Made by a program: the position numbers and the translations under genes | Shown here: one piece after another, positions 1 through 64,000 of the stretch | Layout of the letters: the number at the start of each line of letters is the position of its first letter | Numbering within the stretch: position 1 is the first letter of the stretch | Origin: a virus | IMG/VR virus record: IMGVR_UViG_3300045988_176106 | Strand: one strand, 5' to 3' | Length of the DNA: 64,000 nucleotides | Notes under the pieces: model-generated | Told to the model about the DNA's origin: nothing | The model's database searches: none | Seen by the model: only the letters and a program-made list of their open reading frames with translations

Positions 1-1332
1 TTGATATTGGAGTATGTAGATACAACATACCCTGTGTATATAAATTCCTCATACAAAAATTACGAATCAATATATTCTATAGATGGTAAAGTGTTTAAAT
101 CTGTATTTGATAAAGACCATTACACTATAACATGGAATAATACAGAAACATCGTACAAGGTATTAGATACTCCAATTTTTAATGTATCAGAATATTCTAT
201 TTATAATACTGACATGTTAAGTTTATTTATAAATAGCTTCATTATGAAAAGAAAAGGTATTAATTATTCTACTATTAGGCACGGCCTTAATTTAGTAAAA
301 GTAGAAAATGAAATAGCAAAGTATTCAAATAATGAGATTTTATTAAAAAATTCTGGTGTATCAAAAACTAATATAAAGATATCTTTTATTAAAGACGGGG
401 TGTCTGTAAAAGATATTCTAGGAAATTCTTTAGAGAATTATGAAATAGAACCCAAATATGGGTCAATTAAACTACACAGATTTAAAGAAGAGATATCTGC
501 AATATCTTATGATAAAGTTATAGTAGACTATTATTATTATGACTTTATATCTAATAATATAAAAATACCTAGATATATAGTAGACTCTTCTGAATATATA
601 TCTGTTGGGTTAACTAAGGATGGATTAAAATATTACGCTTATGATTCTTTTGGTTTTATTATATTTTCTAACCATAAAATAAATAACTTGCCGTACGCAA
701 TAAATTTAGTTGATAAATCTCCTTTAAAATGGGAAATATCTGGACAGCCTGAAAATAGTGGCAATATGTACACTGGAGAAAAGGTAGCAGAAGATTTTAT
801 AGAGATATCAAAAATAAGCATTAAAGATATGTCAAAGCTTAAATATGTTTTAAATAAAAGACCATCCCTACCAATATCTGGAGGACATGGGCTTAGAGAA
901 ATATATATTCCAAATCTTGCATATTGCAGAATAGTTATAGGAAAAGAAAAGGAATCGTATTTTAACTCTGGAGTTTCTGAGTTAAATGTAGGTATGTCAA
1001 CCCAGGGAACATTATCATTGTATATGAGCACAGATACAAAAGTTGTATTTCAGCTAGACTACTCTAAAGATAAATATAGTGATGATGTTGAATATGTTGA
1101 TGAAGATATGCAAAAGGATCTAGATTTTAAAAATCCGACATTTATAAACAAGGACCCGTTAAAGTACGAGGTAATATATATAGATGGTAAAACATATTCC
1201 AAGCTTAATAGTATAAAGAAACACTATGATGACAAGGTTTATTTTATAGTAAACAAAGAGGACATAAAGCCGGGCTATAGATTTAGTGTAGTATACGGCG
1301 ATTCAATCCCCACAATGGTGCATAAGATATGA
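1..1332 (+). CDS. virion-associated protein of unknown function, 5' end probably cut by the window edge
   Basis: The frame is open from base 1. Its stop overlaps the next start (ATGA at 1329). It heads a co-directional block that ends in fibre and lysis genes. No motif recognised. Confidence 0.45.
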   Translation: MILEYVDTTYPVYINSSYKNYESIYSIDGKVFKSVFDKDHYTITWNNTETSYKVLDTPIFNVSEYSIYNTDMLSLFINSFIMKRKGINYSTIRHGLNLVKVENEIAKYSNNEILLKNSGVSKTNIKISFIKDGVSVKDILGNSLENYEIEPKYGSIKLHRFKEEISAISYDKVIVDYYYYDFISNNIKIPRYIVDSSEYISVGLTKDGLKYYAYDSFGFIIFSNHKINNLPYAINLVDKSPLKWEISGQPENSGNMYTGEKVAEDFIEISKISIKDMSKLKYVLNKRPSLPISGGHGLREIYIPNLAYCRIVIGKEKESYFNSGVSELNVGMSTQGTLSLYMSTDTKVVFQLDYSKDKYSDDVEYVDEDMQKDLDFKNPTFINKDPLKYEVIYIDGKTYSKLNSIKKHYDDKVYFIVNKEDIKPGYRFSVVYGDSIPTMVHKI

Positions 1333-1721
1333 GGAAGTTTATTGAAAATCAGCAATTTAACTATGTTAATGACATATTAAATCTATCGCTTCTTAATGGC
1401 AATATAAATAGACTTGGCATTGATTTTATAAATAGAAGCCTGCTGAGAGTATCTTTGCAAGCAAATCCATCTGTTGAATTTCTTAAAGAGTCATTAGACA
1501 GAATAGATAAACAGATTGAAGACTGGTACTCTGGATATGTTAAGAAAATAGATTTAGTAGAATCTAATAATATGTTTATACAGCTATTAAATCTGTCAAC
1601 AGAAGATAGTGGATATTACTCTCTGTTTGAGATAGACACATCGAATTCCGACTCTGTTATATATTCCTTATCAGACAAAGGTTATGTACTTAGCAGTTAT
1701 GACGAGAAAGAACTATTATAA
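1329..1721 (+). CDS. hypothetical structural-module protein
   Basis: 130-aa ORF with overlapping start and stop codons on both sides (translational coupling). No motif recognised. Confidence 0.45.
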   Translation: MRKFIENQQFNYVNDILNLSLLNGNINRLGIDFINRSLLRVSLQANPSVEFLKESLDRIDKQIEDWYSGYVKKIDLVESNNMFIQLLNLSTEDSGYYSLFEIDTSNSDSVIYSLSDKGYVLSSYDEKELL

Positions 1722-2503
1722 TGGAAATAAAGAAAACATTTTCTTCAGAGTCATTATTTTTTAATAAGATAATACTTAAACCAAAAATATCAGATATTTT
1801 TGTAAAATCAATATCATCTATAAATAGTTCTGGAACAGTAACACCTATAATGACCAATCCTTTTTATATAGATGATATAGTAAATATAAACAGTTTACAT
1901 AAAGACTCAATAGCAATTGAGATAGTCTTCGAGCATAATAATTTTACGTCTAATACTGAAATATCAGATTATATAGATGTAGATATATCTAGGATAAGAA
2001 GTAATTACACTGGTGTATTGAAAACTAAACCTGTCGAAATATTATGTAAAAATTATATAGCTCCTATAATAAAAATAGATAATAGCAACGGTGTTATAGT
2101 TTCTGCAGATGTAAGTGTAAGAGGCATATCTTCTGATGGAAGAACATTATTTAATGAATCACTTAATATAGGTATAGGTGATTCAAAAGAATATATATAT
2201 AAAAAAGACGGCAATATAGAATTTGATAAGATAAGATTCTTTAAAGATGGCATAGTTAGTAAATATTCTAAATCGACAAACATAGACACGTTTGATGAAG
2301 AGACAATTTATATTTGCCACCCTAAATATATAGATAGTTCAGAGAAAAAGAGTATATCGGAGAATATAGAAATAAATAGCAACAATAATATCTTTATATT
2401 AAATAAGGATACATATAAGGTTGAATGTTCTATAACTGCTACAATACTTGATACATTGTCGTCTTATCCTATAATAAAATATATAGGGGTAGTATCTAGA
2501 TGA
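1721..2503 (+). CDS. hypothetical structural-module protein
   Basis: 260-aa ORF with TAATG coupling upstream and ATGA coupling downstream. Confidence 0.45.
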   Translation: MEIKKTFSSESLFFNKIILKPKISDIFVKSISSINSSGTVTPIMTNPFYIDDIVNINSLHKDSIAIEIVFEHNNFTSNTEISDYIDVDISRIRSNYTGVLKTKPVEILCKNYIAPIIKIDNSNGVIVSADVSVRGISSDGRTLFNESLNIGIGDSKEYIYKKDGNIEFDKIRFFKDGIVSKYSKSTNIDTFDEETIYICHPKYIDSSEKKSISENIEINSNNNIFILNKDTYKVECSITATILDTLSSYPIIKYIGVVSR

Positions 2504-5121
2504 ATAATTTTTTAAATACATCAGAAAAGTATGTTGGGAATACTCCAAACTGGCAGTCTAATCTTATTGCAAAAGTTCAAGAAGATGGCAACAATCTAAT
2601 ATCAGATATAAATAAGCTCAACAATAAGATAACTAGCAATGTCGGTGAATTTGCAAAATATGTGGCCGCATTAAGAGATAAGATGGCCGAAGCTGTAGAT
2701 ATGTCATTATCTATGGCCTCTATATCTGGCAATAGTAATACACAGTACGATATTTCGCCTAGTGTTATATATTCATCAGAAAACGTTGTTGTAAAAAATA
2801 ACTCTGTATATATAAAACCAAAAGTTGCAAATAGATATACAATAGAGAATATAGAAGTTGATACATCTGGAACATATGGCAATTCTTCAGATTATGAAAA
2901 TCAAAGGTTTTACAATAAAGATACTATAGTATCAGATACGCAATTTGAAGTAGAAAGATTTAACCTACCTGTGTCTGCTACCTATACAATAAGATTATCT
3001 AAATTGTCTCCAGTTAATTTAATATCTTTTAAAGATGTCAATTTTGGCGTAGACATACCAGAAATAGTATCAATAGATGTATCTTCAGATGGAAAATCTT
3101 TTAAACGTATACCGTTCACAGTATTAAATGACTCTTTAAGAAGTATACAGATAGACGAATCATTTGTTAGAGTTTTAAGAGTTACAATTGTTCAGGATAA
3201 TGGATATATCTCTGATGGTAAAAGGAATAGATTTGCTATAGGCATATCAAATCTTTCGATTGGTATTACTACAGTTGAAGAACATGGAGAGATAATATTT
3301 GGCCCATTTAATTCTGGATATGAAATTTTAAAAGCATCAATAGCTGCTAAAATAAATAATGATGGATACTCTTTTAATAATTCACAATTCTCTATTAGCC
3401 CAGATTTAACAACATGGTATGACATAAGCACTCCGTACTCTATAAGTGAAAAACCTAAACATTTAGATTTTAATAATATATCGGATGGGTCTATATCAAC
3501 AGAAAACCCTGTAAGGGTTTTATATTTAAGAATAATATTCTCTGGTAAAAAATATAGCAATTCATATTCTGATAATAGAGTACAGAAACATACACAAAGT
3601 ATAACAAAAATAAATCCTGTAATAGTATCTCCATTTGATCTAGGAGAAAAATATATCTTAGGTAAACTTTTAAATAGTTATTATGGCGGAAGTATTACAA
3701 CAACTTCTTACTCTGATATAACTGGGACTACAGACTATATATCATCTATAAAAAGAAATAATGAATATGTATATAGATCTTTTGATAGTATGGGATATAT
3801 GGGAGAAACTAAAGTAAGGTATACTCCTAAAAGATGCAGAGTTGAAAAAGATAATAAATATAAAATAATATCTAGTGAGACTATAGAGCCCGAATCAGTA
3901 AAAGTATATTCATATTCAAATCCTATAAGAAGAGATATAAGAGTTGCAAATTCAGAAAATGTTGTACTAGCGTTTAATGAGCATGCCGGAGTGTATAGAC
4001 TTACAGATGGGAATATATACAGGGATTTAGATTTAACATCTGGATTTTTTGAGTCATGCTTCCAATGGACTTTTAAGCCATATGAAAAAGACTTATATTT
4101 ATATGGTCCATCAGGTGTAATAGTTCATACATTTAATGCTGGTGAACCTGTAAATCTTTTAGATTATTTTACATTTATTGCTCCGTTCTCATCTGAGAAA
4201 TCACCAGTAAATATGAAATTTAATAAGAAGTACCCAGAAGTTAAATTAGAAGATTCTGAATTTACTATAATAGATGGAAAAATATTTGCACATAATAGCT
4301 CTGCTATTATAAACTCAGACTATGTAGTAAAGAATAAATTAGACATAACAACAGATTTTTCTATAAATAGTATAGATATATACACTGATGATGTAAGATT
4401 GTCTAAAACTTCTGAATCATTAAATTCTTATGATGGATTAAAAGTTGCAAAACTGTTAAAGACTCAAATAATTAAAGGGTCTTTAGAATTTTCATATAAG
4501 AATGCTTCAGTATTCACATTCCTTAAAGAAGTAGATTTTATAAATGGGATCGATGAATTTAATACCGGCAACAGTATTGAAATACAATTGCCTAAGGGTG
4601 CTAATAAATTTTCATTAGGAAGGCTAATAGATCACTTTTCAGATTTAAATTTTGTAGGATATACAGACATATTTAAGACACAAGTTTACTCTGAAGCAGA
4701 ATTAATATATGCTGGAGATTATTTATTAACAGATGAAAATAATCAAACATATATAACATTAGCTGATAATGCAAAAACCCATGATTTAATAGATACATCT
4801 GTAATATTAGATACAAATATATCATCTGCTGGTACTGGATACTATTCTATTGATTACAATAATGGAATAATATATTCTCAATCTATAATTAGTGGTGATA
4901 TAAGAGTTTCATATTTGTACTCAAATGTATTTATAGAGGGCCAAAGTATGGAAACAATAGATAAAGAAAAATACGGAATATCTGGCAGAACTGTTACTGT
5001 AAAAGAACCATCAGACTCTGACACTTATGCTGTACTATCTTTATTAGAAGATTCTATAACGGTCAATATAAATAAATCTCCAGTTGTATCAAATATAACA
5101 TTAAATACAGTGATAGGATAA
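2500..5121 (+). CDS. large virion protein (baseplate/tail-fibre-like)
   Basis: 873 aa, Asn/Ser/Tyr/Ile-rich, coupled to the upstream ORF. Its position is just before the fibre genes. No catalytic motif seen. Confidence 0.45.
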   Translation: MNNFLNTSEKYVGNTPNWQSNLIAKVQEDGNNLISDINKLNNKITSNVGEFAKYVAALRDKMAEAVDMSLSMASISGNSNTQYDISPSVIYSSENVVVKNNSVYIKPKVANRYTIENIEVDTSGTYGNSSDYENQRFYNKDTIVSDTQFEVERFNLPVSATYTIRLSKLSPVNLISFKDVNFGVDIPEIVSIDVSSDGKSFKRIPFTVLNDSLRSIQIDESFVRVLRVTIVQDNGYISDGKRNRFAIGISNLSIGITTVEEHGEIIFGPFNSGYEILKASIAAKINNDGYSFNNSQFSISPDLTTWYDISTPYSISEKPKHLDFNNISDGSISTENPVRVLYLRIIFSGKKYSNSYSDNRVQKHTQSITKINPVIVSPFDLGEKYILGKLLNSYYGGSITTTSYSDITGTTDYISSIKRNNEYVYRSFDSMGYMGETKVRYTPKRCRVEKDNKYKIISSETIEPESVKVYSYSNPIRRDIRVANSENVVLAFNEHAGVYRLTDGNIYRDLDLTSGFFESCFQWTFKPYEKDLYLYGPSGVIVHTFNAGEPVNLLDYFTFIAPFSSEKSPVNMKFNKKYPEVKLEDSEFTIIDGKIFAHNSSAIINSDYVVKNKLDITTDFSINSIDIYTDDVRLSKTSESLNSYDGLKVAKLLKTQIIKGSLEFSYKNASVFTFLKEVDFINGIDEFNTGNSIEIQLPKGANKFSLGRLIDHFSDLNFVGYTDIFKTQVYSEAELIYAGDYLLTDENNQTYITLADNAKTHDLIDTSVILDTNISSAGTGYYSIDYNNGIIYSQSIISGDIRVSYLYSNVFIEGQSMETIDKEKYGISGRTVTVKEPSDSDTYAVLSLLEDSITVNINKSPVVSNITLNTVIG

Positions 5122-5125
5122 TATA

Positions 5126-6886
5126 GTGGATTTAAATAAAATATCTAGGCTTTTTGATTCATATTCGCCAATAAATGAATCTACTATAAATAATGAAAGT
5201 TCAGATATAACACCGTTATCATTAAATAACGGTGTTTATACTGATAAAAATATTAGGGACACTTTTTGGAATTGGCATAAGATATTATTTCATAATCAGG
5301 ATAAAGTATATGAGATAACAGAGAGGGCTAATAAAGTGTACGAAAAAATGCTAAACTACACAACAGATATTGGGAATAGAATTAATAAACTTTCAACATC
5401 TGCTAAAGGTGCAGCATTAGCTGATAGGTCCAACTCTAAATATACTAAGATCGTATACTATACCCCGACAAATAAATCATATAATCCTGAAGATACAACA
5501 GCATCAGTATCAAATGGTAAAATATTCGGTGTAAACAATTCAGATAAGTTTGATAGCGACAAAGATATATCTAATTCAAAGATAACATTAGAGCATATAA
5601 GATGTACAATGTCAGATATAACAGGTGTAAATGATTGCCTAATAAGAAGTCATGATAATACACCTATTATGAAAACGGACGAAATAATAAATATTATGAA
5701 GCAGTTTAATGTCACTGGTACATCATCATTATCTGGAAACAAAACAATTGAATTTGTAGTTGATAGAGCAGAGTATAATTCATTTAACAATATACAGATA
5801 AAAACAGAAAAACCATATGTTTATACTGTTTACACTAGTGCAGATGGGGTCTATTATAATCACTTAAATAGTGATAAAATATTGACAAATGAACTAGATT
5901 TATCATTTAATTTATCTAATGATAGATATATAAAAATATCTGTACATTTTTCTAGACATACATTATTAAATAATGGATTGTATAATTATATATGGGATGT
6001 AAATCATATATTTATAGCTATGAAGAAATACAAAAGTGAAACAGTATTTCAAAGCAACGATATAGATATAAATACTACCGGTGAATATATAGCAATAGAC
6101 ACATGCGATAATTATGAAAATAAAAATGTAAGTATAAATTACATGATATCTATTGATGGTGGAATATTTAAAACAATAAAACCATTAAGAGCTATATCTA
6201 GAAGCGATTACACAATAAGATCACTAATCCCAATAAATGACTTTATAGATAACAATGTCGGCGTTATGACAAAATTTACAGAGTCAGAAGGAAAACATAT
6301 CTATACAAATTTAATAGATAAAGGTATGTTCGAGAGCAATATTATCAAATTCTATAATGGATCTAATCCATTTGTTGATAATGGAGACAGTATATCTATA
6401 ACCGGCATAATAACTAAAGATAAAAAAGTAAACTTTAATGATACTGTATTCATAAATGGAGTACCATTTAGTGGAGAAACATTATTAAGGTGCGGGTTAG
6501 TAACAATAGATGTGCCAAAAAATAAATTTAATATACTTTTTGATTACCCTAATGTAGAAATAGTTTCATATTCAAACGGCACATTTATTATTAAAAAAGA
6601 CAATATAGAATCAACTGTATATGACAGAGACTACGAATCTAATATGTTTGTATTAATTGTTAATACATTTGACTATATACTTGGAAACGAAATAACAGAT
6701 GATATAGAAATGGACACTAAAGAAGATGGTGTTCAATTAAAAACATCTGATAGCGTTTCAAAATTATATGTATTGGCGAGAAGTAAGTATTCTTCTGTTA
6801 AATCTGTTAAGATAAGAGCAGATATGAAATCATTAGATTCATATACTAAGCCTGAAATAACAAGAATAATATTTAAAGTCGTCTAG
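5126..6886 (+). CDS. large virion protein (baseplate/tail-fibre-like)
   Basis: 586 aa with a GTG start 5 nt after the previous stop. Composition is the same as the preceding ORF. Confidence 0.45.
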   Translation: MDLNKISRLFDSYSPINESTINNESSDITPLSLNNGVYTDKNIRDTFWNWHKILFHNQDKVYEITERANKVYEKMLNYTTDIGNRINKLSTSAKGAALADRSNSKYTKIVYYTPTNKSYNPEDTTASVSNGKIFGVNNSDKFDSDKDISNSKITLEHIRCTMSDITGVNDCLIRSHDNTPIMKTDEIINIMKQFNVTGTSSLSGNKTIEFVVDRAEYNSFNNIQIKTEKPYVYTVYTSADGVYYNHLNSDKILTNELDLSFNLSNDRYIKISVHFSRHTLLNNGLYNYIWDVNHIFIAMKKYKSETVFQSNDIDINTTGEYIAIDTCDNYENKNVSINYMISIDGGIFKTIKPLRAISRSDYTIRSLIPINDFIDNNVGVMTKFTESEGKHIYTNLIDKGMFESNIIKFYNGSNPFVDNGDSISITGIITKDKKVNFNDTVFINGVPFSGETLLRCGLVTIDVPKNKFNILFDYPNVEIVSYSNGTFIIKKDNIESTVYDRDYESNMFVLIVNTFDYILGNEITDDIEMDTKEDGVQLKTSDSVSKLYVLARSKYSSVKSVKIRADMKSLDSYTKPEITRIIFKVV

Positions 6887-6921
6887 CATAAGAAGATTAA
6901 AATATAATCAGGAAACAAAAC

Positions 6922-8202
6922 ATGCAAGTTACATTAACTTCTAAAGATACCAGCTTTACCTTTGTAAATGGCATCTCTGTTACACGTAATGGGACTAGTG
7001 TTGATTTAGATAAGGCCAGTCTAGATACAGTATCTGCTATATTAGCAGCTATTGATGATGGTCGTATTACATCAGATACTCCTAGATCAACTGTTCTATC
7101 TAAACGTGGCTCATTAATTGCAGCCAGAGATGGAACAGCAGTTTTAGATGCATCAAGTATAGACCAAGACATGCTTAAACAAGCTGTTAGTGGAGCTGTA
7201 ACATCAGCATTAACAGATGAGTCAGTTAAAAATCAAATAGTTTCAGGCGTCAAAACAGCAGCAGAAGAAGCTAGCACTAAAGCACTTCAAGCTACGCAAA
7301 CTGCATCTGCTGCAAGTACAGCTGCTCAGCAAGCTGCACAGCAAGCAACTTTGGCTATAACTAAAGCAAGTGAGGCTTCGGGTGCTGTTACTACAATAAC
7401 AAACAAAGCAACAGAAGCAGAAGATAAAGCGCGTAGAGCATTAGAAACTGCTCAACAAGCAGCTACTACAGCAACTAAAGCTGCCGAAGCGGCAGGGAAG
7501 GTAACAGAAGCTGCAACCAAAGCAAATGAAGCTAGTAGTAAAGCAGCTCAAGCAGAATCTAAAGCTGCTGAAGCTGTAAGCAAAATAACACAGGCTGAAC
7601 AAAAAGCTTCTGAAGCTTCGTCTAAAGTTGATGCTGCTGCAAGAAAAATTGAACAAGCAGAATCAAAAGCCTCTCAAGCTGAACAAAAAGTTGCTGAAGC
7701 TACTAAATCGGCTACAGAAGCAAAAGAAGCAGTTAGAGCTATCGAAGATAAAGTTGGATCTTTGCCTACTTTAGAGACAAGTGCTAAAGATAGCGCAGTT
7801 GTAGCTATAAATGAAGTTAAAAGTTTGGCAAATGCAGCATCTACTAAAGCTACTGGCTTGGAAGAAGCTCTCAAGACTCTGAAGACTAAAGTTGAAACAC
7901 TTGAAAAATCTGGTGTTAAACCTGCTACTCCAGTTACTCCGCCAAATCCAGTAACTCCACCTCCAACACCACAGCCTAATCCTGCTAATCCGGTAACACC
8001 AGCAGATCCATCAGATCCACGATCTGGACCAAATAAATATATTATCAGAAAAGATAATGGACAAAAACTTTACGTATATGGACCTCGTCGTAACCTAGTT
8101 GATCTTACCGACTATGTATTAGCAAATGGTGATGACCAAATAGATGATGATGGATTCCCTAAACCTGGCGAAACAGTGTATACCGAAGAAGAAGGAGCTT
8201 AA
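6922..8202 (+). CDS. fibrous coiled-coil protein with a Pro-rich linker and a globular C-terminus (tail fibre/whisker-like)
   Basis: About 200 aa of Ala/Glu/Lys/Thr/Gln repeats (AAEAAGKVTEAATKANEASSKAAQAESKAAEA...), followed by the linker PATPVTPPNPVTPPPTPQPNPANPVTP. RBS-like aggaaac lies upstream. Confidence 0.6.
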   Translation: MQVTLTSKDTSFTFVNGISVTRNGTSVDLDKASLDTVSAILAAIDDGRITSDTPRSTVLSKRGSLIAARDGTAVLDASSIDQDMLKQAVSGAVTSALTDESVKNQIVSGVKTAAEEASTKALQATQTASAASTAAQQAAQQATLAITKASEASGAVTTITNKATEAEDKARRALETAQQAATTATKAAEAAGKVTEAATKANEASSKAAQAESKAAEAVSKITQAEQKASEASSKVDAAARKIEQAESKASQAEQKVAEATKSATEAKEAVRAIEDKVGSLPTLETSAKDSAVVAINEVKSLANAASTKATGLEEALKTLKTKVETLEKSGVKPATPVTPPNPVTPPPTPQPNPANPVTPADPSDPRSGPNKYIIRKDNGQKLYVYGPRRNLVDLTDYVLANGDDQIDDDGFPKPGETVYTEEEGA

Positions 8203-8204
8203 TA

Positions 8205-11200
8205 ATGGCAACAGATGAACAATTAGCCACTATAGTTAACAAGTCTGTACTTAAAATAGGTAAGGACCAATTTAAGCTTAAAAAAGAACTGCCTGTAACA
8301 ATTCGAGAATCCTTCTATGATGAAGAGACATCAAAAGGATTAGCTGAAAAGCGTAAACAAACATTATTAAATGAAGCGGCCCTTAAGTGGCCTCTTCATG
8401 ATGAAGACAAGGTTTTCTACCTAGAAGACTGGTTTGAAGGCGAAGAGAGAGAAAGAATTATTTCTGGTTTCTACGAGAAAAATAGAAGTAGAGATGCCGA
8501 AACTAACCACTCTATAATTCTTCAACAAGCTTTTGACGCTATTCCTGATGGTTCTATAATTAAAACTAGAAAAACATCTAGATTCTTAATTGATAAAAAT
8601 GAAAACTACATGGTAGACGAGTTCTCATTTAAAGTTCTTGAAAATGGCGTATATAAGAAAATTTCAAGAGTAGAACAATCTGATGGCCCAGATACACGTA
8701 GCCAATTACAAAAACAATTGGCCGAAGCTGGTGAACTGAGACATGAAGATTTGGGTCTAGAGCTTAGACCAATGCAACCATGTGTATATATTCACCACAA
8801 ACGTAGACTGTATATTGACTTTAACGGAACAATGTTCATAGTTAAAAAACTTGGTCAATCTGCTTTCTATCTTGGTTCTCACGATGGATATAACTCAGGC
8901 AACCACTTTATTAAAGACTTTGGTATATTCACTACCAGATGGTTCCAAGAGCGCGGATATAAAGGTGGTAAAAAAGGCTTCATGCCTCCTATAGATGGAT
9001 GGTCAGAAGAACACCCTAATCATGGTAACGGTTATTCAACAAAAGGGTATTGGAAGTTTGGATTCAATACTTCTAACTATACTATTGATTTGTCTAGATT
9101 TGACAACAACTCTGCAATAACAGAAAATATTCAAGAAACTCCTGCTCTTACCAAACTTATCACTAGAGATATTCTTAACCGCGTTTATGAAAACGGTAAT
9201 GATGCCGGCTTACAATCTGACCCAGTTACTAAACTGAGCGGACAAGAGTTAAATGCTCGTTCTAGAGTTAGTCCTGGTGGATATGTAAACACTAAAACAG
9301 GTAAACATGAATTCCCTCAAGAAGATGGCACTACAGCTGAAAGATGGGGAACATGGGGTGGAATGCAATATGGCTCAAATGGTAACGCAATTACAATTTT
9401 CGGTGACGAAGATACTGTAATTATGGACTTCTTGGCTGAAGGTTTCCACGGCGGCGCTATTGTATATGGACGCTTAGGACGTATTGATGGTGTATCAGTT
9501 GAACGTGGAGATATTAAAACAGCAGAAGCTAATGGTCTTGTTGCAAGACGACAATATCTTCTTGGCGGTAATGGACGCTACAATTATACTGGTATCGTTG
9601 GTTTAAACCGTGTAGACCGTATTGTAATATCAGGATTAGAATGTGATGGTATAGTAGGACATCCAGATTGGCACGTACAGCACTCTCGTTCTGGTACTAG
9701 TACAAATATTGACCCTGGCTATGGTTTATGGGTATCTAGATCACTCCCAATGACAGATATCCGTGCTGAACATAATAACTTCGGTGTATGTGCTCGTAAA
9801 GTAATGGATGCACACTGTGGATCTAAAATTTATTACAGATGGAATAAGGGTACAGCAGGCTACTACGGCGTATCAGTAGTTGTTGGTGAATCATTAGCTA
9901 CAGGCGATGATGGTGTAACAGAGGAACTGTTAACACACACATACTCAGACTCTGTAATGGATATTTCCTACAATACATTTACAGTTGGTGTAATGGGTCT
10001 TCACTTCAGTAATGGCGACCTTGGCCCTAATGAAAGACGTAGGCTAAATAAATGGTGGTTGCGCGGAAACTTTATTGTACATGGTAATAATATATACGCT
10101 CCTTCTGGACTATATTATAACTATGGACACTATGGATTCTCTATTAAAGATAACGTGTTTACATATGCATTACCATTTGGCGAATCATATGGAAGCAGAG
10201 CTGTAAGAAGCATCAGAGTTACAAAACCTGGTACTGGATATAAAATCCATGATCGTATTGTTATAGATGACAGCTACGAGTCAACTGGATCATACGATGC
10301 ACGTGGATGTTTCGGTTGGGTTACAGAGGTTGACGCTAACGGCGGCATTAAAGCTGTTGGACTGAATAGAGGTCATGACTACTACAAAGCTCCTAGAGTA
10401 TCACATGTAATAACAGAGAACGGTACTGGTGCTGAATTTGAAACAAGCACAATTAATGGTTCTGCTGCAGTTACTATGGGTGCATGGAGACATCGTGGCC
10501 CAGCATTCGGCGATAAGATAGTAGACAACAGAATAAGAAATAGCCGCGACGGTAACTTTGCATATGCATTCAATTTGTATTCACTTGTTAATGCAACAAT
10601 AACTGGGAATATAGTAGAGTCATCTCCATATTATACTATTGATCCAGTAATGAAAGAAACATTAACAATGCCTTATGCGTCTAAACGCGCATTCAGATCT
10701 GGTATTGAAACTAATCCGTACTATATGGATACATCAGATGGTGGTACAGGTGTTATAGCCTCTAAATGGGATAACAACTGGATGGTTAATGATGCAAATG
10801 GTAAATACTCTTATATTAAAGAGCCTCCTACCAATAAAGATACTTATGGTGTTGATGGTAATATGTTCAGAGGCAATAATTATAAGGCTATAACTGTTCC
10901 TGTAAGAGAAGATAAGAATCCAGATAAAGAACTTATAATGCCTGCATTCGATGCTAGTGAAGAAAGAATTATATTCAACTTCAAAGGCGATAAGAGGGAT
11001 GACTACGCATGGGATACAAATAAAAAATATCCTGTAGTTCCGTTTATAACTATTACTAATCAGGTAAATAGATACGCTAATCCAGAATGGTATTATATAG
11101 ATCCATATCGTGATCGCGGTAGACTAGTTACTCTTGTAGGTAGAATAAATGGCACACCTGTAACTGGTGGTCAAATAGGTTTATTGCAAATAGACTTCGG

Positions 11201-11858
11201 TGATAACGCTGACAATAAAAAATCTACAATCTCTGCAGAAATGAGAGTAAGTAGCAAAGGTGTTAATAGCTATGGTCGTGTAGTGTTATTTGGCAATAAC
11301 AACGAATCTATTGAGGGACTTATACCTACAATTGGCGGTAAACGTGCTGATTACTTCTATATCATACAAAGAGGAAATCAAAATACCATTTATATAAATG
11401 GATCTAAAGCAGTTACAACCACAGATGCTAAGATAACAGCTGGTACAGCAGATTTAGATGGTGCCACCAAAGTTATGTTAGACCAATGGTTTAGAATATC
11501 TACACATATTACAGCTAAAGGTAAATCACTTGCAGTTGGTAGTAGATATTCTAATGGAGCCGGTAATTTAGCATCAGATATGGTTGCTAGAGGCAACTTC
11601 ATAGTAGATAAATTTATCGAAAGATCTGAAGAAGAGATGGCTACTCTATCAGTTAAATCTGGAGTAGAAGATCCGGAAGATCTTCCTGATAAAAGAGAAA
11701 TAGTATTCTCTATGGATAATGCGAATGCCGGAGACAATAAAGTTCTTGGAGATAAAGCAAGCGATAATGCAGTTATAGAATTAGCTAGTACAGAATCGTT
11801 AGATTTATCTGAAGCAAGATATGCTCCGGATGGATTTAAATTAGTAGGTGCTATTTAA
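8205..11858 (+). CDS. tail fibre / tailspike-like receptor-binding protein
   Basis: 1217 aa, Gly/Asn/Tyr/Trp-rich. ATG lies 2 nt after the upstream stop. The C-terminal ~200 aa look like a ConA/LamG-type jelly roll (by eye, weak). Confidence 0.5.
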   Translation: MATDEQLATIVNKSVLKIGKDQFKLKKELPVTIRESFYDEETSKGLAEKRKQTLLNEAALKWPLHDEDKVFYLEDWFEGEERERIISGFYEKNRSRDAETNHSIILQQAFDAIPDGSIIKTRKTSRFLIDKNENYMVDEFSFKVLENGVYKKISRVEQSDGPDTRSQLQKQLAEAGELRHEDLGLELRPMQPCVYIHHKRRLYIDFNGTMFIVKKLGQSAFYLGSHDGYNSGNHFIKDFGIFTTRWFQERGYKGGKKGFMPPIDGWSEEHPNHGNGYSTKGYWKFGFNTSNYTIDLSRFDNNSAITENIQETPALTKLITRDILNRVYENGNDAGLQSDPVTKLSGQELNARSRVSPGGYVNTKTGKHEFPQEDGTTAERWGTWGGMQYGSNGNAITIFGDEDTVIMDFLAEGFHGGAIVYGRLGRIDGVSVERGDIKTAEANGLVARRQYLLGGNGRYNYTGIVGLNRVDRIVISGLECDGIVGHPDWHVQHSRSGTSTNIDPGYGLWVSRSLPMTDIRAEHNNFGVCARKVMDAHCGSKIYYRWNKGTAGYYGVSVVVGESLATGDDGVTEELLTHTYSDSVMDISYNTFTVGVMGLHFSNGDLGPNERRRLNKWWLRGNFIVHGNNIYAPSGLYYNYGHYGFSIKDNVFTYALPFGESYGSRAVRSIRVTKPGTGYKIHDRIVIDDSYESTGSYDARGCFGWVTEVDANGGIKAVGLNRGHDYYKAPRVSHVITENGTGAEFETSTINGSAAVTMGAWRHRGPAFGDKIVDNRIRNSRDGNFAYAFNLYSLVNATITGNIVESSPYYTIDPVMKETLTMPYASKRAFRSGIETNPYYMDTSDGGTGVIASKWDNNWMVNDANGKYSYIKEPPTNKDTYGVDGNMFRGNNYKAITVPVREDKNPDKELIMPAFDASEERIIFNFKGDKRDDYAWDTNKKYPVVPFITITNQVNRYANPEWYYIDPYRDRGRLVTLVGRINGTPVTGGQIGLLQIDFGDNADNKKSTISAEMRVSSKGVNSYGRVVLFGNNNESIEGLIPTIGGKRADYFYIIQRGNQNTIYINGSKAVTTTDAKITAGTADLDGATKVMLDQWFRISTHITAKGKSLAVGSRYSNGAGNLASDMVARGNFIVDKFIERSEEEMATLSVKSGVEDPEDLPDKREIVFSMDNANAGDNKVLGDKASDNAVIELASTESLDLSEARYAPDGFKLVGAI

Positions 11859-11868
11859 TAACTTAATA

Positions 11869-11889
11869 AGAGGGGTTAATAGCCCCTCT
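11869..11889 (+). terminator. stem-loop after the fibre gene
   Basis: agagggg-ttaatag-cccctct, a 7-bp GC-rich stem 8 nt after the stop. No clear U-run follows. Confidence 0.35.
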
Positions 11890-11902
11890 ATAAAGGTAAA
11901 TT

Positions 11903-13102
11903 ATGTTAAAATTCGTTAGAACAGGCAGAAAAGAAACTTCTTATTCAGCTGGCCTACATCCAGTAATAAAAGCAGGACTTAGAGCTGGAAAAGGAGAACA
12001 TACTGTATTTGTTCCATTTAGATTAGAATCTATCAATACACAGCATAATATAGGCGTATTGGTATCTGGTAATGGATACTCTCATGGTATAGTTGTTACT
12101 GACCCAACAAAAGAAGGTAAAAAGTTTAAAATAACAAGTAATGTAGATAGATATAATATCTATATTAATGGGGCAAAATATGATGGTAGAGAACTTGACT
12201 TCGGGCAAATTTATACGCTATCATTCTCTGCAGAATTAGGTACACTAGTACATCTTGGAGCATCTAAACTTGTATCGGCAGATTTCTATCAAGGTATAAA
12301 AATATTTTCAGAACGAAGAGTAGATGATACAGAGATAGAAGGTGAACATATATCTTGGTTAGAAAAATATGGCGAGGAAAAAACTAAAACATTAGCAGCT
12401 ATTGAAGCAGCTAAACTAAATCCAGTTAAACCTAGTCCAGTAACGCCAAGCCCAGTTACTCCAGTTACACCTGAAAATCCTAAACAAGATGATCGAGCCA
12501 TTAGAAACAATGATATAAACTCACTTGAGATAAATGAAAAAGAAAAGCTGGGAATATATACATTTAATTACAACGGTGCATACGGCGGATTAGATTCAAT
12601 AGGATCAGATGGTGCAGGAGTACTTACAATTTCCATAGTTCCATCTAATCCTCCTGTAGTAAATTATTCATTATTTAATTCAACTGATGGTGAGGGAAAT
12701 AGTAGCACCTCTGGACAAACATCGCCAGCAACTTCAGAAACTGGAACGCCACCTGTTGTAGAAAATAAACATGAAGGATCTGGAGAACAAAACACTACAG
12801 CAACAGAGCAGCCTAATTCTGGCACAGGTACTAATACCCCATCTAGTGAAAATGCCCAGCCTGGTAATAACTCTGGAACAGAAGTAAATCCGCCAGTAGC
12901 AAATACACCAGAAACGGGTAGTGAAACTGCAAAAGAAGAAACTGTAGCAGAAAAAGAAGCTAAAGGTATATATACTTTAAATCTTAAAAATGCAACAGAA
13001 GAATCAGTTAAATCTGACGGAGAAGGTTTAACAGTTAGAGCAGTATACTCATCTACTCCAGTAAATGGATATAAACTTCTAGTTAAAGAAGAACAACAAT
13101 AA
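11903..13102 (+). CDS. fibre-module protein with an N-terminal lectin-like domain and a Pro/Ser/Thr-rich linker
   Basis: 399 aa. The PVKPSPVTPSPVTPVTPENP linker echoes the one in 6922-8202. A low-complexity Ser/Thr/Gly/Pro/Asn segment follows. Confidence 0.5.
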   Translation: MLKFVRTGRKETSYSAGLHPVIKAGLRAGKGEHTVFVPFRLESINTQHNIGVLVSGNGYSHGIVVTDPTKEGKKFKITSNVDRYNIYINGAKYDGRELDFGQIYTLSFSAELGTLVHLGASKLVSADFYQGIKIFSERRVDDTEIEGEHISWLEKYGEEKTKTLAAIEAAKLNPVKPSPVTPSPVTPVTPENPKQDDRAIRNNDINSLEINEKEKLGIYTFNYNGAYGGLDSIGSDGAGVLTISIVPSNPPVVNYSLFNSTDGEGNSSTSGQTSPATSETGTPPVVENKHEGSGEQNTTATEQPNSGTGTNTPSSENAQPGNNSGTEVNPPVANTPETGSETAKEETVAEKEAKGIYTLNLKNATEESVKSDGEGLTVRAVYSSTPVNGYKLLVKEEQQ

Positions 13103-13116
13103 TATAAGGAATAAAA

Positions 13117-13671
13117 ATGTACTTTTTGCAATCAAAAACTAATCAAGCTGGTTATGGACACTATCCTAGAATTGACGGACTAGATATCCAAGCTGGAGAA
13201 CAAATTACAGCAGTAATACCGGTAAGATTCCATGACGCTCCTGTAGAAAGAACAATATTACTTGGCTCCGTAATTGATTCACCTAGTGGCGAAGAGACTA
13301 GCGGAATAGGATATTTAACTATATACAAACGTGAAGTAGATGGAGTTAAAAAATTCTCTATTGCTGCTACTAGCTGGACAGCACAATGGGACGAATGGAC
13401 AAATAAAAATAGTCCACGTACAGTAGCAACTCCTGGAAACCAAAATGAATTAACATACGGAACAGAGTTTAACGCTGGAGAGTGGCACGTACTTGTAGTT
13501 CAAGGACTAACTAAAACCAAAGGCTTACTATTAGGATCTGGACATAAGTCACGTTACGGTATAGAAGCTGACTTTGGTGAAGGTATGATGATCATCAAAG
13601 GTACAGTTAAAGATGAAGTAATTGACAAGTATGTTAAATACATTAAGGAAAATACACTTCCACAAAAATAA
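13117..13671 (+). CDS. fibre-module accessory protein (LamG/ConA-like by eye)
   Basis: 184 aa. The NAGEWHVLVVQG segment is typical of a LamG-type strand. It is co-oriented with the fibre genes and shares their GC-richer composition. Confidence 0.4.
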   Translation: MYFLQSKTNQAGYGHYPRIDGLDIQAGEQITAVIPVRFHDAPVERTILLGSVIDSPSGEETSGIGYLTIYKREVDGVKKFSIAATSWTAQWDEWTNKNSPRTVATPGNQNELTYGTEFNAGEWHVLVVQGLTKTKGLLLGSGHKSRYGIEADFGEGMMIIKGTVKDEVIDKYVKYIKENTLPQK

Positions 13672-13797
13672 AAGATAAATTTAAACTAATGATATAAGAC
13701 AGGCAAGGTGGTTTTATATCTATTTGAGGAGTTTAAGTTATCTTTTATAAGGGGCGCCTACTTAAAATGGGCTGCCCCATTAATAAGGAATAATACA

Positions 13798-14136
13798 ATG
13801 GCTTTATTAAATAAATATGGATATATCCTGATAGGAATAGTATTAGTTATACTAGTGTCTCTATTTGCAATAAAATCATATGGGGATCTAAAATTTAATG
13901 ATGGATATATAGCTGCACAAAAAGCATATGATGATTCAAATAATAAATTAAATGCAGCAATGAATGACATAAGATATGAAATCAGTAAAAACAATTCTTT
14001 GCAAAAAGAAGAATTTAAAAAAACTGTTGAAAAGCAGAATTATCAACTGATTGAAATCTTAAAGGGTGATTTTTATGATCAAATTTGTGTTAAACAAGAA
14101 GTAGTAGAATCACTTAACAATCGGGGCAAAAAATGA
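13798..14136 (+). CDS. i-spanin (inner-membrane spanin subunit)
   Basis: Internal ATG at 13798 preceded by aagga. It has a single N-terminal TM segment (YILIGIVLVILVSLFAI) followed by a charged coiled-coil. ATGA overlap with a lipoprotein gene. Confidence 0.6.
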   Translation: MALLNKYGYILIGIVLVILVSLFAIKSYGDLKFNDGYIAAQKAYDDSNNKLNAAMNDIRYEISKNNSLQKEEFKKTVEKQNYQLIEILKGDFYDQICVKQEVVESLNNRGKK

Positions 14137-14405
14137 AAAACGTATTATTACTTTCACTACTATCTGTATGCCTATTAGGATGCAAATCATTATACAACCC
14201 TAACCTAACAAACAAAACAAAAATAGAAATACCAGAAGAAATCAGACACGGTGAATGTGAAAAAGATAGAGCATTACTAACAGGTAATACTTCTAGAGAC
14301 TTAGTAAACTACGCTGCTTCACTTATTGACCATCTTGAACAGTGTAAGATAGAAAAAGCTTCACTGATTAACCAAATTGACAAAATAAACGGTGAGTTAA
14401 AATGA
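14133..14405 (+). CDS. o-spanin (outer-membrane lipoprotein spanin subunit)
   Basis: Signal peptide plus lipobox (MKNVLLLSLLSVCLLG|C). Small periplasmic protein, coupled to the i-spanin gene. Confidence 0.7.
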   Translation: MKNVLLLSLLSVCLLGCKSLYNPNLTNKTKIEIPEEIRHGECEKDRALLTGNTSRDLVNYAASLIDHLEQCKIEKASLINQIDKINGELK

Positions 14406-14827
14406 ACACAAAAACAGCAACATTAACGTCGCTTGGAAATACATTATATACATTATCTGAATCATATGTTGCTGGCTCATTACAAATCAATAGGTCTGGA
14501 CACAGGATAGACGAATTAGATCCTAGTGCTGGATTATTCCTGATAGAGCCACCTATAAATCAAGATGAAGAATTTACTATTACCTATAAAACAGGTGATG
14601 GAACAAATACAAATGTAACTAAAACTACATTTGTTGAAAATTTATCAAATTCAACTTTAACAAAGATAATTAAAATTTTGGGCGAAATAATATACGCACA
14701 AAATAGATTATCAAAAGAATTAGGTAAAAGAGTTACATATACAGAAATACATGATACTCTAGGCGATTTACAAAGCAGGGTAAAATTGTTAGAAGAAAAA
14801 GCATCATTATACGAAAGATTAAAATGA
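14402..14827 (+). CDS. hypothetical protein in the lysis cassette
   Basis: 141 aa, ATGA-coupled on both sides. No TM segment or motif seen. Confidence 0.45.
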   Translation: MNTKTATLTSLGNTLYTLSESYVAGSLQINRSGHRIDELDPSAGLFLIEPPINQDEEFTITYKTGDGTNTNVTKTTFVENLSNSTLTKIIKILGEIIYAQNRLSKELGKRVTYTEIHDTLGDLQSRVKLLEEKASLYERLK

Positions 14828-15615
14828 GTTTAACTAAAAACAAATTAATACAACATGCATTGGGCTTAGAGATAGATGGAGTAGTTGGTCCAAAAACAAT
14901 AGCAGCAATTAAAGAACTTCAATCTAAAAATGGATTAGTAGTTGATGGTGTTGCCGGTAATAAAACAATGCTTTATGTATATGCAATAATTGCAGAGAAA
15001 GAGCATAAAGAATTAAATAGACAAGCATTTTTCAATGCACTAAAAGAGCAAAAGCTATTTTCTTCATTTACTCAATCTCAAGTAGATGGTATCAACACTA
15101 TACTAGATGTTATAAGTAAAAATACTATAACTGAACAAGCATATATGTTGGCCACTATTTATCATGAATGTGCTAGAACAATGCAGCCTATTGGTGAATA
15201 TGGTAAAGGTAAAAACTACGTATACGGTAAATGGCATACACACAATGGTAAAAATGCATGCTATACAAACGGGTCAAGAACTAAAGTATATTATCAATCA
15301 GACCTAGACCACTTTTACTACGGCCGAGGATATGTTCAATTAACATGGCTGGATAATTATGAAAAAGCTAAAAAATATATTGGTCAAGACTTTGTAAATA
15401 AACCAGAGCTAGCATTAGATCCTACAAATGCTGCTAAAATTATGTTATGGGGAATGACATACGGATGGTTTACTGGTAAAAAATTATCAGACTACATAAG
15501 TATGTTTGATGCCAATTATTCAGAAGCCAGAAGAATTATAAACGGCACAGATAAACAATTAGCTATTGCAAGTTATGCAGATAAATTTGAAACAGCTTTA
15601 AGAAAATCTAAATAA
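14824..15615 (+). CDS. endolysin: peptidoglycan-binding domain plus GH19-type muramidase/chitinase-like domain
   Basis: The N-terminus has the PG_binding_1 repeat pattern (LEIDGVVGPKT...LVVDGVAGNKT). The C-terminus has YYGRGYVQLTWLDNY and HECA, resembling the GH19 signature. Confidence 0.85.
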   Translation: MSLTKNKLIQHALGLEIDGVVGPKTIAAIKELQSKNGLVVDGVAGNKTMLYVYAIIAEKEHKELNRQAFFNALKEQKLFSSFTQSQVDGINTILDVISKNTITEQAYMLATIYHECARTMQPIGEYGKGKNYVYGKWHTHNGKNACYTNGSRTKVYYQSDLDHFYYGRGYVQLTWLDNYEKAKKYIGQDFVNKPELALDPTNAAKIMLWGMTYGWFTGKKLSDYISMFDANYSEARRIINGTDKQLAIASYADKFETALRKSK

Positions 15616-15624
15616 AAAAAGAAA

Positions 15625-15648
15625 GCCTATAGCAATTAAGCTATAGGC
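15625..15648. terminator. bidirectional rho-independent terminator at the convergence point of the two arms
   Basis: gcctatagc-aattaa-gctataggc, a perfect 9-bp stem flanked by an A-run upstream and a T-rich tract downstream. It lies between convergent genes. Confidence 0.75.
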
Positions 15649-15655
15649 CCTTTAT

Positions 15656-16108
15656 TTATGAGATACATTCAATAATTTTATTATAGATATCTTCTGAACT
15701 ATAATTTTCATACGCATCAAGACACTCATCTAAAGACAAAGTTCTGCTATTTAGCTTATAAACAAGAAAAGAATATTTTTCATATGTCTTAATAAAATCG
15801 TTTAACAAGGATTCACCCCAAACGCGCATATTTGATTCTATCTTTCTAGAAGCCATTAATAGACTAAGATCTTTTACTGTAGTGATACCAACAGAGTCAA
15901 TAACACCTTCAATGTCTTTTGAATTAAATAATATCTTTATTAAAAATTTAAAAAACTCAAATTCATTATTTTCAATTAGTAAACCGCTATTATACAGTCT
16001 TTCTATATTCTCAGATTGACCAGTGTCAATATCTGATAAAACATCTTTGGATATCAATACAAAGAATTTATTAATCCCGTCCTCTATATCCGAACGTACA
16101 TAATGCAT
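15656..16108 (-). CDS. hypothetical protein
   Basis: 150-aa ORF, the last gene of the minus-strand arm. No motif recognised. Confidence 0.45.
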   Translation of the reverse strand: MHYVRSDIEDGINKFFVLISKDVLSDIDTGQSENIERLYNSGLLIENNEFEFFKFLIKILFNSKDIEGVIDSVGITTVKDLSLLMASRKIESNMRVWGESLLNDFIKTYEKYSFLVYKLNSRTLSLDECLDAYENYSSEDIYNKIIECIS

Positions 16109-16227
16109 AAAGACACCTATAAATTAAAATTATTTATTATTCTTAAATAGCATTGACATGCCTGGGAGCCATGATATAAATCCGGCCATTTTTATAAAAG
16201 TAATTTTCTGGATATCCATATTAAATC

Positions 16228-17127
16228 CTATAAATCATTAGTATCTCTAAACCCTAAAAATATTGGAAACCTTGGAGCATCTTTAACTCCCACTTCAAAA
16301 CACTTAAATTTAACAAGCTTACCAATATAAGATTCTTTATTGTTCCATATTTCTAAACGCTCTTCATGAGTAAACCCAGAACCAATATTGAATTCAATAT
16401 CATTGAATTTACATATTAAAGATCCAAGTCTACCATTTGGAACTAATCCATCTTTAGAAGAAGATCTTTCAGTATGGCCAAGTTCATTCTTTTTAGCTTC
16501 ATTAAGATTCTTATATTCTTCAACAAATCCTATTATTGTAGCTTCATAATCGCTAAATCTTTTGAGTTTAAGGATTATCCCTTCTTTTAAGGTAGATCTC
16601 CCTAATTTATATTTACCATTAGAATCTCTAATCATTATACCTTCATAACCAGCATTAAGACAATACTCTTCATATTCAAGTATATCATTATTGTTATTAC
16701 AAATCTTGTATTCAAGATTTTCAAAAAGAGGGTCATCAAAAGCTGGTATAGATTTTAATCTATCTATATAAGGTTTATCAAGATTATTTATATCTAAAAT
16801 GTCAAATACGTTTATTACAAATTTATGAGAATCATCTTCTTCTTTGTCAAATGAATTAACATAAGATGTAGTTATCCTATAGACATTTGGATCAGTTTTA
16901 TCAACTACAGTTATTTCGCCATCAAAATTAATATTTTTATATTTAGAATTTGAAAATTTATTTATAAGAGCTTTATTCCGTATAGGTTTCATAGATCGAC
17001 TATATAAAGTACCATCTAAAGCTAAAACTCTTACACCATCTATTTTGGGACTACAAATAACAGGATAATTTAAATTATCTAAATGCTTTTCTTCTACAGG
17101 AGATGCGAGCATAGGTTTAATAATCAA
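16228..17127 (-). CDS. lig: ATP-dependent DNA ligase
   Basis: Motif I SPKIDGVR (KxDG adenylation lysine), EGIMIRD (motif IV), ILKLK (motif V). About 300 aa, the minimal phage ligase size. Confidence 0.85.
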   Translation of the reverse strand: MIIKPMLASPVEEKHLDNLNYPVICSPKIDGVRVLALDGTLYSRSMKPIRNKALINKFSNSKYKNINFDGEITVVDKTDPNVYRITTSYVNSFDKEEDDSHKFVINVFDILDINNLDKPYIDRLKSIPAFDDPLFENLEYKICNNNNDILEYEEYCLNAGYEGIMIRDSNGKYKLGRSTLKEGIILKLKRFSDYEATIIGFVEEYKNLNEAKKNELGHTERSSSKDGLVPNGRLGSLICKFNDIEFNIGSGFTHEERLEIWNNKESYIGKLVKFKCFEVGVKDAPRFPIFLGFRDTNDL

Positions 17128-17129
17128 AT

Positions 17130-17627
17130 TTATTTACCTTTAAGAGAATTAATAACTTCCATTACAACTCTAGAATCAAACTGGCCATCATAATTAGCTT
17201 TCATGTGCGCCATGATTTGTCCTATTGATTTCTTATCATTTAAATCTAAACCAGATGCCTCAGAAAAACTTATTACAACATTATATATCTCATCATTAGA
17301 CATTTGTTTAGGAAGAAGAGAAGATACAAATTCTATTTCATGCTCAGTCTTATTTATAAAAGTTAAAGCTTTATCAGATTCAGATTCTTCTGTATTATTA
17401 ATTCTATCAGAAAAATCAATAAGAGTTTTAGTTAAACTTTTATAGAATGATTGTAAAGCATCCAAAACAACTTTAGATTCAAAATCTTTATCTGTATTAT
17501 TATGAAGTTTACCATCATTTTCTATTTTAGAAATAATAAGTGCAAGAATATTTTCTTCTACTTTATTCTTCTTTTTAAATGATTCTACTTTAAGTAATTT
17601 AAGTTGTTCTAAACTATATTCTTTCAT
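17130..17627 (-). CDS. GatB/YqeY-domain protein
   Basis: The C-terminal segment LPKQMSNDEIYNVV...SIGQIMAHMKANYDGQFDSRVVMEVI matches the YqeY pattern by eye. Confidence 0.45.
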   Translation of the reverse strand: MKEYSLEQLKLLKVESFKKKNKVEENILALIISKIENDGKLHNNTDKDFESKVVLDALQSFYKSLTKTLIDFSDRINNTEESESDKALTFINKTEHEIEFVSSLLPKQMSNDEIYNVVISFSEASGLDLNDKKSIGQIMAHMKANYDGQFDSRVVMEVINSLKGK

Positions 17628-17647
17628 ATAAAACCCTTAAAATAAAA

Positions 17648-17669
17648 AAGAGGACTATAAAGTCCTCTT
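17648..17669 (-). terminator. rho-independent terminator
   Basis: Minus strand reads AAGAGGACT-TTAT-AGTCCTCTT followed by TTTTTATTTT. It overlaps the stop of 17655-18269. Confidence 0.7.
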
Positions 17670-18269
17670 ATTCTTTAATGCAATAGAGATAAGTTCAATA
17701 CCATCTCTATTAAGCTTTATATCACTATCCGCTATATATATCTTTTTATCATCTTTTAAAATTATATCTACTATATCAATATAAGTATTATATTCACTTT
17801 TAGCATTTTTAGACCGCATAAATTCCAATACTTCTTTTTGAAAGCAATATGGAATAGATGAGCCGAAAAAGGTAGAGAACTTTATTCCGTAAGATATATC
17901 ATATTTATCAAGTGATATACGGATAAATTTATAAAAGGTCCTACTCATTATTTCAGACCAATTATCATTTATCAAATTTCTTATGTATTCGTTTTTATAA
18001 TATCCTGATCTAGAAAGCATATGATTTAGAACAGGATCTTTTTTATCGCTTTGTAAAAGCGAGAGGCATAAATCTTTATTATTATATATTTTAAATAAAT
18101 ATTCAGTGCCTCTCAAATAGTTGCCATCTTTAACTAGATGATCCAATTTTAATCCAGAGTATAGGGTAGCTATTCCATAATCTCTGGACAATTTAGAACC
18201 AGTAAACTTGGCCAGTTTTTTAATATTTTGATATCTTAGTTTACTAGTTAAATATTTTCCTTTAGCCAT
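17655..18269 (-). CDS. hypothetical protein
   Basis: 204-aa ORF. No motif recognised. Confidence 0.45.
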   Translation of the reverse strand: MAKGKYLTSKLRYQNIKKLAKFTGSKLSRDYGIATLYSGLKLDHLVKDGNYLRGTEYLFKIYNNKDLCLSLLQSDKKDPVLNHMLSRSGYYKNEYIRNLINDNWSEIMSRTFYKFIRISLDKYDISYGIKFSTFFGSSIPYCFQKEVLEFMRSKNAKSEYNTYIDIVDIILKDDKKIYIADSDIKLNRDGIELISIALKNKRTL

Positions 18270-18445
18270 TTTGTAATCTATAGGAAGGATATTGCTTATT
18301 AAATCTTTTTTCTTTTTGAGTTATAAAATCAAGAAGAAAGTTTATTATTCTTTTAGCGACAATAAGCATTGCTTGAAACGTTAAGATACCTAAAAATTTT
18401 GAAACAGAAACCATAAAAATAAAACGAAATACTTCAATTTTAATA

Positions 18446-18703
18446 CTATTCTATTTTACTCTCATCAATGTGAAGTATGTAGCCATCATGAGAGTCCGGA
18501 CTAAGAATTGGCTCTATAGTAAACGTTGCGCCGCAACTATGAGAAATTCCATGAATAAAGTTTAATTCATGGATATCATTCCATACTAATGATAATGACC
18601 ACTCTAATGGTGTACCACAAAGGTGACATGACGTCATTAAAGCTGATTCTATTGAATCAAATTCCATACCGTCTTCAGCTTCTATACAATTACTTAATAA
18701 CAT
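18446..18703 (-). CDS. hypothetical small Cys/His-containing protein
   Basis: 85-aa ORF immediately upstream of the kinase gene. No confident motif. Confidence 0.4.
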   Translation of the reverse strand: MLLSNCIEAEDGMEFDSIESALMTSCHLCGTPLEWSLSLVWNDIHELNFIHGISHSCGATFTIEPILSPDSHDGYILHIDESKIE

Positions 18704-18705
18704 AT

Positions 18706-19260
18706 TTAATCCTGAAGGTCTTTTAAATAAGGTCTATAAATAACCTTAAGAAAACCTGCAAATCGTTCATCAAAAGTATTTTTAATAATAAATGTTTTAT
18801 CATTATCTTCCGGAACGAAAGATTCTGAAATATGAGATGATAATTCAATATCTTTAAAGTTTTTATCAGTTGCAATATTTATTATTATACCACCATTATT
18901 TACAATGGCGTCATACTCATTTTTAAATCTAACATCCGGAACAATAATTATATCAGATTTAGATTTATTAACCTTCATCATGAAGATATCAACCCATAAG
19001 GAATCAGAAACAGAGTTTCTTCCCCATTCTGTTCCAAGAGTTTGCATAAGCTTTCTTAAGGAAACTCCTAATTCTGGAATAATATCTTCTTTTGTCCCAG
19101 ACTTATAAATATGATCAACATCCACTATTGCTTTAAGCATATCTCTTACAGCATCACCAAAGGATATAATTTCAGCATTTGGATATTCAGATTTAATTAT
19201 ATCTGCGGCATAGTTTTTACCACTATGGGCTTTGCCACAAAAGCCGATTATTTTCTTCAT
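18706..19260 (-). CDS. deoxynucleoside monophosphate kinase-like P-loop kinase
   Basis: Walker A FCGKAHSGKNY, LMQTLGTEWGR, and VPDVRFKNEY, which resemble the phage T5-type dNMP kinase layout. Confidence 0.6.
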   Translation of the reverse strand: MKKIIGFCGKAHSGKNYAADIIKSEYPNAEIISFGDAVRDMLKAIVDVDHIYKSGTKEDIIPELGVSLRKLMQTLGTEWGRNSVSDSLWVDIFMMKVNKSKSDIIIVPDVRFKNEYDAIVNNGGIIINIATDKNFKDIELSSHISESFVPEDNDKTFIIKNTFDERFAGFLKVIYRPYLKDLQD

Positions 19261-19445
19261 ATTTTGTTTCCATTAACTGCAACTATATTTACAAAACCCC
19301 ATGTATCATCTACATCGATTGTTATATCTATAGTACCTACAGAAGAAGCAATAGCTTCTTGCTGCTCATCATTAAAATTTAAAGAAAAGTGAGAGAGTTT
19401 TTCTCTCCCACTTTCATTGAGTGAATATTTCAAATCAATTAACAT
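19257..19445 (-). CDS. hypothetical small protein
   Basis: 62-aa ORF overlapping the start of the downstream kinase gene. Confidence 0.35.
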   Translation of the reverse strand: MLIDLKYSLNESGREKLSHFSLNFNDEQQEAIASSVGTIDITIDVDDTWGFVNIVAVNGNKI

Positions 19446-19453
19446 ATTTATTT

Positions 19454-19675
19454 TTATAAGGTAAGATAATCTAAAGCCTTATTAATGCCAAGCATAATGA
19501 AATCTCTGGCAGTCTCAGGCTGAGGTTCAATAGGAGCGGGCTCAACATAAGTATCTTCTGGCGGAATGCGTCCATATTTTTCCATAAACCTTTCATTTCT
19601 CCAAACTCTATTATTAACTTCGGCAAGACTTTGCCCAATAGAGGCATTAACAATATCTTTTATGCTTATAATCAT
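19454..19675 (-). CDS. hypothetical small protein
   Basis: 73-aa ORF with ATGA-type overlap with the nrdA stop. Confidence 0.4.
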   Translation of the reverse strand: MIISIKDIVNASIGQSLAEVNNRVWRNERFMEKYGRIPPEDTYVEPAPIEPQPETARDFIMLGINKALDYLTL

Positions 19676-22005
19676 AAGCTACAACTCTCACAATGTTCTT
19701 CTTCTTGAGAAGCGACAGGTTCAACTACCTCTGCCTTTGTTTGAGAATCGCCATTATACAATGATACATCCATTGTATCTTGGTTATTATTATAATAAAG
19801 TGTCTTTAGACCATAAGCATAGGCAAGGTATAGTTCATTAATAATAGATGTAACTGGAACCTTGTCATTTGAAAAATTCTTTCTATTAGTATAAGTATTA
19901 GCAGATATGGCTTGGTCGGTATATTTTTGCAAAACAGCAACTGTTTTTATATAACCTTCATTATTTTTCCAATCCCATACTATATCATACTTATCTTTTA
20001 ATCTTATTAATTCAGGAACTGTAAATTTAGCAACAGTCTCTTTACCGCCCTTGCTTTGAATTAAAGCTCTAACGGGTTCAATACCATTTGTTGTACCTGA
20101 TCCAGAAATTTTAGCAGAAGTTTCAGCAGGGAACAATGCAATCATAGATGCATTTCTTACACCATATTTTTTAACTTCATTTCTTATTTCATCCCAATCA
20201 TAATATTCTTTATGAGGGATTATATCTTCTAGCGCGGGTTTACGAATATCTAAAGGCAATATACCTTCTGCCCATTTTGTATCCATCCACCCTTCACATG
20301 GACCACGTTTTTTAGCTAATTCAATAGAGGCTTTAATAACTGCATGAGAATATGTCTGCATCCAATAATCAGTTAATTCATAATTATTATTATAGCTTAG
20401 ATTATTTTTAGCAAGCCAATATGCGAACCCAGTTATACCAAGACCAATAGGTCTAAATAGATTATTATGCCGCTTAGCAGCACCAAACGGATGTTCTTGG
20501 TAACTTAATATATTATCAATGGCATTCATCATTACATCTGCAATATCATAAAAATCATCAGGACTATTAACTGCGCCCCAATTAATACCACCAAGATTAC
20601 ATAATGCTATAAGACCATCAATATCGTATTTTTCTGTAGTGCTATCATATTTGAATTCTAAATCAGCAGTAGGTAATGCAATTTCCATACATAAATTACT
20701 AGAGAATATAGGATGCTTATCTTCATTATAAGTAGACTTCTCATTAAGAGTATCAGCAAATCCTATATAAACTCTTCCAGTACCAATACGTTCAGCAACA
20801 AGAAGTTCAATATATCTAGATGACGGAACAGCAATTTTATTTATTTTAGGATCAGCTACACAGCGATTATATTCTTTAGCAAATTCAGATAGCTTAGAAG
20901 AATAAAAAAGTTTCCAAAGTTTAGGAACTTCTGGCGGATCAAATAAATAAATATCTTCATTATTACGAATTTTATGAAGAATAAATCCATTAATCCAGAT
21001 AGCATGATCACTATGTTTCATAGAGTCAGCATCAGGTCTAGCACTATTTTTATAACTTACAGTATCAAGAAAATCTTTATGTAATCCATGCCAATGAAAA
21101 GTTATGCTACCTTTACGAACACCACCTTGAGAACAAGACAAAGCAGCACGTTCTATCGATTGAGCATGATACAATGCACCAGTATTGATAGCAGCACCAT
21201 TTCTTATTGGGGATAACTTACCTCTAAGATCGCCGGTATGAATACCTAATCCAGCTCCAAGAGTAGCATATCTACGCGCAGCCATATCGACCGCAGAGAT
21301 CGAATCAATCGAATCCCCTGTCTTGATAACAACACAGCTACTGAACGCTCTTGTAGGCGTTCTGAGCCTAGCTAAATGAGGCGTAGGAATATTCCACACA
21401 CCTTCGGATAAATATTTATATGCCTTTGCGACATATTGAAGTCTTTCCTCTTTAGAGTATAACTTATTCTCATTGAGGAAATACATCATTGCGACACACA
21501 TATATGATATTTGAGGAGTTTCAAAATAAGTACCTGTTGCACGATTCTGAACAAGATATTTCTTTTCCCATTCAAGTGCACCAGAGATACTGAAATTGAA
21601 ATCTCTATCATGATCAATAAGTGTATCTAAATACTCAATTTCTTCTTCAGTATAATTAGCCAAAAGATCCTCAGTATACATACCAAGATATGTATTTTCT
21701 TTTATTATAGAAAGAAGACTATCAGGTGTAAAATCACCATAGGCTTTTTTACGAAGATCAGACATTAAAATTCTTCCCGCAACTATAGCATAGTCAGGAT
21801 TATTTTCAGAAATTAGGGACTCGGCTGAGTCTCTTAATGCCTTATTAATATTATCAGTAGTAATACCATCATAAATAAGAAGGTCAGAATTCATTGCAAT
21901 ATCAGACATTGATGCATCTAACCCATCGCAAACAAATTCTAAAAATTTATTTATTTTTTCGGGATTATATTCTACTTTTAAACCATTACGTTTTACTACA
22001 ATCAT
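19672..22005 (-). CDS. nrdA: ribonucleotide reductase class Ia large subunit
   Basis: N-terminal ATP-cone (VVKRNGLKVEYNPEKI), active-site SNLCMEIALPT, and a C-terminal CxxC tail (CESCSL). Colinear with E. coli NrdA. Confidence 0.9.
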   Translation of the reverse strand: MIVVKRNGLKVEYNPEKINKFLEFVCDGLDASMSDIAMNSDLLIYDGITTDNINKALRDSAESLISENNPDYAIVAGRILMSDLRKKAYGDFTPDSLLSIIKENTYLGMYTEDLLANYTEEEIEYLDTLIDHDRDFNFSISGALEWEKKYLVQNRATGTYFETPQISYMCVAMMYFLNENKLYSKEERLQYVAKAYKYLSEGVWNIPTPHLARLRTPTRAFSSCVVIKTGDSIDSISAVDMAARRYATLGAGLGIHTGDLRGKLSPIRNGAAINTGALYHAQSIERAALSCSQGGVRKGSITFHWHGLHKDFLDTVSYKNSARPDADSMKHSDHAIWINGFILHKIRNNEDIYLFDPPEVPKLWKLFYSSKLSEFAKEYNRCVADPKINKIAVPSSRYIELLVAERIGTGRVYIGFADTLNEKSTYNEDKHPIFSSNLCMEIALPTADLEFKYDSTTEKYDIDGLIALCNLGGINWGAVNSPDDFYDIADVMMNAIDNILSYQEHPFGAAKRHNNLFRPIGLGITGFAYWLAKNNLSYNNNYELTDYWMQTYSHAVIKASIELAKKRGPCEGWMDTKWAEGILPLDIRKPALEDIIPHKEYYDWDEIRNEVKKYGVRNASMIALFPAETSAKISGSGTTNGIEPVRALIQSKGGKETVAKFTVPELIRLKDKYDIVWDWKNNEGYIKTVAVLQKYTDQAISANTYTNRKNFSNDKVPVTSIINELYLAYAYGLKTLYYNNNQDTMDVSLYNGDSQTKAEVVEPVASQEEEHCESCSL

Positions 22006-22280
22006 AGTGTTTTATTTGCAATTTTCTCTTGGATCATTTTATTATCACCAAGATACACTAATTCTTTCTCTTCAGTATATTTAAATATCTGTGGAACAGT
22101 TTTAGGACGAGGAAGACCCAAATTATCAAATATACTTAACAATTCATCTTTAAGTTCAGGACGTTCGTCAACATATAGAACTTCAACAGATTCTTCAAAA
22201 TCATCAAGATAAGATTTTAAAGAATGTAAAGCTTCTTTGCAATGAGGACAATTATTTTTTGAATAAATTTTAATTTTCAT
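22002..22280 (-). CDS. glutaredoxin/NrdH-like redoxin
   Basis: CPHC active site (YSKNNCPHCKEA). Start trimmed to the MKIKIY Met. Lies between nrdB and nrdA. Confidence 0.75.
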   Translation of the reverse strand: MKIKIYSKNNCPHCKEALHSLKSYLDDFEESVEVLYVDERPELKDELLSIFDNLGLPRPKTVPQIFKYTEEKELVYLGDNKMIQEKIANKTL

Positions 22281-23463
22281 TAAATAACCCTTTAATCTCT
22301 TTGGTGGATACACCAGGAGTATCATGCTCTATATCATCAGGCAAACCAAGATTAATCATAGTTAATCCTTCACGATAATCACCAGATCCATAATCAACAA
22401 TGCCTTTTTCATATGTAGTAATTTCTACTTCTTGAGGAGCCGGTTGATCGCCCATATCATTGCCAAGCCACTTATTAATCCATACAATAGGGTTTTCATG
22501 TACAGATTCAAATCCAGCAACTTCTTCTAGAGTGCCAATTTCAAAATACTCTAATCTTGTAGTAGCAAGATAGCAAAGATATTTAAACAATATCTTTTCA
22601 TTCAATCCGAATATTTCACCTTCTTTAAATAGGTATTTTGCCCATTCTGCTTCTTCAAGAATAACAGTACGCCACATTTCTTTAATAGCTTTTATTACTT
22701 CAGGATCTTTAGCAATAAAGGCAATATCAGGATCGTCATTTTTTACTATTTTTATAAGATTATTAGTTATAGCAACATGCACTTTCTCATCGCGGGCAAT
22801 AAGAGTTATAATCCGAGCAAGACCTGGAAGTACACCATTTTTACCAAATGCAAAACTACAAGCAAATGAGATATGGAATCTTAATGCCTCTAATGAATTT
22901 GCAGCATGTAGTGCCAAATAAATAGCTTTACAAGCTTCATATCTGGAAACTTTATTTTCATAAAATAATTGAACTTTTTCTATAGCATCATCATAATACT
23001 TAGCAATAGAATCAGAACATGTAACAATCTCTTTGATATCCAATACCGTATCTAAAACATCTTTAGGCTGAGAGAAGCTTGATTGGATAATATGAGTATA
23101 CGATTTACTATGTAAAGTCTCATATGCACTCCACCATTTAACACATGCTTCTAATGTAGGATCACTAGTAGCTATGCCAAATACTAAATCAGGAGCACGT
23201 CCCATAATACTATCTAGCATTATTTGACGTTTAATATTAGATATAACTATATGTTCTTGGGCCTTAGTTAGGCTACTAAAGTTAGATCTATCTTTTGACA
23301 TGTCAATCTCTTCAGGACGCCAAAAGAATCCAAGTTGTTGATCTAACAATTTAAGAATAACAGGATATTTAGGATCATCAAAACGCTGAATAGATAAACC
23401 ACTTTGTTTATTTAAAAATAGTGTATCAGATACAGCATCTCTATTAAAAACTTTTGAAGACAT
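22270..23463 (-). CDS. nrdB: ribonucleotide reductase class Ia small subunit
   Basis: FFWRPEEIDMSKD, SYTHII, RFHISFACSFAF and ARDEKVHV iron/radical-site motifs. Colinear with E. coli NrdB from its N-terminus. Confidence 0.9.
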   Translation of the reverse strand: MSSKVFNRDAVSDTLFLNKQSGLSIQRFDDPKYPVILKLLDQQLGFFWRPEEIDMSKDRSNFSSLTKAQEHIVISNIKRQIMLDSIMGRAPDLVFGIATSDPTLEACVKWWSAYETLHSKSYTHIIQSSFSQPKDVLDTVLDIKEIVTCSDSIAKYYDDAIEKVQLFYENKVSRYEACKAIYLALHAANSLEALRFHISFACSFAFGKNGVLPGLARIITLIARDEKVHVAITNNLIKIVKNDDPDIAFIAKDPEVIKAIKEMWRTVILEEAEWAKYLFKEGEIFGLNEKILFKYLCYLATTRLEYFEIGTLEEVAGFESVHENPIVWINKWLGNDMGDQPAPQEVEITTYEKGIVDYGSGDYREGLTMINLGLPDDIEHDTPGVSTKEIKGLFNEN

Positions 23464-23469
23464 TATTAA

Positions 23470-23668
23470 ACCTTTTTATTATTGTTATTATTCTTTAGGC
23501 ATATGCCTAATAAAATGGGTCGTATAGCTCAATAATGAATACTAAGATAATAGACCCAGCTCAGCACGGAGCTGCAGCTGATGCATGCAGATCTGGCTGA
23601 GTATCTGTACAATCCCAAAGCGATTGTACAGAAAACATAAAATATAAATCCCTAAGGATTTAAGCAGG
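23470..23668 (-). promoter_or_regulatory. structured GC-richer leader upstream of nrdB (function unknown)
   Basis: Several stable hairpins on the minus strand: CTGTACAATC/GATTGTACAG (10 bp), CTCAGC...GCTGAG, GGGTC...GACCC, and TTAGGCATATGCCTAA. Confidence 0.3.
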
Positions 23669-24139
23669 CTACTTATTTCGCCTGCTATTTTTATATTCGA
23701 GATAACGTTTATGTCTTATCTCTTTAGCTTTTTTATTTATAGGATTATCACGATTATCATCTAATACGAAATAATCATACTCTACTCCTGGATCTGGTAT
23801 AGAATCTATCAAAGACTTTAATTCTTCTTTAGTTTTAGGACAATCCCACTGATTTATCCTTAATAACCTGATACCCATTTCAGCAGCTATGGAATCTTTT
23901 TTAGAATCTTTTAATTGCTGTAACAAAAAGCCATTTTCATCTCTATGGAAATGCTTTACAAATTTTGTATGGTGGGCCCCATCTAATTCTACCACTACAC
24001 CTATTTGTTTTACAAAGCAGTCAAATCTCATGCCATTCGGCAAGGTTGCCTCATAAATCACGTCATAGTTTGGATACAATTCTTTTAAGAATCTGTATAT
24101 TATACGTTGTTCTTCTGATCCTCTATTATCAGAACTCAC
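23669..24139 (-). CDS. DUF559/Vsr-fold (PD-(D/E)XK-like) endonuclease, possible free-standing homing endonuclease
   Basis: The pattern MRFDCFV...VVVELDGAHH...GIRLLRI is typical of DUF559/Vsr-like nucleases. Its position next to the nrd genes resembles T4 mob genes. Confidence 0.5.
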   Translation of the reverse strand: MSSDNRGSEEQRIIYRFLKELYPNYDVIYEATLPNGMRFDCFVKQIGVVVELDGAHHTKFVKHFHRDENGFLLQQLKDSKKDSIAAEMGIRLLRINQWDCPKTKEELKSLIDSIPDPGVEYDYFVLDDNRDNPINKKAKEIRHKRYLEYKNSRRNK

Positions 24140-24447
24140 GATTTAAGCTTTCCGGTAAAATTATAATTCATACCATCAATTGCAATACCAAGTCCATTAT
24201 CAAAAAAGAATTTATGATAAGCATCAAATGCATCATCATTTTCTATTTTTGCAAAATTATGAGGAGCAAATTTCCAAATAGCATCTTTATCAATTATCCT
24301 ATTGATATAATATTTACCAGTAGAAATGTCAACAATACATGCTACTTCGTCGTTATCGTCTTCTAGAACAGACACTACAAGTTGAGTATCGCCAGTTCCT
24401 TCAACTATCCATCCTTGACTTAAAGGGGCCATATGAACTATTTTCAT
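24136..24447 (-). CDS. hypothetical protein
   Basis: 103-aa ORF with overlapping stop/start. Confidence 0.4.
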   Translation of the reverse strand: MKIVHMAPLSQGWIVEGTGDTQLVVSVLEDDNDEVACIVDISTGKYYINRIIDKDAIWKFAPHNFAKIENDDAFDAYHKFFFDNGLGIAIDGMNYNFTGKLKS

Positions 24448-24662
24448 CGTTTATCTCCATATCCAAGTAGGAAAAACATAGTCATAACTATAATTATAGA
24501 TACAGATACGCAACCAATAAATACTAATGGGCCAAGAAAAACTACTGCCCAAGAAATATTTATTATTCCGATCATTTTAAATATGCTTAAAGCAAGCATC
24601 ATTCCTGATATATATCCAAATAAAAATGGTCGTATATCATCTCTTACTCTATATATTTTCAT
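24444..24662 (-). CDS. small membrane protein
   Basis: 72 aa with two hydrophobic segments (LFGYISGMMLALSIF and VVFLGPLVFIGCVSVSIIIV). Confidence 0.45.
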   Translation of the reverse strand: MKIYRVRDDIRPFLFGYISGMMLALSIFKMIGIINISWAVVFLGPLVFIGCVSVSIIIVMTMFFLLGYGDKR

Positions 24663-24663
24663 T

Positions 24664-25512
24664 TTATATCCTATATATAGGGATCATATCTTTAACAGAA
24701 CACATATTATTATATTTACAAGTTCTACAAAAGATAAGATTACTGGTAAATGTTGGGTCTGCCCTACAGAAATTAATAGCAGACTGAACATTAACCTTAT
24801 TGATAGGAATTCTTTGCAATGAGATAGTATTACCTTCAGAAAAAGGAATTACTATTTCATATACATTTAGTAGATTTAATCCAAGATCATTGAAATGATT
24901 TATTATATGCAATACTCTAGGGTTAGATATAGTTCGGGCATTATTTCTTGCACCAAATACTTGGGGAGTTAGTATAAAAACTTCTATCCCATCTTCACTA
25001 ACAGTAATTAAGTCTACATATTGTTGATAACATAATCTAGGATTTCTACCATATGATAAATATATTTTCTCTTTAGAGATAAAACCAGCAGAATTCTTTA
25101 TTTTATCTTTTAATGTTTTAATACAAGAAACAAAGCTAATATAAAGAGTCGATAAATATTTTATTTGAGAATCATTTATATTAAATATCTTTAATTCTTC
25201 TGTATTGTCTATATGTGATGCAAGTTCAGATATATCTACATTTGGATCTTTTAAAAAAATATTAAAAGCTTCAAATATTTTAATGCCGCAAAATTCTTTA
25301 AATCTTAAATTATTGTTATTAATGCCTTCAAAATCTACTATAAATTCTGGATAATGTAGGGCAACATCATCATAATTAGACATTGCCTTACAAAACATTG
25401 ATACTGACAAATGATTAAATGAATTAAAATTAGGAACAGTTTTTGGTAAATCAAATCCTTTAAATTCTACTTTGCCAGCAACTAAATCCTCTTCTAATTC
25501 ATTATTAAACAT
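24664..25512 (-). CDS. Cas4-like Fe-S cluster protein (nuclease-like), divergent
   Basis: C-terminal CRTCKYNNMC has the same CX2CX5C spacing as the Cas4-like gene at 28367-29302. An upstream Cys sits in LCYQQY (compare ACMRQQWY). The catalytic D..ExK is not clear. Confidence 0.4.
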   Translation of the reverse strand: MFNNELEEDLVAGKVEFKGFDLPKTVPNFNSFNHLSVSMFCKAMSNYDDVALHYPEFIVDFEGINNNNLRFKEFCGIKIFEAFNIFLKDPNVDISELASHIDNTEELKIFNINDSQIKYLSTLYISFVSCIKTLKDKIKNSAGFISKEKIYLSYGRNPRLCYQQYVDLITVSEDGIEVFILTPQVFGARNNARTISNPRVLHIINHFNDLGLNLLNVYEIVIPFSEGNTISLQRIPINKVNVQSAINFCRADPTFTSNLIFCRTCKYNNMCSVKDMIPIYRI

Positions 25513-28022
25513 TACATTCCTTCTTCATAAGCAGTATTTTCAGCTACAATGGTTTTATATTCAGTCTCCGTTATTTCAACAAAGAATGCCTTTTCTGGCC
25601 ATGACTTAGTATATATATTACCTTTAAATGCAGCTATTTTATTTTTACCTACGGCCCATTCTACAATAGGACGTTTATATCGTTTAGGATCGTCAGGGTC
25701 AATATGATAAGCAGTAGCCTTTTCTCTTAAACCATGAAGCTCATTCCAGCCGTGCATAATTAAATTACTATCATATACAAGACTATTTGACTCAGCAATA
25801 TTATTATTATCTGGTTTTTGATCAAGAGGCATCTTTGTATATTCTACAGTACTAACAATAGTAGAATTATACTTAACTGCTAATGCTTTTACTTCATGAG
25901 ATAAGGTTTTATATTTTTCTCTACCTTCAGAACCATTATTAAGCTGAACCAAATGGAAATTATCTAAAAAGAAGTACAATCTTCTATTGGGATATTTATC
26001 ACGATATGTTCTAAGAAGCGTCTCAATAAAATCTAAACTTCTACCGTCTATTGAGTCATAAAGTACAAATCTGTCTTCTCTGGCATAAGATAAATATTTC
26101 TTATAAAATATTTCTCTTTCATCTTTAATAGAGGCATAAAGAACAGGGTTGTCTTTATATAAATCTGGCTTAGCAAATTTATTAATATCCAATAGCTTAA
26201 ACAGATACATATCATTATTTTCCCATGCCCTTAGGCATGAATCAAAACAACAAATACGAGGAAGGAGCTCTTTAGCACTATCATCAATAGATAAGAATAC
26301 AACCATAGAATCTGGATTGTTCTCTACTATTCTCCACGCTAAATTAACCTCCCATGAAGTTTTACCAACATTCGATCCACCGCCAATGAATATTACTTTA
26401 CCGGATGTATCCCCATCGGTAGCAGCATTAAGAGAATGAAATTGTGGTTTACCCCAATTAATAAGACTAAAGCTATCAGTATCTTCTTGATACTCTTTAA
26501 TAGCTAAAATATTATTAATGCGAGAAGAAGTTTCCATTATCCCAGCATTAAAATTCTGATTAATTTCATAAATTTCAGTAAGAGCTTCATTAAGCGCTAA
26601 TTCAGGATCAACAGAAGATTCATCAAGATTGCGCACAAGATTTTCTAAAACACGTTTTTTAGCATTTTCAACTTTACGAGTTTTATCAGATTCAGTTTTT
26701 TCGATTTCATCTCTAATAACTTTATCACTATATCCAGTATACATTGCAAGCTCATTAATCATTCTTTCTCTACGAATGTATGATGGCTCAGCACATATAA
26801 TAGGGATTACTGCTAGTGATATAACCTCAGGATCAGTATCGGAATCAAATCTTTGCAATCTCCAAGAAAAAGAATCTATAACAGGCAAAGCTTTAAAAGC
26901 TTCTTTGCCATGTTTCCTTATATATTCATCTGGATCGGTCTTTATTTTATTGCCATCTTCGTCATATTCATCTGGCAAAAATATAAATTTTATTTTAATA
27001 TCATGTATCTTAGATGCAACATCATCAAGAATTGCTTTAGCTTTTTCAGTTCCAGCATCATCATTATCAAGACACATAATAATTTCATAAATAGCATTGC
27101 GACGCAATGTATTTAAATGATGTTCAGAAAAATTCAAACCACAAATACCAACAGCATTAGTAATACCATTATTATGTAGTGATAATGCATCAGAATTTCC
27201 TTCTACAACTATAACGCTTTCATTACGTTTAGCTTTATCTAGAAGATATAATCTTTCTTTTTTGCGGTATATATTTTTCTTAATATTAGATATTGTAGAT
27301 CCAATAAATTTTGGACCATTTATAAAGTTGCCTGTACTTTCATCAACTTTTCCATCATAAGCAAGATTCCTTGCTTGAAATGCAACAGGACGACCATTGT
27401 CATCACATATCGTATAAATAATATTATTAGAATTAAATATACGTTTATTGCTTAAGTCAATTTCATCTATAAATGACGCCATATAACCACAAGATTTAAG
27501 ATGCTCCCGTAATTTATTAACGTCATTACATATGCCAACTTTATATGCTTTCATAAATTCTCTTGAAAAGCCTCTTTTCTTCATTTCAGCTTTTTGAAGA
27601 TCATTAAAATCTTCTTGAGAAATTATATAGTTTGCAGCAGCTTCATATGCCTGATACATATTTAATTCATATATATCATCTTCACTAAGCTTTTTATATA
27701 CAAGCTCAACACCATATTTATCTGCAAGATATGTAGCAGTATTGTCTATTAAGCCTGCACCCATAATAGGTCTGCCTTCTAAGACATTTGCTACATTAAA
27801 TATATCCATGACAGTATTACAGCCATGACAACGAAGAAGAGGATATCCCTCTTCAGTAGTAAACATAGACATAGATGGCGTATGATCATCATGGTCTGGA
27901 GATAGGCATCTTATTTTATGCCCATCTTTAACATCATGACCATGTTCCTCTAAATACTGAGGAAGAAACATACGCAACTTATCCATCTGAGTCTTAAAAT
28001 CAGTAAGTTGCTTAATAGACAT
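25512..28022 (-). CDS. bifunctional primase-helicase (T7 gp4-like)
   Basis: CHC2 zinc finger (CLSPDHDDHTPS...RCHGCN), TOPRIM (VVEGNSDALSL and CLDNDDAG), and a DnaB-family Walker A (IGGGSNVGKTSW). Confidence 0.85.
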   Translation of the reverse strand: MSIKQLTDFKTQMDKLRMFLPQYLEEHGHDVKDGHKIRCLSPDHDDHTPSMSMFTTEEGYPLLRCHGCNTVMDIFNVANVLEGRPIMGAGLIDNTATYLADKYGVELVYKKLSEDDIYELNMYQAYEAAANYIISQEDFNDLQKAEMKKRGFSREFMKAYKVGICNDVNKLREHLKSCGYMASFIDEIDLSNKRIFNSNNIIYTICDDNGRPVAFQARNLAYDGKVDESTGNFINGPKFIGSTISNIKKNIYRKKERLYLLDKAKRNESVIVVEGNSDALSLHNNGITNAVGICGLNFSEHHLNTLRRNAIYEIIMCLDNDDAGTEKAKAILDDVASKIHDIKIKFIFLPDEYDEDGNKIKTDPDEYIRKHGKEAFKALPVIDSFSWRLQRFDSDTDPEVISLAVIPIICAEPSYIRRERMINELAMYTGYSDKVIRDEIEKTESDKTRKVENAKKRVLENLVRNLDESSVDPELALNEALTEIYEINQNFNAGIMETSSRINNILAIKEYQEDTDSFSLINWGKPQFHSLNAATDGDTSGKVIFIGGGSNVGKTSWEVNLAWRIVENNPDSMVVFLSIDDSAKELLPRICCFDSCLRAWENNDMYLFKLLDINKFAKPDLYKDNPVLYASIKDEREIFYKKYLSYAREDRFVLYDSIDGRSLDFIETLLRTYRDKYPNRRLYFFLDNFHLVQLNNGSEGREKYKTLSHEVKALAVKYNSTIVSTVEYTKMPLDQKPDNNNIAESNSLVYDSNLIMHGWNELHGLREKATAYHIDPDDPKRYKRPIVEWAVGKNKIAAFKGNIYTKSWPEKAFFVEITETEYKTIVAENTAYEEGM

Positions 28023-28029
28023 TATTGTA

Positions 28030-28353
28030 TTACTCCGCTGAGTCTACTTTATCGTCATTTGCAGCAGATGCAGTTTGTACAGCTTCTGCAGCTTTTTCAG
28101 CATCAGCAAGAGCTTCTTTTTGCATTAACTCAATTTGTTCTGTAACTTTAGCAGAAGTTTTAGCAATAGCAGCAGTTAGATCTTCTTCAGTAATAAAGTT
28201 TTTCTGAATCAAAACATCCATAAGAGAAGATGCTAAAATACTCAGATTAGCAATACCTTCTTCATGACTAATTACGCCGTTAGAAAGATTGTTAACAGCA
28301 GCAGTTAATTGTTCTAATGTATAGACTTGTGTATTATTATTTTTTTGTGTCAT
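28030..28353 (-). CDS. hypothetical acidic helical protein
   Basis: 107 aa, Ala/Glu-rich and helical. No motif recognised. Confidence 0.4.
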   Translation of the reverse strand: MTQKNNNTQVYTLEQLTAAVNNLSNGVISHEEGIANLSILASSLMDVLIQKNFITEEDLTAAIAKTSAKVTEQIELMQKEALADAEKAAEAVQTASAANDDKVDSAE

Positions 28354-28366
28354 TTTATTACTTTCA

Positions 28367-29302
28367 TTAAGCTAATGATTCTTGTTGTTTTAAACATAAA
28401 GTTTTATAATTGCAATACGAACATTGCCAATCACCAATAGGATATTTCTTTTTATTAGATTCCCATTTTTCGTAATTGGTTTTTGCAATCTCCCCAGCAT
28501 TGTATAACCGGATAACTTTTTCATCAGAATATACGTGTTCGTAATCTGGACGAGGAGGAACTTCTTGACTTTCTCTTAAAGAGTTAATCAATTCTGTGTA
28601 TCTAGCAAGAAGATTTTCCATCGTTATTCCAGGCATATCATATGAAAATGATGCACCTTTAGAATTCTTACAATCAATATGAATAAGGGTTTTACCCTCT
28701 TCAACTGGATTAAGTGTAACCCAGAATTCTTGATTATTTTCTGGACCAGCACAACTTCTATCAAAATAAGTTAAAAGGACTCTTTTAACTCCACCATTTT
28801 CTGGTTTAGAAAAATACATCAAATATAATGCAGCTTGCATTACATTTTGTACTTTAGGTGTAGGGGTGCGCCCAGATAATCCAATTAATTCAGACTTAGC
28901 TTTATAATTATTACTACTATAAGTCTTAGATTCTATAATTATAACTTCATCAGTTTCTGGATCTCTAACAACAATATCAACTTCACCGGATAAATAATAT
29001 TCCGGCAGTGACCATTTTACACTGTTAGCTTCCCAGATTCCCATCTGTTTACATTGTTCAGTGAGCCAATCTTCCCATAAATTACCAGCAGCAAATATAT
29101 ACTGACTATATTCACCAGATGGATCGCTTTCTTTATAACCTGCACAACGATACCATTGTTGTCTCATACATGCGCCATAAATAATAGATGGATTATCCAT
29201 GTCTCGACAGCTAGCAGCACTAGGATACATTGTTGGCAATCTTTTTGCTTTAAGGGCTGGCTTACGTACTAAATGATTATTTAATTTATTAAAAAAATGC
29301 AT
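28367..29302 (-). CDS. PD-(D/E)XK exonuclease with a Cas4/AddB-type Fe-S cluster
   Basis: GEVDIVV...EVIIIESKT (D...ExK), an N-terminal Cys (GACMRQQWY), and C-terminal CSYCNYKTLC (CX2CX5C). Confidence 0.75.
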   Translation of the reverse strand: MHFFNKLNNHLVRKPALKAKRLPTMYPSAASCRDMDNPSIIYGACMRQQWYRCAGYKESDPSGEYSQYIFAAGNLWEDWLTEQCKQMGIWEANSVKWSLPEYYLSGEVDIVVRDPETDEVIIIESKTYSSNNYKAKSELIGLSGRTPTPKVQNVMQAALYLMYFSKPENGGVKRVLLTYFDRSCAGPENNQEFWVTLNPVEEGKTLIHIDCKNSKGASFSYDMPGITMENLLARYTELINSLRESQEVPPRPDYEHVYSDEKVIRLYNAGEIAKTNYEKWESNKKKYPIGDWQCSYCNYKTLCLKQQESLA

Positions 29303-29316
29303 TTAAATATTTACCA

Positions 29317-29454
29317 TTATTGAGAAACTTTTCCACACTTACAGCACTCTTTATATGAGCCACCATTGTAAGTTTTTATTTCTTTATATTTCCATTTGTG
29401 AATACAAAACAAATTTTTATGTATCCATTTATAAATTAAATGAATATAGTACAT
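29317..29454 (-). CDS. small zinc-ribbon-like protein (below the ORF-track cutoff)
   Basis: Hand translation gives MYYIHLIYKWIHKNLFCIHKWKYKEIKTYNGGSYKECCKCGKVSQ*, which has a C-x-H...CxxC pattern. Confidence 0.3.
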   Translation of the reverse strand: MYYIHLIYKWIHKNLFCIHKWKYKEIKTYNGGSYKECCKCGKVSQ

Positions 29455-29455
29455 A

Positions 29456-29848
29456 TTAATATTCAGTTAAAAAATCTATAACAGAGATTGGTAAATAGTT
29501 GGACATATTAATTGTATGTATATGTCCATCAATAACAAATACAACTTTACATTCTATTAATCCGTCATCTGCACGAAATAACCAAAAATGATGATCTTCG
29601 CCAAAATTAAAAAAGGAAAAATCAGCATAAAGCTCCATTTGATATACACTATCTCTAGTTTGAGTCATTGCAATAATAGCTTCTTTAAATTTTGTCTTGT
29701 TAATAGAAACGCCAACTATCCTGTCTCCATTAACAGATACAGCAGCAGAAATATCATGAGAATGTGCATCTATTATTTCTTCATACTGTTTAAACGTGGT
29801 TTTAAATACAAAATTATTATAACTATCAATATAAAATTCTTTTTTCAT
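29456..29848 (-). CDS. hypothetical protein
   Basis: 130-aa ORF. No motif recognised. Confidence 0.4.
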   Translation of the reverse strand: MKKEFYIDSYNNFVFKTTFKQYEEIIDAHSHDISAAVSVNGDRIVGVSINKTKFKEAIIAMTQTRDSVYQMELYADFSFFNFGEDHHFWLFRADDGLIECKVVFVIDGHIHTINMSNYLPISVIDFLTEY

Positions 29849-29914
29849 TAGAAACTTTCATATATTATTATTTTTCTAATTATATACAGTTTTTTGTTTT
29901 ATATAAAAAAGAAA

Positions 29915-29936
29915 AGGCTGAGATTTCTCTCAGCCT
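29915..29936 (-). terminator. rho-independent terminator after dnaE
   Basis: Minus strand reads AGGCTGAGA-GAAA-TCTCAGCCT followed by TTTTCTTTTTT. It overlaps the dnaE stop codon. Confidence 0.7.
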
Positions 29937-31368
29937 ATCTTGTAGCTATCGTAACATCAGGAAGCTTGTTTAACATCCTTATTACATCGACATCAATCAA
30001 TTTGGTATAAAATGGTCCAAATCTCATTTCAAAATCAGAGTCTTTCCTATCTATATTGACAGAATCGTATTTATTAGTAGGCACTTTAACCACTATTGAT
30101 ACAGCACCATCTGAGTCATATTTATTCTCAGGAATAATTTCTTGTATCTTATTCAATATAGACTTAAATCTTACACTACTAGGAATATCATCTAATATAA
30201 TAAAAGCTTCTTTTACTTTATTTTTATGTTCTTCTTCTCGAACCTGTTCTTTGCATCGTTCACCTAAATCTATAGCAACATTAACAATAGAATCAATTTC
30301 GCCATTACCTTTATAACTAGGCTTAGCAGATATAACTAATTGAAGATAATTACCAGAACGTAAAATATCTTTTAGTTTAGTATAATTAGGATCAAACACA
30401 GTAGCAGAAAAACGGTTTCCTTCACGATCTATACAATCTAGGAAGCACATCTTCTTACCAGTACGAGTATTTAAAGCACGAACAGATGAAATATAAGCAA
30501 CAACAGACCCAGAAAACATACCTTTGTACATTACAGCAGATTTAACTTCTTCTGATGTAAAATGTCTTTCGGTAACAGTTTTTACTACTAGATCCATAGG
30601 ATCGCCAGAAATATATACTCCAATAAAATTCTTTTCGTCTTCAAGAATATCAAATAAAGAAAATTCTTTAAAGGTTTTATCATCAAAATATTCAGATTCT
30701 TTTGATAAAAATTCTTTATATCTTTCTTTTATTTCATTAGTCATCTTGCCATCTTTAGCTATTTCGCGCTTAAATGATTTCTTAGGATCAAAGTCTAATT
30801 TAAACTTTTCATAAGAACGGAGCATAACACTTCGTTTATATCCAAAACAATCCATAGATCCAGAACGTATTAAAGCATCAATAGCTTTTTTAGTAATACT
30901 TGATCCAAATAAATGTGTTTTTAATAAGAAATCGCCGAAACTTTTAAATGGGCGCAATTCCATAATTTGCTTATAAATAGGTTCACCAATATTAACAATA
31001 CCAGATAAACCATAAATAATATCATTATTCCTATCTAGTGTAAAACTACTATCAGATTCATTAAGATTAGGAGGTAAAATTTTAATACCATGAGCTTTAG
31101 CATCTTCCATATAAATACGTTGAGTAGTAGAATCAGTCTCACAACTTATAATAGAACAATAAAACTCATTAGGATAATTGGCTTTAAGCCAAGCAGTATA
31201 ATAGGTCAAGTGACCATACGAGTAGGCATGCGAAGCATTAAATGCATACTGCGCAAACAGCATTAGTTCTTCCCAAAATGAACTAACTTTCCTTTCATCT
31301 TCGCCAGAAGCAACAGCACCACTAATAAACTTATCTCTTAGTGATGCAAGTAAAGCAGCATCTTTTTT
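29935..31368 (-). CDS. dnaE: DNA polymerase III alpha (DnaE-type), C-terminal gene, exon 4 (fingers end, beta-binding/OB region)
   Basis: FNASHAYSYGHLTYYTAWLKANYP aligns with E. coli [24 protein letters not shown], and GIKILPPNLN with GLKILPPDIN. The exon starts right after the intron-terminal G (..ATAATTG|AAAAAAGAT). Confidence 0.85.
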   Translation of the reverse strand, partial: KKDAALLASLRDKFISGAVASGEDERKVSSFWEELMLFAQYAFNASHAYSYGHLTYYTAWLKANYPNEFYCSIISCETDSTTQRIYMEDAKAHGIKILPPNLNESDSSFTLDRNNDIIYGLSGIVNIGEPIYKQIMELRPFKSFGDFLLKTHLFGSSITKKAIDALIRSGSMDCFGYKRSVMLRSYEKFKLDFDPKKSFKREIAKDGKMTNEIKERYKEFLSKESEYFDDKTFKEFSLFDILEDEKNFIGVYISGDPMDLVVKTVTERHFTSEEVKSAVMYKGMFSGSVVAYISSVRALNTRTGKKMCFLDCIDREGNRFSATVFDPNYTKLKDILRSGNYLQLVISAKPSYKGNGEIDSIVNVAIDLGERCKEQVREEEHKNKVKEAFIILDDIPSSVRFKSILNKIQEIIPENKYDSDGAVSIVVKVPTNKYDSVNIDRKDSDFEMRFGPFYTKLIDVDVIRMLNKLPDVTIATR

Positions 31369-31610
31369 CAATTATGTTATTCTATTGGCTTTTTATCCAA
31401 TAGTTCTTATACTTCATATTTGTATAAGTTCGGCGTACATTTTCATCCTATAGGGATGTCGAACACTCTTGGAGATATTATATCTTTTCAATCTCTACGC
31501 TCTACGGTGGCTTATAGTTTCTATAAACTTACCTCGGTATTAGCATCTCAGCCTTCACCGATTTTGCTCGATACACATTGTTTTATTACTAAAACAAGGG
31601 GCAATTACTC
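31369..31610 (-). mobile_element. group I intron (ORF-less) in dnaE, intron C
   Basis: It interrupts LRKAVG|KKDAAL (E. coli LRRAMGKKK). The 5' exon ends in U (GGT|GAGTAA), and the intron ends ..AATTG. It is a GC-richer structured island sharing GAAGGCUG-type blocks with introns B and D. Confidence 0.7.
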
Positions 31611-32067
31611 ACCTACAGCTTTTCTTAGTTTATCTGCTTCTATCTCTGTGAATCCGCACATATCCATTGATAAACGGAGGAAACCTTCCTGAAAAATCAA
31701 TTCGTTATGTGCATTTTCAAAAATATAATTATATTTTGGGAATATAAAGTCAGTCTTAGGGATTTCTCCACTGATCTTACCAATTATACGTTCGACCAAG
31801 CCATGTATACCCATTGGCCCAGGCCGCCATGTACTAACACATACTGCTATATCATGTATTGTTTTAGGTTTACACTTATTAATAAAAGAAGACATACCAG
31901 ATTCTTCAAATTGGAATATGCCATAATTACGCCTATCCCACATAATCTTATATGCTTTTTCATCATCCATTGGTAATGTATACCAATCTATATCAATACC
32001 ATGTCTATCTTTAATAAGCTTCTTAGCATACTCAAGTACGCCAAGCGTTTTTAAACCTAATATATCT
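31611..32067 (-). CDS. dnaE: dnaE C-terminal gene, exon 3
   Basis: DILGLKTLGVLEY...GIFQFEESGMSS...TWRPGPM...LIFQEGFLR aligns with E. coli FDFLGLRTLT...AVFQLESRGM...LFRPGP...ILYQEQVMQ. The frame extends upstream of the ORF-track Met. Confidence 0.85.
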
Positions 32068-32337
32068 CAAAAAAATTCTATATATCAAATATATAGTGTT
32101 AAGTTTTTTATCTTAACAGTCCAGACTTCTTTTAATCTGGTTCGGCATATTTTTTCAACCGTTCTGGTTGCACCGGCCTCGTGGGTAGATTATATTCTGA
32201 TTAACAGTTTCACCACCTATGCTCTGCGCCTGACTATTGCTTTAAAATAGCCTTCGGACTCGAGTTAGCATCACAGCCTTCTCGCTTAATTCCGGTGTAA
32301 TAATAACCAATATTCCTATTGGAAACGCCAGATTCCT
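32068..32337 (-). mobile_element. group I intron (ORF-less) in dnaE, intron B
   Basis: It splits codon CT|A in YAGIVKL|DILGL (E. coli YAGLVKFDFLGL). The 5' exon ends in U and the intron ends ..TTTTTTG. It shares long sequence blocks with the recA intron (for example ttctcgcttaattccg and cggcctcgtgg). Confidence 0.75.
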
Positions 32338-33293
32338 AGCTTAACAATACCAGCATATTCTTCAATTTTGTTCCCTTCCCATTGGGTAACAGTTTTACCT
32401 TTACTATCCCATAATGGAACATCTTCCCATAATGGTCTATCGGATAACGCTACTCCACAATTATGTACTGCAATACCATTAGCAACATATGAAGAATCAT
32501 CTAAAACAGTAAGATTATATACATTAACTGTTTCATCATTCGATTCATTGTAATAATTAGACTGTTTCCATACATCAAGAACTAATCTTGTGGAAAGGCC
32601 TTTCCCTCCGGTATGTGAACTAACAACACCATAATGGCGACTTACATTTCCTGCTTTTACCCACCTACATTTACCAATATATAATCCATCTTCATCTGGC
32701 TCATCACTAAGACTGTCAAGTATAAGAATAGGATGATCAAGTGTACATTTTACAAATGAAAAATCATCATAATTAGTTTGTTGATAGGCTAGATGAACAA
32801 GATTACTCTTTTTAGATTCATTTACTTGAGTATCTACTACAGGTTTCCAATTTAATGAAGCTGTTAAAGCTAAATATCCAACCTTAACATCTTCGATGTT
32901 CATATACTCAGGTTCAGAATCTTCAGCTCTTTTTATAGTAACTTTGGTTCCTGCAACGAAGCAAGCATGCAATCCGGTACTTGAAATACAGTCTTGTAGC
33001 TTAATAGCATCATCCCAGATTTCTTTAATTTCTGGATCAGAATTATAAAGTTTCTTTATATCAGAATTTTCTTCTAATAAAACTTCTAATCTGGGACAAT
33101 TTATATCAGGCATAAGATTAGAAATCTTATTTGCCTTTTCAAATGACATACCATGAATGCGGGCAGCCGATTTAAATACTTGTTTACCAGCGGTATAAGT
33201 AATAGTACCCAAATGAGCAAATCCATCACCGTATTTTGCTTTTAAATAATCAAATACCTTTTGACGTTTATCATTACTGAAGTCACTATCGAT
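32338..33293 (-). CDS. dnaE: dnaE C-terminal gene, exon 2 (contains the mini-intein)
   Basis: IDSDFSNDKRQKVFDYLKAKYG...ITYTAGKQVFKSAARIHG aligns with E. coli FDVDFCMEKRDQVIEHV...[20 protein letters not shown]. It is in frame for 27 codons upstream of the ORF-track start. Confidence 0.85.
32460..32963 (-). mobile_element. 168-aa mini-intein in DnaE (no endonuclease domain)
   Basis: It is inserted at GLHA|C...VHN|CGVAL (E. coli KHAGGVVI). Block A is CFVAGTKVTI, block B is CTLDHPIL, and blocks F/G are VYNLTVLDDSSYVANGIAVHN followed by +1 Cys. Confidence 0.8.
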
Positions 33294-34394
33294 CCTTTAT
33301 GTTCAGTATGGGTCGCTAATTCCATACCCGGGAATAACCCAGCTGCATATTACTATGCAGAGCAGACTATATCTTCACCATATTAAAATTAACTTAGGTG
33401 CTGTGCGCTTGGAGCCGCTTGGCTCTACTTCCAAAGGAATAGTCGTTACACGTTCAATATATAAAATATCGCTTCGCTCGGTATTGTCCATGTAGGAGTT
33501 CCACCGAATTCACACAGTTTTCATTTACTCTTTTCAGAATAAAGGGACTTTAAATCAACAAATCTATTATATTTTCTATCTAAAAATATAGTTGAATCAT
33601 TATATAGATAATTCATAATATTGAAAACCTGAATGTTCCCACCAATATCTATATCATAATTATCATTATTCCTGTCCTTATGTCTTTTATTAAGGGTTTT
33701 ATGTTCAAACCCTATATATTTAAGGACAGAATTTAAAAAAGAAGAAGTTCCGCATAGCCTAAATCTATAAGTATATCCATTTTTTGCTTTATGTTTAGAT
33801 AATGACCCATCGCCATCAAAATACCCACGTATAAAATGACGAACAAGATTCTCATCTATATTTGGAAAAACTAATTTAAAAGTCTTGTTTTCTAAACATC
33901 CATGACTTATCAGATCATTCTTAAGTTTATTACTATAAATAATTACCCTAGCATACTCTCTATTAATATTATTAGTGTACCTAGATATTTTATTATTAGC
34001 ATTAAGACTTGCTAAAAATTTCTCAAGATGATTGATATCTTCAGTTGAAAGCGACAGTCCTATAGCATCTCTATCTGAAAGTATATATCCATCTGCATAC
34101 ATAAACCCAAGCCAATATGCTTTTTCTTCAGTATCTATAATATTGAAAAAATTATCATTACATTTATATTTTTTAGAATTTATAGAATTACTTCTTCTTT
34201 TTATATTTTTAGATTCAAGAACCGAATATACAGTATATAAACTTATGTCAAGTTCTTTTGAAATTTTGCATCCAGAGATTTTATCATCTGTATACATTTT
34301 TACAATTTTATCTTCAATTTCCATATATACACCTTTCAAAAAAATTGATGTATACATATAGTAATTTATAATTTAAGATTTGTCAATAATATTA
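33294..34394 (-). mobile_element. group I intron with a LAGLIDADG ORF in dnaE, intron A
   Basis: It separates ..GGGFPD| from |IDSDF (E. coli MPDFDVDF, the catalytic Asp pair). The 5' exon ends in U (GAT|TAA) and the intron ends ..AAAGG. The 3' core contains GAAGATATAGTCTGC (S-like element). Confidence 0.8.
33521..34324 (-). CDS. LAGLIDADG homing endonuclease (intron-encoded), with an N-terminal HTH
   Basis: Two LAGLIDADG motifs (WLGFMYADGYI and IRGYFDGDGSL). Start placed at MEIEDK, preceded by AAAGGTG. The ORF-track start at 34357 is also possible. Confidence 0.85.
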   Translation of the reverse strand: MEIEDKIVKMYTDDKISGCKISKELDISLYTVYSVLESKNIKRRSNSINSKKYKCNDNFFNIIDTEEKAYWLGFMYADGYILSDRDAIGLSLSTEDINHLEKFLASLNANNKISRYTNNINREYARVIIYSNKLKNDLISHGCLENKTFKLVFPNIDENLVRHFIRGYFDGDGSLSKHKAKNGYTYRFRLCGTSSFLNSVLKYIGFEHKTLNKRHKDRNNDNYDIDIGGNIQVFNIMNYLYNDSTIFLDRKYNRFVDLKSLYSEKSK

Positions 34395-34649
34395 ATCCGG
34401 GAAGCCACCACCAACAGTATCAATACGTTTATGTGGCTCGATAGTTGTCATACCCAGTAAATATAAAATATTACTACTATTTGGATTATCAAGGTCTTTA
34501 ATACCAGCATTGTAAAGATTTAAAAAATAAGAATCAATATGATGGAGCTCACAATGATTAAGCTCAAACATGATATTCTTCTTATTATGCAAAAACCACT
34601 CCTCTTGGGAGTGGCTTAATACTAATTCTCTTAAAGTTTTATATTTCAT
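34395..34649 (-). CDS. dnaE: dnaE C-terminal gene, exon 1 (own start codon; unique 60-aa leader, then the palm segment up to FPD)
   Basis: It ends ..NILYLLGMTTIEPHKRIDTVGGGFPD and joins IDSDF of exon 2. The TAA directly after GAT is intronic. Confidence 0.75.
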
Positions 34650-34660
34650 TTTATCTTACT

Positions 34661-34924
34661 TTAGAATAACTCAAGTTGAGGATTTTCATATGCCCATCCC
34701 CATACTTCAAATTCAGTATCAGATACCATTTCAATAGTGAACTTTTTATTTTTAAGAATAGAGATAATTTTGTCAACAATATGTGGCTCATATGATTCCA
34801 ATTTAAATACATGAGAATCTTTACCTTTGCTTGCTGCATCAAATATAGCATCCCAAATAGGTTTCATTATATTATTTAAACCTTCTTGGTACAATGCATT
34901 TGCTTTATCTAATTCTTGATTCAT
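34661..34924 (-). CDS. hypothetical protein (last gene of the dnaE-splitting cassette)
   Basis: 87-aa ORF. No motif recognised. Confidence 0.4.
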   Translation of the reverse strand: MNQELDKANALYQEGLNNIMKPIWDAIFDAASKGKDSHVFKLESYEPHIVDKIISILKNKKFTIEMVSDTEFEVWGWAYENPQLELF

Positions 34925-34935
34925 ATTAATTCTTT

Positions 34936-35544
34936 CTAAGTAAGTTTAAAAGTTTTTTCCCAATAATACATTAAAGGTTTAGAGCAATATTTAATATAGT
35001 CTAATGCACTAATATTTTTAGGTAGTAGGTCTACAATAGCACATATTGCAGGTCCTTCTATATAAGCAGAGTGCTTTAATGTACAATCAAAAATAAAAGG
35101 TTCGCCATCATTATATTTTTTTATTGTCTCTTCCGAGTCAGAAGAATCTTTTTTATAAATGGTAATTTCTGGCGGATTAGTATAACGAATAGGAATAAAT
35201 ATTCTTATTCTACGATCATCAAAATTATGATCATCTACATGTGGATCTACATTACAATCTTCAAAAAGATTAAATTCAATAGAGGCTATTTTATATCCTT
35301 CTAAAGCTAATATTCTATTAAATGAATTTACACCCTTTAAAAGATCATAATAACCATTAAATCCAGTCCTGTATAATGCTTCCGTATTGATTATATCAAT
35401 ACCATATACTACAGCACTACGCCAAATGCCACTATACGTATCCATTGTATTATCAAAACTTACATCTTTATACGTTTCTGCAGTTTTATGAAAATAATTT
35501 GATATAGTGGTTTTAAGCTCGTTTATTCTCTTTGGGAATATCAT
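34936..35544 (-). CDS. cupin-type Fe(II)/2OG oxygenase-like protein (Asp/Asn beta-hydroxylase-like)
   Basis: HxD...H triad candidates VDPHVDDH ... RIRIFIPI ... FIFDCTLKHSAY. Paralogous layout to the upstream ORF. Confidence 0.45.
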   Translation of the reverse strand: MIFPKRINELKTTISNYFHKTAETYKDVSFDNTMDTYSGIWRSAVVYGIDIINTEALYRTGFNGYYDLLKGVNSFNRILALEGYKIASIEFNLFEDCNVDPHVDDHNFDDRRIRIFIPIRYTNPPEITIYKKDSSDSEETIKKYNDGEPFIFDCTLKHSAYIEGPAICAIVDLLPKNISALDYIKYCSKPLMYYWEKTFKLT

Positions 35545-36103
35545 CTATATATCTTTCTTTGTAATATTTATAAATAATCCCTAAATCATTAATGGATAAT
35601 CCATCTTTGTATATATCCATTATTAGGTAGTATCCATCATTCTCTTCTTGAATAAGAGAATGTGGCTCCATAGGTTTAAATATAGAAAACTGATACATTT
35701 GATCAAGTCTATGCTCATGATCTGTATTAAACAAACATTTTCCATCAGACATAGACATTATGATTCTAAAATCAATGTATTCATTTACTTTTTCAGAATC
35801 AGAATGCTCACCAACAATAGATCCTTCTGAAAATTTATTTATCCATGCAAACCCAATTTCATTATCATATAGCACATTATCTATACCATACAAATTATTA
35901 TTCCATGAAAAAGGATATACAGGGAAAGCAGACCATTTTGACTTAGAAAAACATATATGATCTATTGCATCTACGTTTTTCTTAATAATCAATCCATTGC
36001 TATCATCATCAATAATCTTTTTACAAAAAGAATTTTCATGCATCCACTTTATGATGTTTTGAATTCTATTTTTTAGGTTTTCTGCACCCATAAAATATAC
36101 CAT
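35513..36103 (-). CDS. cupin-type Fe(II)/2OG oxygenase-like protein, paralog of 34936-35544
   Basis: IVGEHSDSE ... FRIIMSM ... FKPMEPHSL (HxD...H). The true start may be the Met at 36091. Confidence 0.45.
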   Translation of the reverse strand: MVYFMGAENLKNRIQNIIKWMHENSFCKKIIDDDSNGLIIKKNVDAIDHICFSKSKWSAFPVYPFSWNNNLYGIDNVLYDNEIGFAWINKFSEGSIVGEHSDSEKVNEYIDFRIIMSMSDGKCLFNTDHEHRLDQMYQFSIFKPMEPHSLIQEENDGYYLIMDIYKDGLSINDLGIIYKYYKERYIDDIPKENKRA

Positions 36104-36734
36104 AATCTTTCCAAGATTTAAAATATCTTTTATTTATAATAACATCATCCCAGTCAAGAGATACGATTGAGCCGTTAATTATAAAATCAATGTAACTTAA
36201 TCCACCATATCCTATCATTATACCTTCTGGGCGCAATATATTATAAAGTCCAGAAGCATATTCATTATATGGATCAGCAGCAAGATCATCTACAAGATCA
36301 ACAACTATCAAATCAAATGTCTGAGTATTTTCTTTTAGAAAATCTTGAATTTTGACTTCATTAATATTCAGAAATGATTTATTTTCATAGCAGTGTTTTT
36401 GCTCACTATAAATCCTTTCAGGAATATTATCCTTATTTTCCTCAAGTAACTCAAAATATTTAGAAACTCCAGGGTCAACAAGCGTTATTCTATTCTCATT
36501 TGATAAGAATGTTTTGCTGCTAAGCAATTGGAAATCTCCACCACCAACAACAAGTATATTTAAAAATTCTTGAGGGGCTTTACCAGGAGGAAACATAGAA
36601 TTAAACACTCTCTGAAACATTAAGGAATATGTATAATATTCTCTAGATGCACTCCATTGAATCGCTCCATCTATATAAAATCCAGGAGAAGATATATCAG
36701 TTTTAAATTCTGGTACCATATTATCTATCATCAA
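36066..36734 (-). CDS. spermidine-synthase-like (PABS family) aminopropyl/methyl-transferase
   Basis: LNILVVGGGDFQLL (compare SpeE VLIIGGGDGG) and FDLIVVDLVDDLAADPY...LRPEGIM (compare DVIIVDSSDPxGPA...L..gG). Confidence 0.5.
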   Translation of the reverse strand: MMIDNMVPEFKTDISSPGFYIDGAIQWSASREYYTYSLMFQRVFNSMFPPGKAPQEFLNILVVGGGDFQLLSSKTFLSNENRITLVDPGVSKYFELLEENKDNIPERIYSEQKHCYENKSFLNINEVKIQDFLKENTQTFDLIVVDLVDDLAADPYNEYASGLYNILRPEGIMIGYGGLSYIDFIINGSIVSLDWDDVIINKRYFKSWKDYGIFYGCRKPKK

Positions 36735-37284
36735 AACAGAAAGTAAAATCTTTAGTTAAATCTGTTATATTATATTTATTTATAACAGCATCAACCTTTT
36801 CTTTTGTATAGTTAGTTTCACCAACTACAATACGATATTCATCAGTTATTTTAAATTCTTTTAATTCTGGAATAACAGACTGAACAACAGAGACAATTAA
36901 TTTATTCCATGTATTGTATTCAAAGAATCTATAATTATTTGATATTAGAGTGCCTCTAATTGCTATAGCTCTAATTATTTTTAATATAGCCATCTTGCAT
37001 GCATGTCTATGCATAAATGCAATGCCACCTATAGCTGAATTAGTTTCATCTATATCTTGACTAAAAAATCCTACATCTTTATATCCTGTATTAACTATAT
37101 ATAAATCTTGAGGAAGCTTAGGATTAACATAAGTCTGCACAGTTCTTAAATCTCTTTTTCCTGGGAATACATCAGTAATCCAGTCATCAAAATCCATTTG
37201 ATAATCATTAATCTGATAATCTTTGTTTATACATTCAATCATAAACTCAACATCAGATTCAGTAGCTTTTCTAATAGAAATCAT
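36721..37284 (-). CDS. GNAT-like acetyltransferase (weak call)
   Basis: It has an N-terminal IRKATESDVEFM opening typical of GNATs and is 187 aa. The acetyl-CoA loop is not clearly identified. Confidence 0.3.
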   Translation of the reverse strand: MISIRKATESDVEFMIECINKDYQINDYQMDFDDWITDVFPGKRDLRTVQTYVNPKLPQDLYIVNTGYKDVGFFSQDIDETNSAIGGIAFMHRHACKMAILKIIRAIAIRGTLISNNYRFFEYNTWNKLIVSVVQSVIPELKEFKITDEYRIVVGETNYTKEKVDAVINKYNITDLTKDFTFCFDDR

Positions 37285-38384
37285 ATTTTAAGTCTTTCAA
37301 ATATTTTAGGTAGATTATATATATATTTGTCTATAAATGGACTTATAGTTTTATCTCCAACATCAATTGCCATTACAATTTGATATAATGGACGGATAAT
37401 TAAATCTTGCCATTCATCACTTAGCCAATATAATTTATCATCTACCTTTAAATCTCTGTATTGTATATTTTTAACAGAACATAATGTAAGATTGTTTTCG
37501 TTCTTTTCTACAAATGGGAAAGATCCATTATCAATTTTTAAATTATTTTTATTAAAAAACTGTATCACTTTAGGAGAGAAAAACATTTCTTCTTCATTTG
37601 CAGCATGGTCTCTACACATGTAGATATTACCTCTAGGGCTTAATGCCCTAATCCATTTACTACATTGTGTCTTTTCCCCGTTATTATACCAAGATGAAGA
37701 TAATAACTCTTTAGCAATAAATAATTCAACCTCACCAATCATATTATTATCAGAAATATCTTTTATAACTTTATAGATATTTTTAATAAATGCTTTCATA
37801 AACTTTTGAGGAATAACAACAGCTTTATCAGTTTGAAATATAGTTAATGGCTCATAAGAAAAATATCTTACTCCAATATCAAAAAATTTTTTATAATTTT
37901 TATATATATTAGAATAATTAGATATATTATATAATACAGAACTTATACCAACATTTGCGCCATTATTAATAAGAGTTTTTAAATTTCGAATAACGAAGTT
38001 ATATTCCTCTAAACTATTAAATCGCTTAGCGTTATCTTCATAATCAAATCCATCAAGAGATAATAATATCTCATCAATGTTATTAGCTATAAAAGATAAA
38101 TCCTCATCAGAATAATCTTTAAAGACACCATTGGTATAAAGTCTATAAGAAAACTTTTTATCAGAATGCTTACTACTAATAAGCTTTATAGTATCAAATA
38201 TTAAATCTTTATGTAGCGTAGGTTCGCCACCATAAAACTCTACAACATTTTTATTAGTAGAGTAGGTACTAATAAAATCATCTATTTTATTTAAATCTAA
38301 AAACGGACTCATATTTTTAGACTGTATACAGCAGTATGTACAATCCAAATCACAATGGTTACTAAATACAATAGGTAATAACAT
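37281..38384 (-). CDS. radical SAM enzyme with a C-terminal Cys-containing (SPASM/twitch-like) extension
   Basis: CX3CX2C at residues 11-18 (NHCDLDCTYCC), EFYGGEPTL, and later CSKWIRALSPRGNIYMC. The layout resembles anSME/peptide-maturase enzymes. Confidence 0.75.
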   Translation of the reverse strand: MLLPIVFSNHCDLDCTYCCIQSKNMSPFLDLNKIDDFISTYSTNKNVVEFYGGEPTLHKDLIFDTIKLISSKHSDKKFSYRLYTNGVFKDYSDEDLSFIANNIDEILLSLDGFDYEDNAKRFNSLEEYNFVIRNLKTLINNGANVGISSVLYNISNYSNIYKNYKKFFDIGVRYFSYEPLTIFQTDKAVVIPQKFMKAFIKNIYKVIKDISDNNMIGEVELFIAKELLSSSWYNNGEKTQCSKWIRALSPRGNIYMCRDHAANEEEMFFSPKVIQFFNKNNLKIDNGSFPFVEKNENNLTLCSVKNIQYRDLKVDDKLYWLSDEWQDLIIRPLYQIVMAIDVGDKTISPFIDKYIYNLPKIFERLKI

Positions 38385-38402
38385 TAAAAGTCCTAAAAGA
38401 AA

Positions 38403-38422
38403 AGCCTGCCATAAGGCAGGCT
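38403..38422 (-). terminator. rho-independent terminator between the 213-aa gene and the radical SAM gene
   Basis: Minus strand reads AGCCTGCC-TTAT-GGCAGGCT followed by TTTCTTTT. Confidence 0.65.
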
Positions 38423-38428
38423 ATTATA

Positions 38429-39070
38429 TTATTTTGAACAAGCTTCGGCAAGTCGTTTTTTAAAAGTCTCAACGCCAGATTTATTTTCATCAAATAAAAC
38501 AAATGGATGAGTAACTATTGGCTTAATCTCTTGATTCATATTTGCAACATAATCTCTAATAACAGCATAATAAACATCTGTTTCGTAGTCAAATACAAAT
38601 TGGTATTTTAAATCTATAAAATCAGATTCTTCTATTCCATTCCAAAGATCATATGTAGCAATAAGAGAATTAACAATAGCGTTAACTGTAGAAGAAATAT
38701 TATTTACATCATCTTTTGTTCTACTTATTAGTTTAGAAAAACTTCTTGGGACGTAGTACATCTCTACAAGTCCTAAACCAAAACGTAATAAGCTAATGCA
38801 ATTTATAAATTCCTTAGAATTTTTATCTACAGTTTCACTTTGAGATATTTGCTCTATTGCCCAATTAAATAGGTCTTTAATAGAGACATATATGTCCATA
38901 TCAAAATCTAGATCTTCTAAGTCATTGGCAAGAAAAAACAATCTTTCACAAAGTAACGTATCGTCTTTATCTCTTTGCCATTCATTTTTTAAAAAATCAC
39001 CAAGACGTTCTTTATTAGGATCATTTACGACAAAATTGTCAAAATCATAAAAAGAAAATTTGCTAGCCAT
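38429..39070 (-). CDS. hypothetical acidic protein
   Basis: 213 aa. Its start overlaps the stop of the 69-aa ORF (TAATG). No motif recognised. Confidence 0.45.
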   Translation of the reverse strand: MASKFSFYDFDNFVVNDPNKERLGDFLKNEWQRDKDDTLLCERLFFLANDLEDLDFDMDIYVSIKDLFNWAIEQISQSETVDKNSKEFINCISLLRFGLGLVEMYYVPRSFSKLISRTKDDVNNISSTVNAIVNSLIATYDLWNGIEESDFIDLKYQFVFDYETDVYYAVIRDYVANMNQEIKPIVTHPFVLFDENKSGVETFKKRLAEACSK

Positions 39071-39279
39071 TAACAGCTCCCAATAGAGTCTGTATAACCA
39101 TGAGTATGCTCAGATAAAGCTTCTAAAAATGTACGCATATCATTAATGTCATTAATTCTAATATCATCATTAGTAGATACACGTTTAACAGATCCAGCAC
39201 CATCAGTTCTCATAAGAGAACTACTACCAGTAGTCCATTGAGGAATACTGAATCCAACAGGTTTACTTGTTTCAGGCAT
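39070..39279 (-). CDS. 69-aa peptide (Gly/Ser/Thr-rich N-terminal half; C-terminus ..SEHTHGYTDSIGSC)
   Basis: RBS AAGGGA lies upstream. It is the first gene after the dnaE-N terminator and is coupled to the 213-aa ORF. Confidence 0.45.
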   Translation of the reverse strand: MPETSKPVGFSIPQWTTGSSSLMRTDGAGSVKRVSTNDDIRINDINDMRTFLEALSEHTHGYTDSIGSC

Positions 39280-39349
39280 TTTATTCCCTTCTAAAAAGAA
39301 TTTATTATTCTATGGGATATATCTATCCACTTATATAACTTATATGATA

Positions 39350-39371
39350 AGCCACTTAATTAAAAGTGGCT
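39350..39371 (-). terminator. hairpin after the dnaE N-terminal gene
   Basis: Minus strand reads AGCCACTT-TTAATT-AAGTGGCT, 19 nt after the stop. The U-tract is weak. Confidence 0.4.
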
Positions 39372-39389
39372 ATACCTAAAAGTATTTAT

Positions 39390-40751
39390 TTACAATTCTT
39401 TATTATTCCATTCTTTCAATGGATAACCAGGAATTTCTACAAGAGGATATTTAGCACGACCACGATTTAAATATCTAGAAAATAACAGACCATAAGGAAT
39501 AGGATCAATAGCAGTCAACCCTAGCGCAAAGGATAATAAACTTCCGGCAGCACTTCCTCGCCCAGGTCCAGTCATAATATCATTATTTTTAGCATATTCA
39601 ATAATATCTTGAAGTACAAGGGGGTAAGAACTAAAACCCATTTTTTCGTAGAGACTCAATTCTTCTTCGAGTCTATCTTCATAAAGCTTTTTCTTGTCAT
39701 CTTCAAAATCTTTTGTATAAATATCATACCATGCATATGCACGATCTCTTAAAACTTTATCTGGATCATCAAATGGTTCTGGATATACCATCCTATCGCT
39801 ACTAGGTAATTCTACATTACACATTTCGGCAATTTTATTAGTATTCTTAAATGCCTCTAAATCTTCAGGATTAGAATAATATTCCTCAACAAGAACATGA
39901 TACGGTTTAACATAATACTGAGATGGCTGATAAAACATAGAATTATTATCCACATCAGAATCATCTTTTTCAGTATCTGTTAAATCAACATCTTTAACAG
40001 CCTTATTTAATTGTCCGCCAGTATTAAGCATAACAAGTTTCATATGAGAATCAGATTCCCAAGGATAAACATAATGGCTATCACAAGTAATAATCATTGG
40101 TATATCATGTTTTTTAGACAGCGCTGTTAAATTCTTATTAGCTAAATCTTGCTCTTTTAATCCAGTATAAGTCTTTTCGAGATAAAAACGGTCTTTAAAT
40201 ATATCTTTTAATATTAAAGCAATTTGTTCAGCTTCTTCTTCTTTGCCATCAAGATAAAGCTGATTTATAGGCCCACCAAGACATGCACTAGTACATATAA
40301 TCCCCTCATTATTTTCTCTTAATAAATCAAGATCAAATCTAGGTTTATAATACTTATATCTTGTCCATGCAATAGATGTAATTTTCATTAGGTTTTTATA
40401 CCCAACATTATTCATAGCGATAAGAAGGATATGGTAATTAGCCTTATATCCTTCTATTTTTTCTTTTCTTGAGCCGCTATGAAGAGTCATGTATCCTTCA
40501 TTTGCAAATATAGGTTTAATACCATATTTTTTACAAATTTTTTCTTGGTCTTTATGCCCCATCATATTGCCGTGCTCAGAAAGACACAATCCTTTAAATC
40601 CGAGAGCTTTTGCTCTTTCACAGTAATCTTGTAATTTCCCATAACCATCTAGTGGGCTAAACACACTATGCGCATGAAGATTAGTATACATACCAAAATC
40701 TTCAGGTTTAATATCTCCATTAGGATTATCAGGAGTAGATACAAAACTCAT
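39390..40751 (-). CDS. dnaE: DNA polymerase III alpha (DnaE-type), N-terminal gene: PHP domain plus first palm segment
   Basis: PHP motifs NLHAHSVFSPLDG and LSEHGNM. GPGRGSAAGSLLSFALGLTAIDPIPYGLLFSRYLNRGRA aligns with E. coli [39 protein letters not shown]. About 20 unrelated aa and a stop follow. Confidence 0.85.
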   Translation of the reverse strand: MSFVSTPDNPNGDIKPEDFGMYTNLHAHSVFSPLDGYGKLQDYCERAKALGFKGLCLSEHGNMMGHKDQEKICKKYGIKPIFANEGYMTLHSGSRKEKIEGYKANYHILLIAMNNVGYKNLMKITSIAWTRYKYYKPRFDLDLLRENNEGIICTSACLGGPINQLYLDGKEEEAEQIALILKDIFKDRFYLEKTYTGLKEQDLANKNLTALSKKHDIPMIITCDSHYVYPWESDSHMKLVMLNTGGQLNKAVKDVDLTDTEKDDSDVDNNSMFYQPSQYYVKPYHVLVEEYYSNPEDLEAFKNTNKIAEMCNVELPSSDRMVYPEPFDDPDKVLRDRAYAWYDIYTKDFEDDKKKLYEDRLEEELSLYEKMGFSSYPLVLQDIIEYAKNNDIMTGPGRGSAAGSLLSFALGLTAIDPIPYGLLFSRYLNRGRAKYPLVEIPGYPLKEWNNKEL

Positions 40752-40766
40752 ATCAATCTCTTTAAT

Positions 40767-41267
40767 TTACTTAAAAATATTTTCAAATTTTTTAATATCA
40801 ATATCTTTATAATCTTTATTATAAATAAATTCGATATCTTCCGATACTATACATTTAATACCTAAATCCTCTAGTGCCCAAAGAAACCATGCTTTTGCAC
40901 GGATCTCATTATACATAGATTGCTCTTTAGGCTTCCACATAGTATACGGCAAAGGCCATATTTTCTTAATTAATCTGATAGATCTACTTTCATTAAAATT
41001 AGATTTATTATTTACAACTAACATATAACATCTATATACATTAAATTTGTCAAAAGTAGACATTTCATTAATTTGTGATCTAAAAGATTCATCTTCTTCA
41101 TAATGTCTTTTAAACTTAGCCAATTCTTTTTTGGCTTCATTTAAAATGACTTTATCTTCTTTATAAACAAGTACATAGTAAATAGAAAGTAAAAGCAATA
41201 AAGGTAGCATAAATATAAGCATTACAAATATTGCTATTAAATAAAAAATAGATTTTAATTTATCCAT
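40767..41267 (-). CDS. membrane-anchored hypothetical protein
   Basis: N-terminal TM segment (IFYLIAIFVMLIFMLPLLLLLSIYYVLV). 166 aa. Confidence 0.4.
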   Translation of the reverse strand: MDKLKSIFYLIAIFVMLIFMLPLLLLLSIYYVLVYKEDKVILNEAKKELAKFKRHYEEDESFRSQINEMSTFDKFNVYRCYMLVVNNKSNFNESRSIRLIKKIWPLPYTMWKPKEQSMYNEIRAKAWFLWALEDLGIKCIVSEDIEFIYNKDYKDIDIKKFENIFK

Positions 41268-41752
41268 TAATATAATCCATCTAAATTAGGAGGGTAATAA
41301 TTTGGACCTTTAATAACTTTACCAAATTCATCTTTTACAGCTTTGCCATCAACTAATTTTGACATATTAGAGCCATGAACAATATTAAATGACTCTTCCA
41401 AATCAAAACCAAATGTATTTGCAGCACCAATATTTACATATTCAATATCCGTAATAGCATCTAAAACTTCTTTCATATTTACATCTTTAGGATTAAAATC
41501 CTGATGCTTAGATGCAAGTTCCAAAGCGGACATTGCAGCTTTTAAGCTTACAAAAACCATTTTAGTATAAGGAAGTTTTCTACTTTCACCATTAAATAGT
41601 GCCTCAATAAATTCTGTAACTTCCTCAAGAGTAAGCTTAGCTCTTAAATAGACAGCTTCTTTCGACGGAACTTTAGGAGTATAATTTACTTCTTGTTCAC
41701 AAGCTTCCATAAATTCTCTTATTGAATCTTGAGCGTTTTTTATTTTTTCCAT
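41267..41752 (-). CDS. MazG/HisE-like nucleoside triphosphate pyrophosphohydrolase
   Basis: LTLEEVTEFIEAL ... VLDAITDIEYVNIGAA ... FNIVHGSNMSKL matches the all-alpha NTP-PPase pattern by eye. Confidence 0.5.
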   Translation of the reverse strand: MEKIKNAQDSIREFMEACEQEVNYTPKVPSKEAVYLRAKLTLEEVTEFIEALFNGESRKLPYTKMVFVSLKAAMSALELASKHQDFNPKDVNMKEVLDAITDIEYVNIGAANTFGFDLEESFNIVHGSNMSKLVDGKAVKDEFGKVIKGPNYYPPNLDGLY

Positions 41753-42012
41753 GTTATAGAAAACCCTTTTAATTTAGAATCTTGTTCTTTAACTTTTACA
41801 TTAAAACCATTTAATTCTAACAATTTTATACAAATTCTAACATCATGTTCTGTATAATTCTCATTCATTTCGAAGGAATAACCATCATACAGATTAGACC
41901 CAGAAATATCAAGGCTATGATAACCATTAAATACTTGTCCTAAAGTACCAATAAAAAGAGAGACCGCATCCTTATGGGCGCGGTCATAAATAATATCAGA
42001 GAATTTACTCAT
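41740..42012 (-). CDS. hypothetical protein
   Basis: 90-aa ORF overlapping both neighbours. Confidence 0.4.
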   Translation of the reverse strand: MSKFSDIIYDRAHKDAVSLFIGTLGQVFNGYHSLDISGSNLYDGYSFEMNENYTEHDVRICIKLLELNGFNVKVKEQDSKLKGFSITWKK

Positions 42013-42451
42013 CTAATACTTCACTTTCAGAAGCTTCTTTTACATCTTCATCAGACATTTGATCAAAAATTGAGTCTTTATTCTTATTAACAATATGTCT
42101 CAATTCTTCTAGATGCTCTGGGTGTTCTTTATAATAAACACAACATCCATTTTCGCCCTGACATTTGATATATTCATCTTTATCATTTTTGACAGGGATA
42201 GTAAACCATGCACCAGCTCTAGTGATAATACCAGCTTTAACAGCTGTAGAAACTAATTCTTCAACAGCATTAAATCCTACACCAAAATAAAGATTACTTT
42301 CAGCAACACCAAATGGATTACCTACTTTATTTTTAACAACAGAGAATTCTACTCTTTGACCAATATAATTATCATTTAACCCTTTTATTCGCATAGATGG
42401 AGTAGAGTTAACTTTAACACGTGTACTTGAGTAAAATGGAATTGCTCTTCC
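42005..42451 (-). CDS. recA: RecA recombinase, exon 2
   Basis: GRAIPFYSSTRVKV...VVKNKVGNPF...GAWFT aligns with E. coli GNALKFYASVRLDI...VVKNKIAAPF...GAWYS. It starts right after the intron-terminal G (..CAAATTG|GGAAGA). Confidence 0.85.
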   Translation of the reverse strand, partial: GRAIPFYSSTRVKVNSTPSMRIKGLNDNYIGQRVEFSVVKNKVGNPFGVAESNLYFGVGFNAVEELVSTAVKAGIITRAGAWFTIPVKNDKDEYIKCQGENGCCVYYKEHPEHLEELRHIVNKNKDSIFDQMSDEDVKEASESEVLDE

Positions 42452-42751
42452 CAATTTGTTATCGCAGAGTTTTTTATCTCTGCTTCTACATCATTACAAT
42501 GTAGTTCAGCATATTTTTTTACCATATCTAAAAAGACTTAGGTATAGCGGCCTCGTGGAAGCATTATATTCTATTTATTAGTTTCAGCTTCTATGCGTTG
42601 CCCCTGACTGGGCCGTTAGGGCCAGCCTTCGGTTCGAGTTGTCCTATCTAAGAGGGAGGATTTTCTCGCTTAATTCCGCTATCGTGATTCATAATGTTTC
42701 CACTATGAACGGCAGAATAAATCATACTTAAGTAGTTGATTTATATAAATT
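42452..42751 (-). mobile_element. group I intron (ORF-less) in recA, intron D
   Basis: It interrupts GGSVTPG|GRAIPFY. The 5' exon ends in U (GGT|AAT) and the intron ends in G. An internal GCCG could pair with exon CGGU (P1). It is homologous to dnaE intron B. Confidence 0.75.
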
Positions 42752-43450
42752 ACCGGGAGTTACAGATCCGCCCCAAAGGTCCATCTTATCTCTTATTTGA
42801 TTAACAAATATAAGAGTTGTATTAGACCGTTTAAGAGGTTTCAGCAATTGAGGAATAGACTTAGACAAGAATCTAGCTTTTTCAGCCATAGTTTCTTGTG
42901 TAAAATCTCCACTCATTTCACGTTTAGTTTGTATTGCAGGCACACTATCCAAAATGATTAAACTGAATGCACCAGTTTTAATAGCATTATTTATAATATC
43001 AAATGCTTCTTCAGCAGAGTTAACTTGAGTAAATAAAATTCTCTCATCATTTTCCATATCAAGTCCAAGTAACTTCATATATCTAAAGTTTTGAGCTTGC
43101 TCTGCATCAATATACAATATAAATTTATCAGGATGCTTTTTAAGTGCATTAGCACAAGTCATAGTAACGATAGAAGATTTGCCACTACCAGACTGTCCAT
43201 GAATTTCATGAACTCTACCTTCTGCCCATCCACCATTACCAATAAGAGCGTCCAATATTGCACTACCAGTAGGGATGCCTTCAAGATTCATATCATAATC
43301 AGTTATAAATACTTGATCGCCATCACCATACTTTTTATTCATACTTCTTTTTAATATTTCTATTGCCGCTCTATTATCTTTTGATATTTCAGCAACAACA
43401 CCAGAAGATACTTCTTTATCTTCTTTTACATCTTTTGCAACTCTTGCCAT
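42752..43450 (-). CDS. recA: RecA recombinase, exon 1
   Basis: TGSAILDALIGNGGWAEGRVHEIHGQSGSGKSS (Walker A), IDAEQA, LIILDSVPA, and LIFVNQIR. Colinear with E. coli RecA. Confidence 0.9.
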
Positions 43451-43465
43451 ATTTAATTCCTATTA

Positions 43466-43990
43466 TTATTGGTATTGGAATTGATATTTATTTTCTATAG
43501 CAATTATATATCCAAGACTATTTAGTCTTGAATCATAAAATTTTATTTTCTCTTTTTGAGATTCCCAAAAATTCAAAAAGATTTCTGCTATATTCATAGC
43601 AATATATTCTTTATTACATCTAAAACTGGCTAATTGATTTATTGTGTCATTACCGGGAATTCTTTTACCAGCATTAGAATCTTGGAATTCTTGAATAACT
43701 TCATTCCTTTTTAAAGCGAGATTTCTTTCATAATGCATCTCACACGATTTAAAAGATGATTTAGCATAAGAATAATTATTTATTATTAATCTGCATATTC
43801 TTAAGAATTCAATATTAGAAGTTTTCAGCTCGTCAAGACCATCTGTTTCATTAATTGGCGGTAGCTCTAATAAACTTTCCCATTCTACTAAACTCTTGCC
43901 TCTAAATTTGGCATGAGCCATAAAATCAGATGTAACACTATCATAATCCGGATATCCCTCTAGTGCTGTATCTGCTATAGAATCAGTCAT
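43466..43990 (-). CDS. hypothetical protein
   Basis: 174-aa ORF. No motif recognised. Confidence 0.4.
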   Translation of the reverse strand: MTDSIADTALEGYPDYDSVTSDFMAHAKFRGKSLVEWESLLELPPINETDGLDELKTSNIEFLRICRLIINNYSYAKSSFKSCEMHYERNLALKRNEVIQEFQDSNAGKRIPGNDTINQLASFRCNKEYIAMNIAEIFLNFWESQKEKIKFYDSRLNSLGYIIAIENKYQFQYQ

Positions 43991-44300
43991 TTTTAAACCT
44001 TTCAGATAGCTTAATTAATACATGAGATTGCAATAACAATTGCAATCCTATATTTTCAGGATATTCATTACAATGCCTTTCAATACTCCAAGCATCATCA
44101 GGATTAAGATTAGATAAATCTGGATCTTTCTGAGTAAATTGTAAAGCAAATAATCTTACAATATTACCAATCATAATTAAAAACTCTTCATTAGTTGGAT
44201 AATCTTTTTCCAACACTTCAGAATAAGCCTTAATAAGATTTTTAACTTTTACTTTGTTCATTATTATTCTTTTCAAATAAAAGTCCATAAGCAACGGCAA
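43983..44300 (-). CDS. hypothetical protein (true start probably the internal Met at 44261)
   Basis: The ORF overlaps the ruvC 3' end by 59 nt. The MNKVKV Met reduces the overlap to 20 nt. Confidence 0.35.
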   Translation of the reverse strand: MPLLMDFYLKRIIMNKVKVKNLIKAYSEVLEKDYPTNEEFLIMIGNIVRLFALQFTQKDPDLSNLNPDDAWSIERHCNEYPENIGLQLLLQSHVLIKLSERFKND

Positions 44301-44763
44301 TTGCTACAGCATCTGATTCATCATAATTATTAAAATCAATAGAATCAAAATCTTCAATATATTTAGATAAAGAATCTCTTACTTCTTCTTTTGTAGCTCT
44401 ACCGCTTCCAGCAACAATCTTTTTAACAGATTGAGGTGCCAATACATCGAATGATTTTTTAAGATTATTGACTATTTGAAATCTATATAATCCACCAAGT
44501 TCGCCTAAGTCGGCTATCTTACCTGGAGATCCATAACTATAATTTTCAAGAACAAAAAAGGATATCTCTTTAGCAGCAGAAAAGTTCTCAGTATAAAATT
44601 TAAATACCTGATAATTTTCTAACTTTCTATCAAATCCCTTTGAGTGTCTAGATGGACTAATAGTCTTCTTATCAATAAGCTTAAATTTGCTGTCGCCAAG
44701 ATATTCGACGACAGCAATACCAGTCGATGATATAGATATATCTACACCAGCAAAATAGGCCAT
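44242..44763 (-). CDS. ruvC: RuvC-like Holliday junction resolvase
   Basis: FAGVDISISSTGIAVV (Asp 1), VLENYSYG (Glu), and YDESDAVAIAVAYG (Asp-x-x-Asp region). Confidence 0.8.
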   Translation of the reverse strand: MAYFAGVDISISSTGIAVVEYLGDSKFKLIDKKTISPSRHSKGFDRKLENYQVFKFYTENFSAAKEISFFVLENYSYGSPGKIADLGELGGLYRFQIVNNLKKSFDVLAPQSVKKIVAGSGRATKEEVRDSLSKYIEDFDSIDFNNYDESDAVAIAVAYGLLFEKNNNEQSKS

Positions 44764-44764
44764 A

Positions 44765-45145
44765 TTATTTATGGCCCATAAAGTAATTCTCTAGTGCAGC
44801 ATCTAATACGCTACGAGTATCACCAGCAGATGTAATATCTTTAATCATTTGTGCTTTAACAACATCAATAGCACCAAGAGCCTTGTAAACATCCATATTG
44901 GTATTATAAACAAGGGCTCCTTGAGTATTAAATCTAATATCAAAATACTCTACATTGCTTATTACTTCACTTTTATCTGGAGAATCTGATTCTGTGATGC
45001 TTTTTGGAGCATCTTTATATTCAGCAGATACAACATCCAACATATCTAAATTATTAGGCGGTGTAGTAGAAAGATCAGAGGAACTTTCCCCACTTGTAGC
45101 AATTACTTCACCGTCATTAACAGAAGTTAAATTTTCCATTATCAA
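44765..45145 (-). CDS. hypothetical acidic protein
   Basis: 126-aa ORF, coupled upstream by ATGA. Confidence 0.4.
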   Translation of the reverse strand: MIMENLTSVNDGEVIATSGESSSDLSTTPPNNLDMLDVVSAEYKDAPKSITESDSPDKSEVISNVEYFDIRFNTQGALVYNTNMDVYKALGAIDVVKAQMIKDITSAGDTRSVLDAALENYFMGHK

Positions 45146-45918
45146 TCCTTAATCCAAAAATCAATTTTATCTGAACCATAAATTAAAGCCATTTTTACTA
45201 TATTGCACATATCCTTATACGATAAATGTGCACCAGGAATTTTGTCATCAATAACATTTCCGGGGTAAATATTGAGAACTTTTCCTTCACTATTAGTAAG
45301 TGATATTCTATTAGTCAACTTAAGAGATTTACCAAGTCCAGGATCAGAAAGTTTTATTTCTTCTAAAACTTTATTAAGAAGATCCTCTACATTTATTGAT
45401 ACTAATTCTTCTGAATTTGTTATTACCTGGTCTTGTTTTTTAGAACCTAACTCTTTTTCTAATGGATCTTCGGCTAATCCAAAAGCTCCATCATCATGAA
45501 TCTTAGGTTCAGGTTTCATAACATTATCATTAGATTTTAAAAGTTCGAGATTCTTTTTAAAATCTTGGAGCAATTCCCAAAGTTGCATTTTATCATCGCT
45601 AACAGCAATGCTGGACGCATATTCCTTAATAGATCCAGTAAGGCCATATAATAGAACGCCTCTTTCTTTATCCACTATTGCGCCATTTAAAAGATCTTTA
45701 GCTTTATAAATCTTAGCGTCAATAAATTTACGAGCAATTACACCAAATAAACTATTAAAACATATAAATAAATTTTTATCAGATATGTCAATATCTGTAG
45801 ATGACACATCTAAAACCTTTATAAAGCTTTCAGAAACATCAATAAAAGATAAAACTTTTTTAATATCTTCTATATCAGTATTAGAAACTTTATCAGCTAT
45901 AATATAAACATTTTTCAT
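45142..45918 (-). CDS. hypothetical protein translationally coupled to the RT
   Basis: 258 aa. Its ATG shares one nucleotide with the RT stop (TAATG at 45916-45920). Confidence 0.45.
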   Translation of the reverse strand: MKNVYIIADKVSNTDIEDIKKVLSFIDVSESFIKVLDVSSTDIDISDKNLFICFNSLFGVIARKFIDAKIYKAKDLLNGAIVDKERGVLLYGLTGSIKEYASSIAVSDDKMQLWELLQDFKKNLELLKSNDNVMKPEPKIHDDGAFGLAEDPLEKELGSKKQDQVITNSEELVSINVEDLLNKVLEEIKLSDPGLGKSLKLTNRISLTNSEGKVLNIYPGNVIDDKIPGAHLSYKDMCNIVKMALIYGSDKIDFWIKD

Positions 45919-47954
45919 TAATTGACACCTATACTATTTTCAATAGTTTCAAATAGATTTATAAACTCTAAAGCAATTTTATCGCCATAAAAAATGGTTT
46001 TTAAATCAGAATAATATGATTTATCATTTATAGAATCAGAAAACACATCAAGCGGGAAAGAGATTATACTAGTATTTCTAAGATTAACTTTTGCAAATAA
46101 TCTTCTATCGCCAAGCTCATTATTACTTGCATAACTATAATTAAATAAAAAGTCTTTATATAATATATAATATATTAAAGTAAGTCTTAATTCGGGAATA
46201 CTAACTCTTTCCAATATATTCCTATTAGGAATAAATGCCCCACCAATGCTTTCATATTTTCTAATCGATATAGATTTCATAAATAAATCTGCGGAATCTT
46301 TTTCATGATATATGCGTATAATTGAATTAAGATATTCAGATTTTGAAACTTTTGAATTTTTAGATATGCTGTAAAACAATTCTCTGAAATCTTTTACTAC
46401 AGATTTATCAAAATATTTATCAAAAACATTTCTTAATCTATCGTCATTTAATTTAACATTCATACCATGATGGATAACGAAATCTTTGGTACCATTATTA
46501 TTAATACAATAAGATAAGAATCCTTTTGTTTTAGAGTCATAATTAAAATCCAAAGAATTAGAAATTAAATCAATCATTTCTTTACGTTTTGTAGATCCGA
46601 TATGAACAGTAGATTCAGAGGTCTTTCCAGGAGCAGGCACTACCAATCCCAAAATAGAAGCGTCTTCATGTCTTCTAAAAATCTTAGTCTTACTATAATT
46701 AAGATGAAGCCCATATCGATTAACAAGCTCATCTACTTTCTTAGCAATAGAGAAATCTATTTTATTTTCAGCAGACGTATTTGATGTGTAAATAGTAATA
46801 TCGTCAGCATATCTAATAAAATTATATTTAACATCCGTAGAAAGATCTTTTAGTAAACTTTTAAGTTTTATATCAAAATCCAATAAAAATATATTGCTTA
46901 ATACAGGGCTATAAGAAGCACCAGTAGGCAATTTATTATTATGCATTAAAAAAGACAGTGTTCTATAAAAGAATTGAAGAAAATATTCTCTTTTATCCGG
47001 CATACTTGGCTCTCTTAATGCAATAAATGAACCACTATCATTTACTTTATAAGACCCCGATACATTATTGCTACCAGAAGTAAAGAATTTATATAGCCTT
47101 CCCATCATTTTAATATCTTTGTATGGTTTAATTCTTCTAGGAAAAGCGAAAACACTTCTTATACTAAGCTTATTAAGATATATGCCATACTCATTAAATT
47201 TAAAAGATTTTGGACAACTTACTAAATCTTCAGATTCTTTAAACGAACTTTTTACAGCAGAAACATCTAAAGGCTTATTAAATACATACTCTAAATATTT
47301 ATATTTTTTACCAGAAATAGAATCAAATAAAATATTTACAACATCATTATCAAAGAATTTTTTCATATCAACATTGTTAAAAAATTTAGCAATGTCTATA
47401 TTAATAACTTCAGAGCGTTTATTCTGTAAAGTTTGCATTATTGACGCAATAGAAATATTTCTTCTAAATCCTATAATATTATGGTATAATCCTAAGCTTG
47501 AAATAGCTTTATCATATTCTTGTTCAAATATAAGAGTATAAAGACGATGAAAATATTTTATATTATTTATATCTTCTGCAGACAAAAGAGTATTTATAGT
47601 AGTGATTTTTCTACCTTTTCTATTTGTATAGTTCCTAAACAAAATTGTATCAGCAAAATCAGAAAGAAATTCAGATACAATAGAATAAGATTTTAATAGT
47701 TCGTCTCTTCCGCCAAAGTCGGGGAAATACATTTCCCGAAATTTATTTTTATTTACGCATTGGTTTAAAATGCCAATAGATTTAGTAACACTATCTTTAC
47801 TATTCTTGATATAGCATTTTTGACCTAAGTCTTTGTTAATGGCAGATTCACCTTTGATAATTTGATCTAAAATTAAGGAACACTTATTAGCATATCCAGA
47901 TGTAACAACAATAAGTGAATACCAAAATCTATTATCTGTAATATATCTATACAT
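45918..47954 (-). CDS. reverse transcriptase (retron/group II/Abi-like catalytic core) with large unique N- and C-terminal regions
   Basis: Motif A is INIDIAKFFNNV, motif B is LPTGASYSPVLSNIFL, motif C is FIRYADDITIY, and motif D is LHLNYSKTKIF. About 130 aa are inserted between motifs A and B, and the C-terminal region is ~230 aa. Confidence 0.85.
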   Translation of the reverse strand: MYRYITDNRFWYSLIVVTSGYANKCSLILDQIIKGESAINKDLGQKCYIKNSKDSVTKSIGILNQCVNKNKFREMYFPDFGGRDELLKSYSIVSEFLSDFADTILFRNYTNRKGRKITTINTLLSAEDINNIKYFHRLYTLIFEQEYDKAISSLGLYHNIIGFRRNISIASIMQTLQNKRSEVINIDIAKFFNNVDMKKFFDNDVVNILFDSISGKKYKYLEYVFNKPLDVSAVKSSFKESEDLVSCPKSFKFNEYGIYLNKLSIRSVFAFPRRIKPYKDIKMMGRLYKFFTSGSNNVSGSYKVNDSGSFIALREPSMPDKREYFLQFFYRTLSFLMHNNKLPTGASYSPVLSNIFLLDFDIKLKSLLKDLSTDVKYNFIRYADDITIYTSNTSAENKIDFSIAKKVDELVNRYGLHLNYSKTKIFRRHEDASILGLVVPAPGKTSESTVHIGSTKRKEMIDLISNSLDFNYDSKTKGFLSYCINNNGTKDFVIHHGMNVKLNDDRLRNVFDKYFDKSVVKDFRELFYSISKNSKVSKSEYLNSIIRIYHEKDSADLFMKSISIRKYESIGGAFIPNRNILERVSIPELRLTLIYYILYKDFLFNYSYASNNELGDRRLFAKVNLRNTSIISFPLDVFSDSINDKSYYSDLKTIFYGDKIALEFINLFETIENSIGVN

Positions 47955-47977
47955 ATTATTTTTCTTATAATAAAAAT

Positions 47978-48003
47978 GCCTGTACTCAATTAAGAGTACA
48001 GGC
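47978..48003 (-). terminator. rho-independent terminator between the E1-like gene and the RT
   Basis: Minus strand reads GCCTGTACTC-TTAATT-GAGTACAGGC (10 bp) followed by ATTTTTATTAT. Confidence 0.75.
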
Positions 48004-48012
48004 TAATTGAAA

Positions 48013-49443
48013 TTAAATATATTGTGCCACTTTTAATACACAGTATATTGTATAAAATAATGCGCCATAAGAGCAATTATAATAATCATATTTTGATGAA
48101 TCATTTCCATAATATGAAGATGTAATATTATCAGAATATCCTGTTCTATATACAACAGAAGGTAAACATATATTAAGAAGATGATTTCTTACTTCTTCAG
48201 AAATTTTTGTAGTAACAAAATTGTTAATAGTATTACCAAAATATAACTCTGAATTACTATCATTAGTCATAAGTCTAACAACAGTATTAAGAGAAGAAAG
48301 ATCATTTTTATTGACAGCTTTTTCAAACAATTTAAATGTTTCTTTTATGTCATCTTCACTTAAAACTTCTTTAAGTTTAATAGCACTTTCAATACATGAA
48401 AGAATATGTTCATTATAGACTTTGCGCTCAGTAGTTACAAGAACTGGAGACATTGCACTAAAACGAATTTCCTGAGGTAACGGACTAGTGAATCTATTTT
48501 TAGTAATATTATCAATCAACGTAACAAAATAAGAATGGCCTACAGTTGCAGCCATATCATTTGCTACCAAAAATTGATCTTGAAATTCTTCAGAAACATC
48601 AGCCTCTGCACAAGAGAAAACAACTACATCTTCATCAGAAGTAATAATGGCTTCATGATATTCTGCAAAAGAATCTTGAAGGATTAATGGTGCATTTTTA
48701 GGATAATTAGAATATGTTTCATTAATACGAGACATATTATAATATGACGCAAAAAGTTGACCATGAGTTTGTTCATTACCAATGTCAATAACTACATATG
48801 GAGAATTAGATGCTCTAATATATTTATGCAATTCACGACGTTCAACATCATTATCTACAAGATTGAAAATAATACCTAGTGAATTTAGTTTAGAAAGTGT
48901 ACCTTCTAAAACATCATTAAAAGAAATAAAAGCTTCAGGGTGTTCTTTTTTAGAAGGGTCTATCGTAAGATATTTATCATAAAATACACATTGTGTACCT
49001 TCAACAAGTGTTGATCCATAACGCATAGCCATTACTTCAGCTTTATTTTTACCAATATCATTCTCAATAAAGTTCTGCCTTATAAGATTCTTGGTCTCGA
49101 TAGTGTCAAAATCCACAAGATTTAAACAAAATTTATCTTTTGTGATAATATCTTTACGAATCATATCATTAATTGTCTTAGCAAGCTTAGGCATTAACCA
49201 TGATCCAGTACCGCCACATCCAATAACAGTAATGGCACCTACCTGAATAATATTATCAGAACTTAAATTAAATTTTTCAAAATCTTTAATAGAAAAAAGA
49301 TATTGTAAACCGCCTTTCAAAAAGGCTTTCTTACCAATCTCTTCAGCTTTTTTATTCAAAAAATCTGTACGTTGACGTTGTTCATCACTAATAATGTTAT
49401 AAACGTTAGATGAACTATCTTTAACTTCTCTATAAATACTCAT
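48013..49443 (-). CDS. E1-like (ThiF/MoeB/UBA family) adenylyltransferase with a ~200-aa unique C-terminal region
   Basis: Rossmann loop VIGCGGTGSWL followed by LVDFDTIETKNLIRQNF..DIGKNKAEV (the DxDxVxxSNLxRQ signature) and LVDNDVERR. Confidence 0.85.
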   Translation of the reverse strand: MSIYREVKDSSSNVYNIISDEQRQRTDFLNKKAEEIGKKAFLKGGLQYLFSIKDFEKFNLSSDNIIQVGAITVIGCGGTGSWLMPKLAKTINDMIRKDIITKDKFCLNLVDFDTIETKNLIRQNFIENDIGKNKAEVMAMRYGSTLVEGTQCVFYDKYLTIDPSKKEHPEAFISFNDVLEGTLSKLNSLGIIFNLVDNDVERRELHKYIRASNSPYVVIDIGNEQTHGQLFASYYNMSRINETYSNYPKNAPLILQDSFAEYHEAIITSDEDVVVFSCAEADVSEEFQDQFLVANDMAATVGHSYFVTLIDNITKNRFTSPLPQEIRFSAMSPVLVTTERKVYNEHILSCIESAIKLKEVLSEDDIKETFKLFEKAVNKNDLSSLNTVVRLMTNDSNSELYFGNTINNFVTTKISEEVRNHLLNICLPSVVYRTGYSDNITSSYYGNDSSKYDYYNCSYGALFYTIYCVLKVAQYI

Positions 49444-49473
49444 TTAAAATCCAATATAAAATATTAGAAAAAA

Positions 49474-49490
49474 TGGGGCACTAGGCCCCA
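49474..49490 (-). terminator. rho-independent terminator between the JAB and E1-like genes
   Basis: Minus strand reads TGGGGC-CTAGT-GCCCCA followed by TTTTTTCT. Confidence 0.65.
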
Positions 49491-49498
49491 ACTTAAAA

Positions 49499-50932
49499 TT
49501 AAGGAATGTTTCTAAAAGGCTTTTTGGTTAATGTATTTTCATAAATACTATAACGAACTGCCTCTAAATCTTTTACAAAATCATCAATATTTGAATCTAC
49601 TGATGTTCCATTTTTAAGCATGTACGCATGAATACCATGTAGTATTCCATTAAATATTGTAACACTTATATCTTCTTCTTTGCTATGACTTGCAATTGTA
49701 TCCAAGAATGACTGAACAAGGCAGCAATTCGCGTCATATTCTCCGCATTTATTTTTAAGAATATCTACTATTACTGATCCAGCTTTATAAATCTCTTGGA
49801 TTTCTTCAGTGGTAAATCCATCAGAGTTACCACAATATTCTTCAAAGATGCCATCATAGTCAAGAGGATCGGCATAATCCCATATATTAAGATGGGCAGG
49901 ACGCTGAAAAACATTTGATCCGCTATTATGACCGTATCCAGTATTTGTAGACATTACAGAATTATAAAGAGTAGAATAATCCTCATCATCAAAATCATAA
50001 TCATAAGGGCCATAATGAATCCCAGGCTTCCATCCTTCATTATTAAAATAATGATTCCCACCCTTTTTAACATTATGGTTGCTACCAGTTTTACCATAAG
50101 AATATCCAGTATGATAACTAGGATACTTAGGAGGAGTATGGACAATAGCAGTTACTTTAGAATATTCACTTTCTGGAATAGAAATAGTTCCAATAAGAGG
50201 ATCTTCTAAATCAAAAATATCTGACAATTGAAGCGGAAACTCATATTTATCATAAACACAACGCTGCACTGTAGTGTTAGTATAAGTACCATCAGGATTA
50301 ATTTTTAATCCACCAAATACAAATGAATAAATACCATTATGCTTAGCTTCATCAGCCTTATCAGTTCCGCTATAAAATGCACCCATAGTATGATGAGAAT
50401 GGCTTGTTACAACAAGAATCTTATTAGGATCATCATAAAATGGTCCAGTTTTATCAAATGAAATACTGGCTGAAGCTACACGTTGTACAGGAACTTCAAT
50501 AAAAAATTCTTTTAACTCTTTGTCCCACCAGATCTGAGCCATTACTTCATTTTTATTAGAAGCATAAATGGTTTTATAAAAATCACAGATAGCTTTATAA
50601 AAGCGACCAGGAATTTTAGGGAAATCTGGATTAGGAGTAAAAGTAACTTTGCCCTCAGGCAAATGTAACAACTTGTTACTAAAATCATCCTTACGGATAA
50701 AAAAGTCGCCAATAGGCGAAGAGAATACGCGATATATACCATCTTGCATTACAGAGATGTCGCCACGATTCTTACCTACCTCACCAATAAGAACGTTTGG
50801 TTTATCAATACCAGTAATAAGAGATGATAAAGAAGCCAGACTCATAACTTGAGCTGGAGCAGCATTCGTAGCTGCATTTGAAACAGTGGCAGCGTTATTG
50901 CCGCCACTAGTAGTAATATTAGATACTGTCAT
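49499..50932 (-). CDS. JAB/MPN (JAMM) metallopeptidase-domain protein with a long low-complexity and helical C-terminal region
   Basis: HSHHTMGAFYSGTD is an exact HxHx7Sx2D JAMM motif. An upstream Glu lies in NEVMAQIWW. The tail is rich in Tyr/Gly/Asn/Asp/His (YDYDFDDEDY..). Confidence 0.8.
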   Translation of the reverse strand: MTVSNITTSGGNNAATVSNAATNAAPAQVMSLASLSSLITGIDKPNVLIGEVGKNRGDISVMQDGIYRVFSSPIGDFFIRKDDFSNKLLHLPEGKVTFTPNPDFPKIPGRFYKAICDFYKTIYASNKNEVMAQIWWDKELKEFFIEVPVQRVASASISFDKTGPFYDDPNKILVVTSHSHHTMGAFYSGTDKADEAKHNGIYSFVFGGLKINPDGTYTNTTVQRCVYDKYEFPLQLSDIFDLEDPLIGTISIPESEYSKVTAIVHTPPKYPSYHTGYSYGKTGSNHNVKKGGNHYFNNEGWKPGIHYGPYDYDFDDEDYSTLYNSVMSTNTGYGHNSGSNVFQRPAHLNIWDYADPLDYDGIFEEYCGNSDGFTTEEIQEIYKAGSVIVDILKNKCGEYDANCCLVQSFLDTIASHSKEEDISVTIFNGILHGIHAYMLKNGTSVDSNIDDFVKDLEAVRYSIYENTLTKKPFRNIP

Positions 50933-50936
50933 ATTT

Positions 50937-51698
50937 TTATACTCTACAGTTAAGAGAAATAAAAGCCTCTAAATTATCTGCAAGAACACCATTTAGATAA
51001 TTAGAAACATTAAATTTAATATCGGGATTGAAACGCATTAATGTACAAAGTCTCACAAACTTATTAAACCTTGATGCTTTTTCAAACATGTCCTCAGTCA
51101 TGCCATTTTTTAATGCAGAAGACTTCAATTCTGTAAAATCTGCTCTGACTTCACAGTCTCCGCCCAAATCGCAATTAAATTTACTTGCCCAATACAAATC
51201 AGGTATTGTTTCAATATTAAACAAATCCATACCTGTACATACAGATTCTACCATATTAAAATTATCTCCCCAACAAATACCAGGAGAAAATGTAGAACTA
51301 TAATTATGCATTGGAAATTTAAAAATTTTTGTATTCTTGGTTAAACGCTTATCATCATAAGAGCCAATAATCGTTTTTACCAACCGGTTATTTCTAAATT
51401 TTAAAGCGTAAACAGTATTAGGAATGCGAATAGGAATAGTTTCTCTAGAATAAGCAGATACAAGATCAACATTTCTTCCAGGCTTATTTAAAACAATAAC
51501 AGTATGTGGACCATTTTTCCAATATTTAATAACAGAAGCAGGCATAAGAGGAGTTTCCTCTACGCTAGTTGAATCTGTGAAAGCGGTTATAAAATCTTTA
51601 AGTTGAACAATCTTGGTTGATTTTTTACCATCTTCATCGATAACAAGATTTACAAGCTCATTATCTACAATTTTAAAAGTTACATTATCTAACTTCAT
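50937..51698 (-). CDS. candidate E2-like (UBC-fold) protein
   Basis: FKFPMHNYSSTFSPGICWGDN resembles the UBC HPN-x(6-8)-G-x-IC flap with its catalytic Cys. Its position immediately upstream of the JAB and E1 genes fits. This is a motif-level call only. Confidence 0.35.
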   Translation of the reverse strand: MKLDNVTFKIVDNELVNLVIDEDGKKSTKIVQLKDFITAFTDSTSVEETPLMPASVIKYWKNGPHTVIVLNKPGRNVDLVSAYSRETIPIRIPNTVYALKFRNNRLVKTIIGSYDDKRLTKNTKIFKFPMHNYSSTFSPGICWGDNFNMVESVCTGMDLFNIETIPDLYWASKFNCDLGGDCEVRADFTELKSSALKNGMTEDMFEKASRFNKFVRLCTLMRFNPDIKFNVSNYLNGVLADNLEAFISLNCRV

Positions 51699-53121
51699 CT
51701 ACAATTTCCTTTACTCTACTTTTAATAATAGAGGTAAGTTTATCTGGATTAAGATAATTTTTACGTTCAATTATAATATTATCATAAAAATTAGATACTT
51801 TAGATACAGCAATTTGAACATCTTCATTTTTATTTACAATAAAAAATTTAGGTGCTTCATTCTCTGTAAATGCAAGCAATGAAGTATCGTAAAATTTATT
51901 ATCCCATGAAAGATTTGCCGGAGATTCCCCACTAGAAGAAACAAATTGTCTATTTTTATATTGACCAAAATTTCCGCGAGCAATATAGAAATTTTTACAA
52001 GAAATATTATTAACAAAATTGTTATAATATCTCAATGAACATTCTGCATAAAAATCTTTAGAAGTTTTATCTAGCATACCATAATTCAGGGCAGTAACTG
52101 CTAATGTAAAAAGCTTTTGAAGTAATGGAGACTCAGAATATTCTCTAGGAAAATCACTTTCATAATAATCAAGTTTATTATTCCTAATAAGATTTTTATA
52201 TCCAACACCCATTTTAGGAGAAGGATTTTGGAATCCATAATACGAATAATCGATCTTGCGGCATTTCATATCTGTTGTATTTAAAACAAGATCATAATTA
52301 AAACTTTCATGAATATGATACCCGAAATTAGGATCAGAATACGGAATCTCTCCAGAATTTCTTATGGCATAATCAAGATTCATTTCATTTAAACTATCAA
52401 AATTATAACGCGGAATACTAGATCCATTAATTAATAATCCAGTCTCATTCTTGATATACCTAAAATTCTCTACATCAAAAAACAGCTTAAGCTTAGGAAT
52501 ATCTATATCTTTATAATTATCAATTATAAAGTTGTGTGCATAGATAAGCTCTAAAACTTTTTTGGCATCATTTTTATCAATTCCAACCTCGATATTAGAC
52601 ATATCAGAATATACATAAAGCATATGTTGAAACCACTCTAAAAATGAATCGCCACCAATAGCATTATACCAAATATCAAATCCATCTAATGTTATTTTAC
52701 CTCGATGTGTATTTGACTTTTTAGCTTTTTTAATCGCATTAAATTCTTTAGAACCCATATTCTGAATACCAAAGAACATAGGATAATTCACAAATAGAAA
52801 AAATTTATATGCAGATTTAGCATAAGAATCTAAATCTTCAATAGTTCTAGGAAAAGTATTAATACCAATGTTACCGTCAACATTGATGGTAACATTATCA
52901 ATATTGACACCTATACTTTTATTAAATGATATTAAATTTTTAGAGCTAGAATTAACTTCTTCTTCAAAAGCAAGTTTAATTAAATTGCCCAATTGAGATT
53001 TATATGTTCTAGTGAAATTATTAGGATTGCCAGAATATTTAAATGTTTTAGATACACCAAAATCTTCAAAAGAATATTTTAATGAATTTAAAGCACCTTT
53101 ATAAATTATATGTTCATTCAT
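51685..53121 (-). CDS. hypothetical protein
   Basis: 478-aa ORF overlapping the E2-like gene start by 14 nt. No motif recognised. Confidence 0.45.
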   Translation of the reverse strand: MNEHIIYKGALNSLKYSFEDFGVSKTFKYSGNPNNFTRTYKSQLGNLIKLAFEEEVNSSSKNLISFNKSIGVNIDNVTINVDGNIGINTFPRTIEDLDSYAKSAYKFFLFVNYPMFFGIQNMGSKEFNAIKKAKKSNTHRGKITLDGFDIWYNAIGGDSFLEWFQHMLYVYSDMSNIEVGIDKNDAKKVLELIYAHNFIIDNYKDIDIPKLKLFFDVENFRYIKNETGLLINGSSIPRYNFDSLNEMNLDYAIRNSGEIPYSDPNFGYHIHESFNYDLVLNTTDMKCRKIDYSYYGFQNPSPKMGVGYKNLIRNNKLDYYESDFPREYSESPLLQKLFTLAVTALNYGMLDKTSKDFYAECSLRYYNNFVNNISCKNFYIARGNFGQYKNRQFVSSSGESPANLSWDNKFYDTSLLAFTENEAPKFFIVNKNEDVQIAVSKVSNFYDNIIIERKNYLNPDKLTSIIKSRVKEIVDEVR

Positions 53122-53133
53122 TATTTAAACCCA

Positions 53134-54348
53134 TTAAAAATAAGTGATAATCTGAACTTGAGGTAATAAACGAATATTTTTAATTGAAACTCTCATAGGC
53201 TTTCTATTATGAATCAGTAAATCTTTTTTATATTTTTCAATTCGTTCTTCAATATCAGATTCAGCAAAAGCAATTACTTCCTCTCTAGAGAGAAAAGAAC
53301 TACTACGAGCTTCTTCAAGTTTCTTCAAAATAGGAGATTCTTTAAATTCTTCAAAATCTTGAGCAGAATCAAAAATATATTTAACTCTATCTTCCATAGT
53401 TTCAAATATAATTTTCTCTTTTTTATCTTCTTCTTTTTCTTTCACTTTAGATTTATCATCAATAAGGGAAGATCTAAGAAGAGATAAAACTCTATTAGAA
53501 GACTCACTAACAGATTGTTCAGCCGGCATAATATCCTCCAGACCATCGTTTACATCACAAAGACTACAAATAACCAAATTTATAATACCTGATTCGAAAT
53601 CACATCTGTATTCGAGGTTAATTTCAGCTGCACATTCATCAAAATATTCTACAAAATGTTCACATTCTTCTTCTGTAAATAATTCATTAGCAGGCTTATC
53701 TAACTCAGTTAAATAATCTGTTACTATTGATAATACTCGTTCTGAAATATATGGTACATCTTCTGTTTTAACAACTCTTAAAAAATAATTAGAATCAGCA
53801 TATTCACTATCATCATATTCTACTAAAGAAGAAATATATAAAGTAGCTCTGCCAGCATGAATATTTGTACGAATATCAATAAAAGAGAAATTTCTATACA
53901 AATCTAATTTAAGCTTTTTAAAAAGAACTATAAAATCATTACCTATTATTTTATCTCTAGAAATATTAGGATTTAAACGCTGCATTGAAAATATAATATC
54001 GTCAACTTTCCTATTAATAAGATTTTGATAATGATCAGGAATGTGAGATATTGAACGAATATCAAGTCTGCATAGTTCAGAACTAGGCAAATATCCATTA
54101 TCAGAAAAACAAATTTCCCCTAAAATATTAAGTTTCAGTTGTTTAAATGAAAGATAATCACGTTGAGGAGCCTCAACTGGTCTAATATCCTCAACAGCAA
54201 CATAAACCGATTCAGGAGCATCAATAGTTCTAATTCTACTTAAAATTCTTGAAGTAGCTGACTCATCATGAGGACTATTATCTATGTCCACTCTTCTACT
54301 TCCAGATATAAGACTACGTAAGTCGCTAACATTTAAAATATTAGACAT
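53134..54348 (-). CDS. hypothetical protein
   Basis: 404-aa ORF with an acidic central region. No motif recognised. Confidence 0.45.
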   Translation of the reverse strand: MSNILNVSDLRSLISGSRRVDIDNSPHDESATSRILSRIRTIDAPESVYVAVEDIRPVEAPQRDYLSFKQLKLNILGEICFSDNGYLPSSELCRLDIRSISHIPDHYQNLINRKVDDIIFSMQRLNPNISRDKIIGNDFIVLFKKLKLDLYRNFSFIDIRTNIHAGRATLYISSLVEYDDSEYADSNYFLRVVKTEDVPYISERVLSIVTDYLTELDKPANELFTEEECEHFVEYFDECAAEINLEYRCDFESGIINLVICSLCDVNDGLEDIMPAEQSVSESSNRVLSLLRSSLIDDKSKVKEKEEDKKEKIIFETMEDRVKYIFDSAQDFEEFKESPILKKLEEARSSSFLSREEVIAFAESDIEERIEKYKKDLLIHNRKPMRVSIKNIRLLPQVQIITYF

Positions 54349-54374
54349 AAATTATAAACCTCTATAAAATTTAA

Positions 54375-54414
54375 AAGGCACCCGTATACTATATAAAGTG
54401 TATACAAGTGCCTT
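54375..54414 (-). terminator. rho-independent terminator after the 64-aa gene
   Basis: Minus strand reads AAGGCAC...GTGCCTT with an inner GTATAC/GTATAC helix, followed by TTTTAAATTTT. Confidence 0.6.
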
Positions 54415-54470
54415 AATTCTTTATGAGAACTGAATCTCTTATAAATCAAATTGTAAAGTTTTTAACTTTA

Positions 54471-54665
54471 TTAAGCTTTGCTGCCAGTTGACAGAGACAC
54501 TACCAAGATTTCATCTTGAATTTGGGTAGTGTAGTTTGAAGCATTGTTCAGAACTGGATGTTCTTGAGCCAAAGCTGACAAAATTTCAGAAACAGGAGCT
54601 ACTTGACCACCGAAAGTGGTAGTTTCGCCATTATAAGTAAAACCTTTTACGTATTGAGTAGACAT
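54471..54665 (-). CDS. 64-aa protein, possible beta-grasp (ThiS/MoaD/ubiquitin-like) fold
   Basis: The pattern FTYNGETTTF..VAPVSEILSALAQEHPVL...IQDEILVVSLSTGSKA resembles the ThiS layout (xNGe...tv.eLl..l...dgD.i.vv...G). GC-richer codon usage. It has its own terminator. Confidence 0.3.
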   Translation of the reverse strand: MSTQYVKGFTYNGETTTFGGQVAPVSEILSALAQEHPVLNNASNYTTQIQDEILVVSLSTGSKA

Positions 54666-54690
54666 ATTTTTGCCTTAAATTTAAAAATAA

Positions 54691-55101
54691 TTAAGAAATG
54701 ATGCTGTGTACGGCCACAACATTACCAAATTCATCGTGAAGTTTAATACGATCGCCGACCAAACCTTCTTGACGAACAAATTCATTGAACTCTTCAATAG
54801 TACCAAATACAATCAAAGTATCCAAATCAGATTGAACTGCATCACGAACAGTCTCTGCATCTGCTACAACAAGTTGTTGTTTTTTAATAAAGCTAGAGAC
54901 TTCTGATTTGTCCAAAACTTTAGGACCTGATACAGCTGCAGTAGGAGTACCAGAACCACGAACAGCGCTAACAATATCACTAGCGCTCATTACCTGAGCA
55001 GCACCAGGCAAACGAGCAGGAACAGTGATAGTCAGTTCACCGCCCAGAAGGGCAATGTTTGACAAATCAACGCCGGTAATACGAACATTAATTTCATTCA
55101 T
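54691..55101 (-). CDS. hypothetical protein (GC-richer, probably highly expressed)
   Basis: 136-aa ORF. No motif recognised. Confidence 0.45.
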   Translation of the reverse strand: MNEINVRITGVDLSNIALLGGELTITVPARLPGAAQVMSASDIVSAVRGSGTPTAAVSGPKVLDKSEVSSFIKKQQLVVADAETVRDAVQSDLDTLIVFGTIEEFNEFVRQEGLVGDRIKLHDEFGNVVAVHSIIS

Positions 55102-55107
55102 TTGTTT

Positions 55108-55587
55108 TTACCAGTTTAAAATTGAAGGAATAGAATGTTTAATTAAAACATTCAAAGCGAATGTTTCATCAACACTCAAAGGGATAGATAGTGAAGATTT
55201 TTCTCCACCAACATTTTGTGCAACAGACAAGAAATAAGGAGAAGCTCCACCAGTTGAACGTTTAAGTCCAATTGTTTTTGTGTTGCCATTAAATTCATGG
55301 AATAAATCAACATCTAATCCACGTTCAATTGCGTATCCTAATTTTTGCAAATCAGGCATACCCAATTTTACTCCAATTTTCTTGTTTTCCCATTCGTATG
55401 TTTTATTTTTAGCATTAGCATCTTTTACAGGTGCAGCTTCTAAAAATACAAATCCAGCATTAAGTTTTTTATTAGTGCCTTCTTCAACAACTTGAGGCTT
55501 TACTAAACGAAATCTTAAGGCAGCTTTGCCTTTAAAAATCGAATAGTGTTTTGCCTCTTTAGAAACATCATAATCAGCCATTACCAC
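55108..55587 (-). CDS. Whirly-family single-stranded DNA-binding protein
   Basis: YSIFKGKAAL (the plant Whirly KGKAAL motif), YEWENKK (YDWxxKQ), LFHEF (EFFHD), SPYFLSV (GxFFxLSV), and the C-terminal SIPSILNW (MPxLLGW). Colinear with plant Why1 over the full length, by recall. Confidence 0.7.
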   Translation of the reverse strand: MVMADYDVSKEAKHYSIFKGKAALRFRLVKPQVVEEGTNKKLNAGFVFLEAAPVKDANAKNKTYEWENKKIGVKLGMPDLQKLGYAIERGLDVDLFHEFNGNTKTIGLKRSTGGASPYFLSVAQNVGGEKSSLSIPLSVDETFALNVLIKHSIPSILNW

Positions 55588-55943
55588 GGAGTCCCAGATG
55601 GAATAGTAGCTTTAGATCTAACTTCTGTAGCCACTACAGGTTCTCTACGTTCTTCTACGTGTTCACTATTTGAACTATCTTTAGGTTTTGATCCACCTAT
55701 TAGTCCAGCTTCCTTAAGGATTGCTTCAGAGATACTATCACGTGCTTCTCTGTTAATAGGTCCAGCAGTTTCTTGCCACTTACCATCAGCTTTTTTATAG
55801 CCCGGATAAGAGACAAAATAGCCTTTAGATGAATCTCCCCATATTGTAAAGTTTAGCTGAACTGCGTCTGCTACAACTACAAATCCAGATCCAGAATGTT
55901 TATCTGTATCTCTCTTTGGCCACATTCTTACATTGATTTTCAT
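55581..55943 (-). CDS. SpoVG-like protein
   Basis: GFVVVADAVQLNFTIWGDSSKGYFVSYPGYKKADGKWQETAGPINREARDSISEAILKE parallels SpoVG [49 protein letters not shown]. Confidence 0.5.
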   Translation of the reverse strand: MKINVRMWPKRDTDKHSGSGFVVVADAVQLNFTIWGDSSKGYFVSYPGYKKADGKWQETAGPINREARDSISEAILKEAGLIGGSKPKDSSNSEHVEERREPVVATEVRSKATIPSGTPW

Positions 55944-56470
55944 TTTGTACCCTTTTTACGATAATTGATAAAATGTCTATAAACGCCAGCTTCTTTAAGC
56001 TCAGCATTAACATCTTTACCATACAGATGAGAAGCATCTGCAAAATATCTTACAGTATATCCATCTTTAGCAAAACGTTTCATCGTATTGCTCATTGAAC
56101 CAAATAAATCAAGTCCAACAAAGGATAAATTATAAGTATTTTTATCAAATACAAAATCTAAATCTGAACCATTAATGACAACATCAGAACCATCAGTAAC
56201 ATCTTTCAGGTACAATCTATTATCTACATGGAACCAGTCATCATTAGCAATAATTAATTTAGCTATAGGATGATTTTCATCATTCCATAAATTATTAGTA
56301 TCTCTATTATAATCAACCAATAATATACGGTCAGCTTTAATTAATCCTTTTGAAATACTATCTTTCAAAAAGGCTAATGTAGAGTCTGTGTTACGAATGT
56401 ATCTAGGACCACTTTTATCTGTAGTTTGGTCATTCAGCATAGATACGATGAGCAAATCTTTTTTACCCAT
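55940..56470 (-). CDS. hypothetical protein (possible isochorismatase-like fold lacking the catalytic Cys)
   Basis: DLLIVSMLNDQ and FVGLDLFGSMSNTMKRFAKDGYTV resemble the isochorismatase-family pattern, but Cys is replaced. Confidence 0.25.
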   Translation of the reverse strand: MGKKDLLIVSMLNDQTTDKSGPRYIRNTDSTLAFLKDSISKGLIKADRILLVDYNRDTNNLWNDENHPIAKLIIANDDWFHVDNRLYLKDVTDGSDVVINGSDLDFVFDKNTYNLSFVGLDLFGSMSNTMKRFAKDGYTVRYFADASHLYGKDVNAELKEAGVYRHFINYRKKGTK

Positions 56471-56513
56471 GTATAGTTTTCCTTATTATTATTATTGTTA
56501 TAGAAAACTGTAT

Positions 56514-56858
56514 CTAAAATACTACTTTACAACATAAAATTTCTCCAAATTTTATGTTATATTTTTCTAATGACAATTCTAATAAAGATTTAACCTCATC
56601 TTTATTTAAATCATCTTCAGAACATGTACTATATTGAATCGAAATATAATCATGTTCAGGAAAAGTATGCCAAGCGAAATGACTTGTTGATAATACAAAT
56701 ACTCCCGTATTTGCAATCATGTCTTCACTAAACATATAATGAGCACTAGAAACTATGCTCATATTTGCGTAATCACAAAATGTTTCAAACGCATTTTTTA
56801 ATTCCTCAAAATTATAAGTTGAAGAATTTTTCATATTAAAAATGTAGTGATTTAGCAT
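56514..56858 (-). CDS. speD: S-adenosylmethionine decarboxylase-like (SpeD/SpeH pyruvoyl family)
   Basis: VFVLSTSHFAWHTFPEHDYISIQYSTCSEDD aligns with B. subtilis SpeD [31 protein letters not shown]. The processing site reads T-S instead of E-S. Confidence 0.65.
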   Translation of the reverse strand: MLNHYIFNMKNSSTYNFEELKNAFETFCDYANMSIVSSAHYMFSEDMIANTGVFVLSTSHFAWHTFPEHDYISIQYSTCSEDDLNKDEVKSLLELSLEKYNIKFGEILCCKVVF

Positions 56859-56957
56859 ACAGCATGAAAGCTGGCGTATAAAGACACGCCATTATTACCT
56901 AGTGGACTTCTATGTCCTAACAAAAATAATAATAATCCCTAAGGATATGAAAACTAT

Positions 56958-57242
56958 TTACGCCAATGCGTTTTTCAGGCTATTAGCAACGGTTGCTTTA
57001 ACAACAGTTTTAGCAGGAATAGTCAATGCTTCACCAGTTTTAGGATTACGACCTTGACGCTCAGCACGTTCTTTAGCAGAGAATTTTACCAAACCAGGTA
57101 CAACTGCTTCTTCACCAGATTTAAGTGCTGTAACAACTTTTTCATGGACAAACTCAAACACTTCATTAAGATCACGTTCAGCAGCAGCTTTAGTGACACC
57201 TTTGTGTTCTGCCCAAGATTGAATCAATGATGATTTATTCAT
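56958..57242 (-). CDS. hup: HU/IHF-family DNA-binding protein
   Basis: FSAKERAERQGRNPKTGEALTIPAKTVVK is the HU arm signature. Start set at ATG 57242, preceded by GGAG. Confidence 0.85.
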   Translation of the reverse strand: MNKSSLIQSWAEHKGVTKAAAERDLNEVFEFVHEKVVTALKSGEEAVVPGLVKFSAKERAERQGRNPKTGEALTIPAKTVVKATVANSLKNALA

Positions 57243-57286
57243 TATAAACTCCAATATTAATGTAGATTTAACTACAAATTTTTGTT

Positions 57287-57784
57287 TTATTTTCTCTTTG
57301 TATAAACTTCTTGGAAGATAGTATAATCATCTTCATTAAATTCTGTAATGCCTTTAATAGAGTAATGTTTTGAAATTTCTTCAAATTTTAAACCAAATGA
57401 ATCAAAATCATATTCATAGTATCTCTTATCTTTGAATATAATTCTGTTTACAATTATTTCATCTGGAATAGCATTTTCAGCACAGAACTTATAAATAGAA
57501 GATCCGCCGCTAATAAGAACATTACAATCCGTATTGATAACATTAGACAACAAAGGATATTGTTTAGCCCCTTTTCTATTATTAATCACTACGGGAATAT
57601 TCAATCTTTTAGCTTTTGGCGGTAAATTTTCCCATGTTTTAGGACCACATACAGAAATGTCAGATTCTTGAAGAACTTTCATATACATTTGCATATCCAA
57701 TGGGCATTTCCAAGGAATAGAATTATTAAATCCTATACCATTGGTTCGCCCCTCGCAGGCATAAAACATTTTAATCATTTGCAC
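57287..57784 (-). CDS. folA: dihydrofolate reductase
   Basis: GIGFNNSIPWKCPLDMQMY, GPKTWENLP and LISGGSSIY match DHFR motifs (IGxxxxxPW..xxD and GGxxxY). Confidence 0.8.
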   Translation of the reverse strand: MQMIKMFYACEGRTNGIGFNNSIPWKCPLDMQMYMKVLQESDISVCGPKTWENLPPKAKRLNIPVVINNRKGAKQYPLLSNVINTDCNVLISGGSSIYKFCAENAIPDEIIVNRIIFKDKRYYEYDFDSFGLKFEEISKHYSIKGITEFNEDDYTIFQEVYTKRK

Positions 57785-58253
57785 CCTTAGAATAATACTC
57801 AGATATACTATTAATTAACCCATATGAAATAGGGTCTTTAAAATTCATAAGAAATTGACTGCTATCAAGTATATCAATATTTATTCGTCTATCAAACATA
57901 GATAGATTACGAATAATATTATAAGCAAATAGCATTTCTCCTTCTATCTGTTTATATACTTGATGTAAGTCAGCAGAATCACTACCTAAGGGGATAAACA
58001 AAATTTTCTTATTAACAATATTTTTAGGCAAATAAGAAAACTCATACTCAACAATATGAAATTTTGGATTATGAATAATATAAGGATTATTATAAAATTC
58101 TATATCATCTTTATGAAAACATTTAATGCTTGGCCCATAAACATAGTTCGGATTCATATCAATAATTTTTTCAAGATGAATATATCCATCAACATCTTCA
58201 GTATATCTAAAAAGTCCAATAGACTTATCATCAAAAATAATTTTTACAATCAT
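57771..58253 (-). CDS. hypothetical protein
   Basis: 160-aa ORF overlapping the folA start. Confidence 0.4.
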   Translation of the reverse strand: MIVKIIFDDKSIGLFRYTEDVDGYIHLEKIIDMNPNYVYGPSIKCFHKDDIEFYNNPYIIHNPKFHIVEYEFSYLPKNIVNKKILFIPLGSDSADLHQVYKQIEGEMLFAYNIIRNLSMFDRRINIDILDSSQFLMNFKDPISYGLINSISEYYSKGAND

Positions 58254-58259
58254 AATAAA

Positions 58260-58916
58260 TTAAAATGGAAGCTCATTATTATTAAATACAGCATCTAAAG
58301 CAATAGGTCTATTATTTCTATTACGAATCAAATTACTATTGCTCCTGAAAAATCTAGCTTTATAAATAGAATAATTCTTACTAAAAGATGGATACTTAAG
58401 TAAAATATTTTTATAAATTAATTCATCTTCTTCATCCAAATCAAAATCATCAAGATTATCAACAATAGATGCAATAATAATCAATTTTCCATTTTCAACC
58501 CTACAAATTGGTTCTGAATCTCCAAAAGGAACAACAACAAAAAACATTTTATTGTCTTTTACAATAGGATGAATATAAAAATAATCGACAAATTCATGCA
58601 AATTTGGATCTTTTAAAAATTTTTTACAATCTGCGCCTTCTTTTAATTTGGCTTTATAACGTGCACATGGATTAGAATTATAAGCATTTTTAAAATAATT
58701 TAAAGTAGCTTTTTCTTTTGAGCTTAAAAATCTAAAATTAGGATCAATCAGATTATCAACATCTTTAATTACAGTATAACAAGTATATAAATTGCCAGAA
58801 AATACTTTCATAAGATAATTCCTATTAAATGAAAAAGCTCCAGAGTCATAAAACTCCGGAGCTTTTTGAAAGTCATATATAATAACACACTTAGTATTTT
58901 TATGATCCAGTATCAT
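58260..58916 (-). CDS. hypothetical protein (start trimmed)
   Basis: The ORF-track N-terminus (MSPRRYAGSGAPGPS..) reads through a GC-rich structured island. The first plausible Met (MILDHK) is at 58916. Confidence 0.4.
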   Translation of the reverse strand: MILDHKNTKCVIIYDFQKAPEFYDSGAFSFNRNYLMKVFSGNLYTCYTVIKDVDNLIDPNFRFLSSKEKATLNYFKNAYNSNPCARYKAKLKEGADCKKFLKDPNLHEFVDYFYIHPIVKDNKMFFVVVPFGDSEPICRVENGKLIIIASIVDNLDDFDLDEEDELIYKNILLKYPSFSKNYSIYKARFFRSNSNLIRNRNNRPIALDAVFNNNELPF

Positions 58917-58968
58917 ATGATAAGTGAAGCGAGTCGAAAATATATGATTGATAAACTTAATAGTAAAA

Positions 58969-59078
58969 GTCCTACAGAAATGTAGGCCCGTGGAAGGCCC
59001 GGGGGCGCCGGAACCGGCGTACCTCCTGGGGCTCACCCGCGGGAGATGCCTAAGCTAACCTTGCGTTAGTTTAGGCAA
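58969..59078 (-). ncRNA. GC-rich structured island, candidate small RNA or 5' leader (unclassified)
   Basis: It shows a sharp GC spike in an AT-rich background. Minus-strand hairpins include UGCCUAA..CUAAC-GCAAG-GUUAG..UUAGGCA, CGCCGG-UU-CCGGCG and CCUACA-UUUC-UGUAGG. It lies between tRNA-Thr and a CDS. Confidence 0.35.
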
Positions 59079-59113
59079 AGTAAAATTAATTACTAAAAAC
59101 AATACCTAAATAT

Positions 59114-59187
59114 TGGTGCTGCCAATAGGAATCGAACCTATATACCTGGATTACAAAGCCAGTATAATACCATTATATTATGGCAGC
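59114..59187 (-). tRNA. tRNA-Thr: tRNA-Thr (anticodon UGU), CCA encoded
   Basis: Acceptor GCTGCCA/TGGCAGC, T-arm ATAGG-TTCGATT-CCTAT, anticodon loop TTTGTAA. Confidence 0.8.
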
Positions 59188-59193
59188 TTAACT

Positions 59194-59269
59194 TGGAGGT
59201 TATTAGTAGATTTGAACTACTCCTATATCCTTATGAGGGATATGTGCTAACCGACTACACCAAATAACC
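59194..59269 (-). tRNA. tRNA-Met: tRNA with anticodon CAU (Met or Ile2), CCA encoded
   Basis: Acceptor GGTTATT/AATAACC, anticodon arm TATCC-CTCATAA-GGATA, T-loop TTCAAAT. Confidence 0.8.
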
Positions 59270-59270
59270 T

Positions 59271-59295
59271 AAAAGTCAGACGTACGTCTGTTTTT
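59271..59295. terminator. palindromic hairpin flanked by A- and T-runs
   Basis: aaaagt-cagacgtacgtctg-ttttt. The palindrome is perfect and the element is orientation-independent. Confidence 0.4.
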
Positions 59296-59403
59296 GATTA
59301 GATATGATATGATCACCCGTGATCAGATCATATAATCAAAAATAAATAAATATATCATTTCCTAAGAAATGTAAAAATCTGACAAAAGCCAGAAAATTTT
59401 ATT

Positions 59404-59477
59404 GAGCCCTAGTGGCGTCCTGGCCTAGCTGTCGTGAAGGCCATGCGCCAAACGTCGTGGCCTGGTGCCTTGGGCTC
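59404..59477. ncRNA. 74-nt GC-rich closed helix element, candidate small RNA (strand unknown, unclassified)
   Basis: gagccc...gggctc closes the element. The interior has GGCC/GGCC and GGCG/CGCC pairings and an internal near-repeat (gtcgtgaaggcc / gtcgtggcc). It does not fold as a tRNA. Confidence 0.35.
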
Positions 59478-59526
59478 TGTAAAATTTTAATACATAAAAA
59501 ATCCTCTAAAGGATTTAATTATTAAA

Positions 59527-59599
59527 TGGATGCGAACCGCAGAGTCGAACTGGACCTCAAGGTTATGAGCCTCGTGTGCTACCGTTACACTAATTCGCA
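59527..59599 (-). tRNA. tRNA-Met: tRNA with anticodon CAU (Met or Ile2), CCA encoded
   Basis: Acceptor TGCGAAT/GTTCGCA, anticodon arm CGAGG-CTCATAA-CCTTG, T-loop TTCGACT. Confidence 0.75.
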
Positions 59600-59604
59600 A
59601 TAAT

Positions 59605-59679
59605 TGGAGACGAGTGAGGGAATTGCACCTTCCTCTACGGATTTGCAGTCCGTGGCACATCTGTCTATACCAACTCGTC
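59605..59679 (-). tRNA. tRNA-Cys: tRNA-Cys (GCA), CCA encoded
   Basis: Acceptor GACGAGT/ACTCGTC, anticodon arm ACGGA-CTGCAAA-TCCGT. Confidence 0.75.
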
Positions 59680-59681
59680 TA

Positions 59682-59770
59682 TGGCGGAAGTTATAGGAAT
59701 CGAACCTATGTCACGTTCTCACATGGACTCTGTTTAGCAAACAGGCACATTACCACTCTGTCAAACTTCC
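59682..59770 (-). tRNA. tRNA-Ser: tRNA-Ser (GCU), type II with long variable arm, CCA encoded
   Basis: Acceptor GGAAGTT/AACTTCC, anticodon loop TTGCTAA, long variable arm, T-arm ATAGG-TTCGATT-CCTAT. Confidence 0.75.
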
Positions 59771-59777
59771 GTTTGTA

Positions 59778-59966
59778 TTATTTTACTTCTCGAACATCAA
59801 GAACTCGTTTATTTTTGAAGTCAAACAAAACTTCGAAATCAAATTTTCCATCTTTATTTGCACGGTCTTGGAATTCAATTAATTTAGCTCTTAATTCTTC
59901 GGGAACGAAGAATCTTTTACTTAAACGAGCTGCAACATCTTTCAATCTTTTTTGACGATGAGTCAT
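59778..59966 (-). CDS. small basic protein inside the tRNA array (start trimmed)
   Basis: The ORF-track N-terminus overlaps tRNA-Gly. The Met at 59966 (MTHRQKRLKD...) gives 62 aa. Confidence 0.4.
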   Translation of the reverse strand: MTHRQKRLKDVAARLSKRFFVPEELRAKLIEFQDRANKDGKFDFEVLFDFKNKRVLDVREVK

Positions 59967-59980
59967 TTTAAAACCTTTAA

Positions 59981-60054
59981 TGGAGCGGGTAGCGAAACTC
60001 GAATTCGCATCATTAGCTTGGAAGGCTAAGGCACAACCTTTATACCATACCCGC
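59981..60054 (-). tRNA. tRNA-Gly: tRNA-Gly (UCC), CCA encoded
   Basis: Acceptor GCGGGTA/TACCCGC, anticodon arm TTAGC-CTTCCAA-GCTAA, T-arm GCGAA-TTCGAGT-TTCGC. Confidence 0.8.
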
Positions 60055-60486
60055 ATCTCTATGAAATACTTTACAATAAGATTTTATCTTATCTATTATA
60101 TTGCTTTGAACATATCCATCACGAGACAATGTTCTAGCATATACTTTATTTCTTCTATTATCAGTTCCATAAATAGAAATCATAAGAGTATCACTATTAA
60201 TATTATCAAAGAAATCTTTAACGAAGAAATCAATGCACTCTTTTATTTTAATAAGTCCACTTATTCCTATTGTGCCAGTAATACTATTATTATACATAGA
60301 AGAATCTATAGTATTTCTTTTTCTACCAATATAGGCAGCAACAACATAAACAGGAATTTTATTATATATTCTATTGAACCGAAAACTAATATAAACAAAG
60401 TTGTTACCAACTTTGTTCTTATAAAAGAATGATGGATAATCAGACTCTTCAATAATCTGATACATCCATCCTTTTTCTTCTATCAT
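60040..60486 (-). CDS. hypothetical protein inside the tRNA array
   Basis: 148-aa ORF. Its last 15 nt overlap the 5' end of tRNA-Gly. Confidence 0.4.
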   Translation of the reverse strand: MIEEKGWMYQIIEESDYPSFFYKNKVGNNFVYISFRFNRIYNKIPVYVVAAYIGRKRNTIDSSMYNNSITGTIGISGLIKIKECIDFFVKDFFDNINSDTLMISIYGTDNRRNKVYARTLSRDGYVQSNIIDKIKSYCKVFHRDAGMV

Positions 60487-60492
60487 AATTGG

Positions 60493-60571
60493 ATCCTCGA
60501 CAAAAAAATGTTACGATTCGTTTGCTTTTATTTCCAACAATAAAATGTAATCGTATACTGCATTCGAGGAT
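60493..60571 (-). other. 79-nt extended imperfect hairpin between tRNA-Ser and a CDS
   Basis: Three nested perfect helices: ATCCTCGA/TCGAGGAT (8 bp), TACGATT/AATCGTA (7 bp) and TTTTATT/AATAAAA (7 bp). Confidence 0.4.
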
Positions 60572-60579
60572 ATTTAACC

Positions 60580-60668
60580 TGGAGGAGGATAATGGAATCG
60601 AACCATCACCGTATCTCTACAGTGGGACGGTTTTCAAGACCGCTTCTACACCATGCAGCCTATCCTCC
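60580..60668 (-). tRNA. tRNA-Ser: tRNA-Ser (UGA), type II, CCA encoded
   Basis: Acceptor GGAGGAT/ATCCTCC, anticodon arm GCGGT-CTTGAAA-ACCGT, long variable arm, T-loop TTCGATT. Confidence 0.8.
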
Positions 60669-60687
60669 ATTTGTACAATTTGTTGTT

Positions 60688-61071
60688 TTACTTCGCCGGC
60701 TGAATATTATTTTCTTTAATATATTCATCCATTTTTTTATTAACAATTAGGCGAACTTTTGACATTTCTGGACTATTAGCAATAGTCTCTATTGTAGTGC
60801 CACCAAGATAAGCAGCAGACATGTAATAAACTTGCCGTTCATTAGGAACCAATGCGCACAATATAAGAGATGTAATTCCAAAGCTTAAAAGTTTTTTAAA
60901 TAATTTAATAGGATTGATATCTTTTAAGCTTTCAGTATTTTTTAAATCACATGATATAGGAATAGTTAGAAAAGCAAAAACTAAAAGAACTATACCGGTA
61001 GCACCAAAAAGAAGTTTCAAACCATTTGCAATTGATGCAAGATAAATTAGAAATACAATTCCTAAAGTCAT
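60688..61071 (-). CDS. membrane protein
   Basis: 127 aa with three hydrophobic segments (for example GIVFLIYLASIANGL and GIVLLVFAFLTIPI). Confidence 0.45.
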   Translation of the reverse strand: MTLGIVFLIYLASIANGLKLLFGATGIVLLVFAFLTIPISCDLKNTESLKDINPIKLFKKLLSFGITSLILCALVPNERQVYYMSAAYLGGTTIETIANSPEMSKVRLIVNKKMDEYIKENNIQPAK

Positions 61072-61279
61072 AACTATTCCTATTTATAAGTTATTTAATA
61101 GCCCCAAGATTCATTTTGGCTATAATATTTATAACCTCTTATTTTAATGTCTTTTAAAATTTTTAACAACTTAAAATAAATTTCACTATTTGTCATTTTT
61201 ATATCCTACAAATAATTTATTCAGTCTGGTACCCGAGGTGGGATTCGAACCCACAAGGTCATTACGACCGGAAGATTTT

Positions 61280-61991
61280 CCTACTACTCTTACTTTCGCA
61301 AGCCAATAAAAATTGTTGTAGTCTGGACTATATCATCACCTTTAGCATTATCTATTAAGGTGTCCTGTGCATAGTCTCTGAACCTTCCTCATATTAAAAT
61401 TAACTTAGAGGCTCGGCTGCTGATTGGCCAATTTCAGATATTTTTAAAACATTCGCATTCGTCATTTCTAACCATGCTGTAGTTATCTGAACTATAAGGC
61501 TTTTCCAGCAATTCTCAGGATTCTCATTTGCTGATTTCTCAACAATGACTCTTTGTTCATCTAAATATGAATGCAATTTGCTATGATCAGAACGAGACAT
61601 TAACAATAAATTACTTTTATCATTATTAAGATGGTTATCATCTATATGATGAATTACTTCATTTGAAGATAACTTTCTTCCTAATGCATTTTCAGCAATT
61701 TCTCTATGTAAGTTTTTAGAACTTTTGCTAACCTTTATATAATTGTTATTTGCTTTATTTTGCTTAGCAAAGAACAATTTTAAATTATAGCAATCTTTAC
61801 ATAGTCTTTGTTGTTTTCTCCATGCATCAAAAACAGTATTGCAAGCAACACATGTATTATGAAACATATATTTTGGCTTAGATCTTGCAAGATCTCTTGA
61901 TCTTTTACGATTGCATTCTTTGCATAATCTTCTGCCAGAGCTTCTTTCTGCTCCACAAATTTTACATATTAACAATTAAATGAACCCTACA
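61280..61991 (-). mobile_element. group I intron in tRNA-Leu(UAA), inserted after U34, carrying an HNH ORF
   Basis: The core contains GGTTCAGAGACTATGCAC (R-like) and GATATAGTCCAGAC (S-like). The intron ends ..TAGTAGG (omega-G). The 5' region GGGUU can pair with exon GACUU (P1 with U.G). Confidence 0.8.
61400..61975 (-). CDS. HNH homing endonuclease (intron-encoded), N-terminal zinc ribbons
   Basis: VIHHIDDNHLNNDKSNLLLMSRSDHSKLH is the HNH motif. CxxC pairs at the N-terminus. The only in-frame start is TTG at 61975. Confidence 0.8.
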   Translation of the reverse strand: MLICKICGAERSSGRRLCKECNRKRSRDLARSKPKYMFHNTCVACNTVFDAWRKQQRLCKDCYNLKLFFAKQNKANNNYIKVSKSSKNLHREIAENALGRKLSSNEVIHHIDDNHLNNDKSNLLLMSRSDHSKLHSYLDEQRVIVEKSANENPENCWKSLIVQITTAWLEMTNANVLKISEIGQSAAEPLS

Positions 61992-62079
61992 AAGTCTTCT
62001 GCATTTACCTGATTTCGCCACTCGGGTATATTGCCCTGTTATATACAGGACATATATTATTTGGCTGGCATGGTAGGGA

Positions 62080-62616
62080 CTATGCTTTATTTTCAGCTTT
62101 AGCCCAATATCCTCTAGGAGGTCTTTTCACGCCTAATAATTTACATCTTTTACCTATAGCAACATCGGATACACCTAAAAGTTTTGCAACTTCTACCATA
62201 GGTCTAGACCAAACCAATTCTTCTAAATCCTTAGCATTAATCTTAAATTTTCTTCTAAATTTTTTAGCACAACTAGAAGAACAATATTTTCTATCAGATG
62301 TATGTGTAACCTCAAAAATATTTCCGCATTCACACATCCTGTTTTCAAACACAATTCCCCTATCTTCAATCATATGGAGTCTAGTATGTTCAAGATTAGT
62401 CATTAATTGAAGATTATCTAAAGAATTATTAGCCTTGTTTCTATCTTTATGATGAACTACCTCATCAGGATACAAATCTCTACCTAAATGCCTTATCATT
62501 TTGAATCTATGTTCATAAATAATTCCGGCTTCATTTGCTAATTCATGTTCAGGAGCATAAGCCTGTATATACCCTAAGACTTTATTTAATTTAAATACTA
62601 AGTCTTCATCTTTCAT
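62080..62616 (-). CDS. free-standing HNH endonuclease with a C-terminal zinc ribbon and HTH
   Basis: VVHHKDRNKANNSLDNLQLMTNLEHTRLH is the HNH motif. Start trimmed to MKDEDL because the ORF-track N-terminus overlaps tRNA-His. Confidence 0.8.
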   Translation of the reverse strand: MKDEDLVFKLNKVLGYIQAYAPEHELANEAGIIYEHRFKMIRHLGRDLYPDEVVHHKDRNKANNSLDNLQLMTNLEHTRLHMIEDRGIVFENRMCECGNIFEVTHTSDRKYCSSSCAKKFRRKFKINAKDLEELVWSRPMVEVAKLLGVSDVAIGKRCKLLGVKRPPRGYWAKAENKA

Positions 62617-62655
62617 TTTTATTATATTAAAAAATAAAATCCATATAATCTTAAC

Positions 62656-62729
62656 TGGGGTGACAACTGGGAATTGAACCCAGATAGTCGGAATCACAAT
62701 CCGAGGCTTTACCATTAAGCTATTGCCAC
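62656..62729 (-). tRNA. tRNA-His: tRNA-His (GUG), with G-1:C73 possible, CCA encoded
   Basis: 5' end GTGGCAA.. and 3' end ..TTGTCACCCCA. Anticodon arm TCGGA-TTGTGAT-TCCGA, T-arm CTGGG-TTCAATT-CCCAG. Confidence 0.8.
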
Positions 62730-62922
62730 AGATAATGATTCTTTTAAGTTTAAAAATAATTATCTGTAGAAATTTTAAATATTTGGATAGTTCGGTTTAA
62801 ACCAATTTCATCACCGAAAGTTTTATAACACACTGGAACTTTGCCTATTCATTATATTTTAAAGCAATGCCGTACGTCAGAATAGGAATTAATTACAGCA
62901 CTTCTAATTTATTTTATTTTAT

Positions 62923-62994
62923 CATAGTGCGAAAGATTTGAACTCTCACTAACGGATTTGGAGTCCGTTGTGCTACCAATTACACTGGCACTAT
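62923..62994 (-). tRNA. tRNA-Trp: tRNA-Trp (CCA), 3' CCA not encoded
   Basis: Acceptor ATAGTGC/GCACTAT, anticodon arm ACGGA-CTCCAAA-TCCGT, T-arm GAGAG-TTCAAAT-CTTTC. Confidence 0.75.
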
Positions 62995-63115
62995 AAAGAT
63001 ATCGCTTTAAAGCGAATATGCATAATAATATAATTTAATATAAGTAATATAGCACTTGTGGTAGCTGACACCAATTTGTTTTGTCAGTGATAAAACCTAG
63101 ACAAAAGAAATACAT

Positions 63116-63406
63116 TTAATCAGGTAAATGTTGCCATGCAACAACATTTTTATTTTTAGATAAGAACATCAAATTTTCATATCTTCCGCAATATTTAGAG
63201 AGAAACACTTTATATTTCTTACCTCTAGAAACAGCACCATTAATTGGTTTTGCACTTAAAGAAGCCATTTCTCTATCGACAATCATTCTGCTGACATTAA
63301 TACTACCATCAGCATTTAGAATTATGATATCTTCACAGCAGCCTTTTTCAGATGGACAATCAATAAATCTCCATTTTTCATTATCCGCCGCATCTTCTAA
63401 ATACAT
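63116..63406 (-). CDS. hypothetical protein
   Basis: 96-aa ORF between tRNA genes. No confident motif. Confidence 0.4.
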   Translation of the reverse strand: MYLEDAADNEKWRFIDCPSEKGCCEDIIILNADGSINVSRMIVDREMASLSAKPINGAVSRGKKYKVFLSKYCGRYENLMFLSKNKNVVAWQHLPD

Positions 63407-63487
63407 CCAGTATTCAATATCTGCACTATTGTATTCTTTATAAATACTTATACCATCAATATCACCAACAGGAATTCCTGTAAATAC

Positions 63488-63661
63488 TTATTTACAGTTT
63501 TTTAAAAACTCTTCTCTTGGCAATATTTCATCATTAAATTCTTTAGGCAAATAACGCTCATAATAAGCAAAACCAACCACACCGTCTTTAGTTTTTACAA
63601 GAATATTTTTACGACTACGGTCTGGTTTCCGTTCTTTTATAGGAATCCATTTGTTATTCAT
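63488..63661 (-). CDS. small DUF551-like protein (below the ORF-track cutoff)
   Basis: Hand translation gives MNNKWIPIKERKPDRSRKNILVKTKDGVVGFAYYERYLPKEFNDEILPREEFLKNCK*. The KWIPIKERKP..ILV opening is typical of DUF551. Confidence 0.4.
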   Translation of the reverse strand: MNNKWIPIKERKPDRSRKNILVKTKDGVVGFAYYERYLPKEFNDEILPREEFLKNCK

Positions 63662-63687
63662 TTTTTATTTCCTATATATTTATATTT

Positions 63688-63775
63688 TGGTGAGGGCGGT
63701 TGGATTCGAACCAACTCCGTTTCATAGTGCCAGATTTACAGTCTGGTGCAATTCCGCCATCATTGCCGCACCCCC
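63688..63775 (-). tRNA. tRNA-Tyr: tRNA-Tyr (GUA), type II, CCA encoded
   Basis: Acceptor GGGGGTG/CGCCCTC (two G.U pairs), D-stem GCAA/TTGC, anticodon arm CCAGA-CTGTAAA-TCTGG, T-arm GTTGG-TTCGAAT-CCAAC. Confidence 0.8.
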
Positions 63776-63779
63776 ATAT

Positions 63780-63855
63780 TGGTACTGAAAGTCAGAATCG
63801 AACTGACAACCTATTGCTTGTAGGGCAATTGCTCTACCTATTGAGCTATTTCAGT
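63780..63855 (-). tRNA. tRNA-Val: tRNA-Val (UAC), CCA encoded
   Basis: Acceptor ACTGAAA/TTTCAGT, D-arm GCTC..GAGC, anticodon arm ATTGC-CCTACAA-GCAAT, T-arm GTCAG-TTCGATT-CTGAC. Confidence 0.8.
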
Positions 63856-63866
63856 ACAGAATAAAC

Positions 63867-63956
63867 TGGTACGAAGGGTGGGTCTCGAACCCACACTCCA
63901 GGTTCACTGAAACAAGATTTTAAATCTCGCATGTCTACCTCTTCAATCACCTTCGT
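63867..63956 (-). tRNA. tRNA-Leu: second, intron-less tRNA-Leu (UAA), type II, CCA encoded
   Basis: Acceptor ACGAAGG/CCTTCGT, anticodon arm CGAGA-TTTAAAA-TCTTG, long variable arm, T-arm GTGGG-TTCGAGA-CCCAC. Confidence 0.7.
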
Positions 63957-63964
63957 ATTTATTT

Positions 63965-64000
63965 TGGTACCCAAGGTGAGATTCGAACTCACACTTTATG
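63965..64000 (-). tRNA. 3' part of a further tRNA, truncated by the window edge (identity unknown)
   Basis: Minus strand reads ..GTGAG-TTCGAAT-CTCAC-CTTGGGT-A-CCA, i.e. T-arm, acceptor 3' strand and CCA. Confidence 0.6.

Follow-up and report, generated by a model that had tools for sequence, protein, structure and literature searches.

Microcin C (MccA-E) combines a ribosomal peptide, chemistry at the C-terminus of that peptide and an aminopropyl group derived from SAM. Other peptides are matured by radical SAM enzymes, and those that form thioethers include CteB, PapB and Tte1186 of the SCIFF and ranthipeptide systems. In CteB, C344 and C362 are ligands of a first auxiliary cluster held by three cysteines (PMC10177961). 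This first cluster has an open site, and binding of the cross-linking Cys at that site has been examined in PapB and Tte1186 (PMC10177961). Related chemistry is encoded by phages. Thymidine hypermodification pathways, as outlined in PMC8989533 and PMC5889632, employ radical SAM together with polyamine chemistry, and phage homologues of SpeD have been shown to be arginine or ornithine decarboxylases (PMC9992855).

Here, a locus that shares components with these systems is described from an uncultured phage of ~187 kb, found in human-microbiome samples. The window, that is, the whole stretch of DNA analysed, is 64,000 nucleotides long and contains 12 tRNA genes. The phage probably makes a modified peptide, because the conserved core of the operon comprises a 69-residue peptide with Cys at its end, its partner protein and a radical SAM enzyme whose relatives cross-link peptides.

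The gene string and its place in dnaE

The string lies inside the DNA polymerase gene dnaE, as the preliminary description of this DNA had held, with DnaE-N on one side and the first exon of DnaE-C on the other:

39390 to 40751, minus strand: N-terminal half of DnaE (DnaE-N), 453 aa, comprising the PHP domain and the beginning of the palm; stops just short of the catalytic PDxDxDF motif
39070 to 39279, minus strand: p69, candidate precursor peptide, 69 aa, with Cys as its final residue
38429 to 39070, minus strand: p213, partner protein, 213 aa; its start codon shares a base with the stop codon of p69
38403 to 38422, minus strand: terminator-like hairpin separating p213 from the radical SAM gene; the stem has 8 bp, of which 6 are GC pairs, and is followed by a T-run
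37281 to 38384, minus strand: radical SAM enzyme, 367 aa; it has a single auxiliary-cluster motif, of the twitch type, and lacks an N-terminal peptide-recognition domain
36721 to 37284, minus strand: p187, GNAT-fold, with the conserved non-canonical loop HP(R)(A/S)CKM
36066 to 36734, minus strand: SpeE-like aminopropyltransferase, 222 aa
35513 to 36103, minus strand: p196, apparent N-terminal half of a two-domain cupin-like protein of relatives
34936 to 35544, minus strand: p202, apparent C-terminal half, with H102-x-D104...H158; a cupin weakly resembling Asp/Arg hydroxylases
34661 to 34924, minus strand: 87-aa ORF, present in the closest relatives only
34392 to 34649, minus strand: first exon of DnaE-C; its terminal GGGFPD directly precedes the catalytic motif
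33343 to 34357, minus strand: group I intron within DnaE-C, containing a LAGLIDADG endonuclease ORF (33521-34357)

DnaE-N is recognised by Pfam PHP (E=6.5e-42), by DNA_pol3_alpha (E=8.7e-29, profile positions 12-102 of 260) and by PHROG 405, a DNA polymerase family (E=3e-118). The first exon of DnaE-C aligns at 41% identity with residues 7-90 of its counterpart in a related locus, L004, where DnaE-C is uninterrupted and 856 aa long (E=1e-17). Within the intron, Rfam RF00028 matches at 33343-33571 (86 bits, E=2.7e-21), and the product of the intron ORF has a LAGLIDADG_3 annotation that is flagged as faint.

A contiguous string of six ORFs had originally been placed at 34661-38384. All six are present there on the minus strand, their ends overlapping or abutting, but the range was too short: the string starts at 39279 and extends two genes further, since the ORFs of p69 and p213 had been omitted. 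It had also been held that none of the genes is a standard phage replication function, which stands with the caveat that p187 occurs in the dnaE split even without the other cassette genes.

More than 25 related loci share the arrangement; their radical SAM proteins are only 31-57% identical to that of the window, and recurrence across so many divergent loci is more than chance would produce. DnaE-N and DnaE-C directly flank the cassette genes in 24 of the first 25 loci and do so again in L158 and L160; the gene order has changed in L025, where there is no dnaE within 10 kb on either side of the cassette. In every lineage examined, L025 and L160 included, p69, a protein in the p213 position and the radical SAM gene are found together, and all three are jointly missing from L132, L135 and L136. 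Co-occurrence inside a single clade is partly explicable by shared descent. The string is not one indivisible pathway, because the SpeE-like gene is missing from L160 and p187 is found without the other genes. Its neighbours in the replication module are DnaE, RecA, a MazG-like pyrophosphatase, ribonucleotide reductase and a dNMP kinase, and no protease or exporter is evident within the operon.

The radical SAM enzyme, p69 and p213

The earlier identification of a radical SAM enzyme is borne out by the C11-x3-C15-x2-C18 motif, which begins at residue 11, by GGEPTL and by a Pfam Radical_SAM score of 63 bits against a cut-off of 29.5. Beyond the core motif, C241, C257 and C302 are invariant across 23 family members. 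The best solved match of the family profile is CteB (E=1.2e-21, residues 3-291 against 98-399, the auxiliary-cluster hairpin included), followed by viperins (4e-11) and MoaA (1e-8), while the top NCBIfam matches are peptide maturases, namely, PapB (4e-16), HxsB and SCIFF. C241 and C257 align with C344 and C362 of CteB, C302 is the sole additional invariant Cys, and the second-cluster motif (CX2CX5CX3C) is absent from the enzyme. The enzyme scores well under every curated equivalog cut-off (59 against 340 for PapB); it is a new branch. Twitch enzymes also modify small molecules and nucleotides (MoaA, BtrN).

Identities as QueE, RNR activase or viperin were considered and rejected, the best match being of the CteB type. 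The viperin match is limited to the common core (residues 8-177), and the C-terminal domain aligns with the cluster hairpin of CteB. For viperin, NCBIfam gives a score of 36 where the cut-off is 180; QueE, TYW1 and Elp3 are not among the matches of the enzyme. The preliminary description had set its reading against a housekeeping radical SAM enzyme such as QueE or RNR activase; the enzyme is neither, and its finding therefore survives that test. RiPP maturation was one of the systems it had named, and with CteB as the nearest solved relative and p69 strictly co-occurring, a peptide (RiPP-like) is the favoured substrate, as judged from sequence.

The p69 family follows the pattern MPET..P..W..G..(K/R)RV..D.I...DIN.LR...E.L..H.H.(Y/H).D..G..C. 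Over 16 family clusters, 11 positions are invariant, one of which is the terminal Cys; H58, H60 and D64 are situated in the C-terminal segment, and the residues preceding the terminal Cys are variable (GS, GG, NG, RG, TG). Purifying selection is stronger on p69 than on any other gene of the operon, with 11-12 synonymous and 1-3 non-synonymous codon differences from L007 and L009. p69 is limited to the clade of the source phage, and L158 has three tandem copies. The AF2 model consists of a single helix (42-56) and coil, with no compact fold, and Gly, Ser and Pro abound in the first 40 residues. Conservation runs from end to end rather than being confined to a leader that precedes a variable core, a pattern more in keeping with a cofactor-type precursor, or with a small protein that is itself functional, than with a typical bacteriocin. 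An invariant lysine, which could accept an aminopropyl group, is missing from p69.

The ORFs of p69 and p213 overlap by 1 base, and this coupling is repeated in L003 and L004. Wherever a lineage has the radical SAM gene, a protein occupies the p213 position; distant versions are linked only weakly (hhalign E=0.0013; a DYETD motif in L160). Searches of Pfam and PDB gave no match for p213, and no peptide-recognition homology was detected. The terminator-like hairpin downstream of it is not conserved, as L003 has no gap at that site.

Aminopropyltransferase, decarboxylase, cupin and GNAT-fold genes

A spermidine-synthase-like transferase had been predicted, and the SpeE-like protein indeed passes the Pfam Spermine_synth cut-off (27.6 against 22.9), while its family profile matches solved spermidine synthases (E=2.5e-14). 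The motifs GGGD, VDP and D146..D149 are intact and all invariant. At 26 bits, the protein falls far short of the equivalog cut-offs for spermidine synthases (250-540), and its motifs mark the gene as a true but highly divergent aminopropyltransferase. In IMG/VR, it is found only on cassette-bearing contigs and in one giant-virus bin. A further gene of the window belongs with it:

56514 to 56858, minus strand: SpeD-like pyruvoyl decarboxylase, 114 aa

This SpeD-like gene, also reported previously, matches Pfam AdoMet_dc (E=1.7e-11; 44.9 bits where 25 is the cut-off), and STSHFAWHTFPE is the processing motif of its product. In L025, its homologue is one gene away from the SpeE-like gene, and the polyamine link that had been proposed is real. 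The SpeD-like enzyme probably supplies decarboxylated SAM; alternatively, like other homologues from phages (PMC9992855), it could decarboxylate arginine or ornithine.

Two tandem paralogous cupins had been proposed. The HxD...H motif is present in both p196 and p202, but BLASTP detected no paralogy between them, and their alignments indicate that they are two halves of one protein, fused in relatives (355-396 aa). Against the 396-aa protein of L010, p196 aligns to residues 83-180 (E=3e-8) and p202 to residues 218-389 (E=1e-30). p196 contains EHSD...PHS and has no Pfam match; p202 reaches Asp_Arg_Hydrox at E=0.055, under the Pfam threshold (best relative 5.4e-5), and about half of its codon differences are non-synonymous. 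The 87-aa ORF exists as described, matches PHROG families without assigned function and is weakly constrained, non-synonymous differences exceeding synonymous ones. It is probably outside the pathway.

For p187, the earlier GNAT-like assignment agrees with the predicted fold and not with sequence searches, as neither Pfam nor PDB gave a match. The AF2 model is weak (pLDDT 62), with a GNAT-like order of strands and helices, and GNAT acyltransferases account for all 50 matches listed by Foldseek against PDB, SpeG-type spermidine acetyltransferases among them. p187 is without a CoA-binding motif, and its family comprises 46 representative clusters. A homologue is the sole gene in the gap between DnaE-N and DnaE-C of L132, L135 and L136, where the ORFs abut. 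The split DnaE of L136 is 51% identical to that of the window, and L136 is without p69, p213, the radical SAM gene and SpeE. p187 is a permanent occupant of the dnaE split, to which it properly belongs; it may or may not take part in the pathway.

Explanations of the locus and comparison with known systems

The observed gene identities, conservation and co-occurrence are best explained by a RiPP-type peptide-maturation core (p69, p213 and the radical SAM enzyme) with add-on enzymes, an explanation given an even chance. p69 would be the ribosomal precursor on which the radical SAM enzyme acts, and p213 a translationally coupled partner, possibly standing in for the peptide-recognition domain that is missing from the enzyme. 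If the enzyme works like CteB, PapB and Tte1186, its single three-Cys auxiliary cluster would bind the thiol of the invariant terminal Cys69, whose sulfur would then be bonded to a carbon of another residue in a thioether; within the H-x-H-x-Y-x-D segment, the invariant Asp64 or a residue next to it would be the obvious candidate. The SpeE-like enzyme would move an aminopropyl group from decarboxylated SAM, a donor that the SpeD-like enzyme could supply, and the chances that the acceptor is the peptide or its cleavage product, rather than a free diamine, are about even. The two-part cupin would be an optional hydroxylase.

Instead of a peptide, the enzymes might act on free polyamines or on some other small metabolite, and p69 and p213 would be unrelated small proteins located upstream by chance. 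SpeD-like and SpeE-like enzymes would make spermidine or an analogue, which the GNAT would acylate and the cupin hydroxylate, while the radical SAM enzyme would alter the carbon skeleton. Working AdoMetDC, spermidine synthase and spermidine N-acetyltransferase are encoded by phages and giant viruses (PMC9992855), the catalytic motifs of the SpeE-like protein are intact, the SpeD-like gene is near it in L025 and SpeG-type acetyltransferases are present among the fold matches of p187. This account is nevertheless unlikely: the closest relatives of the radical SAM enzyme modify peptides or proteins rather than small molecules, p69 accompanies its gene in all lineages, even in L160, which lacks SpeE, the SpeE-like protein is very distant from real spermidine synthases and p187 has no CoA-binding motif. 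Modification of nucleic acids or nucleotides, be it hypermodification of the phage DNA that the flanking polymerase makes, modification of the phage's own tRNAs or production of viperin-like altered nucleotides, is quite improbable. The hypermodification of nucleic acids that had been suggested earlier found no positive support, as the scanned window ORFs (mostly minus-strand, 15.6-63.4 kb) include no hydroxymethylase, DNA base kinase or transglycosylase, and signatures of TYW1, QueE and Elp3 are lacking. Such a role would suit a cassette within the replication module of a phage with 12 tRNA genes and would share radical SAM and polyamine chemistry with thymidine hypermodification as outlined in PMC8989533 and PMC5889632. 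The radical SAM core also matches prokaryotic viperins (PADLOC pVip, E=1.4e-13; PDB viperins, 4e-11), but this similarity is restricted to core residues 8-177, falls under the NCBIfam cut-off and gives way to a CteB-like C-terminus. p69 would be left without a role, and the cassette of L025 lies away from dnaE.

Position is also what speaks for a service to the split DnaE, with p187 (perhaps also p69 and p213) as accessory or assembly factors, or with enzymes that modify the polymerase post-translationally. Of the first 25 loci, 24 have the genes precisely at the junction of the dnaE halves, as do L158 and L160, and a p187 homologue is alone in the gap of L132, L135 and L136. The chance of this is small, however, as the same split DnaE operates in L136-type phages, which have no p69, p213, radical SAM enzyme or SpeE; these four are therefore dispensable for the polymerase. 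L025 has its cassette without dnaE within 10 kb on each side, and the sequences give no hint of DNA or polymerase binding. Lastly, p69 might be a sulfur carrier or a protein of ubiquitin type, with a G-(G/S)-C end that is trimmed by a JAB protease and activated by a ThiF-like E1. Carriers such as QbsE have additional residues beyond GG, as p69 would. ThiF-domain and JAB-like proteins are encoded at 48013-50932, 9 kb upstream, and the ThiF protein matches PADLOC E1-E2 models. This is very improbable, given that the p69 model is helix and coil with no beta-grasp fold, that its N-terminal 40 residues are Gly/Ser/Pro-rich, that the residues ahead of the terminal Cys vary, that the JAB match scores 21.3 against a Pfam cut-off of 25 and that neither gene is next to the cassette.

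The favoured peptide-maturation core resembles the systems for PQQ (PqqA/PqqD/PqqE) and mycofactocin (MftA/MftB/MftC) in having a short precursor conserved throughout, a separate small partner and a radical SAM enzyme with an auxiliary cluster. Mycofactocin chemistry takes place at C-terminal residues, as is proposed for p69, and the products are conserved small molecules rather than variable bacteriocins, a further likeness. Unlike these systems, the phage has a p213 without detectable PqqD/MftB homology, lacks their peptidase and follow-on oxidoreductases in its cassette and would use Cys, not Glu/Tyr or Val-Tyr, as the key residue. Microcin C likewise has a GNAT enzyme in its cluster and a ThiF-type enzyme, although the phage ThiF is 9 kb distant and its linkage to the cassette only putative. 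The microcin C peptide has 7 aa and a terminal Asn, no radical SAM enzyme is known to be involved, and its aminopropyl route uses MccD and a PLP decarboxylase, in contrast to SpeE/SpeD here.

Thymidine hypermodification of the M6, ViI and PhiW-14 types, as outlined in PMC5889632 and PMC8989533, is also phage-encoded, amid DNA-metabolism genes, and combines radical SAM with polyamine-type chemistry. However, dUMP hydroxymethylase, 5-hmdU DNA kinase and aGPT-Pplase were not found in the scanned window ORFs, and the phage radical SAM enzyme belongs to the peptide-maturase branch. As in virus-encoded spermidine synthesis (Li et al. 2023, PMC9992855), one phage genome encodes a class-1b-type SpeD-like protein and a SpeE-family protein; here, the SpeE-like protein is short, very divergent, clade-specific and part of a radical SAM/peptide operon, and the SpeD-like processing site is Thr-Ser, not Glu-Ser. 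CteB, PapB and Tte1186 are the nearest solved and NCBIfam relatives. Compared with them, the phage enzyme has neither the N-terminal recognition domain nor the second auxiliary cluster and scores far under the equivalog cut-offs, its putative peptide has one Cys, as the last residue, and the genes are carried by a large phage in a replication operon. The Cys pair of the first auxiliary cluster is nevertheless retained, and the adjacent gene again encodes a peptide, here a putative substrate, with Cys as its key residue.

The source phage and its interrupted polymerase gene

The window comes from a metagenomic contig of 186.8 kb (ENA ERZ28667310, scaffold_1), whose source is a large uncultured phage. 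It is AT-rich (GC approximately 27–38%) and encodes a replication module comprising a primase-helicase, ribonucleotide reductase, ligase, RecA, RuvC, and a MazG-like pyrophosphatase. Few of the window proteins tested match PHROG families. Several contigs from related phages carry IMG/VR identifiers beginning with 7000000, which we take to denote Human Microbiome Project samples. The cassette examined here is a string of genes lying between two halves of dnaE. When compared with 50,697 deposited phage records by megablast, it gave no match, and tblastn of its radical SAM protein against deposited phage genomes returned a single match, at 21% identity. Close relatives of this protein are likewise absent from 185,579 prokaryotic species genomes, in which only generic radical SAM cores are found (22–33% identity). 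Judged by these sequence comparisons, the cassette does not appear to be a prophage gene of known hosts, and it is described in no paper found in the literature searched.

Genes of the cassette and its dnaE flanks (all minus strand, in order of transcription)
39390–40751, DnaE-N, the upstream part of the polymerase
39070–39279, p69, a 69-residue peptide
38429–39070, p213
37281–38384, radical SAM enzyme
36721–37284, p187, a protein with a putative GNAT fold
36066–36734, SpeE-like (spermidine-synthase-like) protein
35513–36103, p196, the first of two cupin-motif ORFs
34936–35544, p202, the second of two cupin-motif ORFs
34661–34924, 87-aa ORF
34392–34649, 85-aa ORF, the first exon of DnaE-C

The preliminary description had reported six ORFs, from the radical SAM gene to the 87-aa ORF, as a contiguous string lodged inside dnaE. 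All six lie on the minus strand where it had placed them, with overlapping or abutting ends. Their position inside dnaE is also correct, since they are flanked by DnaE-N upstream and the start of DnaE-C downstream. DnaE-N (453 aa) comprises a PHP domain followed by the beginning of the polymerase III alpha palm, and ends just before the catalytic PDxDxDF. The 85-aa ORF is 41% identical to the start of the uninterrupted 856-aa DnaE-C of a relative, and ends in ...GGGFPD. The extent of the cassette had been drawn too short, as two more genes, p69 and p213, lie between DnaE-N and the radical SAM gene. The former had been mentioned only in passing, as a 69-aa peptide among proposed checks and outside the gene list. 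The polymerase is encoded as two genes, with the cassette occupying the space between them.

Further downstream, DnaE-C (29935–34649, minus strand) is itself interrupted and lies in at least five pieces. It contains a group I intron (Rfam, 86 bits) with a LAGLIDADG ORF (33343–34357), and an intein-like insert, running from ...CFVAGTKV to ...VHNC, within a 298-aa ORF (32316–33212). Additional gaps occur at 31971–32315 and 31372–31604, and the number and position of these insertions vary among relatives. RecA (42005–43450, minus strand) is similarly divided into two ORFs of 240 and 149 aa, with 273 bases between them in which no Rfam intron was detected at E ≤ 0.01; it is one ORF in the related loci L004, L005, L158, and L160.

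Several other features of the window were recorded. A reverse transcriptase (678 aa, Pfam RVT_1; 45918–47954, minus strand) matches PADLOC defence-type and retron-type models at E ~5e-20, and keeps its position, upstream of RuvC/RecA, in L003 and even in the distant relatives L158 and L160. The adjoining region (48013–50932, minus strand) encodes a 476-aa ThiF-domain protein (Pfam ThiF, E = 7e-10; PADLOC E1-E2 models, E = 2.6e-8) and then a protein of 477 aa that matches JAB weakly (21.3 bits; cut-off 25). By sequence, this region looks like a phage E1/deubiquitinase-type module. It is followed by three large ORFs without matches (50937–54348), and ThiF adjoins the reverse transcriptase in L160 (1–28) as well. 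At 55108–55943 (minus strand), adjacent ORFs match the Whirly ssDNA-binding family (E = 7e-9), which is mainly a plant-organelle family, and, below the cut-off, SpoVG (28.1 bits against 29.6). A HU-like protein (56958–57254) and a DHFR (57287–57784) are encoded nearby. All 12 tRNA genes of the window form an array with intervening ORFs (59114–63956, minus strand). Two of these ORFs (61400–61975 and 62080–62715) lie in a stretch that yielded two HNH_3 matches, and the second is overlapped by a tRNA-His gene (62656–62729).

The radical SAM enzyme, p69, and p213

The radical SAM identity proposed in the preliminary description was upheld. The protein matches Pfam PF04055 with 63.3 bits (gathering cut-off 29.5) and contains both GGEPTL and the C11-x3-C15-x2-C18 motif, in which C11, C15, and C18 are invariant. 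Its family comprises 56 clusters; the long contigs among those encoding it measure 150–344 kb. The best solved match of the family profile is CteB, a thioether-forming SCIFF maturase (E = 1.2e-21 over residues 3–291), followed at a considerable distance in the PDB profile search by viperins (4e-11), a sulfatase maturase, and MoaA. The top NCBIfam ranks are held by PapB, HxsB, and the SCIFF maturase, with all scores far under the equivalog cut-offs (59.2 against 340 for PapB and 47.8 against 425 for the SCIFF maturase). Neither QueE nor an anaerobic RNR activase, the housekeeping families named in the preliminary description as grounds for refuting its reading, is found in the 25 NCBIfam matches shown or in the 23 from PDB, and the reading survives that check. 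Assignment as a viperin was rejected: the score is 36.4 against an NCBIfam cut-off of 180, matches cover the core only (residues 8–189), and the PADLOC defence-system models returned a generic pVip core match alone.

The similarity to CteB extends through the C-terminal hairpin. SPASM and twitch domains are recognised by a C-terminal CX9-15GX4C hairpin, which ligates the first auxiliary cluster. An invariant C241-x10-G-x4-C257 is found in the phage family and aligns with C344...G357-x4-C362 of CteB (C241 with C344, and C257 with C362). In CteB, an open site is left in the first auxiliary cluster, whose ligands are C344, C362, and C413, while the second is ligated by C400, C403, C409, and C432; binding of the cross-linking Cys at the first auxiliary cluster has been examined in PapB and Tte1186 (PMC10177961). 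In the phage family, C302 is the only invariant Cys past C257, and nothing similar to CX2CX5CX3C, the second-cluster motif of the full SPASM domain, is present. This makes the domain twitch-like, with a single auxiliary cluster, the Cys-binding cluster having been kept and the other lost. The alignment begins at CteB residue 98, and the phage protein has no N-terminal peptide-recognition (RRE) domain, as its radical SAM motif begins at residue 11.

The p213 start codon overlaps the p69 stop codon, an arrangement that indicates translational coupling. In a database of 5.8 billion proteins, the p69 family forms 15 clusters, all from large contigs of this clade or from short fragments. The 11 invariant positions are T4, W15, G18, R33, D44, N46, R49, H58, H60, D64, and C69, the last of which is also the final residue. 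Compared with relatives that have an 88%-identical radical SAM protein, p69 shows 11–12 synonymous and 1–3 non-synonymous codon differences, the tightest constraint among the operon genes. The AF2 model based on the family alignment consists of a single helix (42–56) and coil, and so does not represent a compact fold. In the distant relative L158, there are three tandem copies, each starting with MP(E/Q)T and ending with H-x-H-x-(Y/F)-x-D-x-x-G-C. As in RiPP systems, this short gene adjoins and is co-distributed with a modifying enzyme: wherever the radical SAM gene occurs p69 is present, and where that gene is missing so is p69. Searches of Pfam, PHROGs, and NCBIfam detected no peptidase or transporter domain in the operon; an exporter may be needless for a phage that lyses its host. 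In RiPP systems, a recognition element (RRE) lies in the enzyme or in a partner protein, a part that the coupled p213 may play. No match to p213 was obtained in Pfam, PHROGs, NCBIfam, the PDB profile search, or a member-wise Pfam search. A terminator-like hairpin follows p213 (38403–38422), which would favour surplus precursor transcript; it is not conserved in L003.

Two observations from other contigs concern p69-like sequences. In L159 (ERZ2485795 contig_10233), the DnaE-N/RecA region is repeated in inverted order directly after the p69 paralogues, from approximately 11332. This is probably an assembly chimera; L158, a 198 kb contig of that sample, is collinear with the remaining loci. A separate group of jumbo phages (L027, at 5379–13172, and also L026 and L028–L032; contigs of 99–288 kb) has four SPASM-type radical SAM genes directly after tail-fibre-like genes, surrounding a 131-aa ORF with the Cys-rich tail CKCNCNDCHC. 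The N-terminal segment of this ORF resembles the RV..D.I..DIN segment of p69, but hhalign, which aligns the two over this segment, gave no significant support for kinship (E = 0.12).

Accessory genes and their distribution

The SpeE-like protein had been described as a spermidine-synthase-like transferase, and it exceeds the cut-off for Pfam Spermine_synth (PF01564; 27.6 bits against 22.9). Its family profile retrieves solved spermidine synthases (E = 2.5e-14). Invariant residues include G64-G65-G66-D67, the acidic ribose-binding D87, and a D-x-x-D pair (D146/D149), and the motifs align with GGGD and VDSSD of PfSpdS. Scores fall below the cut-offs of the NCBIfam SpeE equivalogs (26 against 472, 18.7 against 260, and 17.6 against 249.55), and in IMG/VR the subfamily is confined to cassette-bearing contigs and one giant-virus bin. 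The protein is very probably an active aminopropyltransferase. The SpeD-like gene at 56514–56858 is also genuine (Pfam AdoMet_dc, PF02675; E = 1.7e-11, 44.9 bits against a cut-off of 25). Class 1b AdoMet decarboxylases are recognised by a PF02675 match above the cut-off and a self-processing Ser followed by H..HT(W/F)PE. Both are found here, with the self-processing motif reading STSHFAWHTFPE, in which Thr replaces the usual Glu before Ser. The enzyme could supply decarboxylated SAM, the aminopropyl donor. Alternatively, it could be an arginine or ornithine decarboxylase, by analogy with phage SpeD homologues that have switched substrate in this way (Li et al., PMC9992855).

The GNAT-like label for p187 is plausible at the level of the fold and finds no match at the level of sequence. 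All 50 listed PDB Foldseek matches are GNAT proteins, as are all annotated BFVD (viral) matches that name a fold, both obtained with a weak AF2 model (pLDDT 62) that has the GNAT strand and helix order and gives TM-scores of 0.3–0.5. The alignment behind this model is shallow because the large homology search behind it gave only 4 proteins. There is no Pfam or PDB sequence match to p187, and no Pfam match to 10 distant relatives. The acyl-CoA pyrophosphate-binding loop, Q/R-x-x-G-x-G/A, is not present, and a conserved HP(R)(A/S)CKM occupies its place.

The two proposed HxD...H cupins do both have the motif, and the putative iron-binding triad of H102, D104, and H158 (p202 numbering) is invariant among 9 aligned sequences. 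For Asp_Arg_Hydrox (PF05118), p202 misses the cut-off (13.7 against 22.6, E = 0.055), and its best relative reaches E = 5.4e-5; p196 has no Pfam match, and the family profile matches nothing in PDB. The claim that they are tandem paralogues was rejected. They are not detectably paralogous by BLASTP, and instead represent two halves that are joined in relatives, where a single 396-aa protein matches p196 over residues 83–180 and p202 over residues 218–389. The split is confined to the window's own sub-clade and is consistent across several independent assemblies. The 87-aa ORF exists as described; its membership of the system was not accepted, as it occurs in the nearest relatives only and has more non-synonymous than synonymous change.

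Gene content of the dnaE gap compared across lineages (window and related loci L003, L004, L005, L010, L025, L132, L135, L136, L158, and L160)
Window, L003, and L010 sub-clades: p69, p213, radical SAM, p187, SpeE-like, two-domain cupin
L004, L005, and L158: p69, p213, radical SAM, p187, SpeE-like; without cupin
L160: p69, 365-aa protein carrying DYETD (a p213 motif), radical SAM, p187-like; without SpeE-like (GGGD nowhere in the locus)
L025 (229 kb phage), away from dnaE: p213-like, radical SAM, single cupin-motif protein, p187, SpeE-like, nuclease, SpeD-like; p69 another 6 kb along
L132, L135, and L136: p187 homologue alone, with abutting ORFs

Across these lineages, p69, p213, and the radical SAM gene make up a trio that is never broken. 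The SpeE-like gene is usual yet dispensable, the cupin is an optional member, and p187 belongs to the dnaE split, where it can also occur by itself. The DnaE-N of L132, L135, and L136 is 51% identical to that of the window, which exceeds the 44–45% of L004 and L005.

Extra genes in L004, L005, and L025, considered as pointers to the substrate, have no Pfam match. Those of L005 include three tandem paralogous ORFs of ~190 aa (8079–9769) between the p213-like and radical SAM genes, found in this lineage only. Upstream of the radical SAM gene in L025, two ORFs (5306–6187 and 6189–6704) appear by eye to be thymidylate-synthase-like and DHFR-like, respectively, and the SpeD-like gene of this phage (13830–14273, ESH..HTWPE motif) lies one gene past the SpeE-like gene.

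A possible modified peptide and its relation to known systems

The phage enzyme belongs to the branch of radical SAM enzymes that links the sulfur of a Cys with a carbon in a different residue. In the mechanism judged likeliest, the Cys69 thiol would be bound at the auxiliary cluster and cross-linked within the conserved C-terminal segment of p69. PapB makes Cys-Asp links and, by analogy, D64 is a plausible acceptor. We tentatively suggest that this clade of large human-microbiome phages makes a new ribosomal product, in which a minimal radical SAM enzyme with one auxiliary cluster cross-links the C-terminal Cys of a 65–77 aa precursor, and aminopropylation follows, using decarboxylated SAM that the phage makes itself. 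Such chemistry would yield a peptide–polyamine hybrid, or a small thia-polyamine-like molecule released from it, needed by the phage in DNA replication. Taken as a whole, this proposal is possible, if doubtful. Whether the SpeE-like enzyme acts on the peptide or on a free diamine is about even. No lysine is invariant in p69, so that the acceptor candidates are the Cys sulfur, a His, and the N-terminus, and L160 manages without the enzyme. We know of no peptide-acting aminopropyltransferase, nor of a RiPP pathway kept across a phage clade inside a replicative polymerase gene.

The cassette might instead serve a purely polyamine or small-molecule pathway. Viral polyamine genes are known (PMC9992855), but this reading explains neither the coupling of p69 to the radical SAM gene nor the affinity of that enzyme to peptide maturases, and we consider it unlikely. 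Modification of nucleic acids or nucleotides would suit the replication neighbourhood and the similarity to the viperin core. However, it leaves p69 without a role, and no positive marker was found: dUMP hydroxymethylase, 5-hmdU DNA kinase, and aGPT-Pplase, which define the phage thymidine hypermodification pathways, are not among the 42 ORFs scanned (mostly minus-strand, 15.6–63.4 kb). We consider such a function very unlikely. An accessory role at the polymerase has a comparably low probability for the cassette as a whole. It fits p187, which occurs independently and so may act for the polymerase and not in the pathway, but misfits the trio, because phages of the L136 type run the same split DnaE without it. 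It is more unlikely still that p69 is a ubiquitin-like or sulfur carrier partnered by the upstream ThiF/JAB pair, given its predicted structure of one helix and coil, and the variable residues before its terminal Cys.

Radical SAM peptide maturation in bacteria yields bacteriocins and cofactors. The phage cassette points to a stripped-down form of such maturation, held by selection within a replicative polymerase operon across a deep clade of 150–230 kb phages from human-microbiome and other metagenomes. If p69 is the substrate, the phage would be producing a modified peptide that is conserved in function and is not a bacteriocin, and the lone terminal Cys of p69 would offer a clean model of thioether formation directed by the first auxiliary cluster. 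If the aminopropyltransferase acts on the peptide, the SpeE family would be extended to a peptide acceptor. The trio also provides a tidy three-gene system for heterologous work.

p69, p213, and the maturase-like gene are laid out like the precursor, partner, and radical SAM genes of the PQQ and mycofactocin systems. As its parts are drawn from known families, the cassette does not constitute a new category. What is new is the combination and the setting: a maturase that has one auxiliary cluster and lacks a recognition domain, a precursor whose single Cys is terminal, and a clade-specific aminopropyltransferase, conserved within a split replicative polymerase gene over a deep phage clade.

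Follow-up and report, generated by a model that had tools for sequence, protein, structure and literature searches.

An active-looking reverse transcriptase (RT) derived from the retron enzymes has, on our tentative reading, been fixed in a single large-phage lineage as the partner of a set of ubiquitin-like conjugation genes. The gene block concerned was found in a 64,000-nucleotide stretch of viral DNA (IMG/VR record IMGVR_UViG_3300045988_176106; hereafter, the window). We propose that the conjugation set comprises a small protein ending in G-S-K-A, orf404, orf478, an E2-like protein, a JAB metallopeptidase and a ThiF-type E1, with orf258 completing the block. Other phage groups also pair an RT with ThiF and JAB, though arranged differently, and this recurrence suggests an undescribed system joining reverse transcription with ubiquitin-like conjugation.

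Results

The window encodes an intact RT nearest to those of retrons

The RT is a 678-aa protein encoded on the minus strand (45918..47954), recognized by its ORF, its match to Pfam RVT_1 (E 3.5e-15) and its motifs, and serves here as the founder of a family that we term LPTG, which is phage-specific and related to retron RTs. The initial annotation regarded the core motifs as complete, and all were found: DIAKFF (residues 187-192), PTGASYSPVLSN (343-354), YADD (382-385) and NYSKTK (419-424). In a 15-sequence alignment of the family, N339, P343, T344, G345, P350, S353, N354, R381, Y382, D384, D385, N412, Y420, K422, T423 and G436 are invariant, and the catalytic residues are also invariant across 47 sequences. 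Judged by its sequence, the ORF is thus a real, intact RT, active-looking from its catalytic motifs. Motif B had been described as QGxxxSP; it actually reads P-T-G (LPTGASYSP), with a threonine in place of the usual glutamine that is near-invariant (at least 90%) over the 47 members.

The domain boundaries first assigned to the protein required revision. Finger motifs 1, 2 and 2a begin near residue 93 (SEFLSDF..NTILFRNYT..GR.I.TIN; GF.K..SI), so the true N-terminal extension, predicted to be helical, is of approximately 90 aa and not of more than 200. The 240 aa downstream of motif E do exceed that length; however, they include some 55 aa of thumb-like helices, followed by 180 poorly conserved residues. 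An insertion between motifs A and B exists as claimed, although it spans approximately 104 aa (216-319) instead of 130, and is lineage-specific, as relatives lack it or vary in it; the model has low confidence there. The core was predicted at pLDDT 80-94, and in both alignment and model the fingers, palm and thumb-like helices follow the canonical pattern of templated RTs. Conversely, the peripheral regions are fast-evolving, with large variable insertions and C-termini.

The protein had also been called not retron-like. This view was not upheld, since retron RTs proved closest by profile (PADLOC, NCBIfam and PDB) and by fold (Foldseek). The best NCBIfam match was retron_St85 (78 bits, cutoff 235), with Drt2 at 57 bits (cutoff 390). 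PDB profiles of Ec78, Ec67, St85 and Ec86 were matched at 2e-18 to 1e-13, above group II (7e-08) and Drt2, and Foldseek returned Eco2, DRT2, Eco7, Ec78 and Ec86 as top matches of the model. Each of the 47 family members matched many PADLOC models of retron RTs. Abi and DRT structures were also among the Foldseek matches (E ~1e-5), the Abi, DRT4 and DRT9 folds ranking below retrons, while Abi/UG/DRT models were absent both from the best 25 PADLOC matches of the window RT and from the 25 families matching most of the 47 members. Retron models and structures gave the best matches, the model scores all lying far under the curated cutoffs, and a score gap (at least 262 versus at most 132 bits) sets the family off from generic retron RTs. 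By sequence and predicted fold, the RT domain is therefore nearest to retron RTs, whilst the protein as a whole fits no curated RT family, as its earlier designation as unclassified had implied.

The RT is a core gene of one phage lineage

The LPTG family is distinct and comprises 44 clusters at 50% identity. All members with readable genomic context belong to one lineage of large uncultured phages with genomes of ~120-200 kb. Among 185,579 cellular genomes none encoded a full-length member as far as detected, and a tblastn search with the window RT and two family members as queries found none in 50,697 annotated phage records. In each lineage member recovered, the RT is present and lies at the same fixed locus. 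Its ORF is unbroken in 46 of 46 lineage loci recovered (some of which run past the contig end). A dN/dS of 0.18-0.25 (~0.2) indicates purifying selection. The sequences indicate strictly vertical inheritance as a core gene, unlike the patchy spread typical of defence genes. Among the neighbours, dN/dS was 0-0.04 for DnaE and RuvC, 0.04-0.11 for RecA, and 0.1-0.5 for ThiF, JAB, orf478 and orf404; constraint on the RT is 3-10 times weaker than on the true replication genes beside it.

Organization of the gene block

All block genes from the small G-SKA protein to orf126, and the hairpins between them, lie on the minus strand. At the head of the block is a 64-aa ORF (54471..54665) with an invariant G-S-K-A terminus, orthologues of all sublineages ending TGSKA, AGSKA or SGSKA. 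We infer solely from this that it is a candidate ubiquitin-like precursor; searches by HMM, PDB profile and hhalign gave no support for a beta-grasp fold. The following intergenic region (54349..54470; MFE z = -5.1) contains a strong terminator-like hairpin and then AT-rich sequence. A hairpin and T-run precede orf404 with stem sequences that differ among the window clade, L002 and L004, and the block from orf404 on may start a new transcription unit after this terminator. The fastest-evolving gene of the block is orf404 (53134..54348; dN/dS 0.25-0.51; 50% identity to the 65% clade), which is followed by orf478 (51685..53121; dN/dS 0.21-0.29). Neither matched any family in Pfam, PHROG or NCBIfam, and orf478 matched none in PADLOC.

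The E2-like protein (50937..51698) is putatively of the Prok-E2_D type (Pfam 24.7 bits, E 2.2e-05, cutoff 25), with counterparts in the L061 and L046 loci scoring 25.3 and 33 bits. The JAB/JAMM metallopeptidase (49499..50932) retains an intact HxHx7Sx2D motif (residues 178-191) and matches Pfam Prok-JAB (1.1e-04; 22.6 bits, just under the cutoff of 25) and NCBIfam PRTRC_A (5.4e-11; 42.4 bits, cutoff 101.8). A terminator-like hairpin (49474..49490; spacer z = -4.3) separates it from the ThiF-family E1-like adenylating enzyme (48013..49443; Pfam ThiF 2.2e-10, 40.6 bits, cutoff 28.1), whose nucleotide-binding GxGxxG loop is intact (GCGGTG, residues 75-80) and whose 170-aa C-terminal extension is coding (dN/dS 0.15-0.36). 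This protein also matches PADLOC E1-E2 models (2.6e-08) and NCBIfam PRTRC_ThiF (4.2e-16; 59 bits, cutoff 144.75). The 58-nt spacer between ThiF and RT is filled, as first proposed, by an intrinsic-terminator-like hairpin (47978..48003) consisting of a 10-bp stem with 6 G-C pairs and a T-run. In relatives this spacer ranges from 0 to 131 nt and is either absent or holds a hairpin of other stem sequence; the two genes overlap in L004, L008 and L170. Given the hairpins between JAB, ThiF and RT, expression in the window may be partly uncoupled.

On the other side, the RT stop shares base 45918 with the start of orf258 (45142..45918), followed by orf126 and RuvC, exactly as had been noted, and the 1-nt overlap suggests translational coupling. 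The orf258 product has two domains and an acidic linker (AF2 pLDDT 64). It is encoded directly downstream of the family RT in 14 of 14 RT-selected loci with sequence there; conversely, selection by orf258 gave 17 loci, each with the RT. Its dN/dS of 0.04-0.08 is in the range of replication proteins; Foldseek gave no significant match, pol III psi and UDG-like folds being weakly and non-significantly similar. Whether orf126 (44765..45145) is part of the module is uncertain: this small, conserved ORF overlaps orf258 by 4 nt, lies between it and RuvC (44242..44763; Pfam RuvC 5e-07; phrog_159 7e-23) and has a hypervariable acidic linker. Genes of DNA metabolism (Whirly, RuvC, RecA, DnaE, primase-helicase and RNR) surround the block.

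RT, JAB and ThiF recur together in other gene orders

All lineage loci that are not truncated keep the order E2-JAB-ThiF(E1)-RT-orf258, which occurs in ~30 distinct contigs down to ~20-30% RT identity; among such loci an LPTG RT was never found apart from the E2-JAB-E1 set and orf258. Since synteny in this lineage extends over the whole replication region, adjacency alone is weak evidence there, and the argument rests on three other viral architectures. In the first of these (L061), Prok-E2_D, JAB and ThiF are followed by orf110 and a 283-aa retron-type RT. In the L046 type, the RT overlaps Prok-E2_D, after which come two small ORFs, Prok-JAB and ThiF. The L067 type has the order X, JAB (hhalign 93.7%, E 2e-07), ThiF (72-85 bits), a gap of ~300 nt and RT; repeats bracketing this gap covary between sublineages, and it holds an a1/a2-bracketed, retron-like RNA. 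The RTs of L061 and L046 are ordinary retron-type enzymes of 280-320 aa. None of the three architectures has orf258 or RuvC beside the RT.

Furthermore, ThiF was present in the flank of 31 of 80 IMG/VR RT loci, compared with 1 of 80 bacterial loci from GTDB and 2 of 80 from metagenomes. In the reverse direction, 79 of 80 ThiF-selected viral loci had an RT downstream, the remaining locus being truncated, and the ThiF of one cassette type is encoded by 323 IMG/VR viral stretches. By BLAST, the closest relatives of the RT in each of the four architectures lie outside the other three, and a single shared origin is only a possibility. Nevertheless, a combination of RT, JAB and ThiF that survives rearrangement in four architectures makes a functional link to the E1 and JAB genes the best supported of the roles suggested in the initial annotation.

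Search for an RNA template

Within the 64-kb window (of a genome of ~180 kb), no TR/VR-like repeat pair with adenine-specific differences was found, in agreement with the view that the RT is not of the DGR type. Likewise, Rfam searches returned neither a group II intron nor a retron RNA, whether at the gathering threshold in the window, at E <= 1 between positions 41500 and 58000 or in seven related loci, which bears out the claim that this is no group II enzyme. The lineage is intron-rich, the introns detected being group I. Bracketing repeats beside the RT did not rise above chance in nine lineage loci, and the sequence upstream of the RT evolves as protein. With coding sequence upstream and a spacer of 0-131 nt holding only a generic terminator, no upstream msr/msd gene fits, as had been argued from the narrow gap. 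PADLOC detected no retron effector in a scan of the neighbours from orf478 to orf126, its sole matches there being those of E1-E2 models to ThiF. A highly structured noncoding region was observed at 23464-23668 of the window (z = -6.8).

Discussion

If the RT and the conjugation genes form one system, the RT would reverse-transcribe an RNA to yield a short cDNA or a product resembling msDNA, the template being encoded away from the RT gene in the window lineage. The RT or its nucleic-acid product would control the E1/E2/JAB pathway or be modified by it; JAB would trim the small G-SKA protein to expose its glycine, and E1 and E2 would attach the trimmed protein to a target. Both halves have precedents: retron RT-msDNA complexes control effectors, and CBASS Cap2 and Cap3 conjugate and release their own nucleotidyltransferase. 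The RT evolves at a rate close to that of the conjugation genes and not of the replication genes, which makes host takeover, or conflict between phage and host or between phages, a more likely setting than bulk replication. Against this coupling, the searches yielded no template RNA for the window lineage, terminator-like hairpins lie between JAB, ThiF and RT in the window, strict core-gene conservation is atypical of defence or counter-defence genes, and the constraint on orf258, matching that of replication proteins, fits a replication role equally well. In its broader form, which we also advance with reserve, phages may carry an undescribed class of system in which a retron-type RT accompanies a complete Ubl conjugation pathway, in some cases with its own a1/a2-bracketed RNA, the RT or its cDNA gating the enzymes or serving as their substrate, and which would be an indispensable core module in one family.

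Of the alternatives, an accessory polymerase of replication and recombination is unlikely, albeit the one most in keeping with the surroundings: the RT and orf258 would make cDNA or primers for recombination-dependent replication or for repair with RuvC and RecA, E1/E2/JAB being mere syntenic neighbours. The RT does sit inside a DNA-metabolism block in every recovered lineage member, its stop overlaps the start of a gene as constrained as replication genes, the folds that orf258 weakly and non-significantly resembles are pol III psi and UDG-like, and the group-II-like RT G2L4 acts in double-strand-break repair. However, replication priming, as the initial annotation had suggested, found no direct support. 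The RT is far less constrained than DnaE, RuvC and RecA and has large, variable insertions and C-termini, and this reading leaves unexplained why JAB and ThiF adjoin retron-type RTs where orf258 and RuvC are missing.

We consider it distinctly unlikely that the RT belongs to a degenerate retron, making msDNA from an RNA of the msr/msd type that another part of the ~180-kb genome encodes (the RNA search covered 64 kb) with orf258 or orf126 as effector and E1/E2/JAB accessory or unrelated. The RT is of retron type, L067-type cassettes possess a retron-like RNA and the structured region at 23464-23668 is a candidate, though only that; conversely, orf258 resembles none of the known retron effectors and evolves under strong purifying constraint. 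An RT of the Abi/UG/DRT type, also put forward at the outset, would act alone in conflict, being template-independent or protein-primed and acquired by the phage as a means of superinfection exclusion or counter-defence independently of its neighbours. The large size, extra N- and C-terminal regions, lack of an adjacent RNA gene (as in AbiK, AbiA and Abi-P2), fast-evolving periphery and Foldseek matches to Abi and DRT structures agree with such an enzyme, which is nonetheless improbable given the PADLOC result, the higher rank of retron, group II and DRT2 folds, the canonical templated-RT architecture and the vertical, non-patchy inheritance. Lastly, DGRs are the commonest source of RTs in phages and the lineage is rich in introns, yet a DGR RT or group II intron maturase is effectively refuted: the window holds no TR/VR pair, motif B departs from (I/L)GxxxSQ, the sole hypervariable patch nearby, that of orf126, carries indels and falls within a disordered linker, the detected introns are of group I, and the RT locus is fixed in every member.

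To our knowledge, non-DGR phage RTs are almost unexplored, and for E1/E2/JAB systems (CBASS Cap2/Cap3, Bil), as for the retrons of bacteria, host defence is the only role understood. Here, a retron-type RT and E1/E2/JAB are joined on the virus side; one cassette type abounds in viral contigs of IMG/VR, and a second is a fixed core module of ~120-200 kb phages. If true, a coupling of RT and conjugation genes would be the first link of reverse transcription to ubiquitin-like tagging in prokaryotic viruses. It would add a new partner class for retron-type RTs and possibly a new substrate or regulator of prokaryotic ubiquitin-like conjugation, and would offer compact test cassettes, the L067 type having its own RNA and being potentially expressible in a model host. 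The exchange of glutamine for threonine in motif B, together with the lack of an adjacent template, makes the RT family interesting as an enzyme.

Among known systems, the retron RTs Ec86/Eco1, Ec67/Eco2, Ec78/Eco7 and St85 give the best profile and fold matches. They share motifs 1-7 in the same order, including GF.K..S before motif A, DI..FF and YADD, and the motif E I-(A/L)-G-(L/I) of the LPTG family resembles the retron VTG. The window RT differs in being twice as large, with its 90-aa helical N-extension, variable A-B insertion and C-terminus, in the motif B threonine, and in having neither an adjacent msr/msd nor any known effector type; moreover, its gene is passed on vertically in the core of a large phage genome of lytic type, whereas retrons are genes of bacterial or prophage defence islands. 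The orphan, non-DGR, retron-like RT gp206 (~500 aa) of the Staphylococcus jumbo phage MarsHill (bioRxiv 10.1101/2020.12.14.422802) is likewise phage-encoded, with an N-terminal region of no assigned function and no known effector. However, it is not a detectable relative of the LPTG family (tblastn, 50,697 phage records) and has a 1.2-kb noncoding region upstream, and no E1/JAB neighbours are reported for MarsHill.

With regard to the conjugation genes, the PRTRC cassette (ParB-related, ThiF-related) of conjugative elements is a mobile E1/E2/JAB set (PMC1779556), and PRTRC_ThiF (59 bits) and PRTRC_A (42 bits) are the nearest NCBIfam models for the window ThiF and JAB. Both scores are nevertheless far under the cutoffs (145 and 102), no ParB was seen in the window block, and PRTRC lacks an RT. 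The bacterial Bil and Bub operons consist of Ubl, E1, E2 and JAB (PMC10557695, PMC11601596) and are not known to include an RT; the window block resembles them in having E1, E2 and JAB as separate genes and a small protein with a C-terminal glycine and short tail, although this protein has no demonstrable beta-grasp similarity and the block is phage-encoded and lineage-fixed. In CBASS, an E1/E2 pair conjugates a polymerase-like enzyme and JAB reverses the reaction (PMC10097602). Compared with type II CBASS (CD-NTase, Cap2 E1/E2 and Cap3 JAB), the window block is phage-encoded, has an RT instead of a CD-NTase, separate E1 and E2 proteins, an extra small G-SKA protein with orf404 and orf478, and no cyclic-nucleotide effector; in both, a nucleotide-polymerising enzyme adjoins E1, E2 and JAB genes.

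Organisation of the gene block and integrity of the reverse transcriptase

The 678-aa reverse transcriptase (RT; 45918..47954, Pfam RVT_1, 3.5e-15) lies within a tight minus-strand run of genes comprising orf404 (53134..54348), orf478 (51685..53121), an E2-like gene (50937..51698; Pfam Prok-E2_D, 2.2e-05, 24.7 bits against a cutoff of 25), a JAB peptidase (49499..50932; Pfam Prok-JAB, 1.1e-04), a ThiF-type E1 (48013..49443; Pfam ThiF, 2.2e-10), the RT itself, orf258 (45142..45918), orf126 (44765..45145) and RuvC (44242..44763; Pfam RuvC). A 64-aa ORF (54471..54665, minus strand) heads the block. The start of orf258 shares one base with the stop codon of the RT. Between ThiF and the RT, a 10-bp hairpin (six G-C pairs) and a T-run take up the 58-nt spacer; a second hairpin lies between JAB and ThiF. 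The initial annotation had described the RT motifs and ORF, the one-base overlap, the terminator-filled spacer and the lack of a TR/VR repeat, all of which were confirmed.

Two of its details required revision. The N-terminal region, put at more than 200 aa, is a real extension of ~90 aa, since finger motifs 1, 2 and 2a begin at about residue 93 in a 15-sequence alignment. Motif B, described as being of the QG type, reads LPTG and not LPQG, and its threonine is nearly invariant (at least 90%) over 47 family members. The family signatures are SNT.IFR, R.IS.IN, DISKF(Y/F), THNG.LPTG..YSP..SN, YTRYADDI and YL.YDKTKI. The N-terminal extension is helical and confidently modelled. The insertion between motifs A and B (residues 216-319), modelled at pLDDT <50, is confined to the close relatives of the window RT and almost nil in others; the last 180 aa are variable too. 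Identity to the 65% clade is 89% in the N-terminal extension, 74% in the fingers, 48% in the A-B insertion, 80% in the palm, 75% in the thumb and 51% in the C-terminus.

The RT ORF is unbroken in all 46 lineage loci recovered, a few of which run off the contig end, and its dN/dS against three relatives is 0.20, 0.18 and 0.25. The RT evolves under purifying selection and is therefore not a pseudogene. Against three relatives, dN/dS is 0-0.045 for RuvC, orf174 and DnaE, 0.04-0.11 for RecA, 0.04-0.08 for orf258, 0.10-0.25 for E2, JAB and ThiF, and 0.21-0.51 for orf478 and orf404.

The enzyme is related to retron RTs and belongs to a phage family

Curated RT families were all missed widely: NCBIfam retron_St85 scored the RT at 78 bits against 235, group II at 61 against 300 and Drt2 at 57 against 390. 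The top PADLOC models were all retron RTs. The family profile matched the solved retron RTs Ec78, Ec67, St85 and Ec86 at 2e-18 to 1e-13, with group II and Drt2 behind, and a Foldseek search with an AlphaFold model placed retron Eco2, DRT2, Eco7, Ec78 and Ec86 at the top, with DGR, Abi, DRT4 and DRT9 lower. Because the three rankings agree, we classify the enzyme, from profile scores and a predicted structure, as retron-related, which contradicts the earlier title 'not retron-like' as far as the enzyme is concerned; the locus itself does not read as a retron.

When 1.84 billion representatives were searched exhaustively by profile, 44 clusters were returned at E <= 1e-30, nearly all spanning fingers and palm, after which scores drop; at ~95 bits or less the matches are mostly retron-sized RTs, aligned mainly over the palm. 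Local HMM scores split the family (at least 262 bits) cleanly from non-family RTs (132 bits or less). No full-length member was found among 185,579 bacteria and archaea (one genome per species), and no member in 50,697 annotated phage records. All members with readable context are on phage contigs, mostly of 120-200 kb (IMG/VR, ENA, Logan, JGI); family subgroup (a) (P0103-like) was absent from the IMG/VR search. Assignment to a known phage lineage failed: the RT matched nothing in INPHARED at the DNA or protein level, the primase-helicase matched at 21-28% identity only, and a crAss-like identity was supported by no match.

Search for a template in the window lineage

The ThiF-RT spacer ranges across the lineage from an overlap of the two genes (comparison loci L004, L008 and L170) up to 131 nt and, where present, contains a GC hairpin and a T-run whose stem sequence differs among the spacer-bearing lineages. 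A template RNA in this spacer was rejected, the element being a generic terminator with lineage-specific stems that is missing where the genes overlap. The ThiF 3' extension was likewise rejected, as it evolves as protein (dN/dS 0.15-0.36) and has no bracketing repeats, and across nine lineage loci the 446 nt preceding the RT contained no bracketing inverted repeat that exceeded chance. The gap of 122 nt that heads the block (54349) likewise consists of a terminator, whose stem varies between lineages, followed by AT-rich sequence and is not a conserved RNA gene.

Rfam searches around the window RT, at the gathering threshold and at E <= 1, revealed neither group II introns nor retron RNAs, and seven related loci were likewise blank near the RT. 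No TR/VR-like repeat was present in the 64-kb window. A hypervariable patch of 120 nt within orf126 (44916-45030), with 48-62% nucleotide identity between genomes against a background of 82-100%, encodes an acidic, Ser/Pro-rich disordered linker with indels and is not a DGR variable region. The DGR and group II readings are thus effectively excluded for the available sequence. No template for the RT was found within these 64 kb of a ~180-kb genome.

A strongly folded noncoding region was observed at 23464-23668 (minus strand), flanked by the gene for the ribonucleotide reductase small subunit and the adjacent ORF. It is predicted to form a tandem series of about six strong hairpins (MFE -79.6 kcal/mol, z = -6.8, with 0/200 shuffles equally stable) and has no Rfam match; as a candidate RNA partner of the RT it was provisionally set aside, having no bracketing repeat besides an AT-rich 12-mer.

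Partners of the RT within the lineage

Among family loci selected by their RT, orf258 directly follows the RT in 14/14. Reciprocally, all 17 viral loci selected by orf258 contain the RT and 15 contain the full E2-JAB-ThiF set, the other two having lost the upstream part at a contig end. Divergent RT subgroups fall on the same contigs. RT, orf258 and E2-JAB-ThiF were never found apart, so co-occurrence inside the lineage cannot distinguish functional partners from conserved synteny.

The JAB protein retains HxHx7Sx2D and ThiF its GxGxxG loop; for both, the nearest models are those of the PRTRC cassette, at scores well under cutoff. In orf258, an acidic linker joins a flavodoxin-like N-domain to a small alpha/beta C-domain. 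Pfam gave nothing above threshold (a weak DUF4866 match falls below cutoff), PADLOC, PHROG, NCBIfam and PDB-profile searches were blank, and Foldseek returned no significant match (best E 0.03 in PDB and 0.005 among viral structures).

The 64-aa ORF is conserved in every sublineage and its C-terminal end is always G-S-K-A. Ubiquitin-like precursors usually end in this way, with a short tail after a glycine. Profile, solved-structure and profile-profile searches lent no support to a beta-grasp fold; from its C-terminal sequence, the ORF is a candidate ubiquitin-like precursor.

RT genes accompany JAB and ThiF in four architectures

All retrieved RT loci were screened with HMMs for ThiF, JAB and E2. 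Of 80 viral RT loci, 31 had ThiF in the flank and eight of these contain all three enzymes; ThiF also flanked the RT in two of 80 metagenome loci and in one of 80 bacterial loci, where it lies 3 kb off, probably by chance. As many loci are closely related, such raw counts overstate independence; what carries the argument is the set of four architectures, together with several sublineages of one of them (T4, below).

Besides the window arrangement, three others were recovered. In T2, a 198-kb contig (L061), the order is Prok-E2_D, JAB, ThiF, orf110 and a 283-aa RT with the canonical retron motifs IPQG, YTRYADDI and VTG; Whirly and RecA are close by, and a small ORF ends in AGTKG. In T3 (L046, L047, L054, L065) a retron-type RT of 282-318 aa leads. 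In L046 the RT gene runs into the beginning of Prok-E2_D (33 bits), after which come two small ORFs, Prok-JAB and ThiF, and E2, JAB and ThiF are likewise downstream of the RT in the other three. On the 192-kb viral contig L046, two IS605 OrfB/TnpB-like genes (Cas12f-like TNB domain; 8532-9617 and 16590-17375) bracket the cassette, and several weak group I intron matches lie near it.

The T4 cassette (L067-L083, L293-L372 and relatives, on IMG/VR contigs of ~70-150 kb) is very common. A small glycine-tailed ORF at its head, ending in GG-LN, GG-RK or TG-MN, accompanies a ~480-aa gene X, a ~290-aa JAB-like gene, a short ThiF (72-85 bits against a cutoff of 28), a ~300-nt noncoding gap and an RT of 353-438 aa. 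The ~290-aa gene was identified as JAB by profile-profile comparison (93.7%, E 2e-07); gene X has no profile similarity to orf478, orf404 or E2 and was rejected as their counterpart. T4 ThiF is encoded on 323 viral stretches. In a reciprocal test, 80 of these matches were chosen by T4 ThiF alone: the JAB-like gene was present in all 80 and a downstream RT in 79, the remaining contig stopping 727 nt past ThiF.

BLAST does not rank the RTs of these four arrangements as mutual best matches, and the pairing with JAB/ThiF is therefore either ancient or repeatedly assembled. Such an association, persisting while gene order and RT type vary, provides good comparative evidence of a functional link. 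Our literature search found no paper linking an RT or retron with ThiF/JAB, and the classic survey of prokaryotic E1/E2/JAB clusters lists none with an RT (PMC1779556).

The T4 gap resembles a retron RNA

The flanks of the T4 gap are invariant among 15 close relatives. A perfect 10-bp inverted repeat encloses ~255 nt, with two invariant hairpins after the 5' arm and four compensatory pairs in a variable middle. Diverged T4 members have a bracketing repeat at the same positions with differing sequences (AAATCGTGAT, GTTTGTGTT, TGTGATGTT, CTATTACAA and CATAGCGAC), each of which on its own is reached by 0.5-15% of shuffles; taken jointly, they amount to the covariation expected of retron a1/a2 repeats. 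The gap thus looks like a retron RNA, and the cassette like an undescribed phage-borne retron type. No such bracketed element was found in nine loci of the window lineage, where, compared with T4, the RT is larger and an extra C-terminal domain of ThiF occupies the position of the gap.

Introns, insertions and other features

RecA is encoded in two parts (42728..43450 and 42005..42454) parted by a 273-nt insertion (42455-42727) that is GC-richer and structured (z = -4.4); the Rfam group I model did not match it even at E <= 1. L001 and L252 have an unbroken gene, and in L005, L006 and L251 it is interrupted by ~1.4 kb containing additional ORFs. The window insertion probably represents an unrecognised subtype of mobile intron. 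Inside it lies one copy (42548-42609) of a 62-nt direct repeat (77% identity). The other copy (32174-32235) is in a noncoding gap (31971-32315) upstream of a DNA polymerase III alpha fragment (29935..31371), a pairing that suggests an intron-like element present twice. DNA polymerase III alpha is itself encoded in pieces, this C-terminal part being separate from an N-terminal PHP part (39390..40751), and in L165 its gene contains an intein. Rfam identified group I introns at 33343-33569 and 61305-61576 (both minus strand; 85.5 and 73.6 bits).

In L001, L249-L251 and L253-L256, ThiF is split after ~119 codons, the L251 insertion containing a LAGLIDADG homing-endonuclease ORF, and JAB is split in L255, L257, L259, L262, L263 and L265. 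Both genes are unsplit in the window, as is the RT in every recovered locus. Eleven tRNA genes occur in two arrays (59117-60054 and 62659-63956, minus strand). Genes for AdoMet decarboxylase, a spermine/spermidine-synthase-like protein, a radical SAM enzyme, thymidylate synthase, DHFR and a PRA-PH/MazG-like pyrophosphatase at 36066-38384, at 56514-57784 and in the flanks of L001, L002 and L249 suggest that these phages metabolise polyamines or modified nucleotides.

Discussion

The window encodes an intact, selected, retron-related RT of a phage-specific family. The E2-JAB-E1-RT-orf258 block is invariant in the lineage, and RT with JAB/ThiF recurs in four architectures, one of which has a retron-like RNA. 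We consider it fairly probable that the RT is functionally coupled to the conjugation genes. The main rival, in which the RT is a replication/recombination accessory acting with orf258, its constant downstream neighbour, seems to us unlikely; the constraint on the RT, judged by dN/dS, is 3-10 times lower than that on the replication machinery, and its tempo resembles that of the upstream conjugation genes.

As to how a coupling of the RT to conjugation might operate, any specific mechanism is put forward tentatively. The RT would make cDNA from a template encoded away from its own gene, and the RT or its product might regulate the E1/E2/JAB pathway or be a substrate of it. The role of such a module would lie in host takeover or conflict rather than in bulk replication. 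By analogy, precedents for a link of this kind may be found in retrons, where the RT and msDNA control effectors, and in CBASS, where Cap2 and Cap3 control the CD-NTase.

What the first reader, a model, noticed from the sequence alone, without database searches (positions are those of the whole stretch)
48013..51698. Virus-encoded E2-like / JAB / E1 ubiquitin-type triad inside the replication arm
Seen in sequence:
- 48013-49443 has the Rossmann loop GCGGTGS followed by LVDFDTIETKNLIRQNF, which is the ThiF/MoeB/E1 adenylation signature.
- 49499-50932 has HSHHTMGAFYSGTD, an exact JAMM HxHx7Sx2D motif, plus an upstream Glu.
- 50937-51698 has PMHN-x8-G-ICWGDN, which resembles the UBC HPN...Cys flap.

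Established knowledge: the same-strand order E2-like > JAB > E1 is the classical prokaryotic triad (Iyer/Burroughs/Aravind). Its components also occur in bacterial CBASS Cap2/Cap3 and Bil anti-phage operons.

What is unusual:
- The triad sits in a phage, between orphan genes and a reverse transcriptase.
- The E1-like and JAB proteins are roughly twice the minimal domain size. Each carries a unique C-terminal region of about 200 aa. The JAB tail is Tyr/Gly/Asn/Asp/His-rich.
- Hairpin terminators separate JAB from E1 and E1 from the RT.
- No GG-terminated Ubl gene is adjacent.

Inference: this is either a phage-run protein conjugation/deconjugation system acting on virion or replication proteins, or a counter-measure against host Ub-like defences.
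Basis: partly seen in the sequence, partly recalled or inferred. Interest (0 to 1): 0.9.

Follow-up and report, generated by a model that had tools for sequence, protein, structure and literature searches.

The report
Phage-encoded ubiquitin-like conjugation cassette
A ~180-kb uncultured human-oral phage carries what looks like a complete ubiquitin-like tagging kit (small tag protein, E1 activator, E2-like carrier, JAB protease) related to the uncharacterised plasmid "PRTRC" cassettes, and many other large phages share the kit, some with polyubiquitin-like tag genes.

Summary
The three minus-strand ORFs exist at the stated coordinates with the stated motifs. 48013-49443 is a ThiF/E1 adenylase (adenylation residues and Cys278 invariant). 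49499-50932 is a JAMM/JAB peptidase (E129, H178, H180, S188, D191). 50937-51698 belongs to Pfam Prok-E2_D / PRTRC protein B (P-x-x-N132...C142-x-G in all 75 family members). The closest known system is the uncharacterised plasmid/ICE "PRTRC" cassette (Iyer 2006 type 6d), not CBASS or Bil.

ORF 54471-54665 (64 aa, ends GSKA) is the cognate Prok_Ub-type Ubl: top of 780 window ORFs, E=1e-5. The unit is Ubl - two lineage-specific genes - E2 - JAB - E1.

The same layout occurs in Bacillus, Acinetobacter, Salmonella and Vibrio phages and in 24 of 29 IMG/VR loci with JAB+E1. Ubl genes there hold 1-6 tandem units ending G-x-K-G.

The UBC fold could not be confirmed: AlphaFold confidence was too low and Foldseek found nothing. 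Best explanation: a phage-run Ubl conjugation/deconjugation cascade with unknown targets. I found no published description. Verdict: new variant of a known kind, interest about 0.7.

The parts
54471..54665 (-). Ubl, 64 aa, Prok_Ub / PRTRC-C-like. It ends ...STGSKA at the position of the canonical terminal Gly.
   Evidence: - A Ubl profile built from other phages plus canonical PRTRC-C (this ORF excluded) ranks it first of 780 six-frame window ORFs: E=1.1e-5, next best 0.9.
- hhalign to PRTRC-C gives P=52%, E=1.4e-4, against <=6.5% for all other PRTRC families.
- It is the most conserved gene of the cassette, 94% identical to L004/L005.
- Pfam, NCBIfam and exhaustive phmmer alone do not detect it.
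53134..54348 (-). orf404, a lineage-specific spacer gene ('X') between Ubl and E2. Function unknown; candidate substrate or adaptor.
   Evidence: - Conserved in position and sequence (51%) in L004/L005.
- No Pfam, NCBIfam, PHROG or PADLOC hit.
- No profile-profile match to spacer genes of other phages or to PRTRC D/E/F-position genes.
- 12-nt gap to orf478.
51685..53121 (-). orf478, a lineage-specific spacer gene ('Y') whose end overlaps the E2-like start by 14 nt.
   Evidence: - 64% identical in L004/L005.
- No family hit.
- No detectable homology to WH1 gp213, KLEB27-3 gp197 or canonical h336, which occupy the same position.
50937..51698 (-). E2-like protein, 253 aa, of the Prok-E2_D / PRTRC-B family. 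Catalytic candidates are Asn132 and Cys142.
   Evidence: - Pfam Prok-E2_D E=2e-5, 24.7 bits against a cut-off of 25. Three positional equivalents in other phages hit the same family.
- hhalign of the family against PRTRC-B gives P=87.5%, E=3.6e-6.
- P-x-x-N-x7(9)-C-x-G is present in all 75 family members.
- N132 and C142 are invariant in 16- and 77-sequence alignments.
- Fold not confirmed.
49499..50932 (-). JAB/JAMM metallopeptidase, 477 aa. PRTRC-A-like core (about residues 90-210) plus a C-terminal extension of about 270 aa: a Y/G/N/D/H-rich linker, then an apparently helical tail (not verified).
   Evidence: - PRTRC_A E=5e-11; Prok-JAB E=1e-4.
- E129 and H178 are invariant; S179, H180, S188 and D191 are nearly invariant across phage and plasmid homologues.
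- All phage homologues carry long C-terminal extensions that plasmid PRTRC-A lacks.
- Starts 4 nt after the E2-like stop.
49474..49490 (-). Terminator-like hairpin with a T-run, between JAB and E1.
   Evidence: Second-best terminator-like site in 44000-56600: 6-bp stem with 5 GC pairs, followed by TTTTTT.
48013..49443 (-). E1-like adenylyltransferase, 476 aa, of the ThiF / PRTRC_ThiF type, with an invariant Cys278.
   Evidence: - Pfam ThiF E=2e-10 (above cut-off); PRTRC_ThiF E=4e-16.
- hhalign to PRTRC ThiF gives P=99.2%.
- Invariant G75, G77, G78, D113, R122, Q123, K134, D197 and C278.
- No rhodanese domain.
47978..48003 (-). Terminator-like hairpin between E1 and the RT gene.
   Evidence: Best terminator-like site of the region: 10-bp stem with 6 GC pairs.

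Best explanation
Window 48013-54665 (minus strand) encodes a complete, phage-borne ubiquitin-like protein conjugation/deconjugation module. It is a diverged phage branch of the PRTRC / 'type 6d' E1-E2-JAB-Ubl cassettes known from plasmids and ICEs.

Proposed mechanism (inferred from family chemistry, not shown here):
1. The E1 (48013-49443) uses ATP to adenylate the C-terminus of the 64-aa Ubl (54471-54665, ...G-S-K-A).
2. The E1 takes the Ubl onto Cys278 as a thioester.
3. The Ubl passes to Cys142 of the E2-like protein (50937-51698). Asn132 plays the role of the E2 'HPN' asparagine.
4. The Ubl is then transferred to lysines of target proteins.
5. The JAMM peptidase (49499-50932) removes the tag. 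In sister phages whose Ubl genes are 2-6-unit poly-Ubl or capped precursors, it must first cut out mature units ending G-x-K-G.

The two lineage-specific genes always found between Ubl and E2 (here orf404 and orf478) are candidate substrates or specificity factors.

The biological role is unknown. The most likely role is modification of host or phage proteins during establishment and takeover of the cell, or of virion proteins.
For: Shown:
- All four enzymatic/tag components are present with their catalytic residues invariant.
- A diagonal-only profile-profile match links the phage families to PRTRC ThiF, A, B and C.
- Gene order is identical to plasmid PRTRC: C - 2 genes - B - A - ThiF.
- orf404, orf478, E2 and JAB are tightly spaced, with gaps of 12, -14 and 4 nt.
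- The cassette is syntenic in two 69-84%-identical ~180-kb relatives, and the Ubl is the most conserved gene at 94%.
- The same Ubl-X-Y-E2-JAB-E1 layout occurs in Bacillus WH1 and KLEB27-3, Acinetobacter ME3, Salmonella Arash and Vibrio D69. It also occurs in 24 of 29 IMG/VR loci that have JAB+E1.
- Poly-Ubl genes have 2-6 Prok_Ub units, each ending G-x-K-G, with C-terminal caps. WH1 gp211 scores Pfam Prok_Ub E=3e-27 with 5 units. This only makes sense if a peptidase releases conjugation-competent units.
- There are no sulfur-pathway, CD-NTase or ParB genes nearby.
- In relatives an intron-like insertion sits in the E1 active-site codons, and its excision restores the frame. This argues that the gene is kept functional.
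Against: - No PRTRC/6d system has ever been tested biochemically, so protein conjugation is an inference from homology.
- The UBC fold of the E2-like protein is not confirmed. AF2 gave pLDDT 43 and 54. Foldseek against the PDB gave no hit with E<0.01 or TM>0.2. hhalign to UBE2D2 gave P<=12%, although it aligned N132/C142 to N77/C85.
- Scores to the NCBIfam PRTRC models are far below their trusted cut-offs.
- orf64 is seen only with a custom profile (E=1e-5), and it ends in Ala rather than Gly.
- No target or E3 has been identified.
- The terminator-like hairpins between JAB, E1 and RT mean co-transcription is not certain.
Confidence: 0.68

Rival explanations
1. Counter-defence by interference. 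The phage proteins do not run their own tagging pathway. Instead they neutralise host Ub-like immunity (Bil, type II CBASS, Bub). For example, the JAB would strip host Ubl or cGAS conjugates, and the E1/E2 would act as decoys or sinks.
For: - Host Ubl-based defences that tag phage tail proteins or prime CD-NTases exist, and they are antagonised by JAB-type cleavage (papers PMC11601596 and PMC10557695).
- The cassette sits among early/replication genes.
Against: - The phages keep their own cognate Ubl, often as multi-copy precursors, in strict synteny with E2-JAB-E1. A pure deconjugase strategy would not need this.
- The JAB and E2-like proteins give no PADLOC hit to Cap3, Cap2 or Bil models. 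E1 gives only weak Rossmann hits.
- The closest relatives are plasmid PRTRC proteins.
- An anti-defence role carried out through the phage's own conjugation pathway is not excluded. That reading is part of the main explanation.
Confidence: 0.12
2. Sulfur-carrier or thiocarboxylate chemistry. The E1 adenylates the small beta-grasp protein to make a C-terminal thiocarboxylate, as in ThiS/ThiF, MoaD/MoeB and CysO/MoeZ with the Mec+ JAB. The product would serve a cofactor, thionucleoside or DNA/tRNA modification useful to the phage.
For: - E1 hits ThiF/MoeB-type NCBIfam models at E=1e-8 to 1e-5.
- JAB peptidases do partner sulfur carriers in CysO/Mec+ (my own knowledge, not tested here).
- GenBank annotators called the ME3 homologue 'thiamine biosynthesis protein ThiF'.
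Against: - There is no rhodanese domain, cysteine desulfurase, ThiG/ThiH, MoaE or CysM-type partner in the cassette or among the neighbours scanned.
- An invariant-Cys E2-like protein is always present.
- The Ubl C-terminus is G-x-K-G/A, not GG.
- Poly-Ubl precursors are unknown for sulfur carriers.
- The best E1 match is PRTRC_ThiF.
Confidence: 0.07
3. Peptide or small-molecule ligation. The E1-like enzyme acts like MccB or PaaA, adenylating a peptide C-terminus to build a modified peptide or nucleotide-peptide toxin. The E2-like and JAB proteins would be maturation factors.
For: ThiF-fold enzymes do this in microcin C and pantocin pathways (my own knowledge, not tested here). The variable 'X/Y' genes could be tailoring enzymes.
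Against: - The substrate here is a conserved, folded 57-69-aa Prok_Ub domain, not a short peptide.
- No export or immunity genes were detected among the ORFs scanned.
- The conserved E1 Cys plus E2 Asn/Cys pattern is that of a thioester relay.
Confidence: 0.04
4. Decaying or non-functional cargo. The genes would be horizontally acquired remnants of a plasmid PRTRC cassette with no current function.
For: - Scores to the curated PRTRC models are far below the trusted cut-offs.
- E1 is interrupted in some strains.
- The ME3 JAB gene looks truncated before the HxH motif.
Against: - The ORFs are intact, with every catalytic residue conserved, across lineages that share only about 20-35% identity.
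- Gene order is conserved in 24 of 29 viral loci.
- The E1 interruption is a precise, frame-restoring, intron-like insertion.
- The phage is found with an identical E2-like protein in many samples.
Confidence: 0.02

Closest known systems
PRTRC cassette (ParB-Related, ThiF-Related Cassette; Iyer, Burroughs & Aravind 2006 'operon type 6d') of plasmids and ICEs
   Same: - Same four protein families: Prok_Ub Ubl (protein C), Prok-E2_D E2 without the classical His (protein B), JAB (protein A), and a ThiF-type E1 with a conserved Cys.
- Same order: Ubl - two genes - E2 - JAB - E1.
- Both are carried on mobile DNA next to replication genes (paper PMC1779556).
   Different: - No ParB and no PRTRC D/E/F-position homologues in the 64-kb window.
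- Scores are far below the NCBIfam trusted cut-offs.
- The phage JAB is about twice as long, with a C-terminal extension, and the window E1 also has extensions.
- The phage E2 has F-N-x-D where canonical PRTRC-B has F-[ST]-H.
- The Ubl ends G-S-K-A here. In other phages the Ubl is a 2-6-unit polyprotein or is capped.
- PRTRC itself is functionally uncharacterised.
Bil (BilABCD) anti-phage systems
   Same: Separate Ubl, E2, JAB and E1 genes forming a true Ubl-to-lysine conjugation pathway (papers PMC10557695 and PMC11601596).
   Different: - Bil is a host defence that tags phage tail proteins.
[quoted passage not shown] The E1 here is a single ThiF-like domain with the Cys in an 'S-C-A' motif.
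- No PADLOC hits for the JAB, E2-like or Ubl proteins.
- This system is encoded by the virus.
Type II CBASS Cap2 (E1-E2 fusion) / Cap3 (JAB)
   Same: E1 adenylation, an E2 cysteine and JAB reversal. There is weak similarity of the E1 Rossmann region to the PADLOC 'E1-E2' models, best E=2.6e-8 over about 70 aa.
   Different: - No E1-E2 fusion, no CD-NTase and no effector.
- The substrate here is a dedicated Ubl, not a cyclase C-terminus.
- The JAB and E2-like proteins do not match Cap3 or Cap2 models.
Bub (6E / DUF6527) operons
   Same: A diverged bacterial Ubl pathway whose JAB processes a Ubl-containing precursor (paper PMC11601596).
   Different: - Bub E1 and E2 lack catalytic cysteines and use a serine/oxyester route, with a DUF6527 protease.
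- Here both cysteines are invariant, and no DUF6527 was detected among the scanned ORFs.
Eukaryotic polyubiquitin genes and the Ub E1-E2-DUB cascade
   Same: - Sister-phage Ubl genes are head-to-tail repeats with a short C-terminal cap that must be cleaved to expose the reactive C-terminus.
- The Asn-x7-Cys spacing of the E2-like family equals HPN-x7-Cys of UBE2D2.
   Different: - The Ubl ends G-x-K-G/A, not R-G-G.
- The E2 lacks the His of HPN.
- No E3 is recognisable.
- The fold relationship of the E2-like protein is not confirmed here.
ThiF/ThiS, MoeB/MoaD and CysO/Mec+ sulfur-carrier systems
   Same: ThiF-fold adenylase plus a small beta-grasp protein. A JAB is present in the CysO system.
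   Different: No rhodanese or sulfurtransferase partners, no GG terminus, and an E2-like Cys protein is present.

Membership tests
PRTRC / type 6d E1-E2-JAB-Ubl cassette | ThiF-family E1 of the PRTRC_ThiF type with adenylation residues and a conserved Cys, and no rhodanese domain | tested here: met
   - TIGR03736 is the best NCBIfam hit, E=4e-16. At 59 bits it is below the trusted 144.75.
- hhalign P=99.2%.
- C278 and the adenylation residues are invariant with plasmid PRTRC ThiF.
PRTRC / type 6d E1-E2-JAB-Ubl cassette | JAB (PRTRC protein A) with an intact JAMM motif, encoded immediately upstream of E1 | tested here: met
   - TIGR03735 E=5e-11. At 42 bits it is below the trusted 101.8.
- E129/H178/H180/S188/D191 are conserved.
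- The gene lies 55 nt upstream of E1.
PRTRC / type 6d E1-E2-JAB-Ubl cassette | E2 of Pfam Prok-E2_D (PRTRC protein B): conserved Asn and Cys, no classical HPN His, conserved downstream His | tested here: inconclusive
   - Family link met: Pfam 24.7 bits against a cut-off of 25; hhalign P=87.5%; a mixed profile retrieves PF14460 proteins; N132 and C142 are invariant.
- However, the downstream His of canonical members (F-[ST]-H) is replaced by F-N-x-D in the phage clade.
PRTRC / type 6d E1-E2-JAB-Ubl cassette | Small Prok_Ub Ubl (protein C) with a conserved C-terminal Gly, encoded upstream | tested here: inconclusive
   - A Ubl was found at 54471-54665 with a custom profile (E=1.1e-5) and by hhalign (P=52%).
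- Pfam and NCBIfam do not detect it.
- The terminal residue is Ala (GSKA), not Gly.
PRTRC / type 6d E1-E2-JAB-Ubl cassette | Associated ParB-family protein and PRTRC proteins D/E/F | tested here: not met
   Profiles of PRTRC ParB, E, h74 and h336 find nothing in any of the 780 window ORFs at E<=0.1. hhalign of orf136, orf404 and orf478 against E, h74 and h336 gives P<=0.3%.
UBC/E2 fold superfamily | alpha/beta UBC fold (helix, four-strand meander, Asn loop, catalytic Cys, C-terminal helices) | tested here: inconclusive
   - AF2 gave pLDDT 43 and 54.
- The predicted topology is compatible: H33-41, a strand meander at 56-114, N132 in a loop, and C142 just before helix 144-155.
- Foldseek against the PDB gave best E=0.018, prob 0.14, TM<0.2.
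- hhalign to the verified UBE2D2 sequence gave P=0.7-12%, but always aligned N132-N77 and C142-C85.
Type II CBASS (Cap2/Cap3) | E1-E2 fusion protein, a Cap3 JAB, and an adjacent CD-NTase and effector | tested here: not met
   E1 and E2 are separate genes. PADLOC gives only Rossmann-region hits for E1 and none for the JAB or E2-like proteins. No CD-NTase was found among the neighbours.
Bil (BilABCD) | E1 with tandem IAD-AAD plus an inserted CYS domain; ISG15-like Ubl; a host defence context | tested here: not met
   The E1 has a single ThiF-like adenylation domain. There are no PADLOC hits for the JAB, E2-like or Ubl proteins. The system is encoded in a phage genome. The Ubl structure was not testable.
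ThiF/MoeB sulfur-carrier pathways | GG-terminated ThiS/MoaD partner, a rhodanese or sulfurtransferase, and cofactor-biosynthesis neighbours | tested here: not met
   No such domains were found in the cassette or the flanking ORFs. The Ubl ends GSKA. PRTRC_ThiF outscores the ThiF/MoeB equivalog models.

The most novel reading that the evidence does not exclude
Large bacteriophages run their own ubiquitin-like protein-tagging system: a Prok_Ub tag (made in some lineages from polyubiquitin-like precursor genes of up to six units), an E1, an E2-like enzyme and a JAB protease. They would use it to covalently modify host proteins (for example defence or replication factors) or their own virion proteins. 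That would make it the first complete Ubl conjugation cascade known to be encoded by viruses of bacteria, and a functional handle on the long-uncharacterised PRTRC cassettes of plasmids and ICEs. The GenBank 'structural protein' labels on the WH1 poly-Ubl and on the Arash E1 and E2 homologues hint, unverified, that components are in the virion.
Probability: 0.5. Interest if true: 0.85.

Novelty: new variant of a known kind. Interest (0 to 1): 0.7.

Why it matters
Bacterial ubiquitin-like pathways (type II CBASS, Bil, Bub) have so far been characterised as host weapons against phages. A complete Ubl-E1-E2-JAB module that is conserved across many large phages, and not found described in the literature searched, turns that picture around. 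The virus itself may tag proteins.

It also links phages to the PRTRC cassettes of conjugative plasmids and ICEs, which were predicted in 2006 and never tested. That suggests a shared 'incoming mobile DNA' function.

The polyubiquitin-like precursor genes are a prokaryotic-virus parallel to a hallmark of eukaryotic ubiquitin biology.

Several carriers are cultured and genetically tractable: Salmonella phage Arash, Acinetobacter phage ME3, and Bacillus phages WH1, Edson and KLEB27-3. The question is therefore directly testable.

Tried and rejected
Searches that found nothing:
- Megablast of the 11-kb region against GenBank phages: no match.
- PHROGs: nothing for the JAB, E2-like, Ubl or spacer genes.
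- PADLOC: only weak Cap2 Rossmann hits.
- Sequence search of E1, JAB and the E2 family against the PDB: nothing.
- Exhaustive phmmer of orf64 against 1.8 billion representatives: only near-identical copies plus two low-complexity false positives, P0038 and P0039.
- BLASTP of orf64 against ME3_139: nothing.
- An IMG/VR scan with the E2 alignment returned only the known relative. The E1 alignment A9 was too divergent to make patterns; A11 worked.
- Rfam found no family in the E1 insertions of the relatives.
- Literature searches found no description of phage PRTRC-type systems and no papers on Arash, WH1 or KLEB27-3. The Aravind jumbo-phage survey mentions no JAB, ThiF or Ubl system.

Structure attempts:
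- AlphaFold of the E2-like protein, run 1: pLDDT 43. The MAFFT alignment had put C154 rather than C142 in the catalytic column.
- Run 2, with a subset in the correct register: pLDDT 54. Foldseek against the PDB found nothing meaningful.

Hypotheses rejected:
- My first hhalign run used global mode by mistake. I discarded it and redid it in local mode.
- orf136 is not PRTRC protein E, and orf404/orf478 are not homologues of PRTRC D/F or of the spacer genes of other phages: no support.
- C154 as the catalytic Cys is considered less likely. C142 is N+10 within G-I-C-W-G, identical to the WH1 motif, and it aligns to the family Cys whenever bridging sequences are present.
- The RT is not part of the module. 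It is conserved next to E1 only in the window's own clade.

Full report
**1. Observation**

The three ORFs are real, on the minus strand, at exactly the coordinates given.
- 48013-49443: 476 aa.
- 49499-50932: 477 aa.
- 50937-51698: 253 aa.

The window is a tRNA-rich, ~30% GC phage genome segment. It carries ribonucleotide reductase, primase-helicase, a Pol III-alpha-type polymerase, RecA, RuvC, a Whirly-like SSB and 12 tRNAs. No cultured phage is close. The exact E2-like protein occurs on ~182-kb contigs in many samples, including a human oral metagenome.

**2. Identity of the three proteins**

E1:
- Pfam ThiF E=2e-10. The best NCBIfam hit is PRTRC_ThiF at E=4e-16.
- hhalign to a profile of plasmid/genomic PRTRC ThiF proteins gives P=99.2%.
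- G75, G77, G78, D113, R122, Q123, K134, D197 and Cys278 (S-C-A) are invariant across phage and PRTRC proteins.
- There is no rhodanese domain.

JAB:
- NCBIfam PRTRC_A E=5e-11; Pfam Prok-JAB E=1e-4.
- Glu129 and His178 are invariant. His180, Ser188 and Asp191 are nearly invariant.

E2-like:
- Pfam Prok-E2_D E=2e-5, 24.7 bits against a cut-off of 25.
- Three positional equivalents in other phages hit the same family independently.
- A family profile matches PRTRC protein B at P=87.5%, E=3.6e-6.
- A mixed profile retrieves proteins that all carry PF14460.
- All 75 family members have P-x-x-N-x7-C-x-G; the window clade has x9.
- Asn132 and Cys142 are invariant when the alignment is properly bridged.

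PADLOC gives only weak Rossmann-region similarity of E1 to CBASS Cap2, and nothing for the JAB or E2-like proteins. The module is therefore of the PRTRC / Iyer 2006 'type 6d' kind (paper PMC1779556), not CBASS or Bil.

**3. The missing Ubl and the true extent of the unit**

Plasmid PRTRC cassettes run E - C (69-aa Prok_Ub) - two genes - B - A - ThiF. The window has the same layout:
- orf136
- orf64 (54471-54665)
- orf404
- orf478
- E2-like
- JAB
- E1

The gaps between successive genes are 25, 122, 12, -14, 4 and 55 nt.

Standard tools do not see orf64. A PRTRC-C profile, however, revealed poly-Ubl genes next to the triads of other phages:
- Bacillus phage WH1 gp211 is five tandem Ubl units.
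- KLEB27-3 gp199 is four.
- Vibrio phage D69_0307 is three.
- ME3_139 is one.
- Pfam confirms Prok_Ub at E=3e-27 and 5e-27 for the two Bacillus proteins.
- Salmonella phage Arash has an unannotated 66-aa Ubl ORF ending RTGTKG-stop.

A profile built from these phage units plus canonical PRTRC-C, with orf64 excluded, ranks orf64 first among all 780 six-frame ORFs of the window. It scores E=1.1e-5, while the next ORF scores 0.9. hhalign of orf64 to PRTRC-C gives 52%, against <=6.5% for all other PRTRC families.

orf64 ends G-S-K-A, exactly at the position of the canonical G-T-K-G terminus. It is also the most conserved gene of the cassette, 94% identical in relatives against 51-84% for the others.

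**4. Distribution**

The whole block is syntenic in two ~180-kb IMG/VR relatives.

An E1-based scan of IMG/VR returned 34 loci, mostly on 100-316-kb contigs.
- 29 of them have JAB+E1.
- 24 of those have Ubl ... E2 > JAB > E1 co-linear on one strand.
- Ubl genes hold 1, 2, 5 or 6 units.
- A spacer of roughly 0.9-2.8 kb of other genes always lies between Ubl and E2.
- Some of these loci are duplicate sequences.

The spacer genes show no detectable homology between lineages. ParB and PRTRC D/E/F-position proteins are absent from the window. The RT downstream is conserved only in the window's own clade and lies behind a terminator-like hairpin.

**5. Structural test**

- Two AlphaFold runs gave mean pLDDT 43 and 54. 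The second used an alignment in the correct register.
- The predicted secondary-structure order is what an E2 would show: a helix, a multi-strand antiparallel meander, a long loop with Asn132, then Cys142 at the start of a helix, then further helices.
- Foldseek against the PDB found nothing significant.
- hhalign against a verified UBE2D2 sequence is not significant (P<=12%).
- Even so, it always aligns the family's T-x-L-[YF]-x-x-P-x-x-N...C onto TRIYHPNINSNGSIC. That pairs Asn132 with Asn77 and Cys142 with Cys85, while control families align at random places.

Membership in Prok-E2_D is therefore well supported. The UBC fold itself rests on the published inference for that family.

**6. Most likely mechanism**

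What is shown is an intact, conserved set of Ubl, E1 (adenylation site plus Cys), E2-like (Asn plus Cys) and JAMM peptidase, in a fixed gene order across very divergent phages.

What is inferred is the chemistry:
1. E1 adenylates the Ubl C-terminus.
2. A thioester forms on Cys278.
3. The Ubl transfers to Cys142.
4. The Ubl is passed to target lysines.
5. The JAB reverses the tag. In poly-Ubl or capped lineages the JAB also matures the precursor.

In this window the Ubl needs no trimming. The JAB is therefore more likely a deconjugase or editor here, and its long extension may bind targets.

The role is inferred only from context. The cassette sits in early/replication arms of phages. On plasmids it lies among primase, DnaN and orphan-methylase genes. 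Together these suggest a function in establishing incoming mobile DNA. The GenBank 'structural protein' labels on the WH1 poly-Ubl and on the Arash E1 and E2 homologues hint at virion association, but I could not verify their basis.

**7. Rivals**

- Pure counter-defence by deconjugation or decoy does not explain the conserved cognate Ubl or the poly-Ubl genes.
- Sulfur-carrier chemistry lacks every partner enzyme and does not need an E2-like Cys protein.
- MccB-like peptide ligation does not fit a folded Ubl domain.
- Decay is contradicted by conserved catalytic residues and synteny.

**8. Novelty**

PRTRC/6d was predicted in 2006 and I found no functional study of it. I found no paper describing phage-borne versions or their poly-Ubl genes. 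GenBank annotators had only labelled single genes 'PRTRC system protein A' or 'ThiF'. The literature library is incomplete, so prior description cannot be excluded.

I rate this a new variant of a known kind. It has the same four families and order. It differs in being virus-encoded, lacking ParB and the D/E/F-position proteins, having an extended JAB, a variant E2 motif, and polyprotein or capped Ubl precursors. This clade alone has an Ala terminus.

Noticed in passing
L004 ~10341-10581; L023 ~5600-5840; L005 ~8797-10000 (equivalent window site ~49100): In close relatives the E1 gene is interrupted, inside the codons of the invariant D-F-D-T-I/V-E-T-K-N motif, by a precise ~241-nt insertion (1.2 kb in L005). 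Removing it from after an exon-terminal U to an intron-terminal G restores the frame exactly, as a group I-type intron would. Rfam does not recognise it. The window copy is uninterrupted. One interrupted strain (L023) has an E2-like protein 100% identical to the window's.
   Followed up: partly
window 33343-33569 (-) and 61305-61576 (-): Two Rfam group I catalytic introns (85.5 and 73.6 bits). The first lies between the two pieces of the split polymerase gene. The second lies in the tRNA-rich region.
   Followed up: no
window 39390-40751 (-) and 29935-31371 (-): A DnaE/Pol III-alpha-type DNA polymerase (phrog_405) is encoded in at least two pieces about 8 kb apart (profile positions 43-443 and 747-1136). 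The middle part and the mode of joining were not examined. The nearest relatives are uncultured human-faecal phage contigs.
   Followed up: no
window 42728-43450 (-) and 42005-42454 (-): RecA is split into two ORFs (Pfam RecA positions 7-198 and 205-261 plus RecA_C), separated by about 270 nt. This may be another intervening sequence.
   Followed up: no
window 45918-47954 (-): A 678-aa reverse transcriptase lies immediately downstream of E1. Its RT core (about aa 330-485) resembles retron, group II and DRT-type RTs. It has a ~330-aa N-terminal and a ~190-aa C-terminal region of unknown function. It is conserved at 65% in the two relatives but absent next to the triads of other phages. Its function is unknown.
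   Followed up: partly
L001 4057-4956 (Bacillus phage WH1 gp211); L007 1718-2425 (KLEB27-3 gp199); L047 1229-2347; L034 2601-3707: These are polyubiquitin-like genes: 4-6 head-to-tail Prok_Ub units, each ending G-[TV]-K-G, with short C-terminal caps. WH1 gp211 is annotated 'virion structural protein' in GenBank. I could not find the basis of that label.
   Followed up: partly
L003 ~107-304 (Salmonella phage Arash, OQ632216.1 ~180516-180713, complement): An unannotated 66-aa Ubl ORF ends ...RTGTKG-stop. GenBank annotates a different frame here (gp251c). The Arash E2-like (gp248c) and E1 (gp246c) homologues are annotated 'structural protein'.
   Followed up: partly
L002 3868-4581 (Acinetobacter phage ME3, ME3_135 and tRNA-Met): The ME3 JAB homologue ('PRTRC system protein A', 144 aa) stops just before the HxH motif and is followed by a tRNA-Met gene. 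E1 lies 2.6 kb further on. The JAB is either split or inactivated in this phage.
   Followed up: no
window 59114-63956 (-): An array of 12 tRNA genes (Thr, Met x2, Cys, Ser x2, Gly, His, Trp, Tyr, Val, Leu).
   Followed up: no
window 55108-55587 (-) and 55581-55943 (-): A Whirly-family protein (Pfam E=1e-10, probable ssDNA-binding protein) and a SpoVG-like protein lie just upstream of the cassette. Both are highly conserved in relatives (95% and 82-83%).
   Followed up: no
L012 (B. thuringiensis plasmid pAM65-52-3-235K) 7475-8798, and 85 Bacillus plasmid records: Many large, non-mobilizable Bacillus cereus-group plasmids encode a related ThiF-type E1 preceded by small ORFs. One of these (L012 7460-7948) has a weak Ubl-profile match. 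They may be plasmid or phage-plasmid versions of the same module.
   Followed up: no
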